From contig NIVC01003177.1 of NCBI GenBank assembly GCA_002269645.1, positions 1 to 64,000 on the forward strand: a stretch of 64,000 bases of DNA, in the 5' to 3' direction. How positions within the stretch are numbered: position 1 is the first letter of the stretch; the number at the start of each line of letters is the position of its first letter. Positions 1 to 64,000 of the stretch are shown here, in pieces. The translations under genes and the position numbers were made by a program. Under the pieces are notes generated by a model. The model saw only the letters and a list, made by a program, of their open reading frames with translations, searched no databases and was not told the origin of the DNA. This stretch comes from Macrostomum lignano. Lineage: Eukaryota.

Positions 1-128
1 CAGAATCTGTGAACTTCATCTGACAGAATCTTTTGAGCTCCATCTGACAGAATCTGTGAACTGTATCTAACAGAAGAGCGATGTGACAACCAAATTTCAC
101 CAAAAAGAATTATCTGTAACGACTTTAC

Positions 129-542
129 CTGAACATGCCGCAAACAGGATGCCGCAGGCAACACGCTGACACCCCACAATCCGTTCACTCGCCAAACGCC
201 GTGGCAATAAACACTCCCATACAGCACAATTGCGCTTCCGTGACGTCAAACATGCCAAACATAATCTTGCCAGTAATATAGGCAATCCAATGCGCCACAA
301 AGAACAGCGTCATAGACGAAGCGCACTGGACCAGCATCAGCTTAGGCGTATGGCCCAGTCCGTAGCAACAGACAGGCTCAGCGTTACTAGCAGAGTATTA
401 GCCGCGTCGCAGCCGTGATCGAATAGTTCGCCAAGCTGATTGGCGGAACCGGTGCGCCTGGCCTGCTTGCCGTCCAATGCGTCCAGGGTTTGATAGACGA
501 ATAGAGCGAAAGCGCGTAGAGCAGCAGCCAGGCTGGGATGTC
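129..542 (-). CDS. CEPT1: CEPT1 exon 2 with the CDP-alcohol phosphotransferase motif; three apparent 1-nt deletions; gene continues beyond the window start
   Basis: Acceptor cag|GAC at 542 and donor CAG|gtaaag at 129. Frame-corrected reading: DIPAW...[32 protein letters not shown]...[22 protein letters not shown]. Frame breaks near 506, 361 and 190. Confidence 0.85.
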
Positions 543-640
543 CTGCGTGCCAATTGTGCCGTCACGCATAAGTTCTTGACGATAATTACACCTTGGAATT
601 TCCTGTCTGGCCCTCATTTCTTCATTAGACCATTACGGTT

Positions 641-1370
641 GATTCTTAGAAAGATTCAGGGCCGATTCTTAGAAATATTCAGGGCCGATTCTTAAAAAGA
701 TTTAGGGCCGATTCTTAGAAAGATTCAGGGCCGATTCTTAGAAAGATTCAGGGCCGATTCTTAGAAAGATTCAGATCTGATTCTTAGATTCAGCGGCCGA
801 TTCTTAGAAAGATTCAGGGCCGATTCTTAGAAAGATTCAGATCTGATTCTTAGATTCAGGGCCGATTCTTAGAAAGATTCAGGGCCGATTCTTAGAAAGT
901 ATCAGGTACGATTCTTAGAAAGATTCAGGTTCGATTCTTAGAAAGATTCAGGTTCGATTCTTAGAAAGATTCAGGTCCGATTCTTAAAAAGATTCAGGTC
1001 CGATTCTTAGAAAGATTCAGGTCTGATTCTTAGAAAGATTCAGGTCGATTCTTAGAAAGATTCAGGTCCGATTCTTAGAAAGACTCAGGTTCGATTCTCA
1101 AAATATTCAGGTCCAATTCTTAGAAAGATTCAGGTCCAATTCTTAGAAAGATTCAGGTCCGATTCTTAGAAAGATTCAGGTCCAATTCTTAGAAAGATTC
1201 AGGTCCAATTCTTAGAAAGATTCAGGTCCAATTCTTAGAAAGACAGGGATGATTCTCGGGGAGATTTGGGGCGGATTCTTACCAATATTTAAGATGATTC
1301 TTGAAAAGATTTAAGAGAAAGTTTAGGAAGATTTTAGGATTGATTCTCAGAAAGATTTACGACCGATTCT
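641..1370. repeat. 23-bp minisatellite (CGATTCTTAGAAAGATTCAGGGC/T) in CEPT1 intron 1
   Basis: GATTCTT recurs at 664, 687, 710 and onward. Units are regular to about 1240, then degenerate. Confidence 0.95.
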
Positions 1371-1447
1371 TAGACGGACTTAGAAGCGAGTATTAGGGCA
1401 GTTTTACAGCAACTATTAAAAAACAGTAAAAATTGCTGTTTTCCTAC

Positions 1448-1699
1448 CTGTTTAGCATCGGGACTATAGATTAGCAGCAGCACTGCGCTACTGGCGTTCA
1501 TCATCAGGCCGGCGAGTGTCAGAGCGTTAGGAGCAGCGTTCATCGGCACCCAATCGATCAGGGCGCGCCAGAACCGTTGCAAAAGTGGTTCAACAATAGA
1601 CGTACCAGTTACTGAGTACTCGTGCTGCAGCAGATGCTTGAGATGCCGCTCGTCCAATGGACCGGATACAAATTGGCCCCGTGCACGGCTGCTGGCCAT
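1448..1699 (-). CDS. CEPT1: Choline/ethanolamine phosphotransferase, coding exon 1 (84 codons)
   Basis: ATG at 1699. The translation (HEYSVTGTSIVEPLLQRFW...PMNAAPNALTLAG) matches the CEPT/CHPT N-terminus as recalled. Phase-0 donor CAG|GTAGGA at 1448/1447. Confidence 0.9.
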
Positions 1700-1794
1700 T
1701 GCTGTGCTCGCTGAGGCGGATTCGAAGGTTCAATTGTTTAGTTGCTAAGGTGGGACTATCAGCTTACTGATTAGGGATAGGAATCTTCTAATGA

Positions 1795-1905
1795 TGGGAA
1801 ATCTCTAATAATCTTCAGGTAGTTGGATTCAGGTGAAATTCAGGTAGTTGGATTCAGGTGAACTTCAGGTAGTTGGATTCAGGTGAACTTCAGGTAGTTG
1901 GAATT
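1795..1905. repeat. Short 24-bp tandem repeat (TTCAGGTAGTTGGATTCAGGTGAA)
   Basis: About 4 adjacent copies are visible. Confidence 0.8.
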
Positions 1906-1911
1906 GAATTA

Positions 1912-2354
1912 CCAGATACTAAAATAACTAGATGGGCCACTCAGGCATATATACTTAGTAAAACAGCTTTCTGCTTTCAATTCAGTAGCAAAGAAGAATG
2001 CATAAGCTATTTTATAAAAAATAAAGGCAGCTCAAATTAATTTGATAAGCTTAGAAGCCCAAGCTTGCAGTCGTAAGGAACTTGCTAATTGGTTCAGCAA
2101 TAATGTACATTGGCCAGTCCACTGAAATGTACATGGCAGCTTGAGGCTGCAATTCCGAGAAAAGCAATTAAAATTGGGGTGGGAAAGGGGTGGTGTCGAA
2201 AGGCGCGGTTGGAGGGTTTAAGCTTGGGGGGGGGGATAAAAGCCAATAAATAAGCCTTGGCTTTATAATGCTTCTGTTTAACTTACTACTGAACTGAAAG
2301 TAGCTTACACGCAAATGTGCTGAGTGGCCCAGCTAGTTATTCTAGTATCTGTGA
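1912..2354. mobile_element. Non-autonomous TIR element (MITE), copy 1
   Basis: Terminal inverted repeats cagatacta..taactagatgggccactcag / ctgagtggcccagctagttattctagtatctg. The interior is homologous, in reverse orientation, to 8320-9330. Confidence 0.8.
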
Positions 2355-2696
2355 TTAAATTCAGATAGCCTTCAGGTAGTTGAGAAAGTCAAATAACCTT
2401 CAGACAACGGTGAAATCTAAAGTAACATATAAGAATGTAAGCCAAGAGTCAACTAAAAACACGTTTAAATATTGAAAGTATAAGAAACAACATTATATAT
2501 TTATGCTAATTATCATACAAGTCGTTAACTAAAAATATGTAAGGATTAGTTGAAAATGCTAATTTTTTTGCAGCTTGACAAGAATCAGACTATTTAAAGT
2601 AGAAAGTTACCATGAAAGTGGATTGTGCTGAACAAAATTTTAATGCAATTAACTTTGAAATAAATACATCAATGTCAGAAATTGGAACTGAGTACT

Positions 2697-3101
2697 TTAG
2701 TCCTTGTCAGCTTCTCCAACTGCCAGTTGAATAAAAGCAATAGCACTCTGCGCTCGATCAGCAGCCTGAGCAGCTTCGTTAGCCAATTGAAATTCGAGCT
2801 CAGCGCATCGGCGAGCCGCCCGAATAGCCCGAGATTTCAGCGAATCAAGTCGGGCAGCGATCTTTAACGAATCTAAGCTGCTATTAGAACAGTCTGGCAG
2901 GGGAGCGGCAACACTCCAACCACCGTTATTGCAGCTGTCAATGCCTACTGATGATGCTTGATTATTATTAGACCAAGCCTTTGCTTCGACAGAGAAGTTA
3001 TTGCAAGCATTTAATAGCATCAATTCGTACTGTTCATCGCTGATTATCTCTTTATTGTCATCCGAATTATCGACTTCATTCTCTTTACAAACTTTTAACA
3101 T
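2697..3101 (-). CDS. Hypothetical 134-aa protein with an acidic N-terminus and a predicted helical/coiled-coil C-terminus
   Basis: Uninterrupted ATG-to-stop ORF with natural composition, GC-richer than its AT-rich flanks. No recognised family. Confidence 0.5.
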   Translation of the reverse strand: MLKVCKENEVDNSDDNKEIISDEQYELMLLNACNNFSVEAKAWSNNNQASSVGIDSCNNGGWSVAAPLPDCSNSSLDSLKIAARLDSLKSRAIRAARRCAELEFQLANEAAQAADRAQSAIAFIQLAVGEADKD

Positions 3102-3982
3102 TGCTGAGTAAGGCTAGGCCTAGAGTCATGAAGTTAAAATTTAGCAATTTTTGTTAACTTCTGTAAGTTCTGCAATCTTAGTAACCTGAGATAAGACAGA
3201 ACTATATGCTTAGCGAGTGCACTTGTCTTTCAGCTAGTGCACTGGTAGTTACTTATCTCGAAGTGACAGCAAAAAAGTAATAACTATGTTGAATTTGCAC
3301 TAAAATGTATAACACATTTACTTAAAACCAGAACGAGATCATAAATAAAAACAAACATTAATCTATGGCACATAAATACTACTATGAAACATTTAAGACT
3401 TTTTGGGATTGAGGTTATCCTTTTTGTATGCCAACAGTGTTTGGCTTCCAATTCAGTCTTGCTATTTAGACACTTCTTGCTAGGGAAGAAGCTGGGGACA
3501 CCCACCATAGGTATTCCCAAACATTAAGGAAATAAATATTTAATGTTTCTTTGTATGCCTACAAAATAAAAGAAATAGTTGCTATAAGTTGGTGCCAATA
3601 GTAGGACACTAAAAAAAGAAGAAACAGCCTTACAACAGTATAAAAAACAACTACAACTTTTCTATTGAAGGTGAATCTGCAGAAGTTGAGCCTTAGAAGT
3701 TGAACAATAGAAGTTGAGCACTGGAACTGAAGTCTAGTAAGATTATTTAAGTGACAAAAATAGTCTATCAATATTATCCCAGTTAAACTACAATTTAGAT
3801 GTATCAATTTCCTTTCTGTGAAACTGAGATCCAAAAAATTCCCTTTAATAAAACTAAAAAGCATCAAAATATTTTTTTAAATATATTGCACTAGGTGCTG
3901 GAGAAAATTCTATAAAAAGTGTGCTTGCACTATGCGCCAGAACAATTCCTATCAAATAAGTTTGTTTATTAACTTCTATACT

Positions 3983-5446
3983 TAGGGAATACAATCCTGG
4001 GATCCCGAATCCTGGGATTTCAATAATGCCTAAATCCTAGGATTCTAAATCCAGGGATCACAACTTGTCTGAGACTCAAAAATCTAGGGATTGACTATAC
4101 CCATAGGGATCCCGATCCTAGTTTGCAATAATTCAATAATTCATTCTTGAGTAGTAGTATCTACAGCTAAGCTACTGTTAGGTGAAAATCATAACCCATT
4201 TGTAGAGGTCGGATGGGATTGAAATCTTCGGGCGGGATCGGGATCGGGAATAATTTTTTTCTCGGGATCGGGATCGGTATTCGGGAATCGGGATCAGGTC
4301 TTTTAGTGTATTTTCCATGTAAAGTTAAACAAAATTGAGAAAAGATTGTCAAGATCAAGAAGTAAAACACAACGAAATTGATATGAAGTTTTGTAACCAA
4401 CAAAGTAAATAATGTAACAAGTACAAGTTAAAGCAAAATAACCTTCAAGTAATCACTAATTCTATAAATTATTAATCGAAAGACCTGTTCCCGAATCTCG
4501 AGTTTTTTAGGGTCGGGATTCTGGTCCCGCGGGAATTCAATTTTCCTCGGGATCCCGAGATTTCGGGATCGGGATCGGGATCCCGTCCGACCTCTACCCA
4601 TTTGTTCTGCTTTGATTAATAATATTTTAAACATGCAGGCTAGTAAGAAGGCTAAGGCTGCAGGGATACAAAACTGAAGCTGTTGGCAGATTGCAGGATT
4701 GATTTCAGATGTAACGATGTATGTGCAACTGTATACATATGTTACTTATAGACTAATATAATTATTATTCTAAAACCTATGCATAGAATCTAAAGCAATA
4801 GAGGCCAATTCCTCATTGTTTCCAATTGCAGCACTATAGCTTGCCAGAACTTCAAAACTCCTTGGCTATAGTAAGGATTAGAACAGTGGGAGCTTGCTAT
4901 CAGAAGACAACCCAAGCTACCAGTTCTCTATCTAGGGTGGGTGCCTCTAGGAAGATGAGGTCTGATCCCTTTCTACCCTGGTATCAGTACCCCGAGCCAT
5001 AGCTCTATAAGTTATCATTCTCCTAATTACATCACAATCAAGTGTGATTTTCCTAAGCTGATATTGGCATATAAAAAGCACATCTAATATGCTAGCCTAT
5101 ATATCAAACTCCAATTCAGGGCTTACTATCAGTTTCTTGTTTGTAAAATATTTTTTCTATTTTACTTTATTATTAAAAGCCCTTTAAAATCAGGTTAGAT
5201 GGCTTTGTAAATGCAAATTGTACCAAAAAAGATTAGAAACATTTTTAATCCTAGGATCCTGGAATCCTAGCCCAATTTATTGGGATCCCAAGATTTGCAA
5301 AGTCTGGGATATCCCGATCCCAAGAATCCTAAGATTTTTGAAGTCCAGGATATCCCAATCCCAAGAATCCTAGGATTTTTTAAGTCCAGGATATCCCAAT
5401 TCCAAGAATCCCAAGATTGGCATAACTTGGGATTTTGTATTCCTTA
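3983..5446. mobile_element. Older hAT-like MITE hosting a nested younger MITE
   Basis: Ends tagggaatac / gtattcctta with GGGATCCC-rich subterminal repeats at both ends. Flanks tctatact vs cttatact are an imperfect 8-bp TSD. Confidence 0.45.
4203..4596. mobile_element. hAT-type MITE
   Basis: TIR tagaggtcggatgggat / atcccgtccgacctcta with a perfect 8-bp TSD cccatttg (4195-4202, 4597-4604). Confidence 0.9.
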
Positions 5447-7489
5447 CTTATACTGTGTGAAAGAACTTCTAAGAAAAAAGGTTTTTAAGGCACAAAATTT
5501 AAAATTGTTAGTATCCTTGTTAGGCCTATACACCAAGATTTCCTAGCATACATGTCATCTTTCAAACCATGGGCTTTTGCATTGGAATGCACCACTGCAG
5601 CACATGTTTAATACCTTTTTGTGCCAGAATTTACAATGAAAAACACAAAAAAGCCATCTTCCTAGGCCTAACTATAGGAAAAATGCACCTCTCTTTCTCT
5701 CTTTTTCTCCCCTCATTGCAACTCTGTGAGCACTCTGTTGGACTGTGCAATCTACTGTTAATTTATATACATTTTTGACTTTTATCGACTGCAGGAAAAA
5801 GCATTGCAAGCAAACATTAGTAAAAAATTTGCTTATTGGCAATTTACTTGCAGGCAAATTGCACTGTAGGCAAATCTTGATAGGCAATTCTTGGTGGCTA
5901 CTTGTCATTTTGGCAATAATTTTAGGACAAATAATCTTTTGTAATAGTAATTACCATATCAGTGACAAAGTCAAAGAGAGAGACATTTTGGCAAAAAGAC
6001 TACAATTAGGAATTTAGAACAAGTCTTGATTTGATGAAATGTTTATATGTATTTCAATTTCATTAATTGTAAAGGTAGAACAAAATATAAAAAAGATCAT
6101 AAAGGTAATAATTTTTTACTATAATAGTAAAATGAAAATTTAACTAAGTGTCAACCATAAACTTAGTTAAAATAGTAGTTGAAAACTTATTAATTTCAAA
6201 TTGAATAAAGTTATTAAAATAGAATAAAATGAAGGAATCAGTCTATTTAAGTATCAAGCAGGCTGCAACAGCAAGTATTAAGAATGGATGAATCCAAAAA
6301 GAATGGATGAATGTATTCTTTTTTAGGCCTACATATTGCCTGAGCTTACTGCGGGCGAGACAGTCACAGAGACAGCACAAGCTTTTCCAAGAAAGCAACC
6401 TACAGTTAAAATCCTGGCTAGAAAGTAGTTATTTTAACAAAATATTGACGCAGTGTTGTATTTTTCACTGTATGTAATAATTAAATATTTTTTTAACTGA
6501 ACTTTTTTTTGCAACTTGAATGCATGCATTCTTTACATGAATACATGTATTACAAGTGAATTTGGAGGGCGTTCGAATAATACAGCTTCCTATCGCAGTA
6601 TTCTGGAATCCAGTGTCTAATTTATGTACATGCCACTCCGATCGAATATAATTTGCATGCATGCTTGAAATTAAAATCTTCAAGAACACAACATGATAAA
6701 TAAACTCGTTAGGTCAATGCATGGACATGAAGTTAACAATAGTATCTAAAGGCCACTGTTTCCGTGGTAACTTCTAGGGTCCTACATCTACATGTAGGTA
6801 GCATCTCACAAGTTTAGTACTGCACTATAGCCTCAGCTGCTTGAAAACGACGACAAGAACTGCAATGTGTATACTGTAATTCCTACTATACATGTAACTA
6901 CGAAAAAACTCACTGCATAATCAAAACTTGTGTGCGGTAACCCTGTTCAGGAATTAATAGACTACGGCCCTACATGACGTTAATGAATGCTTGCATCAAG
7001 GGCCATCTGTATGTGTTTACAGGTACATGTACAGTGTAAATCAAAGTATTCTGTTAACATGAACCATGTTGCATTACGCGTAAATACATGTAGATTCATT
7101 AAAACTAGTCTTAGGAAAAGCCGAAAAGCTAGAAATTTAAAATTTGAATTTGAACTTTGAAACTATGCATGCATTAATATACATATATTTTTAAAGCAAG
7201 AAAAATACAAAAATCGCATGGTCAATGTACACTACAGCGGTACAGGTAAAAAGGATTCGACAATTAAAATTTAATGTTGTAAACACATTAGAAAACAAAA
7301 TAGGATAACTTAAAGCACAAACCGAAAAATGCATACGATACAGCTTGCAATTTAGATAGATCATTATACATTATACCACACAGTAATTTTCAAAATAGTA
7401 CCGTAGTATCAAATGCAGAACTATAAAAATAAGTTAAATAAAGTCAACAAAACTCGCTACTAGCCTACTTACTAACGTCAGTAGACAGA

Positions 7490-8029
7490 TTAGCGTTGAG
7501 TATTACCAATTAGCTGTCGATTTAAATCGCGAGCAACAGCCGCCCGCTTGGCCAGATCTTCGAGCGGAGCAGCGAGGGCAAGCGAGCGCAATTGTCGAAG
7601 CCAGTTGCTGAGCTCGGCGCACTGTCGCAGACGTTCCCGCAATTCGGCGCGCCGATGTCGAAGCTCGGCCGCTTGAGCCTCCAGTCGACTAAGCGACCGA
7701 CGCAAAGCTACCGCCTGCTCATCCGAGTGCGGCCGGACGCCTTCAAATCCGGGCAATTCGGCCGACTCGGACACAGCCAGAACATCGCAGATTAGTCGCT
7801 CGTCCAAAGCGTCGATTTTCGTATCGACAATTGATTCTAAATAGCGTTGAAAACTGGCCGACTTTTTAGTAGACAGATGGCCGTCTACTAGAACGGCGCC
7901 TTCTCGTAGGAGCGCGTCGCGTAAGCGCCGAGTCAGTCGCTGCGGCGCCACGCCAATGAAAGCAGCAGCATCGGATTGGGCCACTTCTACCGGCATCGGC
8001 GACGCAGAGGTCTCGGCATCTGTTTCCAT
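7490..8029 (-). CDS. MIS12: MIS12-like kinetochore protein (intronless, 179 aa)
   Basis: Colinear similarity to Mis12 as recalled: DAAAFIGVAPQ ~ YEAQFFGFTPQ; IDALDERLICDVLAVSESAELP ~ FSKMEQLFLQLILRIPSNILLP; SDEQAVALRRSL ~ SEEDFQHLQKEI; followed by a long coiled coil. Length is similar. Confidence 0.7.
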   Translation of the reverse strand: METDAETSASPMPVEVAQSDAAAFIGVAPQRLTRRLRDALLREGAVLVDGHLSTKKSASFQRYLESIVDTKIDALDERLICDVLAVSESAELPGFEGVRPHSDEQAVALRRSLSRLEAQAAELRHRRAELRERLRQCAELSNWLRQLRSLALAAPLEDLAKRAAVARDLNRQLIGNTQR

Positions 8030-8117
8030 TCGGTCGGAGTCAGCCGCCTCGTTGGCGAGCTTGCTAATTTTCGGCGAGGAGGCCTGGAAGTGAAGTTTAC
8101 AAAGTGGCTCTTGTAGG

Positions 8118-8319
8118 GCCCAGCTAGATCAGCGGTAAACGGGTCGGGGTCTGACTCTCACGCCACACGAGCCTCTCGGTTCGATTCCGTGCGCCGCTAA
8201 TTTTTATAATTTCGGGCTTGTGTGCACGAAAATTGCCCAGCTGGGGTTGTCGTGCGATTCATAGAAACGAGGGCCAATCCCCAAGGCACGGAGGGTGTAC
8301 ATGCCCGACAGGATGATCA
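8118..8319 (+). mobile_element. tRNA-headed SINE, 3' part interrupted by a MITE
   Basis: A-box-like TAGATCAGCGG and B-box GGTTCGATTCC, then the central block gggccaatccccaaggcac..gtgtacatgcc shared with the SINEs at 11925 and 36271. Confidence 0.65.
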
Positions 8320-9330
8320 CAGATACTAGACTAACTAGATGGGTCACTCAGAGCATTTGCGTGTAAGCTACTTTCAGTTCAGTAGGAAATTTAACTGAAG
8401 CATTTTAATGCATTTGTAAAGCCAAGGCTCATTTATTGGCTCTTACCCCCATCAGCCTAAACCCTCCAACCGCGCCTTTACACGCTACCCCACCCCGCCA
8501 CAATTTTTATTGCCTTTCTCGGAATTCCAGCCCGAAGCTACTATGTACATTTCAGTGGACTGGCCAATGTACATTATTGCTGAACCAATTAGCAAGTTGT
8601 TTGTTGTTAAACGGGGTTGGGAGGAGAAGCGCTGCCCGCGAATCAGCCCTAAGGGGGCTCTGCCGCATGGACCTTGCTGTGGGCCATACTGCCAGGGGCT
8701 TTAAGCCCAAGAGGCCCCTATTGGAACCAGAGCTCAGGACTCTGGGGAGAGCATGGAGCATTGGAGCTACTAACCCAAACCTTACGGACTAAGACACCGC
8801 CAACCCAATATTATATTAGTGGAATCAGGGACGGTGCAAGGACCGAATCCATCCAGACCACCACCCAGCAGACAAATCCCAAGAGTGCGCGAAAAAAAGA
8901 ATTGGAATGAAAAAAACTTGGGTTACTACTGAGAAGCGGTCCGAAAGCAGGGAATATCCTGAAGTCTCGGAAATGGCTTAATATTGGAGTGAGTCTGGAA
9001 GGCTTGTATCCGAGGGCGAGTCTCCTATCAGGCAGTGACTAGAATACCTATAGGGCTGCAAGCCACAAGGGGTATCACCTATCCAGCTCTATATTGGAGG
9101 CCAGGCCAAGGGGTCGGGAAGGGGCACAAGGAGCAAGAGGACCCGGACTCAGCCGGAATTAGCAAGTTGTTTACGCCTGCAAGCTTGGGCTTCTAAAATC
9201 AGTCATTTCAGCTGCCTCTATTATTATAAAATAGCTTCTGTATCCTTCTTTGCTACTGAACTGAAAGTAGAAAGCTGTTTTACTAAGTACATGTCCTGAG
9301 TGGCCCATCTAGTTATTTAGTATCTGTGGA
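8320..9330. mobile_element. MITE copy 2 (CACAGATACTA termini), containing an insertion
   Basis: TIR cacagatacta..actagatgggtcactcag / ctgagtggcccatctagttatttagtatctgtg. Reverse-oriented homologue of 1912-2354. Confidence 0.8.
8603..9156 (-). mobile_element. Retroposed insert (5'-truncated LINE/SINE-like) inside the MITE
   Basis: Flanked by the 16-bp direct repeat aattagcaagttgttt (8587-8602, 9157-9172), absent from MITE copy 1, with an AAC-rich end on the minus strand. Confidence 0.7.
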
Positions 9331-10214
9331 CAGGATTAGAAAGTCTGTGAGCGTGTTTATGATTCTGTACTGTATGACCTTAGAGGCTTAGACTCCAATT
9401 ATATAAGATAGTGTGGTAATTCAATATTTTAGAATATAACTTTTAACCTACGTGCTAGTGGATTGTTAGGTTAGGGTCTCCTACTCACAAAACTAATTGT
9501 TAAGGAATCACAGAATCTAATCTGCGGTGAACTAACAAGTCGGAACCTTTAAAATGTTTTCAAGGATCATTCAGAGAAACTAAGGTGTTATAAATCAATG
9601 AAATTATTACAATCATGCCAGGAAAAATGAGGCCAAGGGGCGTAATAAAAAATTCATAACTTTTAAAGTTAAAAAATTAGCCTAGAATTAAAAACACAAG
9701 TTAACATTTTTACAGCAATAAAAGTTCGGGCACTAAATCGTGAATAGTATATATATTTGGTGCTGCAATTTCCCACAGTTTGAGAAGCATTCAATTGCCA
9801 GTAGCTTGCCAAAGCATGATCAACTGTAGTGGTAGGCCTGTAAAGGAACGCGCATTTGTTGTATCGCCAGTGCATTTACTATGCTCTGGAGAACACATAG
9901 AGCTGAATGGGGTTTTGCCATAGACAAATTCGGTCGAGAAGAATCCGATGCAATAACGATACAACAGATATGTACATTCCTAGCCGGCCTCCTGCACATT
10001 TCTAAGAAAATGAAAGTGGTTTAGTAGCGCCCTACTGCAGTTGTCTATGTGCAGACATTTATATAAAATCTGTTTTACTTCGCACGTAGGAACAACCAAA
10101 ATGCGTGTAAGATTAATATTGAATAAACTGCACAGATTTTTATTGCCTTGAATGAAGTACAGCTAAATGACAAGATTGCGATGAAAGAACATTTTCAAGG
10201 TACTAGCCGATGTA

Positions 10215-11370
10215 AAGCTTCAGACAAAAAAGCTGGTTGCTAGGCCCTTTGATTAAAGCTTCAGCTGGTTGCTAGACCCTGTGATTAAAGCTTCAGTTGG
10301 TTGCTAGGCCCTGTGATTAAAGCTTCAGTTGGTTGCTAGGCCCTTTGATTAAAGCTTCAGTTGGTTGCTAGGCCCTGTGATTAAAGCTTCAGCTGGTTGC
10401 TAGGCCCTTTGATTAAAGCTTCAGTTGGTTGCTAGGCCCTGTGATTAAAGCTTCAGCTGGTTGCTAGGCTCTGTGATTAAAGCTTCAGTTGGTTGCTAGG
10501 CCCTTTGATTAAAGCTTCAGTTGGTTGCTAGGCCCTGTGATTAAAGCTTCAGCTGGTTGCTAGGCCCTTTGATTAAAGCTTCAGTTGGTTGCTAGGCCCT
10601 GTGATTAAAGCTTCAGCTGGTTGCTAGGCCCTGTGATTAAAGCTTCAGTTGGTTGCTAGGCCCTTTGATTAAAGCTTCAGTTGGTTGCTAGGCCCTGTGA
10701 TTAAAGCTTCAGTTGGTTGCTAGGCCCTTTGATTAAAGCTTCAGTTGGTTGCTAGGCCCTTTGATTAAAGCTTCAGTTGGTTGCTAGGCCCTGTGATTAA
10801 AGCTTCAGCTGGTTGCTAGGCCCTTTGATTAAAGCTTCAGTTGGTTGCTAGGCCCTGTGATTAAAGCTTCAGTTGGTTGCTAGGCCCTTTTATTAAAGCT
10901 TCAGTTGGTTGCTAGGCCCTTTGATTAAAGCTTTAGCTGGTTGCTAGGCCCTTTTATTAAAGCTTCAGCTGGTTGCTAGGCCCTTTAATTAAAGCTTCAG
11001 CTGGTTGCTAGGCCCTTTGATTAAAGCTTCAGCTGGTTGCTAGGCCCTTTTATTAAAGCTTCAGCTGGTTGCTAGGCCCTGTGATTAAAGCTTCAGCTGG
11101 TTGCTAGGCCCTTTGATTAAAGCTTCAGCTGGTTGCTAGGCCCTTTGATTAAAGCTTCAGTTGGTTGCTAGGCCTTTTGAATAAAGCTTCAGCTGGTTGC
11201 TAGGCCCTTTTATTAAAGCTTCAGCTGGTTGCTAGGCCCTGTGATTAAAGCTTCAGCTGGTTGCTAGGCCCTTTGATTAAAGCTTCAGCTGGTTGCTAGG
11301 CCCTTTGATTAAAGCTTCAGTTGGTTGCTAGGCCTTTTGAATAAAGCTTTAGTTGGTTGCTGGGCCCTTT
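10215..11370. repeat. 32-bp minisatellite (GATTAAAGCTTCAG[C/T]TGGTTGCTAGGCCCT[G/T]T), about 36 copies
   Basis: Period of 32 (10251, 10283 and onward); highly homogeneous. Confidence 0.97.
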
Positions 11371-11459
11371 AATGCTTCAATTTGTTGCAAATGCTTTATA
11401 ATCATGATTCTTTTTTGAATAAATATTAAATTGTAAAAATGGATTCTGCAACAGTACAG

Positions 11460-11837
11460 TCAATATCTAGCAGGGTCATTGTCCACGCTAATATTAAGAT
11501 TCGGATAAGACTTAGCGATAGCGGCTTTAGCCTCTTTGTGATTGGCTCGACCAAAGCCCTGAGAATAGCCGTAGACGCACAGCCCAGCACCGTCGCTGGT
11601 CCATTCAATTCGACCGCCGCCCCGACACTCCGACGTGAGACCCTGCTTCAGCCAGTCAGCCAAACAATCGTCATAAATGTCTGCGTGATAGGGGAATTTC
11701 GGATGACCCCGAACCACGTTAACATTCTCGCGAGTTTCTGGATCAACAATACGGATTAGGATGTATTTGAAGCGACCAGTAGAATGGATTATCGCCGGCG
11801 CGATTGCCGTTAGTTTGCTGGATTTCAGTGCCGACAT
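11460..11837 (-). CDS. PHPT1: 14-kDa phosphohistidine phosphatase (Janus/Ocnus family), intronless, 125 aa
   Basis: Family motifs GRFKYILI, VVRG, YHADIY (catalytic His), CRGGGRI, VYGYSQGFGRANH. Confidence 0.95.
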   Translation of the reverse strand: MSALKSSKLTAIAPAIIHSTGRFKYILIRIVDPETRENVNVVRGHPKFPYHADIYDDCLADWLKQGLTSECRGGGRIEWTSDGAGLCVYGYSQGFGRANHKEAKAAIAKSYPNLNISVDNDPARY

Positions 11838-11924
11838 TGAGAAGCTGCTCTGAAGTTGCGAGTTGAGTAGACTATTAAAAACCGGAAATTATTAGATATG
11901 CAAATTGGCTATTTGGCATGAGAG

Positions 11925-12156
11925 GACTCATTTGAGACTAACTTGGAATCTCGACTTGGCTCTGTTTGTGCAATTAATGTCCAGCTTGAGTGCCAATTCC
12001 CCAAGGCACAGTGAAGTGTACATGCCTAACGATAAATAAAGTTGGGGCCGCTGTACCCTCCTGTGTGAGTGTGTCTGTGCGTATGACTGCAAATATGTAT
12101 TTAAATCCTTTTGTGCCTGCTCAAGAGAGTTGGCAGAATAGGCAGTAATGTGGCAC
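11925..12156 (+). mobile_element. 5'-truncated SINE of the same family as 36271-36640
   Basis: Aligns by eye to 36360-36560 (ggaatctcg..cttggctctg, cccaaggc..agtgaagtgtacatgcctaacgata, ggccgctgtac.ctcctgtgtgag). Confidence 0.75.
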
Positions 12157-14507
12157 AATTATTTTTTGTAATTAGCTTTGAAATTTCGAGAACATTATTA
12201 TTATAATCTATAAGCCATTATGATTGCTTTATAGCTACTGAAATAGCCTATAAACTTTAATCTAGCAGTGCATAAAAAGCAACTAAAACCTTAAAAAAGC
12301 TTGCCATTGTCATTTTTAATAAATTGCAATGAGTTGCAAAGTGAGTTTATTATATGTTTTTAACCTTTTATCAATATATGGGATTTTTGCAAAGCACCAA
12401 CTGCTGTTCGAGTTCACACTTGCAAAAAATGATTAAGCCCTTATATGTATATTTTAGCTTATGCAAAACTCACATGAAAATACAACTGCAATTAAGCAGC
12501 TTAACATGCCTAAGCTTTGGCTTAAGACAAGCACAATGACAACAAATAAGTTCTATAAGCAAAGCTCTTTTTTCATTAGCACCTTAATTCAAAGTCTTAT
12601 TTTAAATCTAACAAAGCATCTATAGACACTGAGTCTTCACTAATATACTAGTACAAATTTTAGTGGCCTTAAAAATATATATCACAATCCTTATTATCAG
12701 TTCATCAGTTGCAGGTGGCAGATCTGGAAAAATGGCCTAAAAAGAGTACTAATTGTTGGTTTAACTGGCCTGCTAGAATACTAGCTGATTACCCACCAAA
12801 ATTATTAAAAAGATATGAACTGAAGTCCATATAGAAGGTATACAAGCAAATCCAATTTTATTTAGGAGCATCTAAGACTAACTGTTATTTAGATGTGGCA
12901 CTACTGAGTTTAATATTGGTAGCATGGCTTCTGGTGGTTCTAGTGGCTCTGCTGTGACTGTTTGAGGCAATGGAGTCCAAGATGGCTCTGCATTGACTGT
13001 TCAAGGCAGTGGTATATCTGTACTAATGCTGTCAAACACTATTTGTGTTGTCAGCACACACTAGTATTTGTCCATTGTCATACTCTAAAATGTACTTTAT
13101 TTAAAAAAATTTAAGATTGTTTTTTTTCTTTTGCAAACTTTTTTTAATCTGATTGATTTTAACAACTGAAAGTAAGAGAAAATGCTATTTTCAGTCTTTT
13201 CTGAGAACTTGCAGTTGCAAGCCTGACCATTTTTCATTTGAGTTGCAAATTGTTCAAATCAAAAGTTTTTTTATAGAACACATGGTCACATGAACCAGAT
13301 TGCTGAAAGATTGATGCTTCACAAAGTTTTGCTAAATTTTTAATGTTAATTGCTAAAGAGTCACCAAGTGAACTCAAAACCACTTCTAATTGCATGCTAT
13401 TCTGTATCCCCAAAGCTAACTGATATGCATTGATGTGTGCATAAAGGATTTGTGTGTGTACTATTATTTTGGCTTTTAGAGCAGGTAGAAAAGCTGCAAT
13501 TATGACTATTTTTCTACAATAGAAAGTTGCACTATGATTGTGTTCACTTTTTTTGAGACAATTGATAGAACTATTTATGCCAGAGTGGATATTTACCACA
13601 TTAAGCATATTTTGCTTCTTTTCTACAAGCTGATATCATGCCATTTTGAGGAAAAAACAAAATAATTTTGCTACTCAAGTCATATAATTGCCAAAGGCTT
13701 CCCAATTAGCCTACTACAACCAATTAAAATGCTGTATGCTTGCATATGCCTTGTAACATTTGTTTTAAACCTTTTAGTTTTGTTATTCCTATATGCTCTC
13801 TTTAAGCAAATATGAATTCACCTTTCTTTAGTTAGCTTAATGCTACTTTTAACAAATTTCATATTCAAAATATTCTAAAACTTATTGAATCTAATGTTAG
13901 ACAAAAAATGGTTTTGAAACTCAATACTCAATATATAAATAGCAAATGCTGCATTTCAGAATGTTTTCTATAATTAAATAAGGTCTTCAAGTTGTTGTTT
14001 TTGTTACTGTGCCTTTTATAGTCATAATACTAACAATTTATAACTTTAGCCAATGCATTTATACAACAAATGCAACATTTTATCCTATTATAGCTAATTT
14101 CTAGATCCCTCACTTGGATTTTAGCATTTGGGGCACTATACGTGTCACAAGTAGATAGACAAATGTAAAAATCTTAGTGAAATACCCATTTTCAAAATTT
14201 TTTTCAAACTCTAATGTGTTTATTTCCAGCATGTCACAAGACAATGGCTATCAACCTGGTCTTGTGAACTGTCTGCTAAACCAATACACTAGTTAATGAA
14301 GACAAAGTCTTTTCACCCCAGTGAGCTTTGGGGTTGGAATTTTATAATACCTAGTGTTGTATCGATTATTTAAAGACTTTCAAGGCATTATTAACGCTGA
14401 TGCTCCTAATATTTTGCGTCGTGTCATACATAAAGTTAGCCTAATAGATAAAGTAGGGCGAGAGTTGTAAAATGTCTCTAACGTCAAATGATTTATAGGA
14501 AGGGAAT

Positions 14508-15285
14508 TAGGGATGTCGATTCCCCAGGGAATTATCTTATCGGGGACCCCGGTGAAAAGAAAAAATAAGTAAAAACGGCGGATCACTTAGATTGTAAGTG
14601 GAATTTTTTAAACTTTGATTTAAGCTTTGTACTACATGTTCAAGGCGCAGGGGTAAAAATTTTAAACAATGTTTTTTTAAACTGTATTTGACAATGTGGC
14701 ATCACGAAATCGTGCGCGCACCTTTATCGGAAAAGTGCATTTGTTGGAATGCATGCTAAACAGCTACGCTCGTGAGAGGATAATTAATGAATGAGACTGT
14801 TTTTATAATCGGAATTTTATTTCTTGCATATATATGTAAATCACCATTTTGTCCTTGTCTAATAGGGAGTATATGTATGACACCCCCTATGCGTCAGTGC
14901 CTGACGCATGACGCAGCGCTGCGCCTGCGTCAAGCCGTCAACGCAGACCAACACAGCAGTCACTAGTCAGTAAGGCTTCTTTTTCCTGACGGGTTTCTTT
15001 TCTACGTGCAATTTGCTTGATTGAATGACTTATTAGTGAAAAAACAATCAAACGTGTGTTGTGTTTCAAATACATGTAATGCATTGAAATAAGCAATTAT
15101 GCGGTAAAAGAGCATAGACAGAGTTTCAATCAGCTTTCTGTGAATCAGTTTCTTATTTTAATGGCAAAAATTAAGTTACAAATGCATTTTTTCATATTTT
15201 TTCTCCCCAGGGTCCCCGGTTAAATTCCCCGGAGAGTATTCCCCGACAAGCTCCCCGGGGAGCACTCCCGGGGTCAACATCCCTA
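14508..15285. mobile_element. hAT-type MITE
   Basis: Ends tagggatgtcga / tcaacatcccta with CCCCGGG subterminal repeats. TSD gaagggaa at 14499-14506 and 15286-15293 (one extra T on the left). Confidence 0.75.
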
Positions 15286-16429
15286 GAAGGGAAACTACGA
15301 GCATAAGTTCTGCAACACATATACAAGTAGCTAAGCATTAATAGACGCACTGCACCGATAAAATGTAATGGAATTGCTCGAATCACCGACACCAAGACCC
15401 ATAAAACTGGAGAAACTGGCAGGATATAGTAGATACATGTAGGTCAGAATCAGAAGTGATCATGGGTGGGTGGGTCAAGTGATCATGGGTTCAACCTCGA
15501 TTGTATTATTCCTTCTTAATCTTATGCAATTAATTGTAAATTAGGTATGAAGTAACAGTAATTATCCTTGACCATGCTAGAGTAAAGACAAGTCAAAGTC
15601 AAGTTAATAAAAATAGACACACAGTGTAACAATAACAATGGTTTTTAGAGCCATTTTTCTTGTCTGTGTTTGTCTTTGTACATACATGTACATTTGGGAA
15701 GACTTATCTGGACCCAATCCCTTCTTATTCTACATGTATGCTGTTTTGGGTATGGGGGTTAGAGTTGGGCCGTCTGACACCCCCCTCCCCCCCCCCCTAC
15801 CATAGTGGACTGGAGAGAAAGAAGCACATGCTATCGCTATTGGCTAGCCTGTCGTTCTCTTTCTCTTTACCTTCTGTCTTGTGTAGCGTACACTATCCAA
15901 TGCACAAGGCCCAACTTTCCACTAAAGGAAGGTTCATATAGTCCGCCCATGGGCTTCCTCTTGCTTTCGCGTACACTCAAGGCCACTCACTCTCAACACC
16001 AGCCACTAGAGGCTTGTTTTAAATAATCGATCGATAATATTAAATGTACACTTGAAAGCTTGCTTTGGATCCTAGCAGAAGGGGGAGAAAGTGGCCAAGG
16101 CCACCACACCCCACAAGGCAGGCAGGCCGGCCCGAGTGCGATAACGAATGACAAAAAAATAGAAAAGTACAATTTACACATCAACTTTCAATACAATAAA
16201 TACAATAATAGGTACGGTATTAATGACAGTGTATTTTCGCACAAAGTAGCTACGTTCAAACCACCAGCACGTAAACAGCTAAAATTTCACTGTTTATGAA
16301 ATTTTATAAAATTTAACACATCATTTTAGATATTGAAAACTTTTAAAGGAGGGTATTACTGTTGCATGTGACTATAAAATTGTGGTAGGTATAGCTGATG
16401 ATGAAACTGGTGATTGGTATCTAGCTTTT

Positions 16430-17618
16430 TTTATAACTTAGCCGGTTAGACCCCGAAATAGCTATTGTAATTTGTAACGCTGGAGCCAAATACAAATACA
16501 ATGGAGCAATTAGTTTCTCTCAAATCTGTCTCTGCCAGTGCCAGTTTAGTCCATAGTAAGTAACCAAAGTAAAATACCCATTAGTGGTCCCGTTTCTAAT
16601 GTTTATAAATATTAAGCTTCAGTTTACTTTTGGCACAGTATGCAATTTTGAAAATTCACCCTAATAACGGTTTGCACCAGCAGGAAAGCAACTATTTTGT
16701 TGTTGGAAATCGGATTAAGCAGTCAAAAGAGTGTATTTCTATAAAAAAGGTACTTTTTTCCATTTTTTCAAATATTTAAACAGGTTTCGCTCTTTCAATA
16801 AAAAAATCATCGCAGTACCTTAAAGTACAGTTAGTTTGGAATTAGATGACGGTGTTGAATTGTTTCTTCCATATTCCAAAAATTATAATGAGCACTTTTC
16901 CTCAAATCAGTTTGAGATCATGATTTTTAGTCTTTCGTCGATAACTTTCTGATTTCAAATGTTTAAGAATTGAAAACTTCCACACTTGTGTATCTTTGAA
17001 TTGCGCATCAATTGGTGCATAGTATGTATGCTTAACTATTAGCAGTATAGAAAAAAATGCAAAAAACTGTAAAAGTACATTTTCAATTTTTGCATTTTTT
17101 GCAACCAAAGTGCCAACTTTTTGATACAATTGAAAAAAACAACCCAATAATGTTATGCATCTTAGTAAGGCGCACCTATAACCCTCGAACATTTTTAGCT
17201 CGAGTTTTAATGTGCATGAGGAAATGCACTTTTGTAAAGACATAATCTTAAGACAAACATTTCAACTGAAGCCTGTTCCTTTTCTCCGCAGTGAATCCAT
17301 ACAAAACTATACTCGTTAAATAGATCAGATTCTTCTCTTTAAAATGACACCTCACTTGTGAAATTCGCACTTGTAGTTTTGAAGTTACAGCAGTTTTTGT
17401 GAGATTTTTCTTGTCATTTTTTCGATGCACACGTCTCATATTATTATATTCGTCACAAGCCAGACCACCCAATGCGCTTCGCGCATTGGCTGGCTGTTTG
17501 TTCCTCATGCTCGGCACTTTGTGCCTCGCGCGTTCGCTCCGCTCACCCCACAAACCCAAGGACACGCGCGGCGCGTGTCCTTGGGTTTGTGGGTTTCGCG
17601 GAGCTCACTGGGAACTAG
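16430..17618 (+). mobile_element. Helitron-like non-autonomous element; 3' end clear, 5' boundary approximate
   Basis: Perfect 23-bp inverted repeat (17547-17593) followed about 20 nt later by CTAG|T, plus a second hairpin ccaatgcgc-ttc-gcgcattgg. Confidence 0.55.
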
Positions 17619-18109
17619 TATATTAGTGAAGACTCAGTGTCTATAGATGCTTTGTTAGATTTAAAATAAGACTTTGAATTAAGGTGCTAATGAAAAAAGA
17701 GCTTTGCTTATAGAACTTATTTGTTGTCATTGTGCTTGTCTTAAGCCAAAGCTTAGGCATGTTAAGCTGCTTAATTGCAGTTGTATTTTCATGTGAGTTT
17801 TGCATAAGCTAAAATATACATATAAGGGCTTAATCATTTTTTGCAAGTGTGAACTTGAACAGCAGTTGGTGCTTTGCAAAAATCCCATATATTGATAAAA
17901 GGTTAAAAACAGATAATAAACTCACTTTGCAACTCATTGCAATTTATTAAAAATGACAATGGCAAGCTTTTTTAAGGTTTTAGTTGCTTTTTATGCACTG
18001 CTAGATTAAAGTTTATAGGCTATTTCAGTAGCTATAAAGCAATCATAATGGCTTATAGATTATAATAATAATGTTCTCGAAATTTCAAAGCTAATTACAA
18101 AAAATAATT
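17614..18109 (-). repeat. 496-bp inverted copy of 12157-12652
   Basis: Reverse complement matches almost base for base; about 2 substitutions seen. Confidence 0.95.
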
Positions 18110-20569
18110 TTTTTAGGACAGAAAAAAAAAAAAAACACGCGGCGCGTGTCCTTGGGTTTGTGGGTTTCGCGGAGCTCACTGGGAACTAGTAGTGGTATGT
18201 ACTCCCGGGTTTTTTCTGCTAATACCATTGCACTGCAGTCTATTCTGCTTGATATAAAGGTTTTTACAAAAACAAGACACTTGGTAATGCTTTGGAATAG
18301 AGCAAAATCTAAAAAACTATGTTTTTGGCTTGTGGCACACTTAAAAAACTTATGTATGCATCTGTTAATTTATATAAAGCAATTAAAGAACTCAAATTGT
18401 CAAAAAATTACTATAGCCAAAAAAGCCAAAACCAAATGTACGAGACTACAAAAACAATCTGTGCTATTTTTGTTATAATATGTCTTTGATTCTTTTTCCT
18501 CCTATATTAAACATAATTTAGCATATTAAAGTTGTTTCCTAACTAGGGACAACAAAGCTAACCTTTTGAAAAAGTAAAAACAAAAATAATTTTTATCTTT
18601 AAATCTCAATTTCATCTCTAAATCTCAAGTATATCTGTTTAAAGTCTCCTTCTCCCTTTCACTTTAGGTGATATACAACTACTGTAAGCCTTTTTAGCTC
18701 AAAATGACTAAGTTGAAGGTAATTAAATTTTTGTTTCTGTCCTAACCATTGCTTATTTTCTGCCACACTCAGGTCAGGCCCCTTTATTCATGGCCTTATC
18801 CTTAGTAAAGACATCTGAAATGAACTAAGGCTTATAATCTCTATTTCAATTGAGCCCAAAGCCCAAGAAAAATTTTTCCTATGCTCTTTTGTTTCCCCTT
18901 TGTTTGTTATAACTCCTTATATAGACCAGCATATGCCATTTCAGTTAATATCATACTATTTAACTATTTTGCCCTTATTAATGTTAGTAAAAAAGCCTCA
19001 AATTGCCCCTTATAGTAATTTTGTCTAAATTCTAAACTTACATTATATGAAGCTCTATGGCTTATTTTTCTATGTGACTTTCGGACCATTGAGTCAAGCT
19101 GCAGCTCCCACAGCTTGGGTAGCAGATAGCAACAACAACTTGTCTACAAAAACAAAGGATCTGACATAGCATCTAGCTAAGCTACTGCTTTTTAAGACCA
19201 AGGGGGGATCCCCCTATAATGTGCCAGCAATGACCAGAGTTGGTCAAGATTTGCCTACCATTATGAACTGGCAACCATTGCCCCAGTGATTAAGATGGCT
19301 GCCACATCAACTGCCATTAAGTTTAGCACCAAAAATGAGGGCCAGCAAATAGGTCCCTACTACACTTTGGTGGCTATGCTAATAGAGCAATAGAGCAAAT
19401 ATGCTATAGTGCTTAGGTTGCCAGCTCAAATTAAATTCAAATTAAATCAAATTAAATTAAACTTAAACTATACCTATAGAAATAATTATGCAAATTTGAT
19501 GCTCTTAGCAGTAATTTATACTAATTTGGTTTATTGTTATTTTAAAGAAGCAAAACATTTATCACAGACTTTCTAGACTATACAAATTTTGCTTTTCTTT
19601 ATGGTAAAAACATTAATTTATATTACAATTTTCATGCACAGCATGAATTTATTCACCAAAATTTGTATGCCAAAAAAGTATGCATGATTGTCTTACTTTT
19701 GTATGCCAACAAAGTGCGCCAGGGGTTATGTATGCCAGGGACTTAGGGTTGCCATTTTGTATGCCAGAAAGGTTCCGGTATACAAGCATACCATCCACAA
19801 CCTTGTGGCAGTGGAACCCATTTTATTATGGCTATAGTCATGGATATAGCAGTCTTCTACAGGCAGTTATCTACTAATAAAGTTTTAAACATTAGAAGTA
19901 GGCCTTCCTATCTTGTTTTGAATCTCATTGTTTCATTTTGATCTTATCTTGAACAAAATCTTAATATCAACTACCTAATAAAAAATTAAAATGTTTTTGT
20001 TATATTATACCCATAAATTGCACTATTGGAATTCCATTGTAGGATCCATAGCTATAAGAAAAGGGGTCCCAATGCTAGAATTCTAGCTACTGCCATTGAT
20101 AAATTAGATTATTGATAAATTAGGTGGTATTCACTAGGAGGATACTAGATTATTCATCTATTGGCTACTTGTCTGCCAGTGCCTGCCGGTGCCGGCACAA
20201 ATAAGGGGCCTAGTCCAAATTGAAAAGTTGTAAAAAATTTTAAGAGGTGCTACACTAATAAGCATGAAGATTCATAATATAATAAGTGAATATAGTCAAA
20301 CAATAATATACTAGTGCCTACCTTATTATATAACATACTGCTAGACATATTAAACATGTTCTAATGTTTTACATGTTTTACATGTTTTACATGGGTGATG
20401 GTCATTTTGTCAACTGGCGTTTCGTCAACTCGGTTGACAAAGTAACCAAAGTGTTGGGGCAACTTTACTGGTGGTTGACAAAGTGACCAATGCCTAGGTC
20501 CTTCCCATTTGCTTGTTGACAAAGTGACTAAAATTTTCATTATATGAATGATATACATATATAGCTGAT

Positions 20570-20976
20570 TAGAGGTCAAACGAGTAGAAAATTTTGGTCA
20601 GGCGTGAAATTTTGTGAAATTTTCAAAGTCGGGCATGATTGTTATTGTGATCGTGAATTTATATTTGCATACACGTATTTTGAGCTCATAAGTTACAAGT
20701 GTTGAAAATAACAAAACAAGAAAAGAAATATTTATAAATTGATAATAGCTACTCAATAATGCTATCAAGTCAACAAATTTAAAATTTATTACTCTTTTAC
20801 ACATTTGTGTTCACATATTTTGATAAACCAAGTAGAGAAGTTATACTTCTAATAAAAATGTAATAAAGTGGAAATTCATGACTGTCGTGAACGGGTTTCA
20901 AGGAAATCATGATTGTGAAAAAATGGTCATGAATTCACAAAATCGTGATCACAATTGTGATCACGTCCAACCCCTA
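20570..20976. mobile_element. hAT-type MITE
   Basis: Ends tagaggtcaaacg / cgtccaaccccta with a perfect 8-bp TSD tagctgat (20562-20569, 20977-20984). Confidence 0.85.
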
Positions 20977-21519
20977 TAGCTGATACAGCTGCATATCTTG
21001 TATAGCTTACAATTATTGTTATATCAATGACTTGTTTTATTAATTGCCTTATTTTTAAAAAATGAAGTCCTCTATGGAGTTGTGAAAATTAATGGACTGC
21101 GTGCGCCTTCCCATCCCTCCACCTTGCTGTGCACAGTCAGCCAAAGCCCCCGCAGCAAATCTTGATATCCAGTAATGCTTTTGATCAAAGTATATAATTG
21201 CGCACGATTCACATGCTCACGCGCAATGTTTGAATTAATTGAAAATTTGAGCATTTTCAGCTAGACTTTTGGCTACTCCAATACAGAATTGAATATTGGC
21301 CTAGTTATGTTATATTGCCACAAACTCATATAACAGCAGGAGTTTGGGTGCCCTTAGATTAGAAGAAATTATATGCAATGTGCCCTCCCATCAATAGCCC
21401 CCCACTCTGAAATATGTTCTGACATTACTGGCTTGAGCTATATTAGATTTACATGTAGTCTGGGGGAGGGGAGTCCTGCAGTCTGAGGCCAGCTTAATGT
21501 ACAGCTGATCGCTAGAGGG

Positions 21520-21720
21520 CAGTGTTGTTCCAGGCGAGGCAGTGATAGAGACCATCCTGCTGTACAATGTCAAGACCTAGACGCTGATGAAGTCGCTCAA
21601 GCAACAAGTTGAGGCAGCACACGCTGGCCTGCTGCATGCCGCCTTTAAGTTAAGATTGCCTACGTGAGTGCCAACACGGCTTTTGTATCACCTACCAACC
21701 TGTTCCATCCAAGCGACCTG
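21520..21720 (+). mobile_element. Degenerate non-LTR RT fragment, same family as 37600-38276
   Basis: Translates ETILLYNVKT*TLMKSLKQQVEAAHAGLLHAAF versus ETVLLYNAETWTLTDSLEQQVDAAHAGLLRAAF. Confidence 0.75.
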
Positions 21721-24700
21721 CTGTGCAGTCATATATGACCACATTCATATATGCTATATATGTTTTTTGAATAGAAGACCTGGCGACTTTAAGCATTATC
21801 TTTGGTCCGGGTACTCTTCAACTACTACTTCTTAATTAACTTCTGCATTCAAAATTTAACATATACAAAAGTGTAACATGGGATGTCAACCCTGTCATGC
21901 TGCATACATTTCAAACACATGAGCAGGCTCATTCCATATAAGATAGACATTTTTAGAAAATAGAAAAAAGTCAATATTTTTGCTTGCCATTGCCTTATTA
22001 GCCATTTTTTTTTACCAAATGTTTCTTATGTGTAATATCTACAATCTAAGAATAAATGAATGATAAAATGTTGGATTAATATATTATCAAGTGGCAAAAA
22101 GTTATTTTTGTAAAAATTTGGACATTTTTCTAAGCAAAAGACATCATTAAGTTTGTGTACCTTTTTAAAAACAAATAGAAAGCTTTGGAAAGTTGAAACA
22201 AACTATAGATAAAAGTATAGTACTTGCATCATCAGATAAAAGTATTGGTGACCAAATAATCTTTATTTAATCCAACTAATCCAAACAACCATAATGTTAC
22301 GACCATAAGGCTGCCTTTTCTTTTGTATCTTTGTTGCCTTTTTGAGTTTATATATTCTACAAAAAGAGTATGATTACTAAAGATGTTCTTAGTCAAATTT
22401 TTAAAAATGTATTGCAAAATATCAAAAATAAAAAATGTTATAAGAATTTTACCTTTTAGTTTCTATATGTCAAAAATCCTGTTGTTACAACCATAAGTGC
22501 CATTCAAGGTTTAATAGCATCTATACTAATGATGATATCTACATGAAACTCTATAAAAATATTCTTGACAAAATTATATTTCATTTAAAATATTGGTTTA
22601 GTATATTCTATTATTATATTTCATTTTATAAGTAAAAATAGCCTATCATGTTACAACCATGCTTATATGGAATGAGCCAGTGCATTATAATTTGTGAGTA
22701 CATGTATAAGCATATAACAGAGATGCATCGATTGAAAGCTGGCAAATGTTGCAAAAGGGTATGATTATGAATATTAATTAGCCTGTCAACTTAGTTATTT
22801 CAGGGTTTAGTTTTATTTTTTTTGCGGCTACGAGGGGTAGTTTATTGGCAGTTAACAAAGTGACCAATGTTGGAACATTTCCTGTTGGCCAGTTGACGAA
22901 GTGACTGAGTTTGGAGATTGCTTCATTGGCTAGTTGACGAAATGACCAGTGATAAAACCAAGTTGACAAAATGGCCAGTTAACAAAATGACTAGGACCTG
23001 TTTTATATATTCAATAGGCGGCTAGGCCTAGCCTAATGCTATAAATACAAATGCAACTTGAGTTGTCCCTATAGCTTAGCTCCCTGACAGATACAGATAA
23101 ATAGCAAACAAATTTAAAGCTTACTCAATGCTAAACAATTGCATAAAGCTAAATATTCTAAAATTGGTTTGTCTGTGACTAGGCCTATCTATTTGATCAA
23201 TTGACAATTAGAAAAAAATGGCTCAACCACCCACGTAACCATGAATATCGCCAAATGATCGCACTCATGTTGCCACTCAATAAGTGGCGATAGCTCGCCC
23301 GGCAATATCTTCTCAATATAGTAGCAATATAAACTGGCGAAAATTGTCTGTCATATAATTCCACCAAATTTGCACCAAAAGGGACCATTGTGGATATGTT
23401 TCATTATTTCAAGTTGAACTAACTTAAACAACTATGAAAACTTAAAAAAGATTTATAAGCAAGCAATTAAAGCATCTTAAAGAATTAAGGCTTTGTCTTT
23501 CAAGTTCCTAGGGTTAGGGGTTTAAGGTTCTCTTTGAGATTGTCACGACTAACGACTCAGCAATGTCCCTTTCGGCACAAATTTAAATTGAAAATAATTT
23601 AGCAAATGATAACTGCAATAATAGCAAAATTTGGAGTACAATCAGTACATATTACAATATTTACAATAATATGATTATGATTGTGAAATATGAATAAGTG
23701 AATACTTTTACATTTAGGAATAATAGAAAAATGTTCGAATACAATATAAACCAAAAAATTAAGTCAAGCAGAATAACAGTAATAGTCAAGTTGAAGTTGA
23801 CTATTGTATAAATTGCAACAATGCAATGCATGAATATATGGTTATGTATCATTAAAATGTTTGTCAAATTTCAACTTTATTTTTTTCAAATGTTGTATTT
23901 TTAATAAAACAGTTATATATTGCATTAACAGCCTAATATAGCATTTTAAGTCTTTCCTTTCCTGATCCAATCGTTGTAAATCTGTGAATTTAGACTTTAG
24001 AGTATGCATGATACTAATAGAAAAGTAGAAAACAAAATAATAAATATAGTTGTTGATATTTGATATTGTGTATTGTAATTGTTATTTGTATTATAAGTAA
24101 AGTACTAACTTAATTTCAAGTTCAACTAAAATTGAAAGTCTTGTTTTAAATATTTTTGCCTTCTTTGTTCAATGTTAATTATTAATAAGGCAGGAGCATG
24201 CTATCTATAATCAATTCATAATTCACATCCATTAGTGCTATTTCAAACTGTTATGTTATGTATGACAGCAGTATAGTTACAGTATAAGGAATAGGAATTA
24301 GGTATGATATGAAGGTAGATAGAATAGATAGCTATAGCTAAGCTACTAAGAATTAAGTTCAATAGTTGCTAATATGCCCTAATATTTTATATTATAATCA
24401 TGGAATAGGGTCATAAGGACAATAAGGTAAACTGTCTTTTAATTAAAAATAAATATTAAGTTAGGTATTAGGTTATAATAAACAAATCAATTTCAACTTC
24501 ATTCATTTTACATTACACTTATAATTAAAGAATCAATAATATATTAGATTTCAGAATTATAGTTACGTTAATCTGAATCTTGTAATTTGTAATTAAATAC
24601 TATTATACCATTTTAGTGTCATTGTTTAAAGTTTGAGTAAGACCATATATGTGCTTATCTAAAAGGTTATTGACATAATGACATTGGCTGTTTATATGAT

Positions 24701-25055
24701 CATATGGAAATCATTAGATTGGAAGATGTTATGATTGTTAATTTGTTATACTCATTCAAATCAAATCTCAGATGTTAAATACAGTATTTAAAGTATTATA
24801 CTGCCATTGTACTATACTGATTACTGATGGTAGATGTTCATGTTAAGGTAACAAGTTGAGATAATAAAAATTTTTCCTTTTCACATTTCAGCTATCCTAG
24901 CCTACCTATTGGCTATCAGTATTAACTATCAATATCAGGTCTGGTCAGCAATAGCATCACTGTTTAGTAATCAATAAATTGATTAATTGATCATTGAAGA
25001 AGTAAAGATATTTTGAGTAACTTCCATCCTCCTCTATTGAGCAACAGCAATTGTA

Positions 25056-26015
25056 ATGAGCTTTGTCTGGCGTTTTTTCAAGAAGGAAGTGCAAAATGGA
25101 ATTTTACATGCCATTTGTCTGAAGCCTGATTGCAAGCGTATAATTGTCTGTAAAACTGCCTCTACAAGTGGCCCCTGTCGACATGTTGAGTCTTGCCATC
25201 CAGACTTTTTTATGGAATTGAAGTCTCTCGAATCCAATCATTCTAAAGCGAATAATCTAAAAAGGAATCAACCAAGCATGAGCACCTCAAGTGCAAATGA
25301 CATTAGAGATGGAGATGAGCCTGCTAAACTTGCTGACTCTGACTATTCCACTGGTTTGGATACTGACTCACAAAGTTGTCAAAAATTGGTCCAAAAGACC
25401 ATACTTGAAACTTTGGAAGCCACAAAGCCGTGGGACTATAGCTTTCCAAAGTCTAAGGCCTTGGATTTCGCTATTACACGAATGATGATCTTAGACAGCC
25501 AGCCTTTCTCAGTGGTATCGGATGAAGGATTTTGTGGAGTCTTGAAGGTTGCAGCTCCACGATATGTAGTCAAATCTGATCACTACCATCGCAAGCAAGT
25601 TGATGACGTGTTTGACAAAATGAAACAGGAGCTGCTTGGAATCCTGTCCACGATTCAACATGCTTCAGTGACTATTGACATATGGACAGAACAAAGCATC
25701 TCGCTAATGAGTCTTACACTACATGCCATCCGACCTGATCTCACTCGGTTTTCAACTGTCTTGGCCCTGCCTCAACTAACAGACAACCATACGGCTATAT
25801 TGATTGCGTCTACTCTGCAGGAGCTATTTCAAGAGTGGAACATTTCTGACAAAGTGATTGCTGTGATCACTGACAATGCCAGCAATATGGTGAAAGCCAA
25901 ACAGCTACTCAAAGACGATCATATCAGTGAACTTCTAAGTGGTGGGTGCATCGCCCACAAACTGAATCTTGTGGTGCAAGATGCACTCAAAGTGCAATCA
26001 TCTGTGGTCAATTAG
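25056..26015 (+). CDS. Truncated hAT (ZBED-type) transposase, N-terminal half
   Basis: BED finger (SFVWRFF..C..C..TS..RH..H), Hermes-like DNA-binding region (DSQPFSVVSDEGF), catalytic TIDIWT and TDNASNM, and CIAHKLNL (CxxH). Ends before the final catalytic E. Confidence 0.9.
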   Translation: MSFVWRFFKKEVQNGILHAICLKPDCKRIIVCKTASTSGPCRHVESCHPDFFMELKSLESNHSKANNLKRNQPSMSTSSANDIRDGDEPAKLADSDYSTGLDTDSQSCQKLVQKTILETLEATKPWDYSFPKSKALDFAITRMMILDSQPFSVVSDEGFCGVLKVAAPRYVVKSDHYHRKQVDDVFDKMKQELLGILSTIQHASVTIDIWTEQSISLMSLTLHAIRPDLTRFSTVLALPQLTDNHTAILIASTLQELFQEWNISDKVIAVITDNASNMVKAKQLLKDDHISELLSGGCIAHKLNLVVQDALKVQSSVVN

Positions 26016-26619
26016 TCTGAAATTATTAATGTGATATGCTTATTGATAAAATGAAAGAAACAAGTCCACAACTACAAACGTAAAAAATGCTCAGTTGTTA
26101 TAATATGCTTTCAGCCAAATATCTAAAATTAGCTTCAATTGGGTGACAATTAAAGGCGCATAAAGCAAAAAACCCATGAGGGGCTTTTCATATTGTCAAT
26201 TCTTGTTCCAGACCCTTTTTGCAAAGTATAGCTAACTTTTGAGCGCCTAAATAAAAAGGAATCAAGAGCCATTGTAGACTTTTTCTGAAAGTAAGAGTTA
26301 CAAGGTGGCTAAAAATCGCACGAAAGGCGACTGTTCTGCGTTAATATAATATTGAATTGCATTAGTTATACTGCTTTTTTCTTGTAAAATTCTGGTTCTG
26401 GAATCGCTTCGTGAAAAGCCTCAAACTCGAATCACTTCGTGAAAAGCCTCATACTTGTTAGTTTGTTATTTACGACTACAACTCTTTACAAATCTGTTAC
26501 TAAGTAAAAATCTGCTGCTTTATTTGGTGAATTCAAGATCAGACTTTCAACATATTTATAGTTGCTATTACAAAAATTAGCTTAGTATTGATTACTGCTC
26601 TTGATTGTTGAAAGCATCA

Positions 26620-26718
26620 TCTTCATTATCAATCTATTGTGCTCCCGAATCCTGAGTTCTCTAAGCCTTCGGGATCCTGAGAATTCGAGATCGGGATCGG
26701 GATCCCGTTCGAGCTCTA
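26620..26718 (+). mobile_element. Right terminus of a hAT element, likely the transposase-bearing one
   Basis: gagatcgggatcgggatcccgttcgagctcta closely resembles the right end of the 4203-4596 MITE (gggatcgggatcccgtccgacctcta). Confidence 0.6.
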
Positions 26719-28580
26719 CTGACAAGCAGGTTGATGATGCTGTTGCCTACTGTTTGATGCACGCCAACGATCCACTTAGGCGTCATAGCAAGATTGTCAA
26801 GTAGTTTTCTTCAGTAATTTGAATTTAACTTGACTTTTTTCAGGGTAGCCCTGCATCATTGAAATCCTGGAAATCCCCGGCAATTTTACTCATGGGCTGA
26901 TTTTTATCAGTTGAAATTTTCTATTAGATCATATTAATTTTAGCAATGAGGACATGTAGATAGAAGTAAAAGAAAATACTTAAAGTTCAGAAATTGAAGG
27001 GCGCTTGAAAAATTGCAAGGGTGCCTAAAAATGAAGTGCACCTCAAGAATTCAGGAGTGTGCCTCAAAAATTGAAGGGCACCAGGAAAATTGTAAAAGTT
27101 GAAGGGTGCCTGAAGAATTCGAAGGTGGGCGCCTCAAAAATCGAAGGGATTGAGATATCCTGGAAAATCCTTAGAATGAAAGTCCTTGAATGTCCAGGGA
27201 AACCCAGGGAATTTTTCTCCCGCAATGGCAGGGCTACTATGTTACTTTGAATTTGACTTGCCTTTAGTAAGTGCTTTAGTAATTGAATTAATGTGACTGT
27301 CTTTTCCATCTTACATTACACAACAATCATGTTACACCTCTTTACCATTTTAATACCCCTGAATGTCTTAATCCAAAATAAAGGATTATAAGAAATTACA
27401 TCTGTTATTGAGGACAAGGAGGTCACTTGGTGTTTGACATCCTCTATATAGAACTGTGAAATTGTTTCTGTGTCTTCAGCTTCAGTCTTAGTTTTTTTCG
27501 TAACAAAATTTTATCCCTTGAAAGAGCAGTAAAGTATACGAGTGCATCGCTGTAACTACGACAGAGACTCGCCAGGCGATATCGCGGGGCGATCTGCAGC
27601 GATATCGCACAGGCGGACAATGGCAACACTTTGGCAATAATTGGGCGGTCGCCCGGCAACAATTTTGCGAGTCGCCAGGCGATGTCGACGCGGTCTTTCC
27701 ACAAGGCTTTTGGTTATGTAGGCAATTTTCTCCAAACTTGCAGTTGCACCATTTGATCAAAGAAGAAATTTTCCCATGATGTGATGGTACGTTTGTCTTG
27801 GTTAAGGAATTATTCAATATTTGCTAAGAGTAGGCCTAAGACTAAGAGTAAGATAGTTGAAACAGGTCGATTCTTTAATAGTTCCAGACATTAGCTAATA
27901 ATAATATAGTAATAGACTAAGACTAGTGCCATAATATAAAATTTTTGCAGATTTTTTGACGATTTTTAAAGCAAGTTCAAATAAAACATAGTTTTAAATG
28001 AAACAAGTAAATGAAAAAATGAAAACCTGGTTGCCTGGTCGAGTGACTCAGCTTTAGATATAATAATAAGAATATATTCCTGTGGACTTGTGACACCTTC
28101 CTGAGTTACTGAGTATGGGTAAAGACAAAAAAATCCTATTATTTTTAGCTAGATAGATAGACACAGACAGACCATTTTTAATATATGATTATGGAAGATT
28201 TTGTATATTTAAATTTTGTATGTTTAAGATAAACGGCTATAGCTCCATGTGACGCACAATTTTCATAAATAAATAAACTTGAATAAAAAAATAAAGTCGT
28301 TTTATAGCAAGTATAAAAAATAGAATGAAGTACTTTTTTTAGGCCTATTATTGTCTTTTTGTAACATACGTATGACTAATATCCTTCTAATATTAAACGT
28401 AAGAAGTTATTTTGTTTTTAATACAGTTGTTTTTTAATTCTGTCAACATTTATTATAACGGCGGCAGACTGCTCTGCTCTGTTGCTAACATTTTACTGTG
28501 ACTTAGTCCGCTGTGTTGTTGACCGTTCTTGCATTCATTCCTTTCAATGGTTTCTTTTGGCTTCTTCACAGAGCCCGAAA

Positions 28581-28634
28581 ATTACGCGTAAAAAGAAAAG
28601 ACGTAGAAATCAAAGGGTTAATCAGTACCCTTTT
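28581..28634 (+). CDS. uORF (uCC) exon A: AUU-initiated ITRKKKRRRNQRVNQYPF
   Basis: gaaaATT context, basic N-terminus, perfect phase-0 donor TTT|GTAAGT, and a polypyrimidine acceptor ttcttcacag| at 28571. Confidence 0.7.
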
Positions 28635-29057
28635 GTAAGTTTGATTAAATTTTTGTTTGCTTATGTAGGGCCTATGATATGGTATATGGGCATTCTTTCG
28701 TTTTACGATCACCTAGCACTGTCCCTATGGGAGTCGGGAGTTTCGTTATACGATCCCCCCACACAGGACGAAAAATTGCTCTTGAAATCGAACTTCCAAA
28801 TGGGACCATTTCTAAGTGTGTCATTTTAACATAAAATCTTGTCTTATAGAAGTTAGAAGCCTGTCCTTATATTCACTTTTGTTATGCAATCATTTAAATG
28901 GTGAATTTATATGCAGATGATTGCAAGACGAAACCAAAAGAGCTTGTAGATTTTGACTTACAATCACACTAATAGTAAAATTGTATTGGAGGGATCGTAT
29001 GATAAAATGGTAGGAAATTGTTGCTATAGGCCTAATAGACCCATAGTGCGGAAGGAT

Positions 29058-30133
29058 GGCTACAGGTCAAAAGGGCGACAGATCAAAAGGGCGACAGTTA
29101 AAAGGGCGACAGTCAAAAGGGCGACAGTCAAAAGGGCAACAGTTACAGTGTATTTATATTGAAAATATGAGTTCCACGTACATTAAAAGTATTTGTTAAA
29201 AGCATAATGTGTAATGTCGCTGTTGCATGTTCGGTGTTGCCAATGATGCCGATGGCAGCCATCACACTGCAAGCCTTGCTGACGATGGCGGACCTCATTT
29301 TCACATACTATGCATGAGTTATCCATTTTAAAGAAATCAATATGCAGCCTGCTTCCATCAGCTTTCTACTAGCATAACTACATGTAGCTATATATGCATC
29401 CAACTAAACCAAATGGCTACATGTACACATTCAAGCTCAACACGGCCCTTACCTATCCCCTTATTCCCCCCAAAGAATTTTTTTATTAAGTAGTAGTAGT
29501 AGTAAGTTGGCTCAGGCAAGAAGCCTGTTTGGCCAGTATATTTCTGTGTATTAAAGATATTTTAGCATTAGTTGTTTAATTACACAGTTTTCACAGAATT
29601 TCACAGTCTGTTCACTGTTTAAATTTAAAAATTTCAACTTAAAAAAACAAAGATAATCAGTCCTCTATTTATTGTAACAAGTTGTATGAAAATGAAAATA
29701 TAAGACTATCGCAAAACATTATTTGACAATTGGTAATGCCAAAAAAAATTAAGATTGTAAAAATTGCGTTTGGTTCAATATGGAATTGCGCGCCAAAAAA
29801 AAGTCTCAATTTTCCGTCTTATATGCCAGATGCAAGAATTCCATGCTGGCTTATATGGTATAGTGATTTCAGTGAATGAAATAAATAAACCCCACTGATC
29901 TATGTTTCAATGTACAATGTATGAGCGTACATTAAATATTAGAACCCCATTCTAACATACAAGTACAAATTGTTAGCACAAAAATTGTTATTGCTAAGAT
30001 TCTAAGATTTTCTAAGAAACGAGGTTTCCCATCCTTCCACTTAAGTAGTTCTTGGTCTAATACCCTGTCACCCTTTTGACTGTCGCCCTTTTGACTGTCG
30101 CCCTTTTAACTGTCGCCCTTTTGATCGGTTGCC
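29058..30133. mobile_element. Non-autonomous TIR/foldback-like element with 15-bp subterminal tandem repeats
   Basis: Ends ggctacaggtc / gatcggttgcc. (AAAAGGGCGACAGTC)n occurs in inverted orientation at both ends. TSD ggaaggat (29050-29057, 30134-30141). Confidence 0.85.
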
Positions 30134-31463
30134 GGAAGGATTTCTGTATACAACGGAAGGTAAATTTTCATTTCGGCTTGTTGTACGACAGTACGACAGG
30201 GATTGGAAAATGGTACTAGTGTTGTACGACAGAGTTAGAGTTTAAGGAAGTGCTGTACGCCATAGTCAGAAAGGTGGCAAGTGCACGCGGGAATCAATTT
30301 ATGGAAAAATCCTTGGTGCACGCCAATGTACGCCAATTTTTTAAAACCCTTAACATGACGTTTCTGTTGCACGCCAAAAATCTTGAATACCAAAAATCAT
30401 GTACGCCTCATGTACGTGTGATTTGAATATTAACTGTATTGGATACTATTTTTAAATAAATTTTCTACACGTTAAACAAAGTTTATATAAAAAAAGGAAA
30501 TTCGCTACAAAGAACATAGTGAGTATCAAAAACTTTTTCTTCATATTTCAAGAAACAAATAAACTGAAAGTCTACAAGAGTCACAAAATAAGAGTGTTTA
30601 AAAGTTATTGGATATTTTAATTTTAATATAGGCTGCAGAGTGTAGGCTTGGCTGTAGGCTAGGCTGTAGCCTCAACTAGTTGGTTTAATCAATATTCAAA
30701 TTCAATTGTTCACGTTTAACTTTATATATTGTATATATATAGTGTATATATCTATATCTGACTTGTTGATATACTGTCAGTTTGTAATTGCACGCCAAGG
30801 TTACACACCAAGTAAAAAACTTGTATGCTGAAAATTTAGGCGTGGCTTGAGACCCCTATTTGCACGCCAACTTTGCACGCCAAAATTTTAGCGTGGCTTG
30901 TGCACAAGGGAAAATTCCCGCGTGTAGGCCACCTTCCTGAGTATGGGCTGTACAACAAAAATAGTGGCACTTACATATGTGGGTAGGTGCGGGAAATTCT
31001 TGATATTGCGTTTTTTTAATATGCAAAGTAAAACAACAGATATATTGTACTTTTCTGCTTGCAATGTCAAGTATAGTTTTGCGCCAATAAAATTGAATTT
31101 AAGAGTTTGTACAAATATAATACGGATAATTTAAATTACCCTTTGAGTGGAAAAGTGCAACTATTGAATTTTTACTTCTTTGCTTCAACGCAATACGTTA
31201 ACAACGACGTTATGAGTTAGTTATGAGACTACGAGTATCTGGTACTGGTGTCCGATTGTCCATCAAAGGAATACTAACTATGTCTATACTTCATGTATGA
31301 GTCGTATGACATTGACAAGTGTACGACAGACAGACATGTAACATGTTTACATGTACGACAGTGTACAACATAGCGCCCCCCAAAAATTAGCGATGTACGA
31401 CATGTACGACAGGCGATCCCTGTGTACGACAGAGATTTCTGGCGTATACCCGTCCTCATACAT

Positions 31464-31619
31464 GCGCAACTTTGGGATTCACTCGGCCGTTTCTATTGGC
31501 AACACACGCATGTAAGTCGCTATTGGACAGAACAGTAGTCACGTGACTGCTCTCAGCCAATAGCGACTTACATGCGTGTGTTGCCAATAGAGGCGGCCGG
31601 GTGAATCCCAAGGTTGCGC
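31464..31619. repeat. 156-bp near-perfect palindrome (hairpin MITE-like)
   Basis: 63-bp arms with about 4 mismatches; the centre contains AGTCACGTGACT. Confidence 0.9.
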
Positions 31620-33015
31620 CCAAGCATGCCCGTCCTTCCGGACCATGGTAATAGACATTTCAACTAAACAATCAATTGCAGCCTCTAATATGTCCGCAAA
31701 CCAAAAGCCACCCGGCTCTTTTTACATGGCTCTTTTTGCACGCCTTTTCAATCACCGCCACTGCCCTATGCCCCCCCCCCCTCACTTTTGTCATATGATC
31801 ATCCCTCGGTATAGGCCTAACATTGCCTAACATAGGCCTAACTTTGCCAGGGATATAATATGTAATCCATTCACTTTTGTCATACAATCCCTCTCATACA
31901 ATTCTACCAATGTGGTGATCGTAATTTGAAACCTACAAGCTCTTTCGGATTTGGTTTTATCTTGCAATCATCTGCATATAACTTTACCATTTAAATGGTT
32001 GTATGACGAAAGTGAAAATAAGCTACGTGCTTTCATAACTAATACTACGCCCACAATCCTCAAGTTGACTGAAAAGTGAGTTGCAGTAATGAATTAGGTT
32101 GACTGGAAAGTGAGTTGCAATGATTTTGTTCGTAGAAAATAAATGTGAAATGTACTTTTTGATAAACTAGAGTGTCTTTTCGACTCTTTTTTAATGGGGA
32201 TTGTAAGAAGAAACTTGACCTGCTCAGGGATCGTAAAACAAAAGAATGCTGGTATATAGTGGGTGTAGGCCCTATCTGTATATAAAACTAGGCCCCAGTC
32301 TAAGACTAAATAATATAACATGTTTGCAGTTTTTGGTGATTTTGTGGCTTTCAGTTTGTGGACATTGTAGAGGCTGAACTTGTGTGTTTAATTGAAACAT
32401 TGATTAGGCCTATACCAACAATTTCCTATCACTTCAAAATGATAGGCTAGGAAAAGCCGCAAAACTGCAAACTAATTCTGGGCACCTCTCCCTCACTTTT
32501 GTCTTATAATCCCCCCTAGTTAAATGGATGTATGTTTTGTAGGGTGATCATAATATGAAAGTGAATTTGGTTTTGTCTTATGATCACAGATCATCTACAA
32601 ATTTCACTAGACACCATTTAAATGATTATATAACAAAGTCAAAAGTGAATATAAGCTACACATTTCTACAAGACACAAGATTTGATATTACTATAAAAAT
32701 ACTTTAAAAAATGGTCCTATTTTGAAATTTGATTTTAAGAGCAATTTTAACTTAACCTTTTCATTTTCTATTGGGGATCATATAATAAAAGTCCGAATTC
32801 TCATAGGATAGTGCTATGTGATTATAAAACAAAAGAATGCCGACATGGTTGTGGGCCATGTCTATGATTATGCTAGGTGCATGCCTGAATAAAAATTGAA
32901 AAGTTACAAATGCATGCCAAAAAATTTAGGTTTACACCTACATTTTCAAATTGGTCAATAGACAAAATGACTATTTTGTGGTGGGTGTATTAACTGTTTT
33001 AGTATTCTTATATGA

Positions 33016-33680
33016 CATCTCTACCTATAAAAATCAAAACTCTGTCTGTCTGTGGACAAATTACTTCGCTATGGACTCCCAAACCGCTCAACCAAATTAC
33101 ACCAAACTTTACACCCACCCTAAACTTACTACGGAGAATGTCTTAGGCTACCTTTTAATTTCCTAGACTCAAGTCTTCCTACCTAAAAGTACAAGAAACT
33201 GCTCAAAATGCGCGATTTTTTCACTAAATCCTCCATAGCGCCGCTCCACTTCTACCGATTCTCTTCAAATTTGACACAGATAATCTTTAACTATTTTGGC
33301 ACAATCATGTAAAATTTCGAGTATCAAAGTTAATCCTGAGCGGTGCTGTGCGCTTTTAAAGTTAGGCTGTTTTTTTCAGCGTAGCAACCACCCCAACCTC
33401 CGCCCGCCTGCCTCTCTTACCCGATCTGGGCCCAGATGTGTAAAAGGGTTTCAAAATTGACTAACTTTCAGCTGCCATAAGTTTGCTTCACGTAAAGCGA
33501 TTGACTTCAAACTTGACACAATTCTTCATTGACCTATTCTCTGTCTAAATGTAAAGTTTCAACTCTGTAACTCAACCGAAAAAGAAACTGTAAGCATGTG
33601 AAGTTTGTCTGCTTTTTCTGTTGTTTGTGCCACTCACTCACTCATTCCCCAGAGCCAGACGAAGGGTCAGGCGATAGGAC
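33016..33680 (+). mobile_element. Helitron/Helentron-associated (Lep1/DINE-like) non-autonomous element; boundaries approximate
   Basis: Starts ctacctataaaaatcaaaactctgtctgtctgt..aaaccgctcaaccaaatt..caccaaactt, a 5' pattern typical of such elements. Confidence 0.4.
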
Positions 33681-34168
33681 TGAATGTACATAGCAAATGT
33701 ACAGTGTTTTGGAATAACTTTATTTATAGCCTTCTCTGCACCCCGAGAGTGGAGAGGCTTCGTTTAGCCATAACAGTTTAGTGAGAAATTCTAACCACTG
33801 CCCTCCCCTCTGTATTGGCAAACTCTGCAGCAGTTTAACAGTGGATGGCAATTGGCAAATCGAAAAAAAATCCAGCATGGTTTGTAAAAGCGAAAGATTT
33901 ATGAAAAGGCGATGCCATGCAATGAAATACAACCCTACTAAATTAGGCACACCGCACACCATGGAAATTTTAAGTTTTAAAAGTACTCTAAAATTTAAAT
34001 GGCCTCCTAAGAAATGTGTATTTCCTTGGTTGTTAGACTGATGCAGACTGCAGTGGAGCTGAAGATACACAAATTCCTTTCAGGGCTGCAAATTGGCAAG
34101 AAAGATGACGTGATCAAAGCATGAGAACAACCATGAGAGTAGTACGTCCCACAAACTGGCTTTCGAAG

Positions 34169-35074
34169 CAGGGATCGGCAGACTTTTACTTCAAAAGCCA
34201 GATAAAGAATCCAGCTTATGTGCAGGCCAGATGAGAGTGGAAAGGAGAAGGAATAGACTAATTAGTATTAGAAGAGAGGAGAGGCGAGAGGGGGATAAGA
34301 GAAAACATGGAAGATAAGAGGAGAGACAAGTGGTGAGGAGAGAGCAGAGAAGAAGGGAGGAAGAAGCGAGAGGAGGGGAGAAAGGAGGGAGAGGAAAGAG
34401 TAAATGTAAGAAGAGGGGAGAGATGAGACAGAGGATCGATGAGAGGAAAGTAGAGAAGAGTGAGAAGAGAGTAGAGATGAGAGAGCAGAAAGAAGATGAC
34501 AGAGGGTCAAGAGGAGGAGAGGAGAGGAGAGAGTAGAAAGGATAGAGAAGAGAGGAGATAAGAGGGGGAGAGAGGAGTGAGAAGAGAAGAGATAGAGATA
34601 AGAGAGGGGTGTAAGAAGAGGGGAGAAAGGAGAGATGAGATTGTAGAGATGAGACAGATTAAAGGAGAGATGAGAGAGTAAAGATGAGAGATGAAAAAGG
34701 TGAGAGGAGAGTGCAGAGAGACGAGAGAAGACAAGAGAGGGAGACAGTATAGAAGAGGGAAGAGAAGAGAAGAGGAGAGGAGAAAGGAGAAAGGAAAGAG
34801 AGGAGTCAGAAGAGGTGAAAGAGAAGAGTACAGAGGAGATAAGTGAGAGAACGTATAAGAGAGTAAAGATGACAGATGAGAGAGCAGAGATGAGGGTGAA
34901 CAGACGAGAGATGGGAGAGTAGAGAGAACAGAGGAGAGAGAAGAGAGAAGAGATTACAGAGACTAGAGGAGAGAGGAGAGACAGGGAGGGAGAAGAGGAA
35001 ATAGGAGAATGAAGAGGGGAGAGAGTAGAGAGGAGAAGAGAGATGGGAGAGGAGAGATAAGAGAGAGAGAGAGG

Positions 35075-35171
<97 letters not shown>

Positions 35172-35676
35172 AGGGAGAGAGAGAGAGGGAGGGAGGGAGA
35201 GAGAGGGAGGGGGAACAGAGAGAAATGAGAAGAGATAAGAGAGAAAAGATAAAAGAGGAGAAAGGAAAGATGAGAGAGAAACTAGACGAGAGAGAAAAGA
35301 GGTGAGGGAAGAGAATAGAGAAGAGGGGAGAAGGGAGAGAGGAGAGAGGAAAGAAGAGATGAGAGGAGAGAGAGAGGAAAGAGTAAAGAGGAGAGATGAG
35401 AGAGTAGAGGAGAGAGTTAAGAGAAAAGAGAAAAGAATAGAGAGGAGAAGGGAGAGACGAGAAAAGAGGGGGAGAGAGGAGAGGGGAGAGAAAAGAAGAG
35501 ACAAGAAATGAGATAAGAGAGATGAAAGAGAAGAGAGATAAGGGAAGAGAGGAGAGAGGAGAGAGGAGAGACGAGGGATGAGAGAGAAGAAAGGAAACAG
35601 AAGAGACGATAGAAATTTTAAAGGATCCAAGGGACGTAGGGAGAGTCAGGGAGAGGCCAGAGTTTGCCAATACATG
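34169..35676. mobile_element. hAT-Charlie (MER58-like) MITE ends enclosing about 1.4 kb of GA-rich low-complexity DNA
   Basis: Left cagggatcggcagactttt..aaaagccagata and right ggccagagtttgccaatacatg. Flanks tttcgaag/ttttagag match only partially. Confidence 0.5.
34270..35620. repeat. Polypurine (GA-rich) low-complexity tract with a perfect (GA)n core near 35070-35165
   Basis: Read directly from the sequence. Confidence 0.95.
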
Positions 35677-36270
35677 TTTTAGAGTCAGACAGACATTTTG
35701 CCTGACATTCTGCGCAGTACCCCAGCCAACAGTATCAATTTTTTCCTCAAATTCTAATTTTACACGAATGTGCTCCATTTTATGTCTACCTCAATCCTAC
35801 TAACTATTAACAAGTTTTGTTTTGTGCATGGCCTTAGATTTCAGAATGCATGCAAAAGTAGTTCCGGGGATTGAAATTCCCCGGGTTCAAAATCCGCGGG
35901 TTTCAACAGCTTGTAGTATATATTAAATGATAAGTTAATTCATTTGTGTATAATTTAGTTTCAAAGATTCAAAGCAAACAAAAAATTTTATTGTTTATTT
36001 ATACATTGCATGTAATACAAGATGGACCACATAATGCACCTGATTTAAAACATTAATAATTTTTGTTATTTGTAACCAATGTTGACAAAATTTTAATTCA
36101 ACATTGCCACATGTATAGCATTATATTTGCAAAATTTACACATGCAAGCAAGCACATTGTGTATAAGATCTTTTTGGCTAATTATTTGGTTTATGATTTA
36201 TCTTTTGCCAATGATATTTATAGTAAAAAAAGTTGATACCCATGAAAATTTGTTTAAATGATATATTATA

Positions 36271-36645
36271 AGGGGCCGTAGCCCAGCAGTAGCGTAGCTG
36301 CTCTGGTGTGCCAGCGACCCAGGCTCGATTCCAAGTGCAGTCACATTAATCTGAGGCTGAATTGGAATCTCGGCTTGGCTCTGCTCGTGCAATTAACGGC
36401 CTTGAGAGCCAACCTCCCAAGGCGCAGCAGTGAAGTGTACATGCCTAACGATAATATAAAGTTAGGGCCGCTGTACACTCCTGTGTGAGTATGTGCCTGC
36501 GTACGTATCCGCGCGCTTGTATGCCTGCTCAGGGGAGTTGGCAAAATGGGCAGTAAAGCCTCTCACCAGTTGTGTGCCCATGTCGCTTAAAGTGTGCCAG
36601 GATGCATACAACCCCCCTGCCTCTAATAAAAAAAGATATATTATA
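36271..36645 (+). mobile_element. Full-length tRNA-derived SINE
   Basis: Head ggggccgtagcccagcagtag (A box) and ggctcgattcc (B box), the shared central block, and an A-rich tail aataaaaaaaga. Confidence 0.8.
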
Positions 36646-37599
36646 AGCTTAAAAACCAAAAAGCTTTTGCTTAAAAATGAACTTTTCAATCTTTTTTCCA
36701 CTTAATACTAATTCTTTCACCTGATTCTATGTATTGCACACTTAGGTGTACATGTGCACTTTTTTATTAGGAGTCTTGCTATGTATATCTAAGTCCTAAA
36801 TTTTGTCATGCAGGGCCAATGCATGCCCAAATTTTTGGGTCTATACTATATGATTTGGAGTGTAGGTTGTAGGAAGGTTTCAACCCACAAGGAATTTAAA
36901 GGAATTTTTGGCAAAAGTCAATAATAGCAAAGAATACTTAAAATAAATGTTTTCACTTTCAATTCAGGGAGGGCTCTAAATCCATAAGGTTAGGGACTCA
37001 AACAACCTTTTCATATTATATAGCAATATACACATTGTGATTAGGATAGTGTGGACTATGGAGCCTATAGGCTTAAGTTCAGAAAAATAAAGCTCAGATA
37101 AATAAATAAAGGCAAAAGGAAAAGAAGTAGAAGAAGTCAGGCAGCTTTCAGTACCTAATCACCTTGGGAACCAACTGACAAGCAAAGAAGATCTCAGTAA
37201 GAATTAGATTTTTTATTACTTTAGTTACTTTATTAACATTAGAAGAAGAGATATGAAAGAGAAGAGACAAGCAGGAGGAAAAAAAGTCAAAGGGAGAAAG
37301 AAAAGAAGGAAGTGGTGAGAGGCAAGAGCAGAGATGAGAGGATCGAAGGGCAAACTAAGACTTGATATGTATCATGCATCACCATTAAAGGGCCTGTCAA
37401 CTTAAGCTCATAAAGTGGAGCCCGAGTGACCTTTTTACACAAATGATTCATCATTTGCTCATGGTGACCAGGACACCAGGAAGCTGAAAGTTTGGCAAAA
37501 AAGAGACAAAAATAGGGAAGAACAAGCAAGGGGATTATTTACAAGTCCAATTTTCGTTGCTTTTTGCCAAACTCAGTGTCTTGGTGTTGCTGAGAGCAG

Positions 37600-38276
37600 A
37601 CAACAACAACAAGAAAATACGCTGTCAGGATGGCAAAAGTCAGCGTCACAGGGCACGCTTCATGGCTTGGGTGCGAACAAAGGCCCCGCCACTGGCAGTG
37701 TCCGGGGCGCCGGCGTCAGTCAGCAGACAGTCGACGTAACGCCGAGTTCGCGCTTGACCTCGCCGGTTAGGGTGCCTGCAGCGTGAGCAGCAGCACCTCC
37801 TGCACCGGCTGTGGGCAGTACGACTCGGCGCGGATGAGATGGCCTGCGAGCTGGAGTCGCCGACGGCGCAGTAGATCGCTTGGACGTGGCAGGCCAGCGC
37901 GGCGATAGAGTGCCTCGTTGTTGACTCGCTCGACGCCGTTGTTGAAGGCGGCGCGCAGCAGGCCAGCGTGCGCCGCATCGACTTGCTGTTCGAGTGAGTC
38001 CGTCAGCGTCCAGGTCTCGGCGTTGTAGAGCAGGACGGTCTCGATTACCGCCTGGAACAGCGCCGCCCTCTTCTGCGTGTTGACCACCAGGCCGACGCTC
38101 GCCGCAACGGCAACTAGCCTGTCCAGCTGCCGTTGGGCGCCCTCGACGGTCGAGGACAGCAAGGCGAGGTCGTCGGCGTAGCCAAGCACGCTGAGCCGCT
38201 TCTCCGGTTGACGTCGACCCACGCGTCGCCGCAGCAGAAAGCCGTCGTCGTCGGTAGGAAGAGCAGTCCGCATCAC
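37600..38276 (-). mobile_element. 5'-truncated non-LTR retrotransposon (RTE/L2-like RT C-terminus) with an internal deletion
   Basis: GYADDLALL RT motif; VNTQK is joined directly to RAALFQAVIETVLLYNAETWTL; RLQLAGHLIR; (TTG)n tail near 37600. Confidence 0.85.
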
Positions 38277-38433
38277 TGAGAGCAGAATAAAATATTATTT
38301 GTGTACAGAGGTTACTCGGGCTTAAGTTGACAGACCCTTTTTGTTCTAATGATTGTCCTATAAAATATATTAATCAGATAGGTGATTATGATCAGTTAAT
38401 TCACAAATAAATCTACTATAATTATTTATACAG

Positions 38434-38526
38434 GCGGTCAAAGACCCCGAACCACCCGATCCAAATCGTCTGCTGACTGATCACAACCGAGAACCGCCCT
38501 GGGACCCGGACCCAACAACGGGTTAG
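38434..38526 (+). CDS. uORF (uCC) exon B: AVKDPEPPDPNRLLTDHNREPPWDPDPTTG*
   Basis: Phase 0 after acceptor tttatacag|. GAA CCG CCC TGG GAC CCG at 38491-38508 reads EPPWDP. TAG at 38524-38526. The unspliced upstream frame is closed by TAA at 38419-38421. Confidence 0.8.
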   Translation, partial: AVKDPEPPDPNRLLTDHNREPPWDPDPTTG

Positions 38527-38651
38527 AGCTGGCATCGGCGGCGGCTCTGCAAAAGACAGCGAAATTAAGTAACGCCAATTCAAGTCTGACAGCGGAGAAA
38601 GCACAACTTACTAATTCAGAGAGAGCTTTGAGAGAGCAACAGATTGAAACA

Positions 38652-38927
38652 ATGAAGACTCTAGATCAGCCGATGCCTCGGGTATTTGCTAGCCAGATTG
38701 AAGCGTGCGCTTGGCTGTCCGATCAACTGCCAGCTGATTGCCAATCCGCTTCCCTGTTAGATCTTGCTGCCCTGTGGCGGGCTAGAGCCAGTCTGTTAGC
38801 TAGCTATGGCGATATTGTTGCCACTAAGCTGACAACTAGGATTGATGCTCACGCTGCCTCGGGACTGACTGGGGCACTGGCTCAGCTAGGCTGCGGTGGT
38901 AGAGTGCGAGCTAGGAATGATCTGACG
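38652..38927 (+). CDS. ODC-fold pseudoenzyme (antizyme-inhibitor-like), coding exon 1 (92 codons)
   Basis: First AUG of the predicted mRNA (aacaATGa). SASLLDLAAL ~ AFYVADLGDI; LAQLGCGGRVRARNDL ~ LAATGTGFDCASKTEI. Phase-0 donor ACG|gtgagg. Confidence 0.8.
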
Positions 38928-39039
38928 GTGAGGCTGCTACACATAGTAGCTTTTGATTGTAGGTATTTTGTTATTTAAATTACATATTTCAGCTTGGCTT
39001 CTGTTATTGTAGATTAACAGTAAGAATATGGAAAAGAGG

Positions 39040-39475
39040 AAAGAATGTAGGGGATAGTGGGTAAAGGGAGATAAGAGGGGGAGTATGTAAGATAAAATGG
39101 GGAGAAGGGAGATAAGAAGGGGAAGGTAGATAAGAAGAGATAAGAAGGGGAAGGTAGATAAGAGATGGAGAAGAGAGATAAGAGGAGAAAAGGTAGATAA
39201 GAGAGGAAGAAGGGAGATAAGAGAGGAAGAAGGGAGATAAGAGAGGAAGAAGGGAGATAAGAGAGGGAGAAGGGAAATAAGAGGAGAAAAGGTAGATAAG
39301 AGAGGAAGAAGGAAGATAAGGAGGCGTAAAGGGAGATAAGGGCGTAAAGGGAGATAAGAGGGGGAAGGTAGATAAGAGATGGAGAAGAGAGATAAGAGGA
39401 GAAAAGGTACATAAGAGAGGAAGAAGGGAGATAAGAGAGGAAGAAGGGAGATAAGGAGGCGAGAAGGGAGACAGA
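39040..39475. repeat. GA-rich degenerate minisatellite in the ODC-like intron
   Basis: Recurring gagataagagaggaagaagg units. Confidence 0.9.
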
Positions 39476-39588
39476 GTGGACGATGAATACAATCCAGTAT
39501 ATGAATTAAATGGCTAAAGGGAGGAGAAGGCAACAGCTATTAGCCTCTGCAATGTACAATTTACTCACGCTAATGCCTGATCCCACAG

Positions 39589-40520
39589 AGCGCCATCTCA
39601 TCGGGTCTAACTGGCCCCAATCTACTATTGGACAATCCGTGCAAAACTCGTTCGTTAATTAATCTAGCTAAGCGTCACAGCGTTGCTATGACAACATTTG
39701 ACAACGAAACGGAAGCTGCCCGACTAGCGGAGCAATGGCCCGGCGTGTCGGCCCTGCTGCTGGTCAGGCCGGAAGGCGCCGACTCGCTGGGAGATGCCAC
39801 CCTTGGCGCCGAGCCAGGCACAGTTGCTAGCGTACTGGCCGCAGCTAAGAGTTTCGGTCTAAACGTTGTCGGCGTGTCTGTAGTTGACTGTGCCGTTGGT
39901 GCCGCAGGTGTGCTCGAGTCTGCTCGAGTCGCTATCAGTGCTGGCCGCCTGCTTGGTCATCGGATGTCGCTGCTAGATATCGGCACTAATAGTTTTCTAA
40001 CCGCCGAGTTGAACTATCAGCTGTTTGAGTTTATTGTCGATAATAAGATTGACGCATTGATGACTGATTCGACTGACGCTCTGCTAAGCCGATCGATTGT
40101 TTTAGCTACCCGACTGGTTGCTAAGCAACGGATTGAGGACGATGCTGAAAACGGCAACAGCAACAAAGGAGACTGGCGTTGCACAGTCGGCGATTCAGCC
40201 TTTGGCGGTTTTTCCGGTTGGCGACTTCAAGTTGGCATCGACAATGTGTCGATGTCGGTAGCCGCTCCGGAGCTGCTTGGAGTTGTTCGTTCGGCTAGCG
40301 ACTTTTGCGACGCAGCGGCATCCGTTGAGAGCGATGGCGGTGGCAACGTCTGGATGTACGGCGTTACAGATTCGACTGAGGATCGGCTTGGCTGTCTGCG
40401 ACAGTTCGGCTTGGACTGCGACATTGGCGACTGGCTGCTCTGGTCCGGTCTGGGAGCCCAGGATAGCCGGGCTGCTAGAAAGGCTAACGGTCTGGCTGAG
40501 CCTGAGTTCCGGTGCTTCCT
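39589..40520 (+). CDS. ODC-fold pseudoenzyme, coding exon 2
   Basis: Acceptor ccacag|AGC, in frame with the 39628-40524 ORF. ODC motifs NPCK, MTTFDNE, LNVVGVS, LLDIG and GDWLL..LGA are present. Donor CT|gtgagt at 40520, or read-through stop TGA at 40522-40524. Confidence 0.88.
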
Positions 40521-40599
40521 GTGAGTATTTTTGATTTTTTTGTTGTTTTTTATTATGTCTTTCCATTCCAGCTACTTCATTATCCACTTTTTGGATAAC

Positions 40600-40830
40600 A
40601 CTTTTTGAGTTTGAGTACACTATTTCTGTTTAGTTTGCGTACACCAATTCTGAGTTTGAGTACACCATTTTTGAGTTTGAGTACACCATTTCTGAGTTTG
40701 AGTACACCATTTTTGGGTTCGAGTACACCACTTCTGAGTTTGAGTACACCATTTCTGTTTCGTTTGAGTATACTATTTCTGGGTTAAAGTACACCATTTC
40801 TGAGTTTGAGTACTCCAGTACACCATTTCT
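40600..40830. repeat. About 21-bp tandem repeat (TTTGAGTACACCATTTCTGAG)
   Basis: About 10 degenerate copies. Confidence 0.85.
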
Positions 40831-42179
40831 TGAGTTAAAACATTGCTCAGCTTATGTACACCGTACATCTCTATTACATTAAATAAGCCTATCGAGACTC
40901 AGGTACTCATTTTAAGAACTTCAGTTGGCTTCAGATATCCGTCAGAACCTAACTTGCCTAAGCTCACTTCTTTCGACATTCTGCCATAGAATACCCATTT
41001 GAAGGTTTACAGGTATTTTTCAACCTTTCTGCACACGGGGCATGTAATACAAGCTACTACAATTGTAAGGATTTAGTTAATGTTACAAAGATAGAAGTTT
41101 TTATCTTGTAGCGAACATTTGGCTTGTCGTAATAAATTATTATTACAGATAAATCTGCCCTGGGGCCTAGGGCTAAAAGTGTTTTTGTAATTTTCTCAGT
41201 ACTGGCCAACAAAGTCACCAGTTTACCGCGTGCAACCCTCTCGCGTTGCAGTTTTAGCAGTGCTGCTAAATACAAATGTGCCAACCCAACAGTTGAAAGC
41301 TTACTGGGGTGGAATTTTCTATTACATTAATTTATGCAACAGCTTGTTTCAGCCTTTAACCTGTGGAACCTGGAGCTGTATAGGCAGATAAGAACTTATA
41401 GAGGTTAGCGGGTTTCTCTATTAGCACAAGAGGTCTATTAAATTGCTTAATATCAAACCGACAACTGGTGGATTAACCATTCAGGTTTCTTGGAAATGAA
41501 TTTATTGATAATATTACATTAAGCTTTGGAACTTTCTAAAAAATCTTCAGAAGAATTTAAAGAATCACTTAGAAAACTTAAGGAAAGGTCTAAGAAGGTC
41601 TAAGGTCTAAGAAAGCTTTGTTAAAATTTCGAAACTTTCTAAGACAGCTTCGCAGGAGTTTAGAAACTTTCTAAGAAGGCTTCGTGGTAGTTAAGGAACT
41701 TTCTAAGAAAGCTTTAGGGAAGGTTCGGAACTTTCTAAGAAAGCTTCGTGGAAGTTTAGCAACTTTACTGTTCCTTGAGAAGTGAATCAGCCACTTCTCA
41801 AACTAAATTTAAAAAATCAGGATTTTTTTTCTTATCTAAACTAGTTCGGAATGAATATTTCTTAGCCATTTAATATATTAAGCTTAACTAGAAAAATCCT
41901 GTTTTAGCTGAGTGTATTCTATTACTCGGACTATAATCAGCTGACTACAAACCGGTGCAAAGGCTTGCACATTTCAAGGCTAGACTGTGTCCACGGAGTA
42001 GACAAATATGAGACAAATAATACGCGACCAGTTTAAAGTGGAAACAGCAGAAAGCTGCTGAATACACAGTACCCCCAGCTCTCAGTGTGTGCTGGGATAG
42101 AGTCTACTGTTGTAGTATATTAAAGTACATTTTAGCCCCGTTTATCATATTTCCAGTTTCTCTTTGCTTGCGCTCGTGG

Positions 42180-43130
42180 CTTCCGCTCCCTCCATCTGCT
42201 TCCTCTCCCTACATCTGCTTCCTCTCCCTCCATCTGCTTCCTCTCCCTCCATCTGCTTCCTCTCCCTCCATCTGCTTCCACTCCCTCCATCTGCTTCCTC
42301 TCCCTCCATCTGCTTCCACTCCCTCCATCTGCTTCCTCTCCCTCCATCTGCTTCCACTCCCTCTATCTGCTTCCTCTCCCTACATCTGCTTCCACTCCCT
42401 CCATCTGTTTCCACTCCCTCCATCTGTTTCCACTCCCTCCATCTGCTTCCTCTCCCTCCATCTGCTTCCTCTCCCTACATCTGCTTCCACTTCCTCCATC
42501 TGCTTCCCCTCCCTCCATCTGCTTCCTCTCCCTACATCTGCTTCCACTTCCTCCATCTGCTTCCCCTCCCTCCATCTGCTTCCTCTCCCTCCATCTGCTT
42601 CCTCTCCCTCCATCTGCTTCCACTCCCTCCATCTGCTTCCACTCCCTCCATCTGCTTCCTCTCCCTCCATCTGCTTCCACTCCCTCCATCTGCTTCCTCT
42701 CCCTCCATCTGCTTCCACTCCCTCCATCTGCTTCCTCTCCCTACATCTGCTTCCTCTCCCTCCATCTGCTTCCCCTCCCTCCATCTGCTTCCTCTCCCTA
42801 CATCTGCTTCCACTTCCTCCATCTGCTTCCCCTCCCTCCATCTGCTTCCTCTCCCTCCATCTGCTTCCTCTCCCTACATCTGCTTCCACTTCCTCCATCT
42901 GCTTCCGCTCCCTCCCTCTGCTTCCTCTCCCTCCATCTGCTTCCTCTCCCTCTCTTCTTCCTCTTCCTCTCTCTGCTTCCTCTCCCTCCATCTGCTTCCT
43001 CTCCCTCCCTTCTTCCTCTTCCTCTCTCTGCTTCCTCTCCCTCTCTTCTTCCTCTTCCTCTCTCTGCTTCCTCTCCCTCCATCTGCTTCCTCTCCCTCCC
43101 TTCTTCCTCTTCCTCTCTCTGCTTCCTCTC
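42180..43130. repeat. Pyrimidine-rich 19-bp minisatellite (TCCCTCCATCTGCTTCCTC)
   Basis: Direct tandem units; source of the spurious long ORFs here. Confidence 0.95.
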
Positions 43131-43230
43131 CCTTTCAAATTCTTCAATCGAGTTGCAAAGCAGCTAATGCGATATTCTACTATAAGTAGCTCAAATAGAA
43201 TATCTAGTCGTTTTTTCTTTCATTTATCAG

Positions 43231-43441
43231 GCAATCGGGCCGCGAGCCAACGGCGCCCATCGGCAGCGGCGGAAGCGCCAAAGCTAGCAGCAGCGCCCCA
43301 GCCGTCCGCAGCCGATGCCGGACCCGCCACTCGTCGAGCTGCTGCTACAGCGAGACCGTGTCAATCAACGCTTCGTCTGTTGGCTCTGGCGAGCAGTCGT
43401 CTACTGCCGATCGAGAAATCTGCTCAGTGATGCTCTCCTAA
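43231..43441 (+). CDS. Probable terminal coding exon of the ODC-like gene (Ser-rich tail)
   Basis: Acceptor ttttttctttcatttatcag|. A phase-2 join gives L-QSGREPTAPIGSGG...SSTADREICSVMLS* (TAA 43439-43441). GC-rich island. Confidence 0.55.
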
Positions 43442-44364
43442 GTTCAAGTATTTTAAGTGGCATAGCTTTGATATCATAAAGGAAAACAAACTATTTTTGA
43501 AGAATAAAAGCAAAATTAGAATTTAAAATCCTTGCTATGCTACTTAAATGCAACGACGCGCTCAGCTCGAACGTAATTTTTTCTAATTAAATACAAAAAC
43601 GATTCTGTGTGGTTTTTATTTTTTCTCCAAGCTGGAAGATTTGAATTGGCGCGAAAAGTTTCGCTTTACCGTAGCCCACTTTATCTATATACATGTATAT
43701 ATTCATTTTTTGCTGGTCGCCGCCAGCCCACCCGCTCCCCCGATTGTTGGCGTTTGTTGAGGAACTCCAACTGCGGTCCCAGTGTTGTCTCAGTTTTAGC
43801 TAGAGCATATAAGCAGTACCCTGCTTTATATTTATTTATTTGTTTATTTATCACCTTTCACTATTCAAATGTTTGAATTTTTGCTCTATATTATATATTA
43901 GCAAACCCAACCAAATACTGATTAATCAATATTTATCCTTATTCAGTGCTTCTTCGATTTTTCAAAGATAAATCTTTAATGTTTTTTTAAGTTGCAAATC
44001 TAATTAATTCGATTGCTTGCCCCGTGTGGTCTCCCCGTTTTTGTTTTAATCTCCGCCGGGTTTTTTGTTTATTTGTCAAAAACTGATTGCGCAGTGCAGT
44101 ATAACAAAGAATAATAATTTCTGGCACCAAATTTGATTTTATTTATTACATCTACGCTTCTAAGCCTGCAGCTCTGTTTTGTTCGAGTTTTAAGAAAATT
44201 TTCACCTCTAAAAATGTGATCCGCCACGCAAAATTATATCCACCTGTTTTAAAAATATATATGTTACTGTGGTTATTAATTTCACGGCACTGCTTTGCCT
44301 CAATTAATTTTAACATCTAAGGAAAACGAATTTTTATGACGCATAAACTTTCTTATTTCTACTT

Positions 44365-45365
44365 TGAGCAGATTGGTGTAATTCTCTTGAGCAGATTGGT
44401 GTGATTCTCTTGAGCAGATTGGTGTGATTCTCTTGAGCAGATTGGTGTGATTCTCTAGAGCAGATTGGTGTGATTCTCTAGAGCAGATTGGTGTGATTCT
44501 CTACAGCAGATTGGTGTGATTCTCTTGAGCAGATTGGTGTGATTCTCTACAGCAGATTGGTGTGATTCTCTTGAGCAGATTGGTGTGATTCTCTACAGCA
44601 GATTGGTGTGATTCTCTTGAGCAGATTGGTGTGATTCTCTTGAGCAGATTGGTGTGATTCTCTTGAGCAGATTGGTTTGATTCTCTTGTGCAGATTAGTC
44701 TGATTCTTTTCAGCAGATTGGTGTGATTCTCTTGTGCAGATTAGTCTGATTCTCTTCAGCAGATTGGTCTGATTCTCTTGAGTAGATTGGTGTGATTCTC
44801 TTGAGCAGATTGGTGTGATTCTCTACAGCAGATTGGTGTGATTCTCTACAGCAGATTGGTGTGATTCTCTACAGCAGATTGGTGTGATTCTCTAGAGCAG
44901 ATTGGTGTGATTCTCTAGAGCAGATTGGTGTGGTTCTCTACAGCAGATTGGTGTGATTCTCTACAGCAGATTGGTGTGATTCTCTACAGCAGATTGGTGT
45001 GATTCTCTACAGCAGATTGGTGTGATTCTCTACAGCAGATTGGTGTGATTCTCTAGAGCAGATTGGTGTGATTCTCTACAGCTGATTGGTGTGATTCTCT
45101 AGAGCAGATTGGTGTGATTCTCTTGAGCGGATTAGTCTGATTCTCTGGGGCAGATTGGTGTGATTCTCTTGTGCAGATTAGTCTGATTCTCTTGAGCAGA
45201 TTGGTCTGATTCTCTTGAGCAGATTGGTCTGATTCTCTTGAGCAGATTGGTGTGATTCTCTTGAGTAGATTGGTGTGATTCTCTTGAGCAGATTGGTCTG
45301 ATTCTCTTGTGCAGATTAGTCTGATTCTCTTGTGCAGATTAGTCTGATTCTCTTCAGCAGATTAG
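44365..45365. repeat. 23-bp minisatellite (GAGCAGATTGGTGTGATTCTCTT), about 43 copies
   Basis: Period of 23 (44366, 44389 and onward). Lies between the convergent ODC-like and LTA4H 3' ends. Confidence 0.97.
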
Positions 45366-45757
45366 TGTGATTGCTGGAGCAAGTTGGTGCGAATAATGGT
45401 GCTGTTTGGTATGATTGTTGGGGCAGATTGGCGTGATTGTTGGAGCAAGTTGGTGCGATAATGGTGCTGTTTGGTGTGATTGTTGGGGCAGGGCAGGAAG
45501 TACGAGTAATATGTAAATCGGAATCGGAAAACACGACACAAACAAAATCTGAGTGATCCATGTTAATATGTCCTTGAAGAGCCACTAATCAGATTGGACA
45601 AATTGTAAATTTTTGTATTTCGTTGAGTACTACTCATTGGTCAAGTTTTAAGATTAGTAATTTCTAAATAAATTAATTGATAATGAAATGTTATTGAATT
45701 CAACACAAGCAATATGGAATCAAGTAGAATTGTCAACTCCACGCTTAGCCAATTGGT

Positions 45758-46128
45758 TCAAGCCTTAGCCAGGTCCCTGGCAACCATCTCGGCAGTGATT
45801 GGGTGCATGAACTGCCTCCTTGACTTGAAGTGCTCCTCAGCCTTGGCCTTGGCAGCCGGCCAACTGAACAGCTCCCTGTACAGCGGTCGGACAAACTTCA
45901 TTCGGCCAACTGTGGCCAGAAATTTCAGACCCTCGTCCACAGCGTCCGGATAGCGGTGCTTAGCGGCCAGTCTCAGCCAGCGGAATTTCACTTCGCTGCA
46001 CTTGACCGCCTGCAGACTGTAGATCTGCGCCATTCTGGCCAGCTTAGCGTGCGGCAGAGGCTGCTCACAGTGCAGCAGCTCGTCTAGCATTAGAATCTTC
46101 TGCTTTGTGCTCAGCTGGGCGAATGCGT
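45758..46128 (-). CDS. LTA4H: Leukotriene A4 hydrolase / M1 aminopeptidase, exon 7 (last)
   Basis: Acceptor aaacag|AC. SEVKFRWLRL, GRMKFVRPLY and MHPITAEMVARDL match the LTA4H C-terminus. Confidence 0.93.
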
Positions 46129-46214
46129 CTGTTTTTATATAGGGAGGAAATTGTCTGGCAATATGCTTTGATACTACTGCTAGTAACTTAATGTCTACTA
46201 CTCAGGAATTCCCT

Positions 46215-46880
46215 TAAAAAGCACCTAACCTGGTACTACTCTGGAATCCCCGAAGAATCATACTACTCAGGAATCCCCCCCCCAAAACAGAATGAGACTA
46301 CTCAGGAATTCCCCCAATAAGAATCAGACTATTCAGGAATTCTCCCAAAAAGAGATTCAGACTATTCAGGAATTCTCCCAAAAAGAGATTCAGACTATTC
46401 AGGAATTCTCCCAAAAAGAGAATCAGACTACTCAGGAATTCCCCCAATAAGAATCAGACTATTCAGGAATTCTCCCAAAAAAATAATCAGACTATTCGGG
46501 AATTCTCCCAAAAAGAGATTTATACTACTCAGGAATTCCCCCCCAAGAGAATCATACTACTCAGGAATCCCCCCTAAAAAAGAGAATCACACTACTCAGT
46601 AAGTCCCTCCCAAAGGAGAATCATACTACTCGGGAATTCCCCTAAAAGAGAATCATACTACTCAGGAATTCCCCCAATAAGAATCAGACTACTCAGGAAT
46701 TCCCCCCCAAAGAGAATCATACTACTCAGGAATTCCCCCGAAAATAAAATCATACTACTCAGGAATTCCTCCAAAAAAGAGAATCATACTACTGAGGAAT
46801 TCCCCCCAAAGAGAACCATACTACTCAGGAATTCCTCCAAAAAAGAGAATCATACTACTCAGGAATCCCCCTAAAAATAG
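46215..46880. repeat. About 30-bp minisatellite (AGAATCATACTACTCAGGAATTCCCCC..) in LTA4H intron 6
   Basis: About 20 variable-length units. Confidence 0.9.
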
Positions 46881-46968
46881 AATGATAACACTTTAAGAAT
46901 TCGCCCACAACTAGACTAGTCAAGAAAAGGAATACCCCAAAGAGTAATTCGGGGAATTCCTTCCTCAC

Positions 46969-47384
46969 CAGCAGTGAAGCCGCTCAGATCCTGCCTGGCA
47001 TCATCAAGCCAATCCTTCGCCAACTGAGTACAAGCGTCAGCCAGACTGCGGTCCAAACCATCGGGAATTGACACGGGCGGCAACCCGGGCTTGTTAAACC
47101 AAGCCCCCCAATCTACATTGGCTTGAATTTTAGCCAGACCCTCTGGCGATTTCTTGGCCATAAAATCCAATAGAAAGCTGCGCCATTGTTCGGTGTTCAG
47201 CGCTTGACCAGCGAATTCATCTACGTAGGCTCTTAGCCAGCCTAGCATAGCGTCCTTGCCAACCAGGGTTTCTATGTAGTATAGCAAGCTGGAGCCTTTC
47301 TCGTAGGGCACGGAGCTGAAGGCATCGTCTGGGTCCACGCCGTCTAGTTTGGGCACCAGGCAGGTCAGAGGATCGTCCGGCTTC
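46969..47384 (-). CDS. LTA4H: LTA4H exon 6
   Basis: Acceptor gtgtag|G and donor G|gtgagg. DPDDAFSSVPYEKG (catalytic Tyr), VDWGAWFNKPGLPP. Confidence 0.93.
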
Positions 47385-47479
47385 CTACACAGAAACGAAT
47401 TTTTCTAAGAAATTTAATGACAACGTTTTCATGTTTAAAATTGTAGAAAAATCTGGCAAAATTCCCGGAATTCGATATT

Positions 47480-48480
47480 TATCTATGATTCCAGAATCCC
47501 CTATTCACCTATGATTCCAGAATCCAGATCCCAGAATCCCTAATTTATGATCCTAGAATTCCCAATTAATGATCCCAGAATCTTTTATTTATCTATGATC
47601 CCCGAATCCCTAATTTATGATCTTAGAATTCCCAATTAATCATCCCCGAATCCCCAATTAATGATCCACGAATCCCCCATTTTTGATCTTCGAATCCCCA
47701 ATTAATGACCCCCGAATCCCCCATTTTTGATCTTAGAATCCCCAATTAATGATCCCCGAATCCCCCATTTTTGATCTTAGAATCCCCAATTAATGATCCC
47801 CGAATCCCCAATTTATGATCCAGAATTCCCAATTAATGATCCCAGAATCCCCCATTAATGATCCTAGAATCCCCAATTAATGGTCCTAGAATCCTAAATT
47901 AATGATCCTAGAATCCCCAATTAATGATCCTAGAATCCCCAATTAATGATCCTAGAATCCCCAATTAATGGTCCTAGAATCCTAAATTAATGATCCTAGA
48001 ATCCCCAATTAATGATCCTAGAATCCCCAATTAATGATCCTAGAATCCCCAATTAATGATCCTAGAATACCCAATTAATGATCCTAGAATCCCCAATTAA
48101 TGATCCTAGAATACCCTATTTATGATCCCAAAATCCCCAATTTATGATTCTGGAATCCCCAATTAATTATCCCAAAATCCCCAATTTATGATCCCAAAAT
48201 CCCCAATTTATGATCCTTGAATTCCCTATTTATGATACTAGAATCACCTAATTTATAATACCATAATCCCCAATTTATGATTCTGGAATCCCCTATTTAT
48301 GATCCTAGAATCCCCAATTAATGATCCCCGAATCCCCAATTTATGATCCAGAATCCCTAATTTATGATCCCATAATCCTATATTCATGTTTGATACCTGA
48401 ATCTTTGACCCTAATTTATGATCTTAGACTCGTCAATTCATGACCCCAGAATCCCCAATTTATAATCCCAGAATCGTCAA
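47480..48480. repeat. 22-bp minisatellite (GATCCTAGAATCCCCAATTAAT) in LTA4H intron 5
   Basis: Tandem units, most homogeneous near 47850-48110. Confidence 0.92.
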
Positions 48481-48597
48481 TATGTGATGGTAGAATTCGG
48501 TAATTATAACCCAAAATTATTATGATAAAATTTCTCAATCTTATTTTCAATTGAGAAACTAATCAGGAATCTAGAAAGAGCCGAGCCCATCGCTTAC

Positions 48598-48941
48598 CTG
48601 GCCACAAGAACGGCATCCCTAAGCGCGTGCCAGCCCTCCAGCATAGCCAGATGCCTATCCGGGCTGCCATACAATTTCTCGCACACCAATCGTTCAACAT
48701 AGACCGTGTGACCTTCGTTTAGCCAGAAATCCTCCCAGGTAGCGTTGGTGACCAGATTTCCTGTCCAGCTGTGCGCGATCTCGTGAGCAACCACGCTAGC
48801 CAGTGACCGATCTCCAGCCAGCAGGGTGGGTGTGACAAAGGTCAGACAGGGGTTCTCCATGCCGCCGTAGGGAAATGATGGCGGCAGCACCAGCAGATCG
48901 TAGCGACCCCAACGGTAGGGACCGCATAGGGATTCGCCGGC
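48598..48941 (-). CDS. LTA4H: LTA4H exon 5 (GXMEN and HEXXH-18-E zinc motif)
   Basis: [22 protein letters not shown]...[31 protein letters not shown]. Acceptor accag|GCC and donor AG|gtaagc. Confidence 0.96.
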
Positions 48942-48984
48942 CTGGTACGAGGAGGTGGACTACTTTTAATACCAATCCTATAAA

Positions 48985-49310
48985 GGAAAATCCCAATCTC
49001 GATCCCAATAGGGAGAATCCAAATCCCAATAGGGGGGAATCCCAACCCCAATAGGGGGAATCCCAATCCCAATAGGTGGAATCCCAATGCCAAAAGGAAG
49101 AATCCCAATAGGGAGAATCCCAATAGAGAGAATCCCAATAGGAAGAATATCAATCCCGATCACAATAGGGAGAATCCCAATCCCAATCCCAATAGGGAGA
49201 ATCCCAATCCCAATAGGGAGAATCCCAATCCCAATAGGGAGAATCCCGATCCCAATAGGGAGAATCCCGATCCCAATAGGGAGAATCCCAATCCCAGTAG
49301 GGGAAAACCC
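48985..49310. repeat. 21-bp minisatellite (CCCAATAGGGAGAATCCCAAT) in LTA4H intron 4
   Basis: Tandem units; explains the GILPI/GRIPI pseudo-ORFs. Confidence 0.92.
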
Positions 49311-49410
49311 GAATCGAAACAGAAAGAACGCCAACTTAGATCCTAGCAGCCTCACCATTTCTGAATCTAAATCCCCTAATATAAGTACCCTAATGCAGCC
49401 GTAAGCAAAC

Positions 49411-49591
49411 CTGCAGCATATCCTCAGTCTCCTGAAACTCCCAGTGACTGTCGTCGATCATTTCCGGTTCGCTCCAGACCGCGCACCGGTCGCTAAGTGG
49501 CCGGCTAACCAGATGACCGGACACCAGCGCAATCAGGTAGCTGGGTATTGGCACAGACTGACGAAATCGGTGCAACCTGTAGGCTGACTCG
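49411..49591 (-). CDS. LTA4H: LTA4H exon 4
   Basis: FRQSVPIPSYLIALVSG..VWSEPE..EFQETEDML. Acceptor acacag|C and donor CAG|gtttgc. Confidence 0.93.
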
Positions 49592-49743
49592 CTGTGTTTT
49601 AGCAGCGAGTTGATTTGGTTGGCAATTTTTGTTAGAATTTACTGCGTACTTCCTAGAAAGTATTACTAATAAATAATTATTATTAATGGAGAGGGTGTAG
49701 CTACAGGAGGGGGAGAGGTGTGGAAGGAGAGAGGGAAGTGGAG

Positions 49744-49744
<1 letters not shown>

Positions 49745-49808
<64 letters not shown>
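49745..49808. repeat. (GA)n microsatellite in LTA4H intron 3
   Basis: Read directly from the sequence. Confidence 0.95.
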
Positions 49809-49813
<5 letters not shown>

Positions 49814-49949
49814 ACAGAGGTGGAGGCAGAGGAAGAGTTGGAGGGAGATATGACTAAGGGAGCCGAAGATGCAGAACAAAGCCACGTGAACAGAAAATCA
49901 ATGCATATCAGACAAAGAAGCCCTATAAAACAGGTCAGACAGGACTCAC

Positions 49950-50198
49950 TTGTCTGGCTCTGAACCCATTCTAGCCGCGCTCATGAGCACCTCTAGCCTA
50001 GAATCGGCCCTAACCACAGCCGAATAGGTGGCTTTCACGCCTGGCGAGTCATGGCACGGCAGCAGGCTTCGGGCGTGTATGGCCTGGCACTGGCTAAACA
50101 GATAGGGCAAATGCTTGCCGCTAGTCTGCTCAGGGGCCAGCCATTGCAGGGCGCTGCACTGGGGGCTTGTGCTGTAGTTCACTTGGACGCGAACGACG
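49950..50198 (-). CDS. LTA4H: LTA4H exon 3
   Basis: SALQWLAPEQTSGKHLPYLFSQCQAIHARSLLPCHDSP. Acceptor ttgcag|C and donor AA|gtgagt. Confidence 0.95.
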
Positions 50199-50234
50199 CT
50201 GCAATGGCATTGTTGATTTTTATTGTAAATTAAA

Positions 50235-50236
50235 GC

Positions 50237-50267
<31 letters not shown>

Positions 50268-50271
50268 GGTC

Positions 50272-50319
<48 letters not shown>

Positions 50320-50331
50320 GGTTAGTTGGTC

Positions 50332-50390
<59 letters not shown>

Positions 50391-50431
50391 CAGTTAGTTA
50401 GTTAGTCAGTCAGTCAGTCAGTCAGTCAGTC

Positions 50432-50473
<42 letters not shown>

Positions 50474-50500
50474 CTAGCTAGTTAGTTAGTTAGTTAGTTA
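50235..50500. repeat. (TTAG)n/(TCAG)n tetranucleotide microsatellite in LTA4H intron 2
   Basis: Read directly from the sequence. Confidence 0.95.
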
Positions 50501-50979
50501 GCTGTTGCATAGCTATTGCAATAGTCAGTTTCACACAAATACATGGTGTGCAGCCGTCCTGAGCTTCTCATTACAACCTGAGCTACCTATTGCAAACTGT
50601 GGCACCGTAACCGTGGCACGTAACAACAGGTGTGGCATATCATTTTTATCTATCTAACTAACTAACTAACAAAGAGAATAATAACAGTTATTCTCTAATA
50701 AAACACTTAAGCTTTAGTGAACTGTTGAAAAATTCAAGCAGATAAGAATTATAGAGTTAGCCCAGTTTCAGTAAGTTCTAGTCCAGTGTTGAAGCGAATC
50801 AACTTATGTGAAGTAAAGGCAGTTTTGTCTTATCGATCGCACTAAACTAACCTGTCTACAACTGCCTAAATAGCGATAACGAGTTACGAGCTGCAGTGCG
50901 CTCAACAAATCTATAAGCCTACTTGCGATAGTTTTTAGTAAGAAATTGCCATTTCCCAAATCAGCTAGGCAAACTAGAG

Positions 50980-52210
50980 ATCCTCTCATCTCCTCTCCTC
51001 TCTCCTTCCTCCCCTCCTCTCTCCTTCCTTCTCTCCTCTCTCCTTGCTCCTCTCCTCTCTCCTTCCTCCCATCCTCTCCCCTTCCTCCCATCCTCTCTCC
51101 TTCCTCCTCTCCTCTCTCCTTCCTCCTCTCCTCTCTCCTTCCTCCTCTCCTCTCTCCTTCCTCCTCTCATCTCTCCTTCCTCCCATCCTCTCCCCTTCCT
51201 CCCATCCTCTCTCCTTCCTCCTCTCCTCTCTCCTTCCTCCTCTCCTCTCTCCTTCCTCCCTTCTCTCTCCTTCCTCCTCTCCTCTCTCCTTCCTCCCATC
51301 CTCTCTCCTCCTCCTCTCTCTCTTCCTCCTCTCCTCTCTCCTTGCTCCTCTCCTCTCTCCTTCCTCCCATCCTCTCCCCTTCCTCCCATCCTCTCTCCTT
51401 CCTCCTCTCCTCTCTCCTTCCTCCTCTCCTCTCTCCTTCCTCCTCTCCTCTCTCCTTCCTCCTCTCCTCTCTCCTTCCTCCCCTTCTCTCTCCTTCCTCC
51501 TCTCCTCTCTCCTTCCTCCCATCCTCTCTCCTTCCTCCTCTCCTCTCTCCTTCCTCCTCTCCTCTCTCCTTGCTCCTCCCTCTCTCCTTCCTCCCATCCT
51601 CTCCCCTTCCTCCCATCCTCTCCCTTCCTCCCTCCTCTCTCCTTCCTCCTCTCCTCTCTCCTTCCTCCTCTCCTCTCTCCTTCCTCCCATCCTCTCTCCT
51701 TCCTCCCATCCTCTCTCCTTCCTCTCCTCCTCTCCTCTCCTCCCCCCTCCTCTCTCCTTCTCCTCTCCCCTTCCTCCCATCCTCTCATCTCTCCTTCCTC
51801 CCATCCTCTCCCCTTCCTCCCATCCTCTCTCCTTCCTCCTCTCTCTCTCCTTCCTCCCCTCCTCTCTCCTTCCTCCCCTCCTCTCTCCTTCCTCCTCTCC
51901 TCTCTCCTTCCTCCTCTCCTCTCTCCTTCCTCCTCTCCTCTCTCCTTCCTCCTCTCCTCTCTCCTTCCTCCTCTCCTCTCTCCTTCCTCCTCTCCTCTCT
52001 CCTTCCTCCCATCCTCTCTCCTTCCTCCCATCCTCTCCCTTCCTCCCCTACTTCCTCCTCTCCTCTCCCCTTCCTCCCCTCCTCTCTCCTTCCTCCCCTC
52101 CTCTCTTTCCTCCTCTCATTCCTGCCCTCCTTTCCTCTTTCTCCTTCCTCCTCTATTCTCTCCTCTATCCTTGCCTGTCCTGTTATGTCTCTTCTCCCTT
52201 TGTTTCTCTT
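50980..52210. repeat. Polypyrimidine (CT-rich) minisatellite in LTA4H intron 2
   Basis: ctcctctcctctctccttc-type units. Confidence 0.95.
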
Positions 52211-52359
52211 TCTCCTCCATCTCTCTGCAGTACCCAAATGCACAGAAATGTAATTCGTGACTGTATTTTGTGCAATCCCTTGGAGATACAGCAATGTTCT
52301 TTTTAATATTTAAGCTTTTCATAATGATAATAAAAATGATCGATATATGTCTGCCTCAC

Positions 52360-52523
52360 CTGCCAACTGAAGCTTGCCCAGGCAAAGCAATCTCTAGCCT
52401 AGATCCTTTAAAAGAGTCTGGTTGATGCAGCACAAACTTGAGCTCCTGAGATTTGGCATTTTCTTCTGTAGTGTTGGATAGAAGCTTTGCTGATTTTATG
52501 GACAAATCGCGAGTGTCCAAGCA
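52360..52523 (-). CDS. LTA4H: LTA4H exon 2
   Basis: CLDTRDLSIK..ELKFVLHQPDSFKGSRLEIALP ~ LDTKDLTI..YKGSPMEISLP. Acceptor ccttttag| and donor AG|gtgagg. Confidence 0.88.
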
Positions 52524-53196
52524 CTAAAAGGAAGTTTTTAAATAGAAAAAAACTGTTATTTACAAGATATATGCATACATAATTTAGGCTATTTTATGTT
52601 AGAGACAATTAAAAATAGCTTAATAATAAGTGTTAGAGCTTAGATAAACTCAGAATTAAGTTAAGTATTTGACTTTTTGTTGAAGGATGCCAAATTTTAG
52701 ATTTCGTTGAAAATTTAGTAGTACAAAAATTGGAATTATAACTATATAAAAACTTATTCCAACAATGCTTTATAATAACTTATTGTATTTAATTTAATTA
52801 GCCTACTAACAATCCAACTGGAAATACAATGAACCACAAGAAATATAAACTATCAACTAGTTATATTGTACACAAGCTATTATTTATTTTAAAATTTATG
52901 ATTTTAATGTAAACCTTGAAAATAAATATTTTAGGAACTATTTATTTTTGAAGCAATTGTTAGAAAAAAGCAATAATACCAAAGGACAATGAAGCTAAAG
53001 TTAAATGCCATTAACAACTTGAACTAAGAATGCAACTAATGGAAAGCAAAGGCAATATAACTTATATTATAATATAAGTAGCAAAAGATAAAAAACTGAG
53101 TTTTAGGCCTATATTATTTAATTTCTGTTGGATAACAAAAAGAAAATTTGTTGATTACTATTAGAAGCACAAAGCAGCACTTTGGTGTTTACTTAC

Positions 53197-53340
53197 AACA
53201 GTAGCAGTTTCTTCTACATTTTCAAGATGAAGAACTACATAACCAGAGATAGTCCTGGTATCAAAATTAATTGTCCAGTCAATGTCATGGTTCGCTGTTT
53301 TCCAGTTATTTAGATTCGATTGTGATGAATGATCGGTCAT
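53197..53340 (-). CDS. LTA4H: LTA4H exon 1 (48 codons)
   Basis: MTDHSSQSN..HDIDWTINFDTRTISGYVVL; donor GTT|gtaagt. All seven exons sum to 1869 nt (622 aa plus stop) with consistent phases. Confidence 0.85.
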
Positions 53341-53894
53341 TATTATTTTTTAAGTAAATTAGGAAACAATTGCGGGTATCAAGATGCAGGGAAATGTTTT
53401 TAAAACATCAATCTACTAACAACACAGTGCACACGACGGCAATCCGTAAGAACAATGTACTTAACTTTTTTCGTCTCAAAAACGACACATCGTGTCCGAA
53501 ATCAAATTTGTGCGATGACATGATAGCGATCTAAGAACGCAAAAAATATAACGACCTTCTAAACCCAGACCGACGAACAATTACTGCGATTACACTGCAC
53601 CACTACCATTGATTAGAAACCTTAAATAGCAGCTGAATATGAATAAGAATATAAAAATTCATTATGAATATATGATGACTTGATGTTGTGAGTTTGGTTT
53701 GGCGGTTTTGGGGTGGGCCTGTGCTGTGGGTTGGGGCACGCTCATATTTGCCTATGTCTTTATTGATCGAAATGTATGCGCGTACTTTGTGCGTGACTAA
53801 TATCAAAATATGTATATCGACTAATTTTGGCTTTTGAGCCCTCGTGTATTTTGTTATCGTCCACCAAATATTGCAGTAGTTGACTCTGTTTAAG

Positions 53895-56800
53895 TGGCGA
53901 CGAAGCTACGAATGAGTCTTATAGGCTCAATAGGACCCTTTGAAGAGGGCACGGAGACCTGGCAGCAATACCAGGAGCGTTTAGAGCAGTTTTTCGCTGC
54001 AAATTAAATCAGCAATGAAAAGAGACGAGCCGTGCTGCTGAGCATCTGTGGCAGGGACACCTACCAGCTGATATCACCTGCTGTCACCGGGACTGCCGAA
54101 GGACACAACTACGACGCCATCTGTGCTAAGCTGAAGGAGCATTTTGATCCAACCCCACGAGAGATTTTACGGCGATTTAGGTTCTACAGCAGAAGCCGTC
54201 AGGCAGGCGAGTCGGTGGCAGAGTTCTTGGCTGAGCTCGGGACTGCAATTTCGGCGTTGGCCTCAGCTGCAGCATGCTCTGCAGGGACCGGCTAGTCCTA
54301 GGGATCAGTGATGATTCCATTATCGGAGGCTCTTCACAGAGAAGGAGCTCTCGCTGGACATGGCGGTGTCGCTGGCACAGGCGCACGAGTCAGCCGCTCA
54401 AGGCAACCTGCTGGTAGCTAAGGCGCCGGCTCTGACACGGTGCACGCTCTTCACCATTCTGCCCGGCGAGAGGCGGCCAGTGGGTCGCCAGCGAAGCGTT
54501 GCTACCGATGCCTGTGTCCCAGCGCCACCTGGCTGCCAAGTTCCCGTTCATCAATAGTAGGTGTTACGCATGCTCGAAAACCGGACATATCGCTGCTGCG
54601 TGCAAGGCAGCGCCGCCTGCTCAACGGGATGAGAGATCGGCTGGGCCTCAGCGAGCTTCGAATCATCACGTCGACTTGACCGTCCAAGAGCTGCAGTCGG
54701 AGGAGGCAGATGAGGAAGCTTTCTCGCTGCACGTGATGGCCGCCGCCGTACGCGGCAAGATTCCCCCAATCAAGACCACCATCGACATCGACGGCACGCC
54801 AGTCTTCATGGAGGTCGATACTGGGGCGTCTGTGTCACTCATCTCTGCGAAGACCTATAACGAAGTACTGCGAGGATGTCCCAAACTCGAGCGAATCAAC
54901 ACGCAGCTGCGGACGTACTCCGGAGAGCTGGTGTACCCGTCCTCGGCCAACTTCGAGTTTGCGCGCAGACCGAGGTCGCCAGCAAGGTGCTGCCGCTGCT
55001 CGTGATCGACGTTGCCGGCTCGAATCTGGTTGGCCACGACTGGCTGGCCGAACTTCCGCTGGACTTGCGCTAGGCAGATGCAACAGCATCCGTCAGGGCA
55101 ACCAGGACTCAAGAGCCTGCTGGACAAGTACGCCGAAGTCTTCGAACCGGGCCTTGGTCGATACACGGGGCCCTCGGCGCGGCCGAGGTTCTTCAAGGCC
55201 AGAAACGTCCCCGCTTGCTCTGAAGGAGAAGGTCGAGGCACAACTCAAAAAAGAGATCAAACAGGGAGTGCTGAAGCCAGTGAGCAGCTCGGACTACGCG
55301 TCTCCGTTCGTACCCGTTTTAAAGACAGATGGCTCAGTCCGCATATGTGCCGATTTTAAACAAACGGTGAACATCGACGTCCAGCCTGACACGTACCCGG
55401 TGTGGAGGATCGAGGAGCTCTTCGCAAAACTGGCTGGCGGAAAGAAATTTACCTCGCTTGACTTGTCGCAAGCGTACTCGCAGCTGCCTCTGGACGAGGC
55501 CTCGCAAGAACTCTGCACCATCAACACCAGCAAGGGGCTGCTGCGGTACACGAGAATGCCGTTCGGAGTCGCTCCCGCTGTCGGCATTTTCCAGCGCCAG
55601 ATGGACTGCCTCCTGCAGGGCATTCCCCACGTCACCTGCTTTGTTGACGACCTGCTGGTTACCGGTGTGGATGATGACAGCCACCTGAAGACGCTGGAGC
55701 AGGTCCTTGGGCGACTGCAGCAGAGCGGCCTCCGGTGCGGACAAGTGCAGTTTTATGCAGCAGAGCATCAGCTACCTCGGGCACCGAATCGACGCCGAAG
55801 GGCTGCACCCTCTCCAGGACAAGGTTCGGGCGATCCAGGATGCGCCACCGCCCCGCGACCAGACGCAGCGGCGCAGCTTCCTCGGGCTGGTAAACTATTA
55901 CGGCAAGTTCATGCCCAATCTGTCAACTGAACTGGCGCCGCTGAACCAGCTGCTGAACAAGGTCGCCCCCTGGCGATGGGAAGTTGTGCAGGACGAAGCG
56001 TTTCGCAGATACATACAAGTCGCTACTCAGCCAGGCACCGGTGCTCGCGCACTTCGACCGTCAGAAGCCGTTGGTGCTCGAGTGCGACGCCTCGCCTTAC
56101 GGCATCGGCGCCGTCATCAGCCACCGAATCGACGGAGTCGACAGACCGATCGCCTTCACCTCTCGCACGCTACATGAAGCAGAGACCCGATACTCACAGC
56201 TCGATAAGGAGGCCCGCTCGCGATCATCTACGGAGTTAAGAAATTCCACATGTACCTGTACGGCCGAGACTTCACGCTGGTGAGCGACCACAAGCCGCTG
56301 CTCGGGCTGCTGCACCAGTCCAAGCCGATACCAGCACTGGCTTCTGGCAGAATCCAGCGGTGGGCGCTTCTCCTGGCCGGCTACCAGTACTCCATGGTCC
56401 ACCGAGCGGGCAATCCAGCGGTGGGCGCTGCTCCTGGCCGGCTACCAGTACTCCATCGTCCACCGAGCGGGCAAGTCGTTGCTCCGAGCCGATGCGCTGA
56501 GTCGGCTGCCGCTGCCGGAGAAGCCGAAGGAAGTGCTAACTCCAGATGAAGTCGTCCTACTCATGGACTTCCTGAACGAGGGACGGCTCGGCACATCCGG
56601 ACGTGGACTCGGACAGACCCGGACAATTGTCCCGAGTTCTGCAGTTTCACCGAAACTGGCTTCTGGCCGGAACGGCCGTCGCCTGAGCTGCAGCCGTACT
56701 GCACGCGGCGACCAGCCGCTCGATTGCCTCGTCCAGCTTGGACCACCAGAAAACGCTTCGAGCCAGCGCCTTTATTTTCGTGGCGCCCTGGTGCCCCTGG

Positions 56801-57360
56801 TGCAGACAGTGCAGCAGCGCCTCCCGACCGGCCTCAGGAACTACGACTCGGCAGCCCCAGAGCAGACAGCCGTCTTGGGTGCTCAGCTGGTCGCCGCGTG
56901 CACCGAGTGCCAGGAGATGCAGAAGTCGCCAGGTCCGTTTCCACTGCAGCCTTGGGCGTGGCCAGACAAGCCGTGGTCGCGCCTGCACATTGACTACGCC
57001 GGGCCGGTCCAGGGCCGAATGTTGCTCGTTGTCGTGGACGCCCACTCCAAGTGGATGGACGTACATGTGATGCCTTCGACGTCGTCGACTGCGACTATCG
57101 AGAAACTGCGGTCGAGTTTCGCAACTCACGGTCTGCCGGACTTGATCGTCTCCGACAACGGTCCGAACCTGGTCAGCGCGGAGATGGAGACATTCCTGAG
57201 CAAGAAAAGCATCCGGCACGTGCGCACGTCACCGTATCACCCGGCGTCCAACGGCCAAGCAGAGCGACCAGTTCAGACTCTGAAGCGTTCGCTGGCCAAG
57301 CAGCAAAGCGGCTCCCTGGAAGAGCGAGTCTCCCGGTTCCTCCTGACGTACCGAGTGTAG
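53895..57360 (+). mobile_element. Decayed Ty3/gypsy LTR retrotransposon (Mag-like), gag-pol with many frameshifts, 3' truncated
   Basis: PBS-like TGGCGACGA at 53895; gag ATG at 53912 (IGPFEEGTETWQQYQERLEQFF); zinc knuckle CYACSKTGHIAAAC; protease VDTGAS; RT FVDDLL; RNase H CDASPYGIGAV/DHKPL; integrase HIDYAGP/SDNGP/NGQAER. No 3' LTR seen. Confidence 0.93.
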
Positions 57361-57793
57361 AGTATTTCATCTACTTTAAAAATCTATAAAAATTGTTAAC
57401 ATGCTACTTATACAGTAGTATAGCAAAGGCACGTACAAAAATAAGTATTGAACCATGGCTACATTTGTATTAACCAATCAGAAATGCGAAAAGTTGGTTG
57501 TTATTTTTAGTAACCAACCAATCACTCGTGACCCACAATTGTCAAGTTAAATCCCATTTGCGATTCATCATTGGCCACGTGCAACCTACGTTTGTCTGTT
57601 CAAACCCCACCTACGATTCGTCATCGTCTTCTGAATTCTAAGGCCCGAAGCTATAGGCTTAAAAAGGCCGAACCCATCATTAATGAAAAATTATAAATTC
57701 CCATTGCTCATTAATTAATTAACTTTCATTTATATCATTTATTCAGGCTCTCTTGACTGGCGCTGACAAACAGCTGGTGGCTGACCGCCTGTA

Positions 57794-57982
57794 CAGTGGC
57801 GTAGCCAGGATTTCCTTCTGGAGGGGGGGGGGGGTCACAGTCAGTCACAGGCTCACAGCGGCAACCGGGGGCAGGCGGTGCTAGGCCTCTGCGACGGCGG
57901 AGGGGGCCTGAAAATTTGGCCCGGATCAGCCGGCTGGGGGAGTCATGACCCCCATGACCCCCCCACCTTGGCTACGCCCCTG
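57794..57982. mobile_element. Small hAT-like MITE
   Basis: TIR cagtggcgtagcca / tggctacgcccctg; no clear TSD. Confidence 0.7.
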
Positions 57983-58684
57983 CCATACTGCGGGAAGCGA
58001 CGTGCGCATAAAGGCAATCGAAACGTCGACTAGGTAATTAGAATTTAAAAAGATAATTTTTTCACTAGCCTTTACGAAAATTAGCTAATTATTGTTATAT
58101 TGATCTTAGAAAGAAAATAAAAATGCCGTCAAATTTTCTGCCTAATTTAGGTTGCCACAGGCGCGAAACCGGCTGAGGCTAGCCGCCGCCGTCCGCTGAG
58201 CGATGCCGCAGCCTCTGGCGGTGGCGGCGAGAATCCGACCATGCAGAAAGTACGATCGAGCAGGGCGATTTAATTTGTGCTTACTGGCCAAACGGCAAAG
58301 AAAGTTGGTGGCCAGCCATGGTTTGCCTGCCACCTAGAGGAGAAAAATCTCGCCGAAGTGGCCTGCACGTGCAATTTTTTGGCAAGCCGCCAACGCGGGG
58401 CTGGATTTTCAACTGGCGGCAGTTCGACGCTCAAGCGACGATCACGGGCGACAGCAAGTCCTTTAAGATGCCCCTAAGCAGGCAATCTCGGCTGCGAATC
58501 TTCCAAAAAGGCAGGAAAGTCTCGAAAAAGATTTATGAGGCCTTCATTGCCGTCTGTGCATATACATTTAAAGAACATTATTAACATTTTTATAATCCTG
58601 TATCTATATAATTCTATAATCCTACATTCTTTATATCCTTATATCTTTATTACATCATATCCTTTTGTTCTTTGTCCATTTGTG

Positions 58685-58920
58685 TCATTTGTCCAACCAG
58701 AGGGTCATCTGTCCAGTTCGTGTCATTCCTTTATCTGCTTAGTGCCATTTGTCCAACCAGAGGGTCATCTGTCCAGTTCGTGTCATTCCTTTATCTGCTT
58801 AGTGCCATTTGTCCAACCAGAGGGTCATCTGTCCAGTTCGTGTCATTACTTTATCTGCGTATAGTGTCGTCATTTGTCCAACCAGAGGGTCATCTATAAG
58901 AGCGTCATCTGTCCAGTTCA
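58685..58920. repeat. 60-bp tandem repeat, about 3.5 copies
   Basis: The lines at 58741 and 58801 are nearly identical. Confidence 0.95.
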
Positions 58921-59379
58921 TGTCATTTCCTGATCCATAGGAGCACCCCAGTGACTGTCTCAAAGAAGTCCGATAGTGCGGTGTTGAAACAGCAGCTTTA
59001 GTATCGCGGTACATGATCGCCATAATGTCAGAGACAAGTTGCTTTGGCAAAAATACATACATAGCTATGCTTTAAAATTAATGTAATTCCAGTCATTTCG
59101 ATGCATTTTTTACATCTATCTATCTATCTATTTTCAATTTTACACTGTCAAAAAAATTATTAAAATTGAGCACAAAGGGCAACTGCGATAGGATTCGATC
59201 TGGCTTAATAAAGGTGGCTCTCTCATTGATTGATTGAGTGCTGCTCTCGAAAACGAATGGTGGCTGCTTGCATAATTTCGCCTGAGTGCTCCCGCAAGCG
59301 CGAAAAATTAATTTAATTACCCCGCCGAGAAAACGCTTTCTTCATCACAGCGTTTTCATCTATATTTCATCTATAGATA

Positions 59380-59580
<201 letters not shown>

Positions 59581-60522
59581 AACGAATCAAAAGTTCAACT
59601 CTATCTGACAAGCACTTTATACCCCTGATATCTACAGCAGACTGACTAACTAGATTTGCAGCTTTTCTTCCTGAATGTACTTGAGAGATGCAACAAGATC
59701 TAGCATCAGTTTTTTTTCTTTTTCGCATCTATCAGTCACAGAAATATTTATAAGCCAATTATTCTTCCATCAAAATCCTTAGCAAACCCATGAAGCATCA
59801 TGCATTCGATGCCAGTCACAACCCAAATGCACTGGAGAGTCGCGCTCTCGATTCTCTCCAAAAACGCATGAATTCTAAATATCGAACGCACATTTCGGTG
59901 TACAGAGAAGCCACCTTTCACGCAGCCGTCTCTGCATTCGTGTCTCCCAAAAATCCTCCGAGAACCTCTCCCATCCATCCAGAGCAGCAATGCCCCGCAC
60001 TCCAATGGAGGCAGGGCTTGGAGGCATGAAAAAGCATGGCTTGGGGATAAAAAACAGAGCGAGAGAAATTCGCTAGCCAGAAGGATTTCACGCGGTTCTT
60101 TATTTCCTTGGCTCCTAATTGCACCTCGCAAGTTTAATTCATTGTTTTAATAAGGTAAGGCATTGTTTACTGTAAACCTTTGTTTTCTTTAATTAGACTA
60201 ATTATTACTAAAATTAATATACTAATATGGTAAATTCAAAATTACATTTTCACTTATGAGGCATAGTATTATTGTCACGAGACAATTAATTGGCATCCAA
60301 TTAACTTCCTCAGACTTTTGTTAGTGTACACCAACTCTGCTTTGTAAGCATTGGCTTAGTTCTTTAAAATATGGAAAGAAAACCATATCGACCAAATATT
60401 TAGACTGCTACATGTGATTCCGGATTAAGCTACTTAGTTCAGTTAGTAGTATACACGAGTTTTGAATTGTATCGAGTATAATTTTGTCGCTCTTTGCATT
60501 TAATCGTCATGCAGCAGTTACC

Positions 60523-60810
60523 ATGGCGACACTCCTGCTAGCATCCGGGATTCTGCTAACGCTCCTGTTGCCGTTGGCCAGTGCAGCACCCCTGCCAGAA
60601 ACGTTGGCAATAATTCGACGCACAAGTTTAAACGAGCTGAGCAGCGACATCGAGCTGCTCAACCGGATGGAGCAGCAGAGGCGACTCCGGCAGCAGTCCG
60701 AGGCGCCCGTGCCGTTCTTTTTCATGCTGAAACGCCGACCTGGTCAGCGTACATTGATTGGCCTGAGCAGCGACTACGACTGGCTAAACGACAATTCCAT
60801 CGGTCGATGA
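60523..60810 (+). CDS. Secreted neuropeptide prohormone (95 aa)
   Basis: accATGG start after an acceptor-like tgcag|. Hydrophobic signal peptide ending ASA|AP, dibasic RR and KR sites, C-terminal Gly-Arg-stop amidation signal. Confidence 0.8.
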   Translation: MATLLLASGILLTLLLPLASAAPLPETLAIIRRTSLNELSSDIELLNRMEQQRRLRQQSEAPVPFFFMLKRRPGQRTLIGLSSDYDWLNDNSIGR

Positions 60811-61644
60811 TTTGGCGCATTGGCTCGATGCCAATTCTCAGCGTGAATAACTGAATTGTAGAAGGGAGCTGCGCTTGATTTTCTTAGAAATAGGTCGGAA
60901 GCCGGTAAGGAACGTGTGTTTGTCGTATTGGTATAGCCAGTGCATTTAGTATGGGGTCGCTATATCGCATAGCGCTGAATGGGGTTCTGCCATAGACAAT
61001 GCGATTTGAGTTGCGACAAATTATACGTTTCTTACCGTGCCACCAGCCCATTTTCTGTATACGCTCGCGAGTACATTCTCCTCCTTTTCCCAGTGTGGCT
61101 ATGGAAAATGTTTGTCAACTGATGAAAATCATTTCGAGCAATAAATTAGAAAAACTGAATTGAACATTTGAATTATATTTATCTATCGAAAGTATCAATG
61201 GTTTTTTGACGCATGTTATTATTTGCTAAAGTGAATCAACCGTTAAATCCTTTAATAGCGATTTAAATATTTGAAGCGAAGACGTACCCAATTTTTTGTT
61301 AAAATGACAGATAACTTACTCCAGCAAATTTTTAAAACAATTAAGGTATATTCATTTTTTGAACGAAAGAGATTTTTTCGTCAGTAAAAAATCTTATTTT
61401 ATCACTTGTAGTAGATAAAGCGAGGATACTGTGTACTTTAAAACTGACAAAGCGATAAGACATAAACAAAAACCAAAAGAATTTGAAGAGAAGTGTTTTT
61501 TAACGGTTTTGAACACAGAGACGTCAGAGCAACGTTTATTAATGTGTCAGTAGCCTCACTATTAACCAATGAATAACCTTTGACTGTGGGAGCTGTTCCC
61601 GCATGCCTATTATTTCTGTGGCTGTCTGGTGCACCTTTATTAGC

Positions 61645-61800
61645 TGCCTGATGCCCCCTCTGTAGCTGCCTGATGCCCCCTCTGTAGCTGCCTGATGCCC
61701 CCTCTGTAGCTGCCTGATGCCCCCTCTGTAGCTAAGCTGATGCCCCCTCTGTAGCTGCCTGATGCCCCCTCTGTAGCTGCCTGATGACCCCTCTGTAGCT
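61645..61800. repeat. 22-bp tandem repeat (CTGATGCCCCCTCTGTAGCTGC), about 7 copies
   Basis: Read directly from the sequence. Confidence 0.92.
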
Positions 61801-61896
61801 GTCGCCCGTCCCATCTTGCAGATCATCAGTGAGGAAAAGTCTCAAAGAAAGTGAGAGAGGAGAATTCTCGCAGATCCCATACTTCAGTTTCACAGT

Positions 61897-62181
61897 TCAT
61901 TCTAGCGTCAGGACGGGCTCCGGCTCCGGAACGGCTGTTTGCTTTGGAGCGGCGCCGGTGTTCGTTGTTTGACCGTTGCCAGCCAATCGATTGCGACATC
62001 GGCCGAACAGGCTACGCAGCTCGCGTCGGAAATTCTCGTTCAGCAGGCCGTACAGCAGCGGGTGAGCGCAGGCGGCAACGTGCACTGACAGCAGGCAGAG
62101 ACCCTGGGCTGCCGTCGTTGACAGAAGGGACTCGTCCGATACATCCGACTGGGGATCGTTGGCCAGTAGAGGGTCGGACAC
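61897..62181 (-). CDS. Rhodopsin-type neuropeptide GPCR, last exon (TM7 and tail)
   Basis: Acceptor gtcacag|GTG. CAHPLLYGLLNENFRRE resembles the NPY/NPF/PrRP receptor TM7-helix 8. Confidence 0.85.
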   Translation of the reverse strand: MSDPLLANDPQSDVSDESLLSTTAAQGLCLLSVHVAACAHPLLYGLLNENFRRELRSLFGRCRNRLAGNGQTTNTGAAPKQTAVPEPEPVLTLE

Positions 62182-62639
62182 CTGTGACCGGGGTTATTAA
62201 CGGAGTTAATTAATTAGTTAACTACCTGTGAAATTTCAAGCTTGTGTGAAGCTTTTGGCATTTGAAAGTGAACAAAGTTTTTAGTTTTAGATGATATAAA
62301 ACTAGAGGCAACAAACAAAGGAATGAACACTTTGAACATACTACATGAAGGCTTTGACCTTGTACAGTCACTATTATTATTTTTCCAAGTAAAAATTTTG
62401 CTTAAACCAAAAAAGCATTCGCCCTAGAAGTCAGCTATCTAACCTAAGCTATCAGCACCCCTATGAGTTTCGGTTCAAAGCACCTGAGCAACCCCCCATG
62501 AGCCTTGACATCTCAGCAATTCGCCTAATAAGCGAACGATCGGTAGCGAGCAGTTGCATGCGCGCCCATTATCTCCTGGTTTCTATACAACTAAATCAAC
62601 ATTAAATGCGACTTTGAGAACATCTTTTAAGATCCGCAA

Positions 62640-62975
62640 AGCTAGTTGAAGAACCAGCAAGCTTCCGAGCAGCTCCAGACACAGGTTAGACCCCATCGGG
62701 GCTGCCACCGGTGCTGGACTGTCAGGCGTGGGGTGGAAGGTTCGCTGGCTACGGACACGAACGCTGGAATTACGGGTCAGCTGGGAGTGATCCTAGTGGA
62801 CCTGGTGGCAGGCTCGCCTACATGCCCTCAACCCACTCGCGTCTTGACGTGACGGCGCCTGTCCGGTGGCGGGCGGGACAATGACAGGTGGCTGTGCCAT
62901 GTTGCAGCCAGACTGTTCCCGTAGGTCCAATGACCAGGTGACCCAGCTGGGCAGTCAATAACAACAACAACAAAA
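62640..62975 (+). mobile_element. Probable LINE 3' remnant in the GPCR intron
   Basis: GC-rich island ending in an (AAC)n tail; no intact motif. Confidence 0.35.
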
Positions 62976-63051
62976 ATGCTACTTCAGACACATTGATATC
63001 AGACTAATATTTCAGTCCAAGCTAACAAAAATCCAGCTAGCATTAACAAAC

Positions 63052-63531
63052 CTGTTTGCCTTCGTTCAGTCGCCAGAGCCGCACGTCCTGCGTCAGATTA
63101 AATATGGACAGCGGCAGCCAAGCCAACCCAAACAGCGTCGCCACGCCCGCTAGCAAAGCGTTCGCTCGCCGCTGTCGCCGTTTCTCCTGGCGCCGCCTCA
63201 GAGGTCCGAGCACGGCCAGACGGCGGGCCAGACGGGCGCGAATCAGAGCGGCGGTGAACAGCAGAGCCGCCAGCGGCAGGGCGTACTGAACGCACAGACA
63301 GGCGCCGCTGTAGGCCACTTTGAGCTCGCGAATCAGACTTCCAGAGGTTGCTTCACCGCAGGCTAGGCCAGATGTACCAGCGCCCTGGTCAAGCCGCAAC
63401 AGGTCCCTGGTGAGTTCGCCAAATAGCAGTGCGGGACTGGCGGCTGCCAGAGCGGCCAGCCAGATTGCCGCGATGGCAATGCGACTGCCGCGAGCGGCCG
63501 GGCCGAAGGCTGATACGGGCCGAAGCACCGC
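63052..63531 (-). CDS. Neuropeptide GPCR exon (end of TM3 to TM6); TM1-TM3 exons lie upstream, probably outside the window
   Basis: Acceptor ttttccag|GCG (AVLRP), TM4 IWLAALAAASP, ECL2 Cys, TM5 QYALPL, TM6 FGLAWLPLSIFN. Phase-0 donor CAG|gtttgt. Confidence 0.85.
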
Positions 63532-64000
63532 CTGGAAAATGAAGTGCATCGCGAGACAATTACATGTAGAATTAGTCGCTTCGCAGTTTAGCAGTACTTT
63601 CAAGACACTCGATAAAACTGCATTGTAACACGATTCAGCCAAAATCTGTCAAGAGAAGAAGATCGCGCTGCTATGCACACAGCTGCCATTACATGTAACT
63701 GTTAGCTGGGGTATTTGATTTTATGATGTTATGACAGTCTGCACTGCTTCAGTAAAAAGAATTGAATTGGACAGACTTTGAGCTTGATTCAAGCTGACAA
63801 TATTTTTGCAAAATTTCGATCGCATTGCATAGCCGTGTCATCGGATTTCATTACTCAAATTTCATCAATCTAGCAAAGTAGATAGCAGATTCATAGCAGA
63901 AGCTTATTTTGATGAAAATGGGATTCATTCTAAATGGCATGTTTTCTAGTGGCTTTGACACTGCCGAGTTTTGAGAGAAATGGCCCAGACACATAGCTCT

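What the first reader, a model, noticed from the sequence alone, without database searches (positions are those of the whole stretch)
28572..38654. Spliced, AUU-initiated PPW uORF (polyamine-sensing uCC) upstream of an ODC-like pseudoenzyme
Seen: the donor at 28634 (TTT|GTAAGT) and the acceptor at 38434 (tttatacag|GCG) are both phase 0. Joining them gives a 48-codon ORF from AUU 28581 (gaaaAUU): ITRKKKRRRNQRVNQYPF|AVKDPEPPDPNRLLTDHNREPPWDPDPTTG*. Its stop is 125 nt before the main AUG (38652), and the 281-nt predicted leader has no AUG. Known: AZIN1 and many ODC-homologue mRNAs carry an upstream conserved coding region of about 50 codons that starts at a near-cognate codon (AUU in AZIN1), has a basic N-terminus and ends in EPPW. 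High polyamines antagonise eIF5A at PPW, ribosomes queue, uORF initiation rises and the main ORF is repressed. Inferred: the same switch operates here. It is missed by ORF callers because it lacks an AUG and is split by a 9.8-kb transposon-filled intron. Local features: extra Pro motifs (DPEPPDP, WDPDP) and a tail longer than the vertebrate PPWEPS* recalled.
Basis: partly seen in the sequence, partly recalled or inferred. Interest (0 to 1): 0.93.

Follow-up and report, generated by a model that had tools for sequence, protein, structure and literature searches.

The report
Flatworm polyamine-sensor uORF before ODC-like gene
The 5' leader of a Macrostomum lignano gene for a catalytically dead ornithine-decarboxylase relative carries a spliced, non-AUG upstream reading frame that is conserved in two related species and resembles the human AZIN1 polyamine-sensing uORF, so it is a real but expected new member of a known regulatory family.

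Summary
AUU 28581, donor TTT|GTAAGT (28634/28635), acceptor ACAG|GCG (38433/38434) and stop 38524-38526 give a 48-codon ORF ending 125 nt before ATG 38652. The window is Macrostomum lignano contig NIVC01003177.1.

- **Splicing:** RNA-derived contigs from two related species carry both halves joined at exactly the predicted junction.
- **Conservation:** the frame is conserved (dN/dS 0.15-0.37). Conservation collapses right after the uORF stop.
- **Copies:** all three M. lignano gene copies keep the 5' exon, with introns of about 3.3, 6.4 and 9.8 kb.
- **Homology:** the peptide aligns with the published human AZIN1 uCC peptide, I[PT]xKK(K)RRR at the start and D[FH]Nx[ED]PPW[ED]P at the end (z about 5).
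- **Main ORF:** an ODC homologue that has lost every catalytic motif checked.

So this is a genuine animal uCC. Its polyamine/eIF5A queuing function is inferred, not tested.

Corrections:
- A conserved AUG (28547) opens a 14-codon uORF overlapping the AUU, so the leader is probably not AUG-free.
- The animal Pro-Ser-stop ending is absent.

New: the main frame stays open back to a Kozak-optimal CUG inside the PPW codons, and one relative has no main AUG.

The parts
28547..28591 (+). Conserved AUG uORF, MVSFGFFTEPENYA*, 14 codons plus TAA. It is out of frame with the uCC and overlaps the AUU start. The first 16 nt, TCAATGGTTTCTTTTG (from 28544), are invariant in three species.
   Evidence: The length is the same (14 codons plus stop) in the window, L001 and L006. 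It is the only ATG between 28400 and 28640.
28557..28559 (+). UUG in the uCC frame, 8 codons 5' of the AUU, conserved in three species. It is a possible alternative start, in a poor context (c at -3).
   Evidence: and direct reading of the sequence. Between spB and spC the codons from UUG to AUU change mostly synonymously or conservatively in the uCC frame (LFLSPAPK versus LFLTPGSK).
28581..28634 (+). uCC part 1: AUU start (28581-28583, context ccgaaaAUUa) plus 17 codons, ITRKKKRRRNQRVNQYPF. It ends at the phase-0 donor TTT|GTAAGT.
   Evidence: The N-terminus matches human AZIN1 IPPKKRRR.
28635..38433 (+). Intron in the 5' leader, 9,799 nt, GTAAGT...ACAG. It contains tandem repeats and a reverse-transcriptase fragment. 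The same intron is about 6.4 kb and about 3.3 kb in the two other gene copies.
38434..38526 (+). uCC part 2: AVKDPEPPDPNRLLTDHNREPPWDPDPTTG plus TAG (38524-38526). The conserved blocks are DPEPPD (38443-38460) and DHNREPPWDPDP (38479-38514).
   Evidence: The sequence is identical in all three M. lignano copies.
38494..38502 (+). Pro-Pro-Trp codons CCG CCC TGG, the predicted polyamine/eIF5A-sensitive stall site. They are codons 39-41 of the uCC; the Trp codon starts 120 nt after the AUU.
   Evidence: The nucleotides are invariant in three species. The motif's function comes from PMC11058473 and PMC9082881.
38499..38501 (+). CUG in the main-ORF frame, embedded in the PPW codons, in the context accgccCUGg (G at -3, G at +4). 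There is no stop between it and ATG 38652 (51 codons).
   Evidence: The same arrangement is present in L001 and L006.
38527..38651 (+). 125-nt spacer between the uCC stop and the main AUG. It is not conserved in sequence between species, but it is stop-free in the main frame.
38652..38927 (+). Main ORF coding exon 1 (92 codons) of the ODC-like pseudoenzyme.
   Evidence: the three exons translate exactly to P0004 (PAA52833.1/PAA68180.1, 472 aa).
39589..40520 (+). Main ORF coding exon 2, the Orn_Arg_deC_N-like core.
43231..43441 (+). Main ORF coding exon 3. It encodes a Cys-rich C-terminal extension that ends in the conserved ...ICSVMLS*.

Best explanation
This is a genuine upstream conserved coding region (uCC) of the animal ODC-homologue family. 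It sits in the 5' leader of the Macrostomum lignano gene Mlig005245, whose product is an ODC-fold pseudoenzyme and a likely functional analogue of antizyme inhibitor.

**Shown.** The leader is made by cis-splicing a small 5' exon (ending at 28634) to the exon that starts at 38434. The join creates a 48-codon frame with no AUG. The frame begins at a conserved AUU with A at -3, has a basic N-terminus, and carries the conserved blocks DPxPPD and DHNx[ED]PPWDPDP.

**Inferred by homology with AZIN1.**
- At low polyamine levels, most scanning 40S subunits pass the AUU and reach the main start.
- At high polyamine levels, eIF5A cannot rescue peptide-bond formation at Pro-Pro-Trp, so the few ribosomes translating the uCC stall there.
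- Following 40S and 80S particles queue back over the roughly 120 nt to the AUU. This raises initiation at the AUU and blocks access to the main ORF.

**Local additions whose role is unknown.**
- A conserved 14-codon AUG uORF overlaps the AUU.
- The tail after PPW is longer (7-12 codons) and does not end in Pro-Ser-stop.
- The main reading frame is open from a CUG inside the PPW codons.
For: - **Sequence and joined ORF:**
- **Organism and gene:** (UniRef, M. lignano; PAA52833/PAA68180/PAA93341; window = NIVC01003177.1; exact CDS).
- **Junction in mRNA of relatives:** L001-L003 read ...RVNLYPF|AVKDPEPP... and L005/L006 read ...RVNLYPS|ADRDPQPP....
- **Where conservation lies:** it starts at TCAATGG, peaks in exon 1 and around PPW, and is lost after the uCC stop.
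- **Selection:** dN/dS is 0.15, 0.27 and 0.37. By my own count on the alignment, uCC peptide identity is about 85% (spB) and about 60% (spC); the main protein scored 52% and 46%.
- **Gene copies:** the 5' exon is present in all three M. lignano copies, with introns of three lengths. Exon 2 is identical in all three, while their shared intron sequence is 86-99% identical.
- **Homology to human AZIN1 uCC:** the peptide from PMC9648851 aligns with z = 4.4-5.5, and 0-2 of 5000 shuffles reach the observed score.
- **Splice motifs:** the splice sites fit the M. lignano cis motifs GT[G/A]AG and CAG (PMC8629364).
- **ODC homology:** Pfam PF02784 at 4.5e-12, and PDB ODC and AZIN1 at about 1e-12.
- **Catalytic motifs lost in all three species:**
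- **Mechanism in AZIN1:** PMC2811004, PMC11058473 and PMC9082881.
Against: - No M. lignano transcript, ribosome-profiling or reporter data were available, so the junction in this species and the whole functional model are inferred.
- Only three species could be compared.
- The animal uCC hallmark of Pro-Ser immediately before the stop (PMC2811004) is absent.
- A conserved out-of-frame AUG 34 nt upstream would divert some ribosomes past the AUU. A conserved in-frame UUG 8 codons upstream means the true start is not settled.
- +4 after the AUU is A or C, not G.
- The open main frame reaching back into the uCC, and the lack of a main AUG in one relative, suggest the leader does more than the AZIN1 model requires.
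Confidence: 0.78

Rival explanations
1. In M. lignano the acceptor at 38434 is used mainly for spliced-leader trans-splicing rather than cis-splicing to the exon at 28.6 kb. The 35-nt SL ends in AUG. That AUG would be in frame and would give an AUG-initiated 31-codon uORF, M-AVKDPEPP...PPWDPDPTTG*.
For: - The M. lignano SL is CGGTCTCTTACTGCGAAGACTCAATTTATTGCATG, and about 30% of genes are trans-spliced (PMC8629364).
- The acceptor is phase 0, so the SL AUG would be in frame (direct reading of the sequence).
- Three UniProt models start exactly at AVKD.
Against: - Transcripts of both relatives carry the cis exon, not an SL.
- The 5' exon, its AUU and its GTAAGT donor are retained in all three M. 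lignano copies.
- An upstream cis donor disfavours trans-splicing (PMC8629364).
- ATACAG fits the trans-acceptor motif [T/C]TNCAG only partly.
- The N-terminus encoded by the cis exon is the part homologous to human IPPKKRRR.
Confidence: 0.08
2. The conserved frame is real, but it is not (or not only) a separate repressive uORF. Translation enters the main frame inside or just after the uCC. It could start at the CUG embedded in PPW or at another near-cognate codon, or, in spC, by termination-reinitiation at the GUGA overlap. The product would be an N-terminally extended pseudoenzyme. The PPW stall would then act by occupying that start site.
For: - The main frame is -1 relative to the uCC and stop-free from just 5' of PPW to the conserved domain in all three species. 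The other frames have stops in Mlig and spB.
- Shuffle probabilities of being stop-free are 0.08, 0.13 and 0.23.
- PPW-to-domain distances differ by 36 and 3 nt, both multiples of 3, although the spacer cannot be aligned.
- spC has no in-frame AUG before the conserved RVFASRAEACAWH; its only nearby AUGs are out of frame.
- The CUG context is accgccCUGg.
Against: - The pattern was noticed post hoc, in only three species.
- The spacer peptide is not conserved.
- The one substitution inside the overlap (CCG->CCC in spB) is synonymous in the uCC frame and non-synonymous in the main frame.
- Mlig and spB have ordinary main AUGs.
- Any Pro-Trp pair creates an NUG in that frame, so the CUG may be a by-product.
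Confidence: 0.12
3. The second half of the frame is simply the coding N-terminus of the ODC-like protein, as in UniProt models A0A1I8GZH3, A0A1I8GEF0 and A0A1I8H2L5.
For: Those three models begin AVKDPEPPDPNRLLTDHNREPPWDPDPTT and continue into the main ORF.
Against: - The three models join the frames in three different ways: an invented intron G|GTTAGA...CTCTAG| of about 140 nt, a 5-nt skip, and a larger skip.
- The transcript contigs of relatives keep the stop codon and the spacer unspliced.
- The NCBI models start at ATG 38652.
Confidence: 0.02

Closest known systems
AZIN1 (antizyme inhibitor 1) uCC of vertebrates (Ivanov et al. 2008 PNAS; Ivanov et al. 2018 Mol Cell; summarised in PMC2811004, PMC11058473 and PMC9082881)
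   Same: - It lies in the leader of an ODC-fold pseudoenzyme.
- It has no AUG and starts at a conserved AUU.
- Its length is about 50 codons (48-55 here, 52 in human).
- The N-terminus I-P/T-x-K-K-(K)-R-R-R matches.
- The C-terminal D-[FH]-N-x-[ED]-P-P-W-[ED]-P matches.
- PPW lies about 40-47 codons after the AUU.
- The stop lies upstream of the main AUG, without overlapping it.
   Different: - The tail after PPW is 7-12 codons (DPDPTTG*, DPDPTTGRRYC*, DPDPNRSPRG*) instead of EPS*.
- There is an extra conserved DPxPPD block.
- A conserved out-of-frame AUG uORF overlaps the AUU.
- The uCC is split by a 3.3-9.8 kb intron.
- The main frame is open back into the uCC.
- The host gene is not an orthologue of vertebrate AZIN1, which arose in early vertebrates (PMC2811004).
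uCCs of invertebrate ODC homologues (animals of six phyla, Ivanov et al. 2008, as summarised in PMC2811004)
   Same: - It is a near-cognate-initiated conserved coding region in the leader of an ODC homologue.
- It has adjacent prolines near the C-terminus.
- Conservation is concentrated at the C-terminal end.
   Different: - The Pro-Ser-stop ending reported for those phyla is absent.
- I could not check whether Platyhelminthes were among the six phyla, because the primary paper is not held.
- Here the main ORF has lost its catalytic residues.
Polyamine-responsive uORFs of AMD1/AdoMetDC (MAGDIS) and the plant AdoMetDC short uORF
   Same: The logic is the same: a uORF-encoded peptide senses polyamines through a ribosome stall and represses a polyamine-pathway main ORF.
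   Different: Those uORFs start at AUG, are very short, stall at termination, and are unrelated in sequence.

Membership tests
Animal ODC-homologue uCC (AZIN1-type) | Lies in the 5' leader of an mRNA that encodes an ODC homologue. | tested here: met
   The main ORF hits Pfam PF02784 and PDB ODC/AZIN1. The uCC lies upstream of the main ORF in transcript contigs of two relatives and in the gene model.
Animal ODC-homologue uCC (AZIN1-type) | Has no AUG start, and a conserved in-frame near-cognate codon (AUU in AZIN1) in a good context. | tested here: met
   AUU is conserved in three species within cgaaaAUU, with A at -3. There is no in-frame AUG. Whether initiation occurs at this codon was not tested. 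A conserved in-frame UUG lies 8 codons upstream.
Animal ODC-homologue uCC (AZIN1-type) | The amino-acid sequence is conserved, with purifying selection strongest near the C-terminus. | tested here: met
   dN/dS is 0.15-0.37. DHNx[ED]PPWDPDP and I[TP]RKKKRRR are conserved in all three species. Conservation is lost after the stop.
Animal ODC-homologue uCC (AZIN1-type) | Has two adjacent prolines followed by Trp (PPW) near the C-terminus. | tested here: met
   PPW lies at codons 39-41 (Mlig) and 42-44 (spB, spC).
Animal ODC-homologue uCC (AZIN1-type) | Ends in Pro-Ser immediately before the stop (animals of six phyla, PMC2811004). | tested here: not met
   The endings are ...DPDPTTG*...TTGRRYC* and ...NRSPRG*. 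Only the [ED]-P after the W is shared.
Animal ODC-homologue uCC (AZIN1-type) | Shows detectable sequence similarity to a bona fide member (the human AZIN1 uCC peptide). | tested here: met
   Global alignment gives z = 4.4-5.5, with 0-2 of 5000 shuffles reaching the observed score. The peptide comes from PMC9648851.
Animal ODC-homologue uCC (AZIN1-type) | Represses the main ORF in a way that depends on polyamines, eIF5A and PPW. | not testable with these tools
   Testing this needs reporters or Ribo-seq.
Antizyme inhibitor (functional class) | Has the ODC fold but lacks the PLP lysine and catalytic residues. | tested here: met
   AVKCN->TRIDA, HVGSG->VDCAV, GGGF->GTNSF, EPGRY->DSTDA, GPTCDS->GVTDST and GAYT->GAQD. 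The motifs are likewise replaced in both relatives.
Antizyme inhibitor (functional class) | Binds antizyme and releases ODC. | not testable with these tools
   No binding data exist, and the antizyme gene is not in the window.
Vertebrate AZIN1 orthologue group | Is orthologous to AZIN1 rather than to ODC. | tested here: inconclusive
   PDB scores to ODC (49.6 bits) and AZIN1 (48.4 bits) are equal. In 1.84 billion representatives only two orthologues appear, and the next hit scores 149 bits. AZIN1 is said to have arisen in early vertebrates (PMC2811004), so an independent origin is more likely.
SL trans-spliced leader with SL-donated AUG | The SL sequence sits at the mRNA 5' end, joined at the acceptor. 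| tested here: not met
   This could be tested only in relatives. Their contigs carry the cis exon at this junction, with no SL. M. lignano reads were not available.

The most novel reading that the evidence does not exclude
The Pro-Pro-Trp stall codons double as a start site for the main protein. CCC-UGG creates a CUG in the main-ORF frame, in the optimal context accgccCUGg. That frame stays open through an otherwise unconserved spacer in all three species, and one species has no main AUG at all. If so, some or all of the pseudoenzyme is made by non-AUG initiation at or just after the sensor. In spC it might instead arise by reinitiation at a GUGA stop/start overlap. A polyamine-stalled ribosome would then repress by sitting directly on the start codon, not only by queuing.
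Probability: 0.2. Interest if true: 0.7.

Novelty: new member of a known kind. Interest (0 to 1): 0.45.

Why it matters
- **Reach of the sensor:** it extends the AZIN1-type polyamine sensor to a free-living flatworm, a regeneration and stem-cell model in which transgenesis is available. The N-terminal I-P/T-x-KK(K)RRR and the C-terminal DxNxEPPW[ED]P blocks are shared between flatworm and human.
- **Possible convergence:** a uCC here controls an ODC-derived pseudoenzyme that probably lost catalysis independently of vertebrate AZIN1. If the protein binds antizyme, this would be a convergent antizyme inhibitor under the ancestral translational switch.
- **Annotation:** three UniProt/WormBase models of this gene family fuse the uCC to the coding sequence and should be corrected.
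- **New test material:** the local oddities (overlapping AUG uORF, long post-PPW tail, open main frame with a CUG inside PPW, a relative without a main AUG) offer natural variants for testing what the queuing mechanism really requires.

Tried and rejected
- **Protein search with exon 1 alone:** no hits.
- **Profile search with three orthologues:** no further species.
- **Exhaustive HMMER search of 1.84 billion representatives:** only the same three orthologues. None of the other proteins returned has an N-terminal PPW fusion.
- **P0009:** it is a paralogous pseudoenzyme in species B, but its contig is truncated at the 5' end, so it is uninformative.
- **Two metagenome DNA scans with conserved uCC patterns:** 0 hits.
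- **Primary papers:** Ivanov 2008 PNAS and Ivanov 2018 Mol Cell are not held. I could not check which six phyla were covered or the published invertebrate uCC alignment.
- **Species identity:** a literature search for the SRA run ids gave nothing. Species B and C remain unnamed, and calling them Macrostomum relatives is an inference.
- **M. lignano transcripts:** no RNA-derived contig carrying P0004 or P0005 is on record.
- **Rejected readings:**
  - Chance ORF.
  - The UniProt fused-CDS reading.
  - Ribosomal frameshifting from the uCC into the main frame; no slippery heptamer was seen by eye at PPW, and this was not formally tested.

Full report
**1. Observation**

The coordinates are exact.
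- ATT 28581-28583 sits in ccgaaaATTa.
- Eighteen codons (ITRKKKRRRNQRVNQYPF) end at 28634, before GTAAGT.
- After tttatacag the frame resumes at 38434: AVKDPEPPDPNRLLTDHNREPPWDPDPTTG, then TAG at 38524-38526.
- The main ATG is at 38652, 125 nt after the stop.
- The joined stretch from 28572 has no ATG.

**2. What the locus is**

- The full-length downstream protein retrieved a 100%-identical Macrostomum lignano UniRef entry and two homologues from Logan assemblies.
- Cluster members include the NCBI proteins PAA52833.1/PAA68180.1 and PAA93341.1 (BOX15_Mlig005245g1-3, 472 aa).
- Their genomic loci show that the window is NIVC01003177.1:1-64000. L009 equals window 28652-53441.
- CDS exons 38652-38927, 39589-40520 and 43231-43441 translate exactly to P0004.
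- The protein is an ODC homologue (Pfam PF02784, 4.5e-12; human ODC and AZIN1 structures at about 1e-12).
- In M. lignano and both relatives every catalytic motif checked is replaced: AVKCN->TRIDA, HVGSG->VDCAV, GGGF->GTNSF, EPGRY->DSTDA, GPTCDS->GVTDST, GAYT->GAQD. 'ODC-like pseudoenzyme' is therefore correct.

**3. Is the spliced uORF real?**

The decisive evidence comes from contigs of about 1.9 kb from two other species.
- Species B is L001-L004 (runs SRR28338163-66; main protein 52% identical).
- Species C is L005/L006 (runs SRR30276804 and SRR30276812; main protein 46% identical).
- These contigs carry the whole coding sequence without the two CDS introns, and L005 starts with an Illumina adapter remnant. 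I therefore read them as mRNA-derived.

In their leaders the two halves are contiguous, joined exactly at the predicted junction and in frame:
- spB: ITRKKKRRRSQRVNLYPF|AVKDPEPPDLPDPRQPLSDHNSEPPWDPDPTTGRRYC*
- spC: IPRKKKRRRSQRVNLYPS|ADRDPQPPDLVTGASKGSDHNRDPPWDPDPNRSPRG*

Supporting points:
- **Leader alignment.** Conservation starts abruptly at TCAATGGTTTCTTTTG. It is near-complete through cgaaaATTnCGCGTAAAAAGAAAAGACG and again around GAyCACAAC...CCGCCCTGGGACCC. It disappears right after the uCC stop.
- **Selection.** Nei-Gojobori dN/dS is 0.15 (Mlig-spB), 0.27 (Mlig-spC) and 0.37 (spB-spC). By my count on that alignment the peptide is about 85% and about 60% identical, against 52% and 46% for the main protein.
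- **Within M. lignano.** All three gene copies keep the 5' exon, its AUU and its GTAAGT donor. The intron is about 3.3 kb in L008, about 6.4 kb in L007 and 9.8 kb in the window. The 491-nt second exon is identical in all three copies.
- **Splice sites.** Both fit the published M. lignano cis motifs (PMC8629364).

**4. Is it a member of the AZIN1-type uCC family?**

PMC9648851 prints the human AZIN1 uCC peptide: IPPKKRRRFTRLFGPLSHGELSDQVYNYPEGLGEVLYREQFDFNAEPPWEPS.
- The flatworm peptides align to it with z = 4.4-5.5, and 0-2 of 5000 shuffles reach the observed score.
- The similarity lies at both ends. The start is I-P/T-x-K-K-(K)-R-R-R. The end is DFNAEPPWEP versus DHNREPPWDP.
- PPW is at codons 47-49 in human and at 39-41 or 42-44 here.
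- One family feature is not met. The Pro-Ser-stop ending reported for animals of six phyla (PMC2811004) is absent. Here 7-12 poorly conserved codons follow the Trp.
- All three flatworm peptides also share a DPxPPD block and a PDP-rich WDPDP. I recall such motifs as eIF5A-dependent; I did not check this in the literature.

**5. Mechanism**

*Shown:* the anatomy, the conservation and the homology.

*Inferred from AZIN1* (PMC11058473, PMC9082881):
1. There is leaky scanning past the AUU at low polyamine levels.
2. At high polyamine levels the ribosome stalls at PPW because eIF5A function is impaired.
3. Ribosomes queue back over the roughly 120 nt to the AUU.
4. uCC initiation rises and the main ORF is repressed.

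Repressing an antizyme-inhibitor-like protein when polyamines are high would be homeostatic. Antizyme binding by this protein is untested.

**6. Corrections and additions**

(a) *A conserved upstream AUG.* ATG 28547 lies in the context tcaAUGg. It opens a 14-codon uORF (MVSFGFFTEPENYA*), out of frame with the uCC. Its stop is TAA 28589-28591, 6 nt past the AUU. It has the same length in all three species, and the transcript contigs of relatives start 29-52 nt upstream of it. The leader is therefore probably not AUG-free. Ribosomes using this AUG would bypass the AUU.

(b) *A possible alternative start.* A conserved UUG (28557) lies in the uCC frame, 8 codons before the AUU. Homology of I1 with the human start favours the AUU.

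(c) *An open main frame.* The main frame is -1 relative to the uCC and is stop-free from just 5' of PPW to the conserved domain in all three species.
- Shuffle probabilities of being stop-free are 0.08, 0.13 and 0.23.
- Spacer lengths differ by multiples of 3 although the spacer cannot be aligned.
- CCC-UGG creates an in-frame CUG in the context accgccCUGg (38499-38501).
- Species C has no in-frame AUG before the conserved RVFASRAEACAWH. Its uCC stop overlaps a main-frame GUG (GGGUGACG).
- This suggests non-AUG entry into the main frame. It was noticed post hoc and rests on three species.

(d) *Mis-annotated models.* Three UniProt models (A0A1I8GZH3, A0A1I8GEF0, A0A1I8H2L5) start at AVKD and fuse the uCC to the main ORF by three different invented joins. 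The transcripts of relatives keep the stop codon and the spacer.

**7. Rivals**

- *SL trans-splicing at 38434.* It would put the SL's terminal AUG in frame (SL sequence from PMC8629364). It cannot be excluded as a minor form. However, the conserved cis exon, whose product is the part homologous to the human N-terminus, argues against it as the main form.
- *Chance.* This is excluded by the evidence in section 3.

**8. Novelty**

This is a new member of a known kind. The uCC family and its mechanism are published, and uCCs are known in ODC homologues of several animal phyla. I found no paper on a flatworm uCC, but the primary 2008 paper could not be read. Only three orthologues exist in the 1.84-billion-protein library.

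Noticed in passing
window 28544-28591: TCAATGGTTTCTTTTG is invariant at the nucleotide level in three species. It contains the only ATG of the leader, which opens a 14-codon uORF of conserved length overlapping the AUU start of the uCC. It is unclear whether this is a translated uORF, part of the uCC frame (QWFLL), or a promoter or RNA element.
   Followed up: partly
window 38499-38651; L001 215-343; L006 192-371: The main-ORF frame is open from a CUG inside the PPW codons (accgccCUGg) to the main start in all three species. Spacer lengths differ by multiples of 3 even though the sequence is not conserved.
   Followed up: partly
L005/L006 (L006 225-372): Species C has no in-frame AUG before the conserved N-terminal region of the pseudoenzyme. 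The uCC stop UGA overlaps a main-frame GUG (GUGA). Two out-of-frame AUGs (328, 334) open a 40-codon ORF that overlaps the main ORF. The sequence is identical in two independent runs.
   Followed up: partly
window 38434-38664 (UniProt A0A1I8GZH3, A0A1I8GEF0, A0A1I8H2L5): Three database gene models fuse the second uCC exon to the main ORF through three different artificial joins. The NCBI models (PAA52833, PAA68180, PAA93341) start at the AUG.
   Followed up: yes
window 43231-43441: The pseudoenzyme has a C-terminal extension of about 70 aa that the aligned canonical ODCs (P0013, P0020, P0026) lack. It has a Cys-rich HSSSCC stretch and an invariant ending I-C(C)-S-V-[ML]-L-S in three species, which might be a lipidation or targeting signal.
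   Followed up: no
window 28635-38433 versus L007 and L008: The leader intron differs between the three M. lignano copies (9.8, 6.4 and 3.3 kb). The window-specific insertions are at about 29057-30133 and about 33018-35914 (tandem, strongly purine-skewed repeats). A weak RVT_1 fragment lies at 37770-38276 on the minus strand.
   Followed up: partly
window 54436-57357 (+): A GC-rich (0.57-0.59) LTR-type retroelement with a zinc knuckle, an aspartic protease, RVT_1 (8.6e-16) and an integrase core (8.3e-11). The reading frames are split between several ORFs.
   Followed up: partly
window 25056-26012 (+), 11463-11837 (-), 58183-58581 (+), 45758-53340 (-): Neighbouring features are an ORF with a DUF659 match just below Pfam's gathering score (I read it as hAT-transposase-like, from memory), a Janus/Ocnus (phosphohistidine-phosphatase-like) gene, a PWWP-domain exon, and a leukotriene-A4-hydrolase/peptidase M1 gene on the minus strand (from the called genes of L009).
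   Followed up: partly
L010 (SRR28338166): Species B has a second, more divergent ODC-like pseudoenzyme (P0009, 354 aa, 147 bits to the profile). Its contig is truncated at the 5' end, so it is unknown whether it also has a uCC.
   Followed up: partly
window 39000-39480, 42020-43200, 50880-52300, 59377-59640: Long tandem repeats fill the CDS introns and flanks, for example GGGAGATAAGAG-like units and SIYL-coding repeats. They explain the extreme GC and AT skews in the composition profile.
   Followed up: no

What the first reader, a model, noticed from the sequence alone, without database searches (positions are those of the whole stretch)
38652..40524. ODC paralogue with degraded catalytic residues: candidate antizyme-inhibitor-type pseudoenzyme
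Seen: the ODC fold motifs remain (NPCK, TFDNE, VVGVS, LLDIG, GDWL) but catalytic ones are altered. YAVKCN (PLP lysine) is not recognisable and aligns roughly to TRIDAH; SFHVGS reads SVVDCA; the GGGF phosphate loop reads GTNSF; GPTCD (catalytic Cys) reads GVTDS; GAY reads GAQ. Known: inactive ODC homologues have arisen repeatedly and act as antizyme inhibitors, and planarians have inactive ODC-like genes. Inferred: a non-catalytic regulator that kept uCC-type feedback, consistent with a role in polyamine homeostasis.
Basis: partly seen in the sequence, partly recalled or inferred. Interest (0 to 1): 0.7.

Follow-up and report, generated by a model that had tools for sequence, protein, structure and literature searches.

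The report
Catalytically dead ODC-like flatworm gene
This is an intact, conserved gene of the flatworm Macrostomum lignano for an ornithine-decarboxylase look-alike that has lost nearly all catalytic residues. It keeps a polyamine-sensing upstream reading frame, so it is most likely a regulator of polyamine levels, a kind of protein already known from other animals.

Summary
Window 38652-40524 (+) encodes an ODC-fold protein (Pfam PF02784 E 4.5e-12; hhalign vs ODCs E 1e-44; AF2 model matches human ODC, TM 0.72-0.81). Only 4 of the 18 key ODC residues survive. The PLP lysine K69 is Asp65.

The coordinates are incomplete. The "stop" at 40522 lies inside a GTGAGT splice donor. The real gene has three coding exons (38652-38927, 39589-40520, 43231-43441; 472 aa). 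This model is identical to M. lignano PAA52833.1, annotated "hypothetical protein". A leader exon lies 10 kb upstream.

It is not a pseudogene. Two M. lignano copies differ by 6 synonymous and 2 non-synonymous changes. Spliced transcripts from two related species keep the same dead active site (46-52% identity, dN/dS about 0.2-0.3).

The leader carries a 48-codon upstream conserved coding region with an invariant DHN-x-x-PPWDPDP core, plus a 14-codon AUG mini-uORF. PPW is the AZIN1-type stall motif. This part of the leader is better conserved than the protein.

The antizyme-binding segment and contact residues P113, D134, D361 and N398 are retained. All ODC dimer determinants are lost. An antizyme-inhibitor-type role is therefore the best reading, but antizyme binding is untested. 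The family is not orthologous to vertebrate AZIN1/2. Verdict: new member of a known kind.

The parts
28547..28591 (+). AUG mini-uORF in the leader exon: 14 codons plus stop, MVSFGFFTEPENYA*. It overlaps the candidate AUU start of the uCC.
   Evidence: Same position, same length and the same MVSF...EN.A* ends in the mRNAs of species A and B. The surrounding nucleotides are nearly invariant.
28581..28634 (+). uCC part 1: candidate non-AUG start AUU (context ccgaaaAUUa) to the end of the leader exon, encoding ITRKKKRRRNQRVNQYPF. The 5' end of this exon is not determined. The conserved block begins at about 28545.
   Evidence: Found with a pattern taken from the relatives' mRNA leaders: 1 match, 0 expected. 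The donor CCCTTTT|GTAAGT lies at 28635. The junction to 38434 is contiguous in the spliced mRNAs L001 and L006. The choice of AUU as start codon is an inference.
28635..38433 (+). Leader intron of 9.8 kb, holding repeats and a reverse-transcriptase fragment at 37770-38276 (-).
   Evidence: Donor and acceptor are GTAAGT...TATACAG. The second M. lignano copy has a shorter intron lacking 29057-30133 and 33018-35914. RVT_1 hit.
38434..38526 (+). uCC part 2: AVKDPEPPDPNRLLTDHNREPPWDPDPTTG*. PPW lies at 38494-38502 and the stop TAG at 38524-38526.
   Evidence: The core DHN(R/S)(E/D)PPWDPDP is invariant in three species. 28 of 48 aligned codons are invariant at the amino-acid level. There are 0 differences between the two M. 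lignano copies over 383 nt of leader exons, against 2-4% in introns.
38499..38501 (+). CUG in strong context (gccCUGg), in the frame of the main ORF and lying inside the PPW codons. It is 51 codons upstream of the AUG with no stop between.
   Evidence: Present in all three species, and species B has no AUG before the conserved N-terminal block. The frame stays open in all three with a joint shuffle probability of about 0.002, assessed post hoc. Function unknown.
38652..38927 (+). Coding exon 1 (residues 1-92). It includes Asp65 in place of the PLP lysine and Arg84 in place of D88.
38928..39588 (+). Intron 1, with a purine-rich 20-nt minisatellite at 39064-39471.
   Evidence: Splice sites. Tandem repeat. 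The join restores a collinear alignment with ODC and with the relatives' cDNAs.
39589..40520 (+). Coding exon 2 (residues 93-403). It holds the retained antizyme-binding segment NPCKTRSLINLAKRHSVAMTTFDNETEAARLAE, the degenerate Gly loop G-T-N, DSTD in place of EPGR, and TDS in place of TCD.
40521..43230 (+). Intron 2. Its donor GTGAGT contains the apparent stop TGA at 40522-40524. It holds minisatellites at 40602-40817 and 42179-43133.
   Evidence: The relatives' cDNAs and GenBank PAA52833.1 read ...CFLQSGRE... straight across this join.
43231..43441 (+). Coding exon 3 (residues 404-472). It encodes a tail predicted to be disordered, with conserved QSGRE, RTRHSSSCC and the C-terminal ADREIC(C)SVMLS*. 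Stop TAA at 43439-43441.
   Evidence: pLDDT is below 50 for residues 408-459.

Best explanation
The locus is an expressed, selectively maintained gene of Macrostomum lignano, present in three near-identical copies in the public assembly (Mlig005245g1-3). It encodes a 472-residue ODC-fold pseudoenzyme that can neither bind PLP nor decarboxylate.

Its mRNA leader carries a 48-codon upstream conserved coding region (uCC). The uCC probably starts at a weak AUU, and its PPW motif is expected to stall ribosomes when polyamines are high. By the mechanism established for AZIN1, stalled and queued ribosomes would then block access to the main ORF. The protein would therefore be made only when polyamines are low.

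The protein keeps the ODC surface that antizyme grips but has lost the residues that hold the ODC dimer together. It is therefore most likely a monomeric antizyme decoy, that is, a functional antizyme inhibitor that frees ODC and polyamine uptake from antizyme. It evolved independently of vertebrate AZIN1/2.

Shown: the gene model, the fold, loss of the catalytic set, purifying selection, and conservation of the uCC. Inferred: polyamine-dependent stalling, antizyme binding, and the monomeric state.

My confidence by layer: real conserved pseudoenzyme about 0.95; polyamine-responsive uCC control about 0.65; antizyme-inhibitor action about 0.45.
For: Gene model:
- Canonical splice sites, and a product identical to PAA52833.1.
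- The exon joins, including the leader join, are contiguous in the relatives' mRNAs.

Fold:
-.
- AF2 pLDDT 75, pTM 0.76. Foldseek top hits are all ODC, TM 0.72-0.81 normalised to the target.

Dead active site:
- Only G171, G235, D361 and G387 of the 18 key residues remain.
- K69D, D88R, R154L, E274D, R277D, C360E and Y389Q are shared or similarly replaced in four family members.

Selection:
- 6 synonymous against 2 non-synonymous differences between the two M. lignano copies, with introns 2-4% diverged.
- dN/dS 0.2-0.3 against the relatives, with dS saturated.

uCC:
-.
- The PPW / AUU / ribosome-queuing mechanism is described in PMC9082881, PMC11058473 and PMC2811004.

Antizyme side:
- M. lignano has an antizyme gene with a UUU-UGA shift site (PMC1874602).
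- Residues 108-132 (human 112-136) are the 25-residue window most similar to the ODC consensus (52%) and the most invariant stretch within the family.
- The antizyme contacts P113, D134, D361 and N398 named in PMC4595762 are invariant, while their catalytic neighbours C360, D364 and F397 are lost.
- Position 125 is Arg in all four members. Lys125 is one of the two residues that give AZIN its higher antizyme affinity (PMC3084279).
- The dimer determinants R277, Y331, D332, Y389, K169, D364 and F397 are all replaced.

Direction of feedback: a uCC represses synthesis at high polyamine. That fits a factor that raises polyamines, not one that lowers them.
Against: - No binding or activity data exist.
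- Other human ODC-antizyme contacts are not kept (Q116, Q119, V137, R144, L166). Position 140 is Ala/Asn/Val, not Lys.
- Flatworm antizyme is itself very divergent, so human contact residues are a weak yardstick.
- A second stretch (residues 161-201), probably structural, is retained about as well as the antizyme-binding segment.
- uCCs also precede active ODCs in invertebrates and fungi, so the uCC does not by itself indicate an inhibitor of antizyme.
- This uCC lacks the terminal Pro-Ser reported for animal uCCs.
- I did not find the canonical M. lignano ODC that an inhibitor of antizyme would protect.
Confidence: 0.5

Rival explanations
1. It is a pseudoenzyme whose present job lies outside the ODC-antizyme circuit, for example scaffolding or signalling as suggested for planarian ODC5/6. 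The uCC would be an inherited leftover that merely ties its expression to polyamine status.
For: [quoted passage not shown] The family has a conserved Cys-rich tail of about 70 residues (RTRHSSSCC ... ICCSVMLS) with no counterpart in AZIN. The degeneration is extreme: the C-terminal Pfam domain PF00278 is no longer detectable.
Against: The uCC is not a decaying leftover. It is better conserved than the protein (28 of 48 codons invariant; 0 of 383 nt differ between the copies). The antizyme-binding segment is the most invariant stretch of the protein.
Confidence: 0.25
2. It is an ODC inhibitor. The dead subunit would heterodimerise with active ODC and poison the shared active sites, the alternative raised by Ivanov et al. 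2010 as quoted in PMC5574924.
For: ODC active sites form across the dimer interface, so a dead partner would inactivate both.
Against: All residues known to stabilise the ODC dimer are replaced: R277D, Y331L, D332Q, Y389Q, K169T, D364G, F397A. That R277, Y331, D332 and Y389 are the dimer determinants comes from my own recollection of Su et al. 2009, J Biol Chem. In addition, a uCC shuts synthesis off when polyamines are high, which is the wrong sign for a negative regulator.
Confidence: 0.07
3. It is a decaying pseudogene or an annotation artefact with no function.
For: Catalytic residues are lost, there is an apparent early stop at 40522, and repeats fill the introns.
Against: The stop is intronic. 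The 472-codon frame is intact in the two M. lignano copies examined at DNA level, and all three annotated copies encode full-length 472-aa products. The two copies differ by 6 synonymous against 2 non-synonymous changes. Spliced mRNAs were recovered from 4 and 2 independent sequencing runs of two other species, with the same substitutions. dN/dS is 0.2-0.3.
Confidence: 0.02
4. It is still an enzyme with a different chemistry or substrate, like mouse ODC-related protein Gm853 (leucine decarboxylase) or Xenopus AZIN2/ODC2.
For: Some ODC paralogues once thought inactive turned out to be decarboxylases; see the titles of PMC7671201 and PMC6738921.
Against: Those enzymes keep the PLP lysine and the cofactor cage. 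Here the Schiff-base lysine, the His197 stacking residue, the Gly-rich phosphate loop, R277 and C360 are all gone, and consistently so across the family.
Confidence: 0.02

Closest known systems
Vertebrate antizyme inhibitor 1 (AZIN1)
   Same: It is an ODC-fold protein without decarboxylase capacity. Its mRNA leader has a long non-AUG uCC with a Pro-Pro-Trp stall site near the uCC's end. It retains the region corresponding to the antizyme-binding element, has a basic residue at position 125, and has lost the ODC dimer determinants.
   Different: It is not an orthologue. HMMER scores against human ODC (49.6 bits) and AZIN1 (49.0 bits) are the same, and no intermediate sequences exist among 1.84 billion representatives. 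It is much more degenerate: only 4 of 18 key residues are kept, K69 itself is lost, and PF00278 is undetectable. Position 140 is not Lys. It has a conserved Cys-rich C-terminal tail. The uCC does not end in Pro-Ser, and an AUG mini-uORF overlaps its start. Antizyme binding is untested.
Planarian ODC-like paralogues, especially ODC6 (Smed-ODC-6 / DjODC6; PMC5574924)
   Same: They are flatworm ODC homologues with K69, D88, R154, H197, S200, G236, E274 and R277 replaced, and were proposed to be non-catalytic.
   Different: ODC6 keeps C360, D361, D364, G387, Y389 and F397; the Macrostomum protein loses four of these six. The substitutions differ (K69S against K69D, D88S against D88R). No planarian sequence scored above ordinary ODCs against the family profile, so orthology is not supported. 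Whether planarian ODC6 has a uCC was not examined.
Catalytically inactive ODC homologues that arose repeatedly in eukaryotes (Ivanov, Firth & Atkins 2010, as summarised in PMC5574924), and uCC-bearing ODC homologues (Ivanov et al. 2008, as summarised in PMC2811004)
   Same: It fits both patterns: a lineage-specific dead ODC copy, and a uCC with adjacent prolines near its C-terminus and a likely non-AUG start.
   Different: This Macrostomum family is not mentioned in the papers I could read. It is annotated only as "hypothetical protein" or "Orn_Arg_deC_N domain-containing protein". I could not read either primary paper, so I cannot exclude that Macrostomum ESTs were listed there.
Ornithine decarboxylase (EC 4.1.1.17)
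   Same: It has the two-domain fold, a TIM barrel plus a beta-sheet domain. It keeps the NPCK, TFD-E, GDW and NG motifs, and has a long, probably disordered C-terminal tail containing a Cys motif.
   Different: It has no PLP lysine, no phosphate loop, no catalytic Cys and no dimer determinants.

Membership tests
ODC / group IV PLP-decarboxylase fold (Pfam PF02784 + PF00278) | Significant sequence match to the N-terminal barrel domain model | tested here: met
   PF02784, E 4.5e-12, 46.3 bits against a cut-off of 23.4. hhalign against 44 ODCs, E 1e-44 over 354 columns.
ODC / group IV PLP-decarboxylase fold (Pfam PF02784 + PF00278) | Match to the C-terminal sheet domain model PF00278 | tested here: not met
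   No PF00278 hit up to E = 1, whereas canonical ODCs carry both domains. The domain is nevertheless present structurally: the Foldseek alignment covers about 410-430 columns and hhalign reaches residue 398.
ODC / group IV PLP-decarboxylase fold (Pfam PF02784 + PF00278) | Predicted 3D structure superposes on solved ODCs | tested here: met
   AF2 pLDDT 75.2, pTM 0.76. The top 50 PDB hits are all ODC or the related viral arginine decarboxylase, E down to 2e-27, TM 0.66-0.81 normalised to the target (0.72-0.81 for the human ODC chains).
Active ornithine decarboxylase (EC 4.1.1.17) | The 18 key residues, including Schiff-base K69 and catalytic C360 | tested here: not met
   Four of 18 are kept (G171, G235, D361, G387). 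K69 is D65 and C360 is E356. Two alignment methods agree.
Active ornithine decarboxylase (EC 4.1.1.17) | Measured decarboxylase activity and PLP binding | not testable with these tools
   Needs purified protein.
Antizyme inhibitor (functional class) | ODC homologue lacking catalytic capacity | tested here: met
   Met by sequence only.
Antizyme inhibitor (functional class) | Binds antizyme, more tightly than ODC does, and releases ODC | not testable with these tools
   Only indirect evidence. The antizyme-binding segment is the best-retained and most invariant stretch. P113, D134, D361 and N398 are invariant and position 125 is Arg. Antizyme exists in M. lignano.
Antizyme inhibitor (functional class) | Human antizyme-contact residues conserved | tested here: inconclusive
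   Kept: P113, D134, D361, N398, and F170 as Leu. Not kept: Q116, Q119, V137, R144, L166, L330, Y331 (residue list). Flatworm antizyme is divergent, so the test is weak.
Antizyme inhibitor (functional class) | Monomeric (ODC dimer determinants lost) | tested here: met
   By sequence only. R277D, Y331L, D332Q, Y389Q, K169T, D364G and F397A. The oligomeric state itself is untested.
Antizyme inhibitor (functional class) | A canonical ODC and an antizyme exist in the same organism | tested here: inconclusive
   Antizyme: yes, from the literature (PMC1874602). Canonical ODC: the profile search listed only the best 120 of 7992 hits, and none was from Macrostomum.
Vertebrate AZIN1/AZIN2 orthologue group | Closer to AZIN than to ODC, or linked to AZIN by intermediates | tested here: not met
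   Equal scores against ODC and AZIN1. An exhaustive profile search found only 4 family members, then a gap from 718 to 147 to at most 110 bits for ordinary ODCs.
Animal uCC of ODC homologues (Ivanov et al. 2008) | Conserved upstream coding region in the leader, conserved at the amino-acid level | tested here: met
   48, 55 and 54 codons in the three species. 28 of 48 aligned codons are invariant, and third codon positions vary most (14, 15, 23 variable sites by position).
Animal uCC of ODC homologues (Ivanov et al. 2008) | Two adjacent prolines (PPW in AZIN1) near the C-terminus | tested here: met
   PPW at codons 39-41 of 48, invariant in the three species.
Animal uCC of ODC homologues (Ivanov et al. 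2008) | Ends in Pro-Ser | tested here: not met
   The ends are TTG*, RYC* and PRG*. The criterion comes from PMC2811004.
Animal uCC of ODC homologues (Ivanov et al. 2008) | Non-AUG start (AUU) in good context | tested here: inconclusive
   There is no in-frame AUG. A conserved AUU with A at -3 is present in all three species. Actual initiation cannot be tested here.
Animal uCC of ODC homologues (Ivanov et al. 2008) | Polyamine-dependent repression of the main ORF | not testable with these tools
   Needs reporter assays or ribosome profiling.

The most novel reading that the evidence does not exclude
Macrostomid flatworms independently evolved an extremely reduced antizyme inhibitor whose translational switch differs from the AZIN1 design in three ways. 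An AUG mini-uORF overlaps the weak uCC start. A conserved, strong-context CUG in the main reading frame sits exactly on the PPW stall codons, so a polyamine-stalled ribosome would physically cover the start site of a long isoform; in one species this CUG is the most plausible start, since there is no AUG. And the protein carries an ODC-like Cys-containing disordered tail that could make the decoy itself a proteasome substrate.
Probability: 0.15. Interest if true: 0.65.

Novelty: new member of a known kind. Interest (0 to 1): 0.45.

Why it matters
Dead ODC copies and uCC leaders are textbook examples of how polyamine levels are sensed through translation, but functional data outside vertebrates are almost absent.

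M. lignano is a tractable flatworm model for regeneration and stem cells in which RNAi and transgenesis are available (my own knowledge, not checked here). A clean, lineage-specific pair of uCC and pseudoenzyme there would allow three tests:
- whether antizyme inhibition evolved convergently;
- how little of the ODC scaffold is needed for it;
- whether the PPW/eIF5A stall mechanism operates in Lophotrochozoa.

Practically, the finding corrects the public annotation. Three UniProt models wrongly fuse the uCC to the protein, and GenBank calls the product "hypothetical".

Tried and rejected
1. Lys58 (ATKLT) as a displaced PLP lysine. Rejected: hhalign places it in an insertion, it is absent in the relatives, and Asp65 aligns with K69 in both methods.

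2. Protein ending at 40524. Rejected: the stop is inside a splice donor, and the third exon is conserved and annotated.

3. Pseudogene. Rejected.

4. UniProt models A0A1I8GZH3 (P0001), A0A1I8GEF0 (P0006) and A0A1I8H2L5 (P0007), which join the uCC to the main ORF. They need three mutually different joins, one of them an implausible removal of a few bases, and they disagree with the GenBank model and with the relatives' mRNAs. I treat them as prediction artefacts.

5. Hits P0008 and P0010-P0012, which ranked just below the family in the exhaustive search. They are tandem-fused canonical ODCs with summed scores, not intermediates.

6. Search for the canonical M. lignano ODC with a 44-ODC profile. 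Only the best 120 of 7992 hits were listed, none from Macrostomum, so the question stays open. A literature search for Macrostomum polyamine genes gave nothing further.

7. The primary uCC papers (PMC2481320, PMC5916843) are not held. I relied on secondary descriptions.

8. Rfam and tRNA scans of the window found nothing.

9. The species behind sequencing runs SRR28338163-66 and SRR30276804/12 could not be identified with these tools. I call them species A and B.
Full report
**What is there**

The window is from the free-living flatworm Macrostomum lignano. The spliced product is 100% identical to UniRef A0A1I8GZH3 over the shared part. It is identical over all 472 residues to GenBank PAA52833.1/PAA68180.1, annotated "hypothetical protein BOX15_Mlig005245g1/g3".

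On the + strand, the ATG at 38652 opens a 92-codon exon that ends at ACG|GTGAGG (38927|38928). A 661-nt intron follows, filled with a purine-rich minisatellite. The frame resumes after CCCACAG| at 39589.

After a 2.7-kb repeat-rich intron, the CDS continues at TTATCAG|G (43231) and ends at TAA 43439-43441.

**Is it an ODC homologue, and is the active site gone?**

Homology is secure:
- Pfam PF02784, E 4.5e-12.
- Human ODC, E 2.9e-12, and AZIN1, E 4.6e-12, which are indistinguishable.
- Profile-profile comparison of the four family members with 44 canonical ODCs: probability 100%, E 1e-44, 354 aligned columns.
- An AlphaFold2 model built on a 48-sequence alignment: pLDDT 75, pTM 0.76, with the barrel domain mostly above 88.
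- That model hits human, mouse and trypanosome ODC structures with E down to 2e-27 and target-normalised TM 0.72-0.81.

I used the list of 18 residues critical for ODC catalysis (Ivanov et al. 2010, as tabulated in PMC5574924). The M. lignano protein keeps only G171, G235, D361 and G387. The other fourteen are replaced:

| Human ODC | M. lignano |
|---|---|
| K69 | D65 |
| D88 | R |
| R154 | L |
| K169 | T |
| S200 | A |
| G236 | T |
| G237 | N |
| E274 | D |
| R277 | D |
| C360 | E |
| D364 | G |
| Y389 | Q |
| F397 | A |

.

MAFFT and hhalign agree that Asp65, in TRIDAH, stands at the PLP-lysine position. The nearby Lys58 lies in an insertion and is not conserved. The Pfam model of the C-terminal domain (PF00278) no longer detects the protein, although canonical ODCs carry both domains.

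**Is it functional or decaying?**

The word-index search of 5.8 billion proteins found only the M. lignano cluster and two relatives. These are P0002 (52% identity) and P0003 (46% identity). Each was assembled from several independent sequencing runs as contiguous, intron-free transcripts.

An exhaustive HMMER search of 1.84 billion representatives added one more distant member, P0009. It comes from the same sample as P0002, so it is a second paralogue in that species. After it, scores drop to ordinary ODCs at 110 bits or less. The apparent intermediates are tandem-fused ODCs.

The relatives share the dead state. All three have R-x-D-A at the K69 site, and P0009 has Gln there.

Nei-Gojobori dN/dS is 0.2-0.3, with saturated dS.

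Within M. lignano, the copy on NIVC01000029.1 differs from the window copy by 8 substitutions in 1419 coding nt, of which 6 are synonymous and 2 non-synonymous. Intron 1 and the 3' UTR differ by about 3-4% including indels, and the surrounding non-coding DNA by about 2%.

This is a maintained gene, not a pseudogene.

**The leader**

The relatives' mRNAs carry a conserved frame upstream of the main ORF that ends ...DHN(S/R)(E/D)PPWDPDP.... In the window, the 3' part of this frame is 38434-38526 (AVKDPEPPDPNRLLTDHNREPPWDPDPTTG*). It begins directly after an acceptor, TATACAG|.

A pattern taken from the relatives' leaders located the missing 5' exon at about 28545-28634, with donor CCCTTTT|GTAAGT (1 match, 0 expected). 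The leader intron is therefore 9.8 kb.

The joined leader aligns with both relatives with long runs of invariant nucleotides.

Counted from a conserved AUU (context ccgaaaAUUa), the upstream conserved coding region is 48 codons in M. lignano and 55 and 54 in the relatives. Of the 48 aligned codons, 28 are invariant at the amino-acid level, and third codon positions vary most. PPW sits at codons 39-41.

A 14-codon AUG mini-uORF (MVSF...EN.A*) has the same length and position in all three species. It overlaps the AUU.

The two M. lignano copies show 0 differences in 383 nt of leader exons.

According to PMC2811004, PMC9082881 and PMC11058473, the AZIN1 uCC works as follows:
- It starts at a weak AUU.
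- It ends with a PPW motif at which ribosomes stall when polyamines impair eIF5A.
- It then blocks scanning ribosomes by queuing.
- Animal uCCs usually end in Pro-Ser.

The Macrostomum uCC has the first three hallmarks by sequence, but not the Pro-Ser end.

**Mechanism proposed**

*Shown:* a dead ODC fold, purifying selection, and a conserved uCC with PPW.

*Inferred:* high polyamine levels stall ribosomes on PPW and repress synthesis of the protein. At low polyamine levels the protein is made and binds antizyme, freeing ODC and polyamine uptake.

Support for the last step is indirect:
- M. lignano has an antizyme gene (PMC1874602).
- The 25-residue window most similar to the ODC consensus (52%) is residues 108-132, which correspond to human 112-136 (NPCK plus most of the 117-140 antizyme-binding element). 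The overlapping window 105-129 is the most invariant within the family (80%). The region around the PLP lysine, the most conserved part of real ODCs, is 0-5% identical.
- Of the human ODC-antizyme contacts listed in PMC4595762, P113, D134, D361 and N398 are invariant in the family, although their catalytic neighbours C360, D364 and F397 are lost.
- Position 125 is Arg in all four members. Lys125 is one of the two residues that give AZIN its tenfold higher affinity (PMC3084279).
- All residues that stabilise the ODC dimer are replaced. This argues for a monomer and against the "poison subunit" alternative.
- The sign of the uCC feedback, off at high polyamine, fits a factor that raises polyamines.

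Against:
- Q116, Q119, V137, R144 and L166 are not kept, and position 140 is not basic.
- A second stretch (residues 161-201), probably structural, is retained about as well.
- uCCs also precede active ODCs elsewhere.
- RNAi of planarian ODC-like genes gave a putrescine-independent phenotype that co-silencing of other ODC-pathway genes did not modify.

**Comparison and novelty**

Functionally, the closest analogue is AZIN1. Membership in the AZIN1/2 orthologue group fails: the scores against ODC and AZIN1 are equal, and no linking sequences exist.

Planarian ODC6 is the closest flatworm precedent, but it keeps the C-terminal catalytic residues. It showed no special affinity in the exhaustive search.

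The recurrent origin of inactive ODC homologues and the occurrence of uCCs on ODC homologues are both already described. This is therefore a new, unusually degenerate and lineage-restricted member of a known kind, not a new kind.

It differs from described cases in four ways:
- the extent of loss (14 of 18 key residues);
- the conserved Cys-rich disordered tail (RTRHSSSCC ... ICCSVMLS, pLDDT below 50);
- the AUG mini-uORF overlapping the uCC start;
- the features described in the next section.

**Unexplained**

In all three species the main reading frame stays open upstream of the annotated start, across the 3' end of the uCC. Within it, a CUG in strong context (gccCUGg; window 38499-38501) lies inside the PPW codons.

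Species B has no AUG at all before the conserved N-terminal block.

The intervening sequence is not conserved but contains no stops. The joint shuffle probability is about 0.002, assessed post hoc.

A CUG-initiated long isoform whose start site is covered by the stalled ribosome is possible but untested.

**Limits**

- There are no binding, activity or expression data for M. lignano itself.
- A canonical M. lignano ODC was not retrieved.
- The primary uCC papers were unavailable.
- The identity of species A and B is unknown.

Noticed in passing
window 38499-38501 and 38499-38651; L001 215-343; L006 192 onward: The main ORF frame is open for 51 codons upstream of the AUG, starting at a conserved strong-context CUG that lies inside the PPW codons of the uCC. 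In species B (L005/L006) there is no AUG before the conserved N-terminal block, so a non-AUG start seems required: this CUG, or an ACG in good context just after the uCC stop.
   Followed up: partly
window 28547-28591: A 14-codon AUG mini-uORF (MVSFGFFTEPENYA*) has the same length and the same ends in three species. It overlaps the candidate AUU start of the uCC. The surrounding leader is conserved at the nucleotide level, more than the coding sequence is.
   Followed up: partly
window 43231-43441 (protein residues 404-472): There is a conserved C-terminal tail, predicted to be disordered, with RTRHSSSCC and a terminal IC(C)SVMLS. MAFFT places the Cys motif opposite the RHRAACAS degron region of human ODC. 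It could be a degradation or lipidation signal.
   Followed up: no
L008 (SRR28338166), protein P0009: Species A has a second, far more divergent member of the same dead-ODC family (147 bits; K69 replaced by Gln). The contig is 5'-incomplete, so its leader could not be checked for a uCC.
   Followed up: partly
UniProt A0A1I8GZH3, A0A1I8GEF0, A0A1I8H2L5 (P0001, P0006, P0007): Three public protein models of this gene fuse the uCC peptide to the main ORF through different, implausible joins, and one also uses an alternative last exon (window 43944-43976). They look like gene-prediction artefacts caused by the coding signal of the uCC.
   Followed up: partly
window 29057-30133 and 33018-35914, compared with L007: The leader intron of the window copy holds two blocks that are missing from the paralogous copy on NIVC01000029.1. 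One of them includes the 1.1-kb AG-rich array at 34452-35606, which causes the strong GC/AT skew.
   Followed up: no
window 37770-38276 (-): A reverse-transcriptase fragment (RVT_1, E 2.7e-4) lies inside the leader intron, about 150 nt upstream of the uCC exon.
   Followed up: no
window about 54500-57360 (+): A GC-rich (0.58) LTR-retrotransposon-like block has zinc-knuckle/aspartyl-protease, reverse-transcriptase and integrase ORFs split over several frames.
   Followed up: no
window 46919-47356 (-) and beyond: There is an exon of a peptidase M1 / leukotriene-A4-hydrolase-like gene on the opposite strand, about 3.5 kb downstream of the ODC-like gene. The same neighbour is present next to the paralogous copy (L007).
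   Followed up: partly
window 25056-26012 (+); 63046-63642 (-): An ORF with a DUF659 match (transposase-associated domain) lies upstream of the leader exon. A rhodopsin-family GPCR exon lies near the window end.
   Followed up: no
window-wide (e.g. 641-1243, 10231-11370, 42179-43133, 44364-45372, 47527-48488, 50990-52164): Minisatellites with 19-33-nt units, many of them with strong strand asymmetry, are very abundant in introns and between genes. They create long spurious ORFs such as 42087-43430.
   Followed up: no
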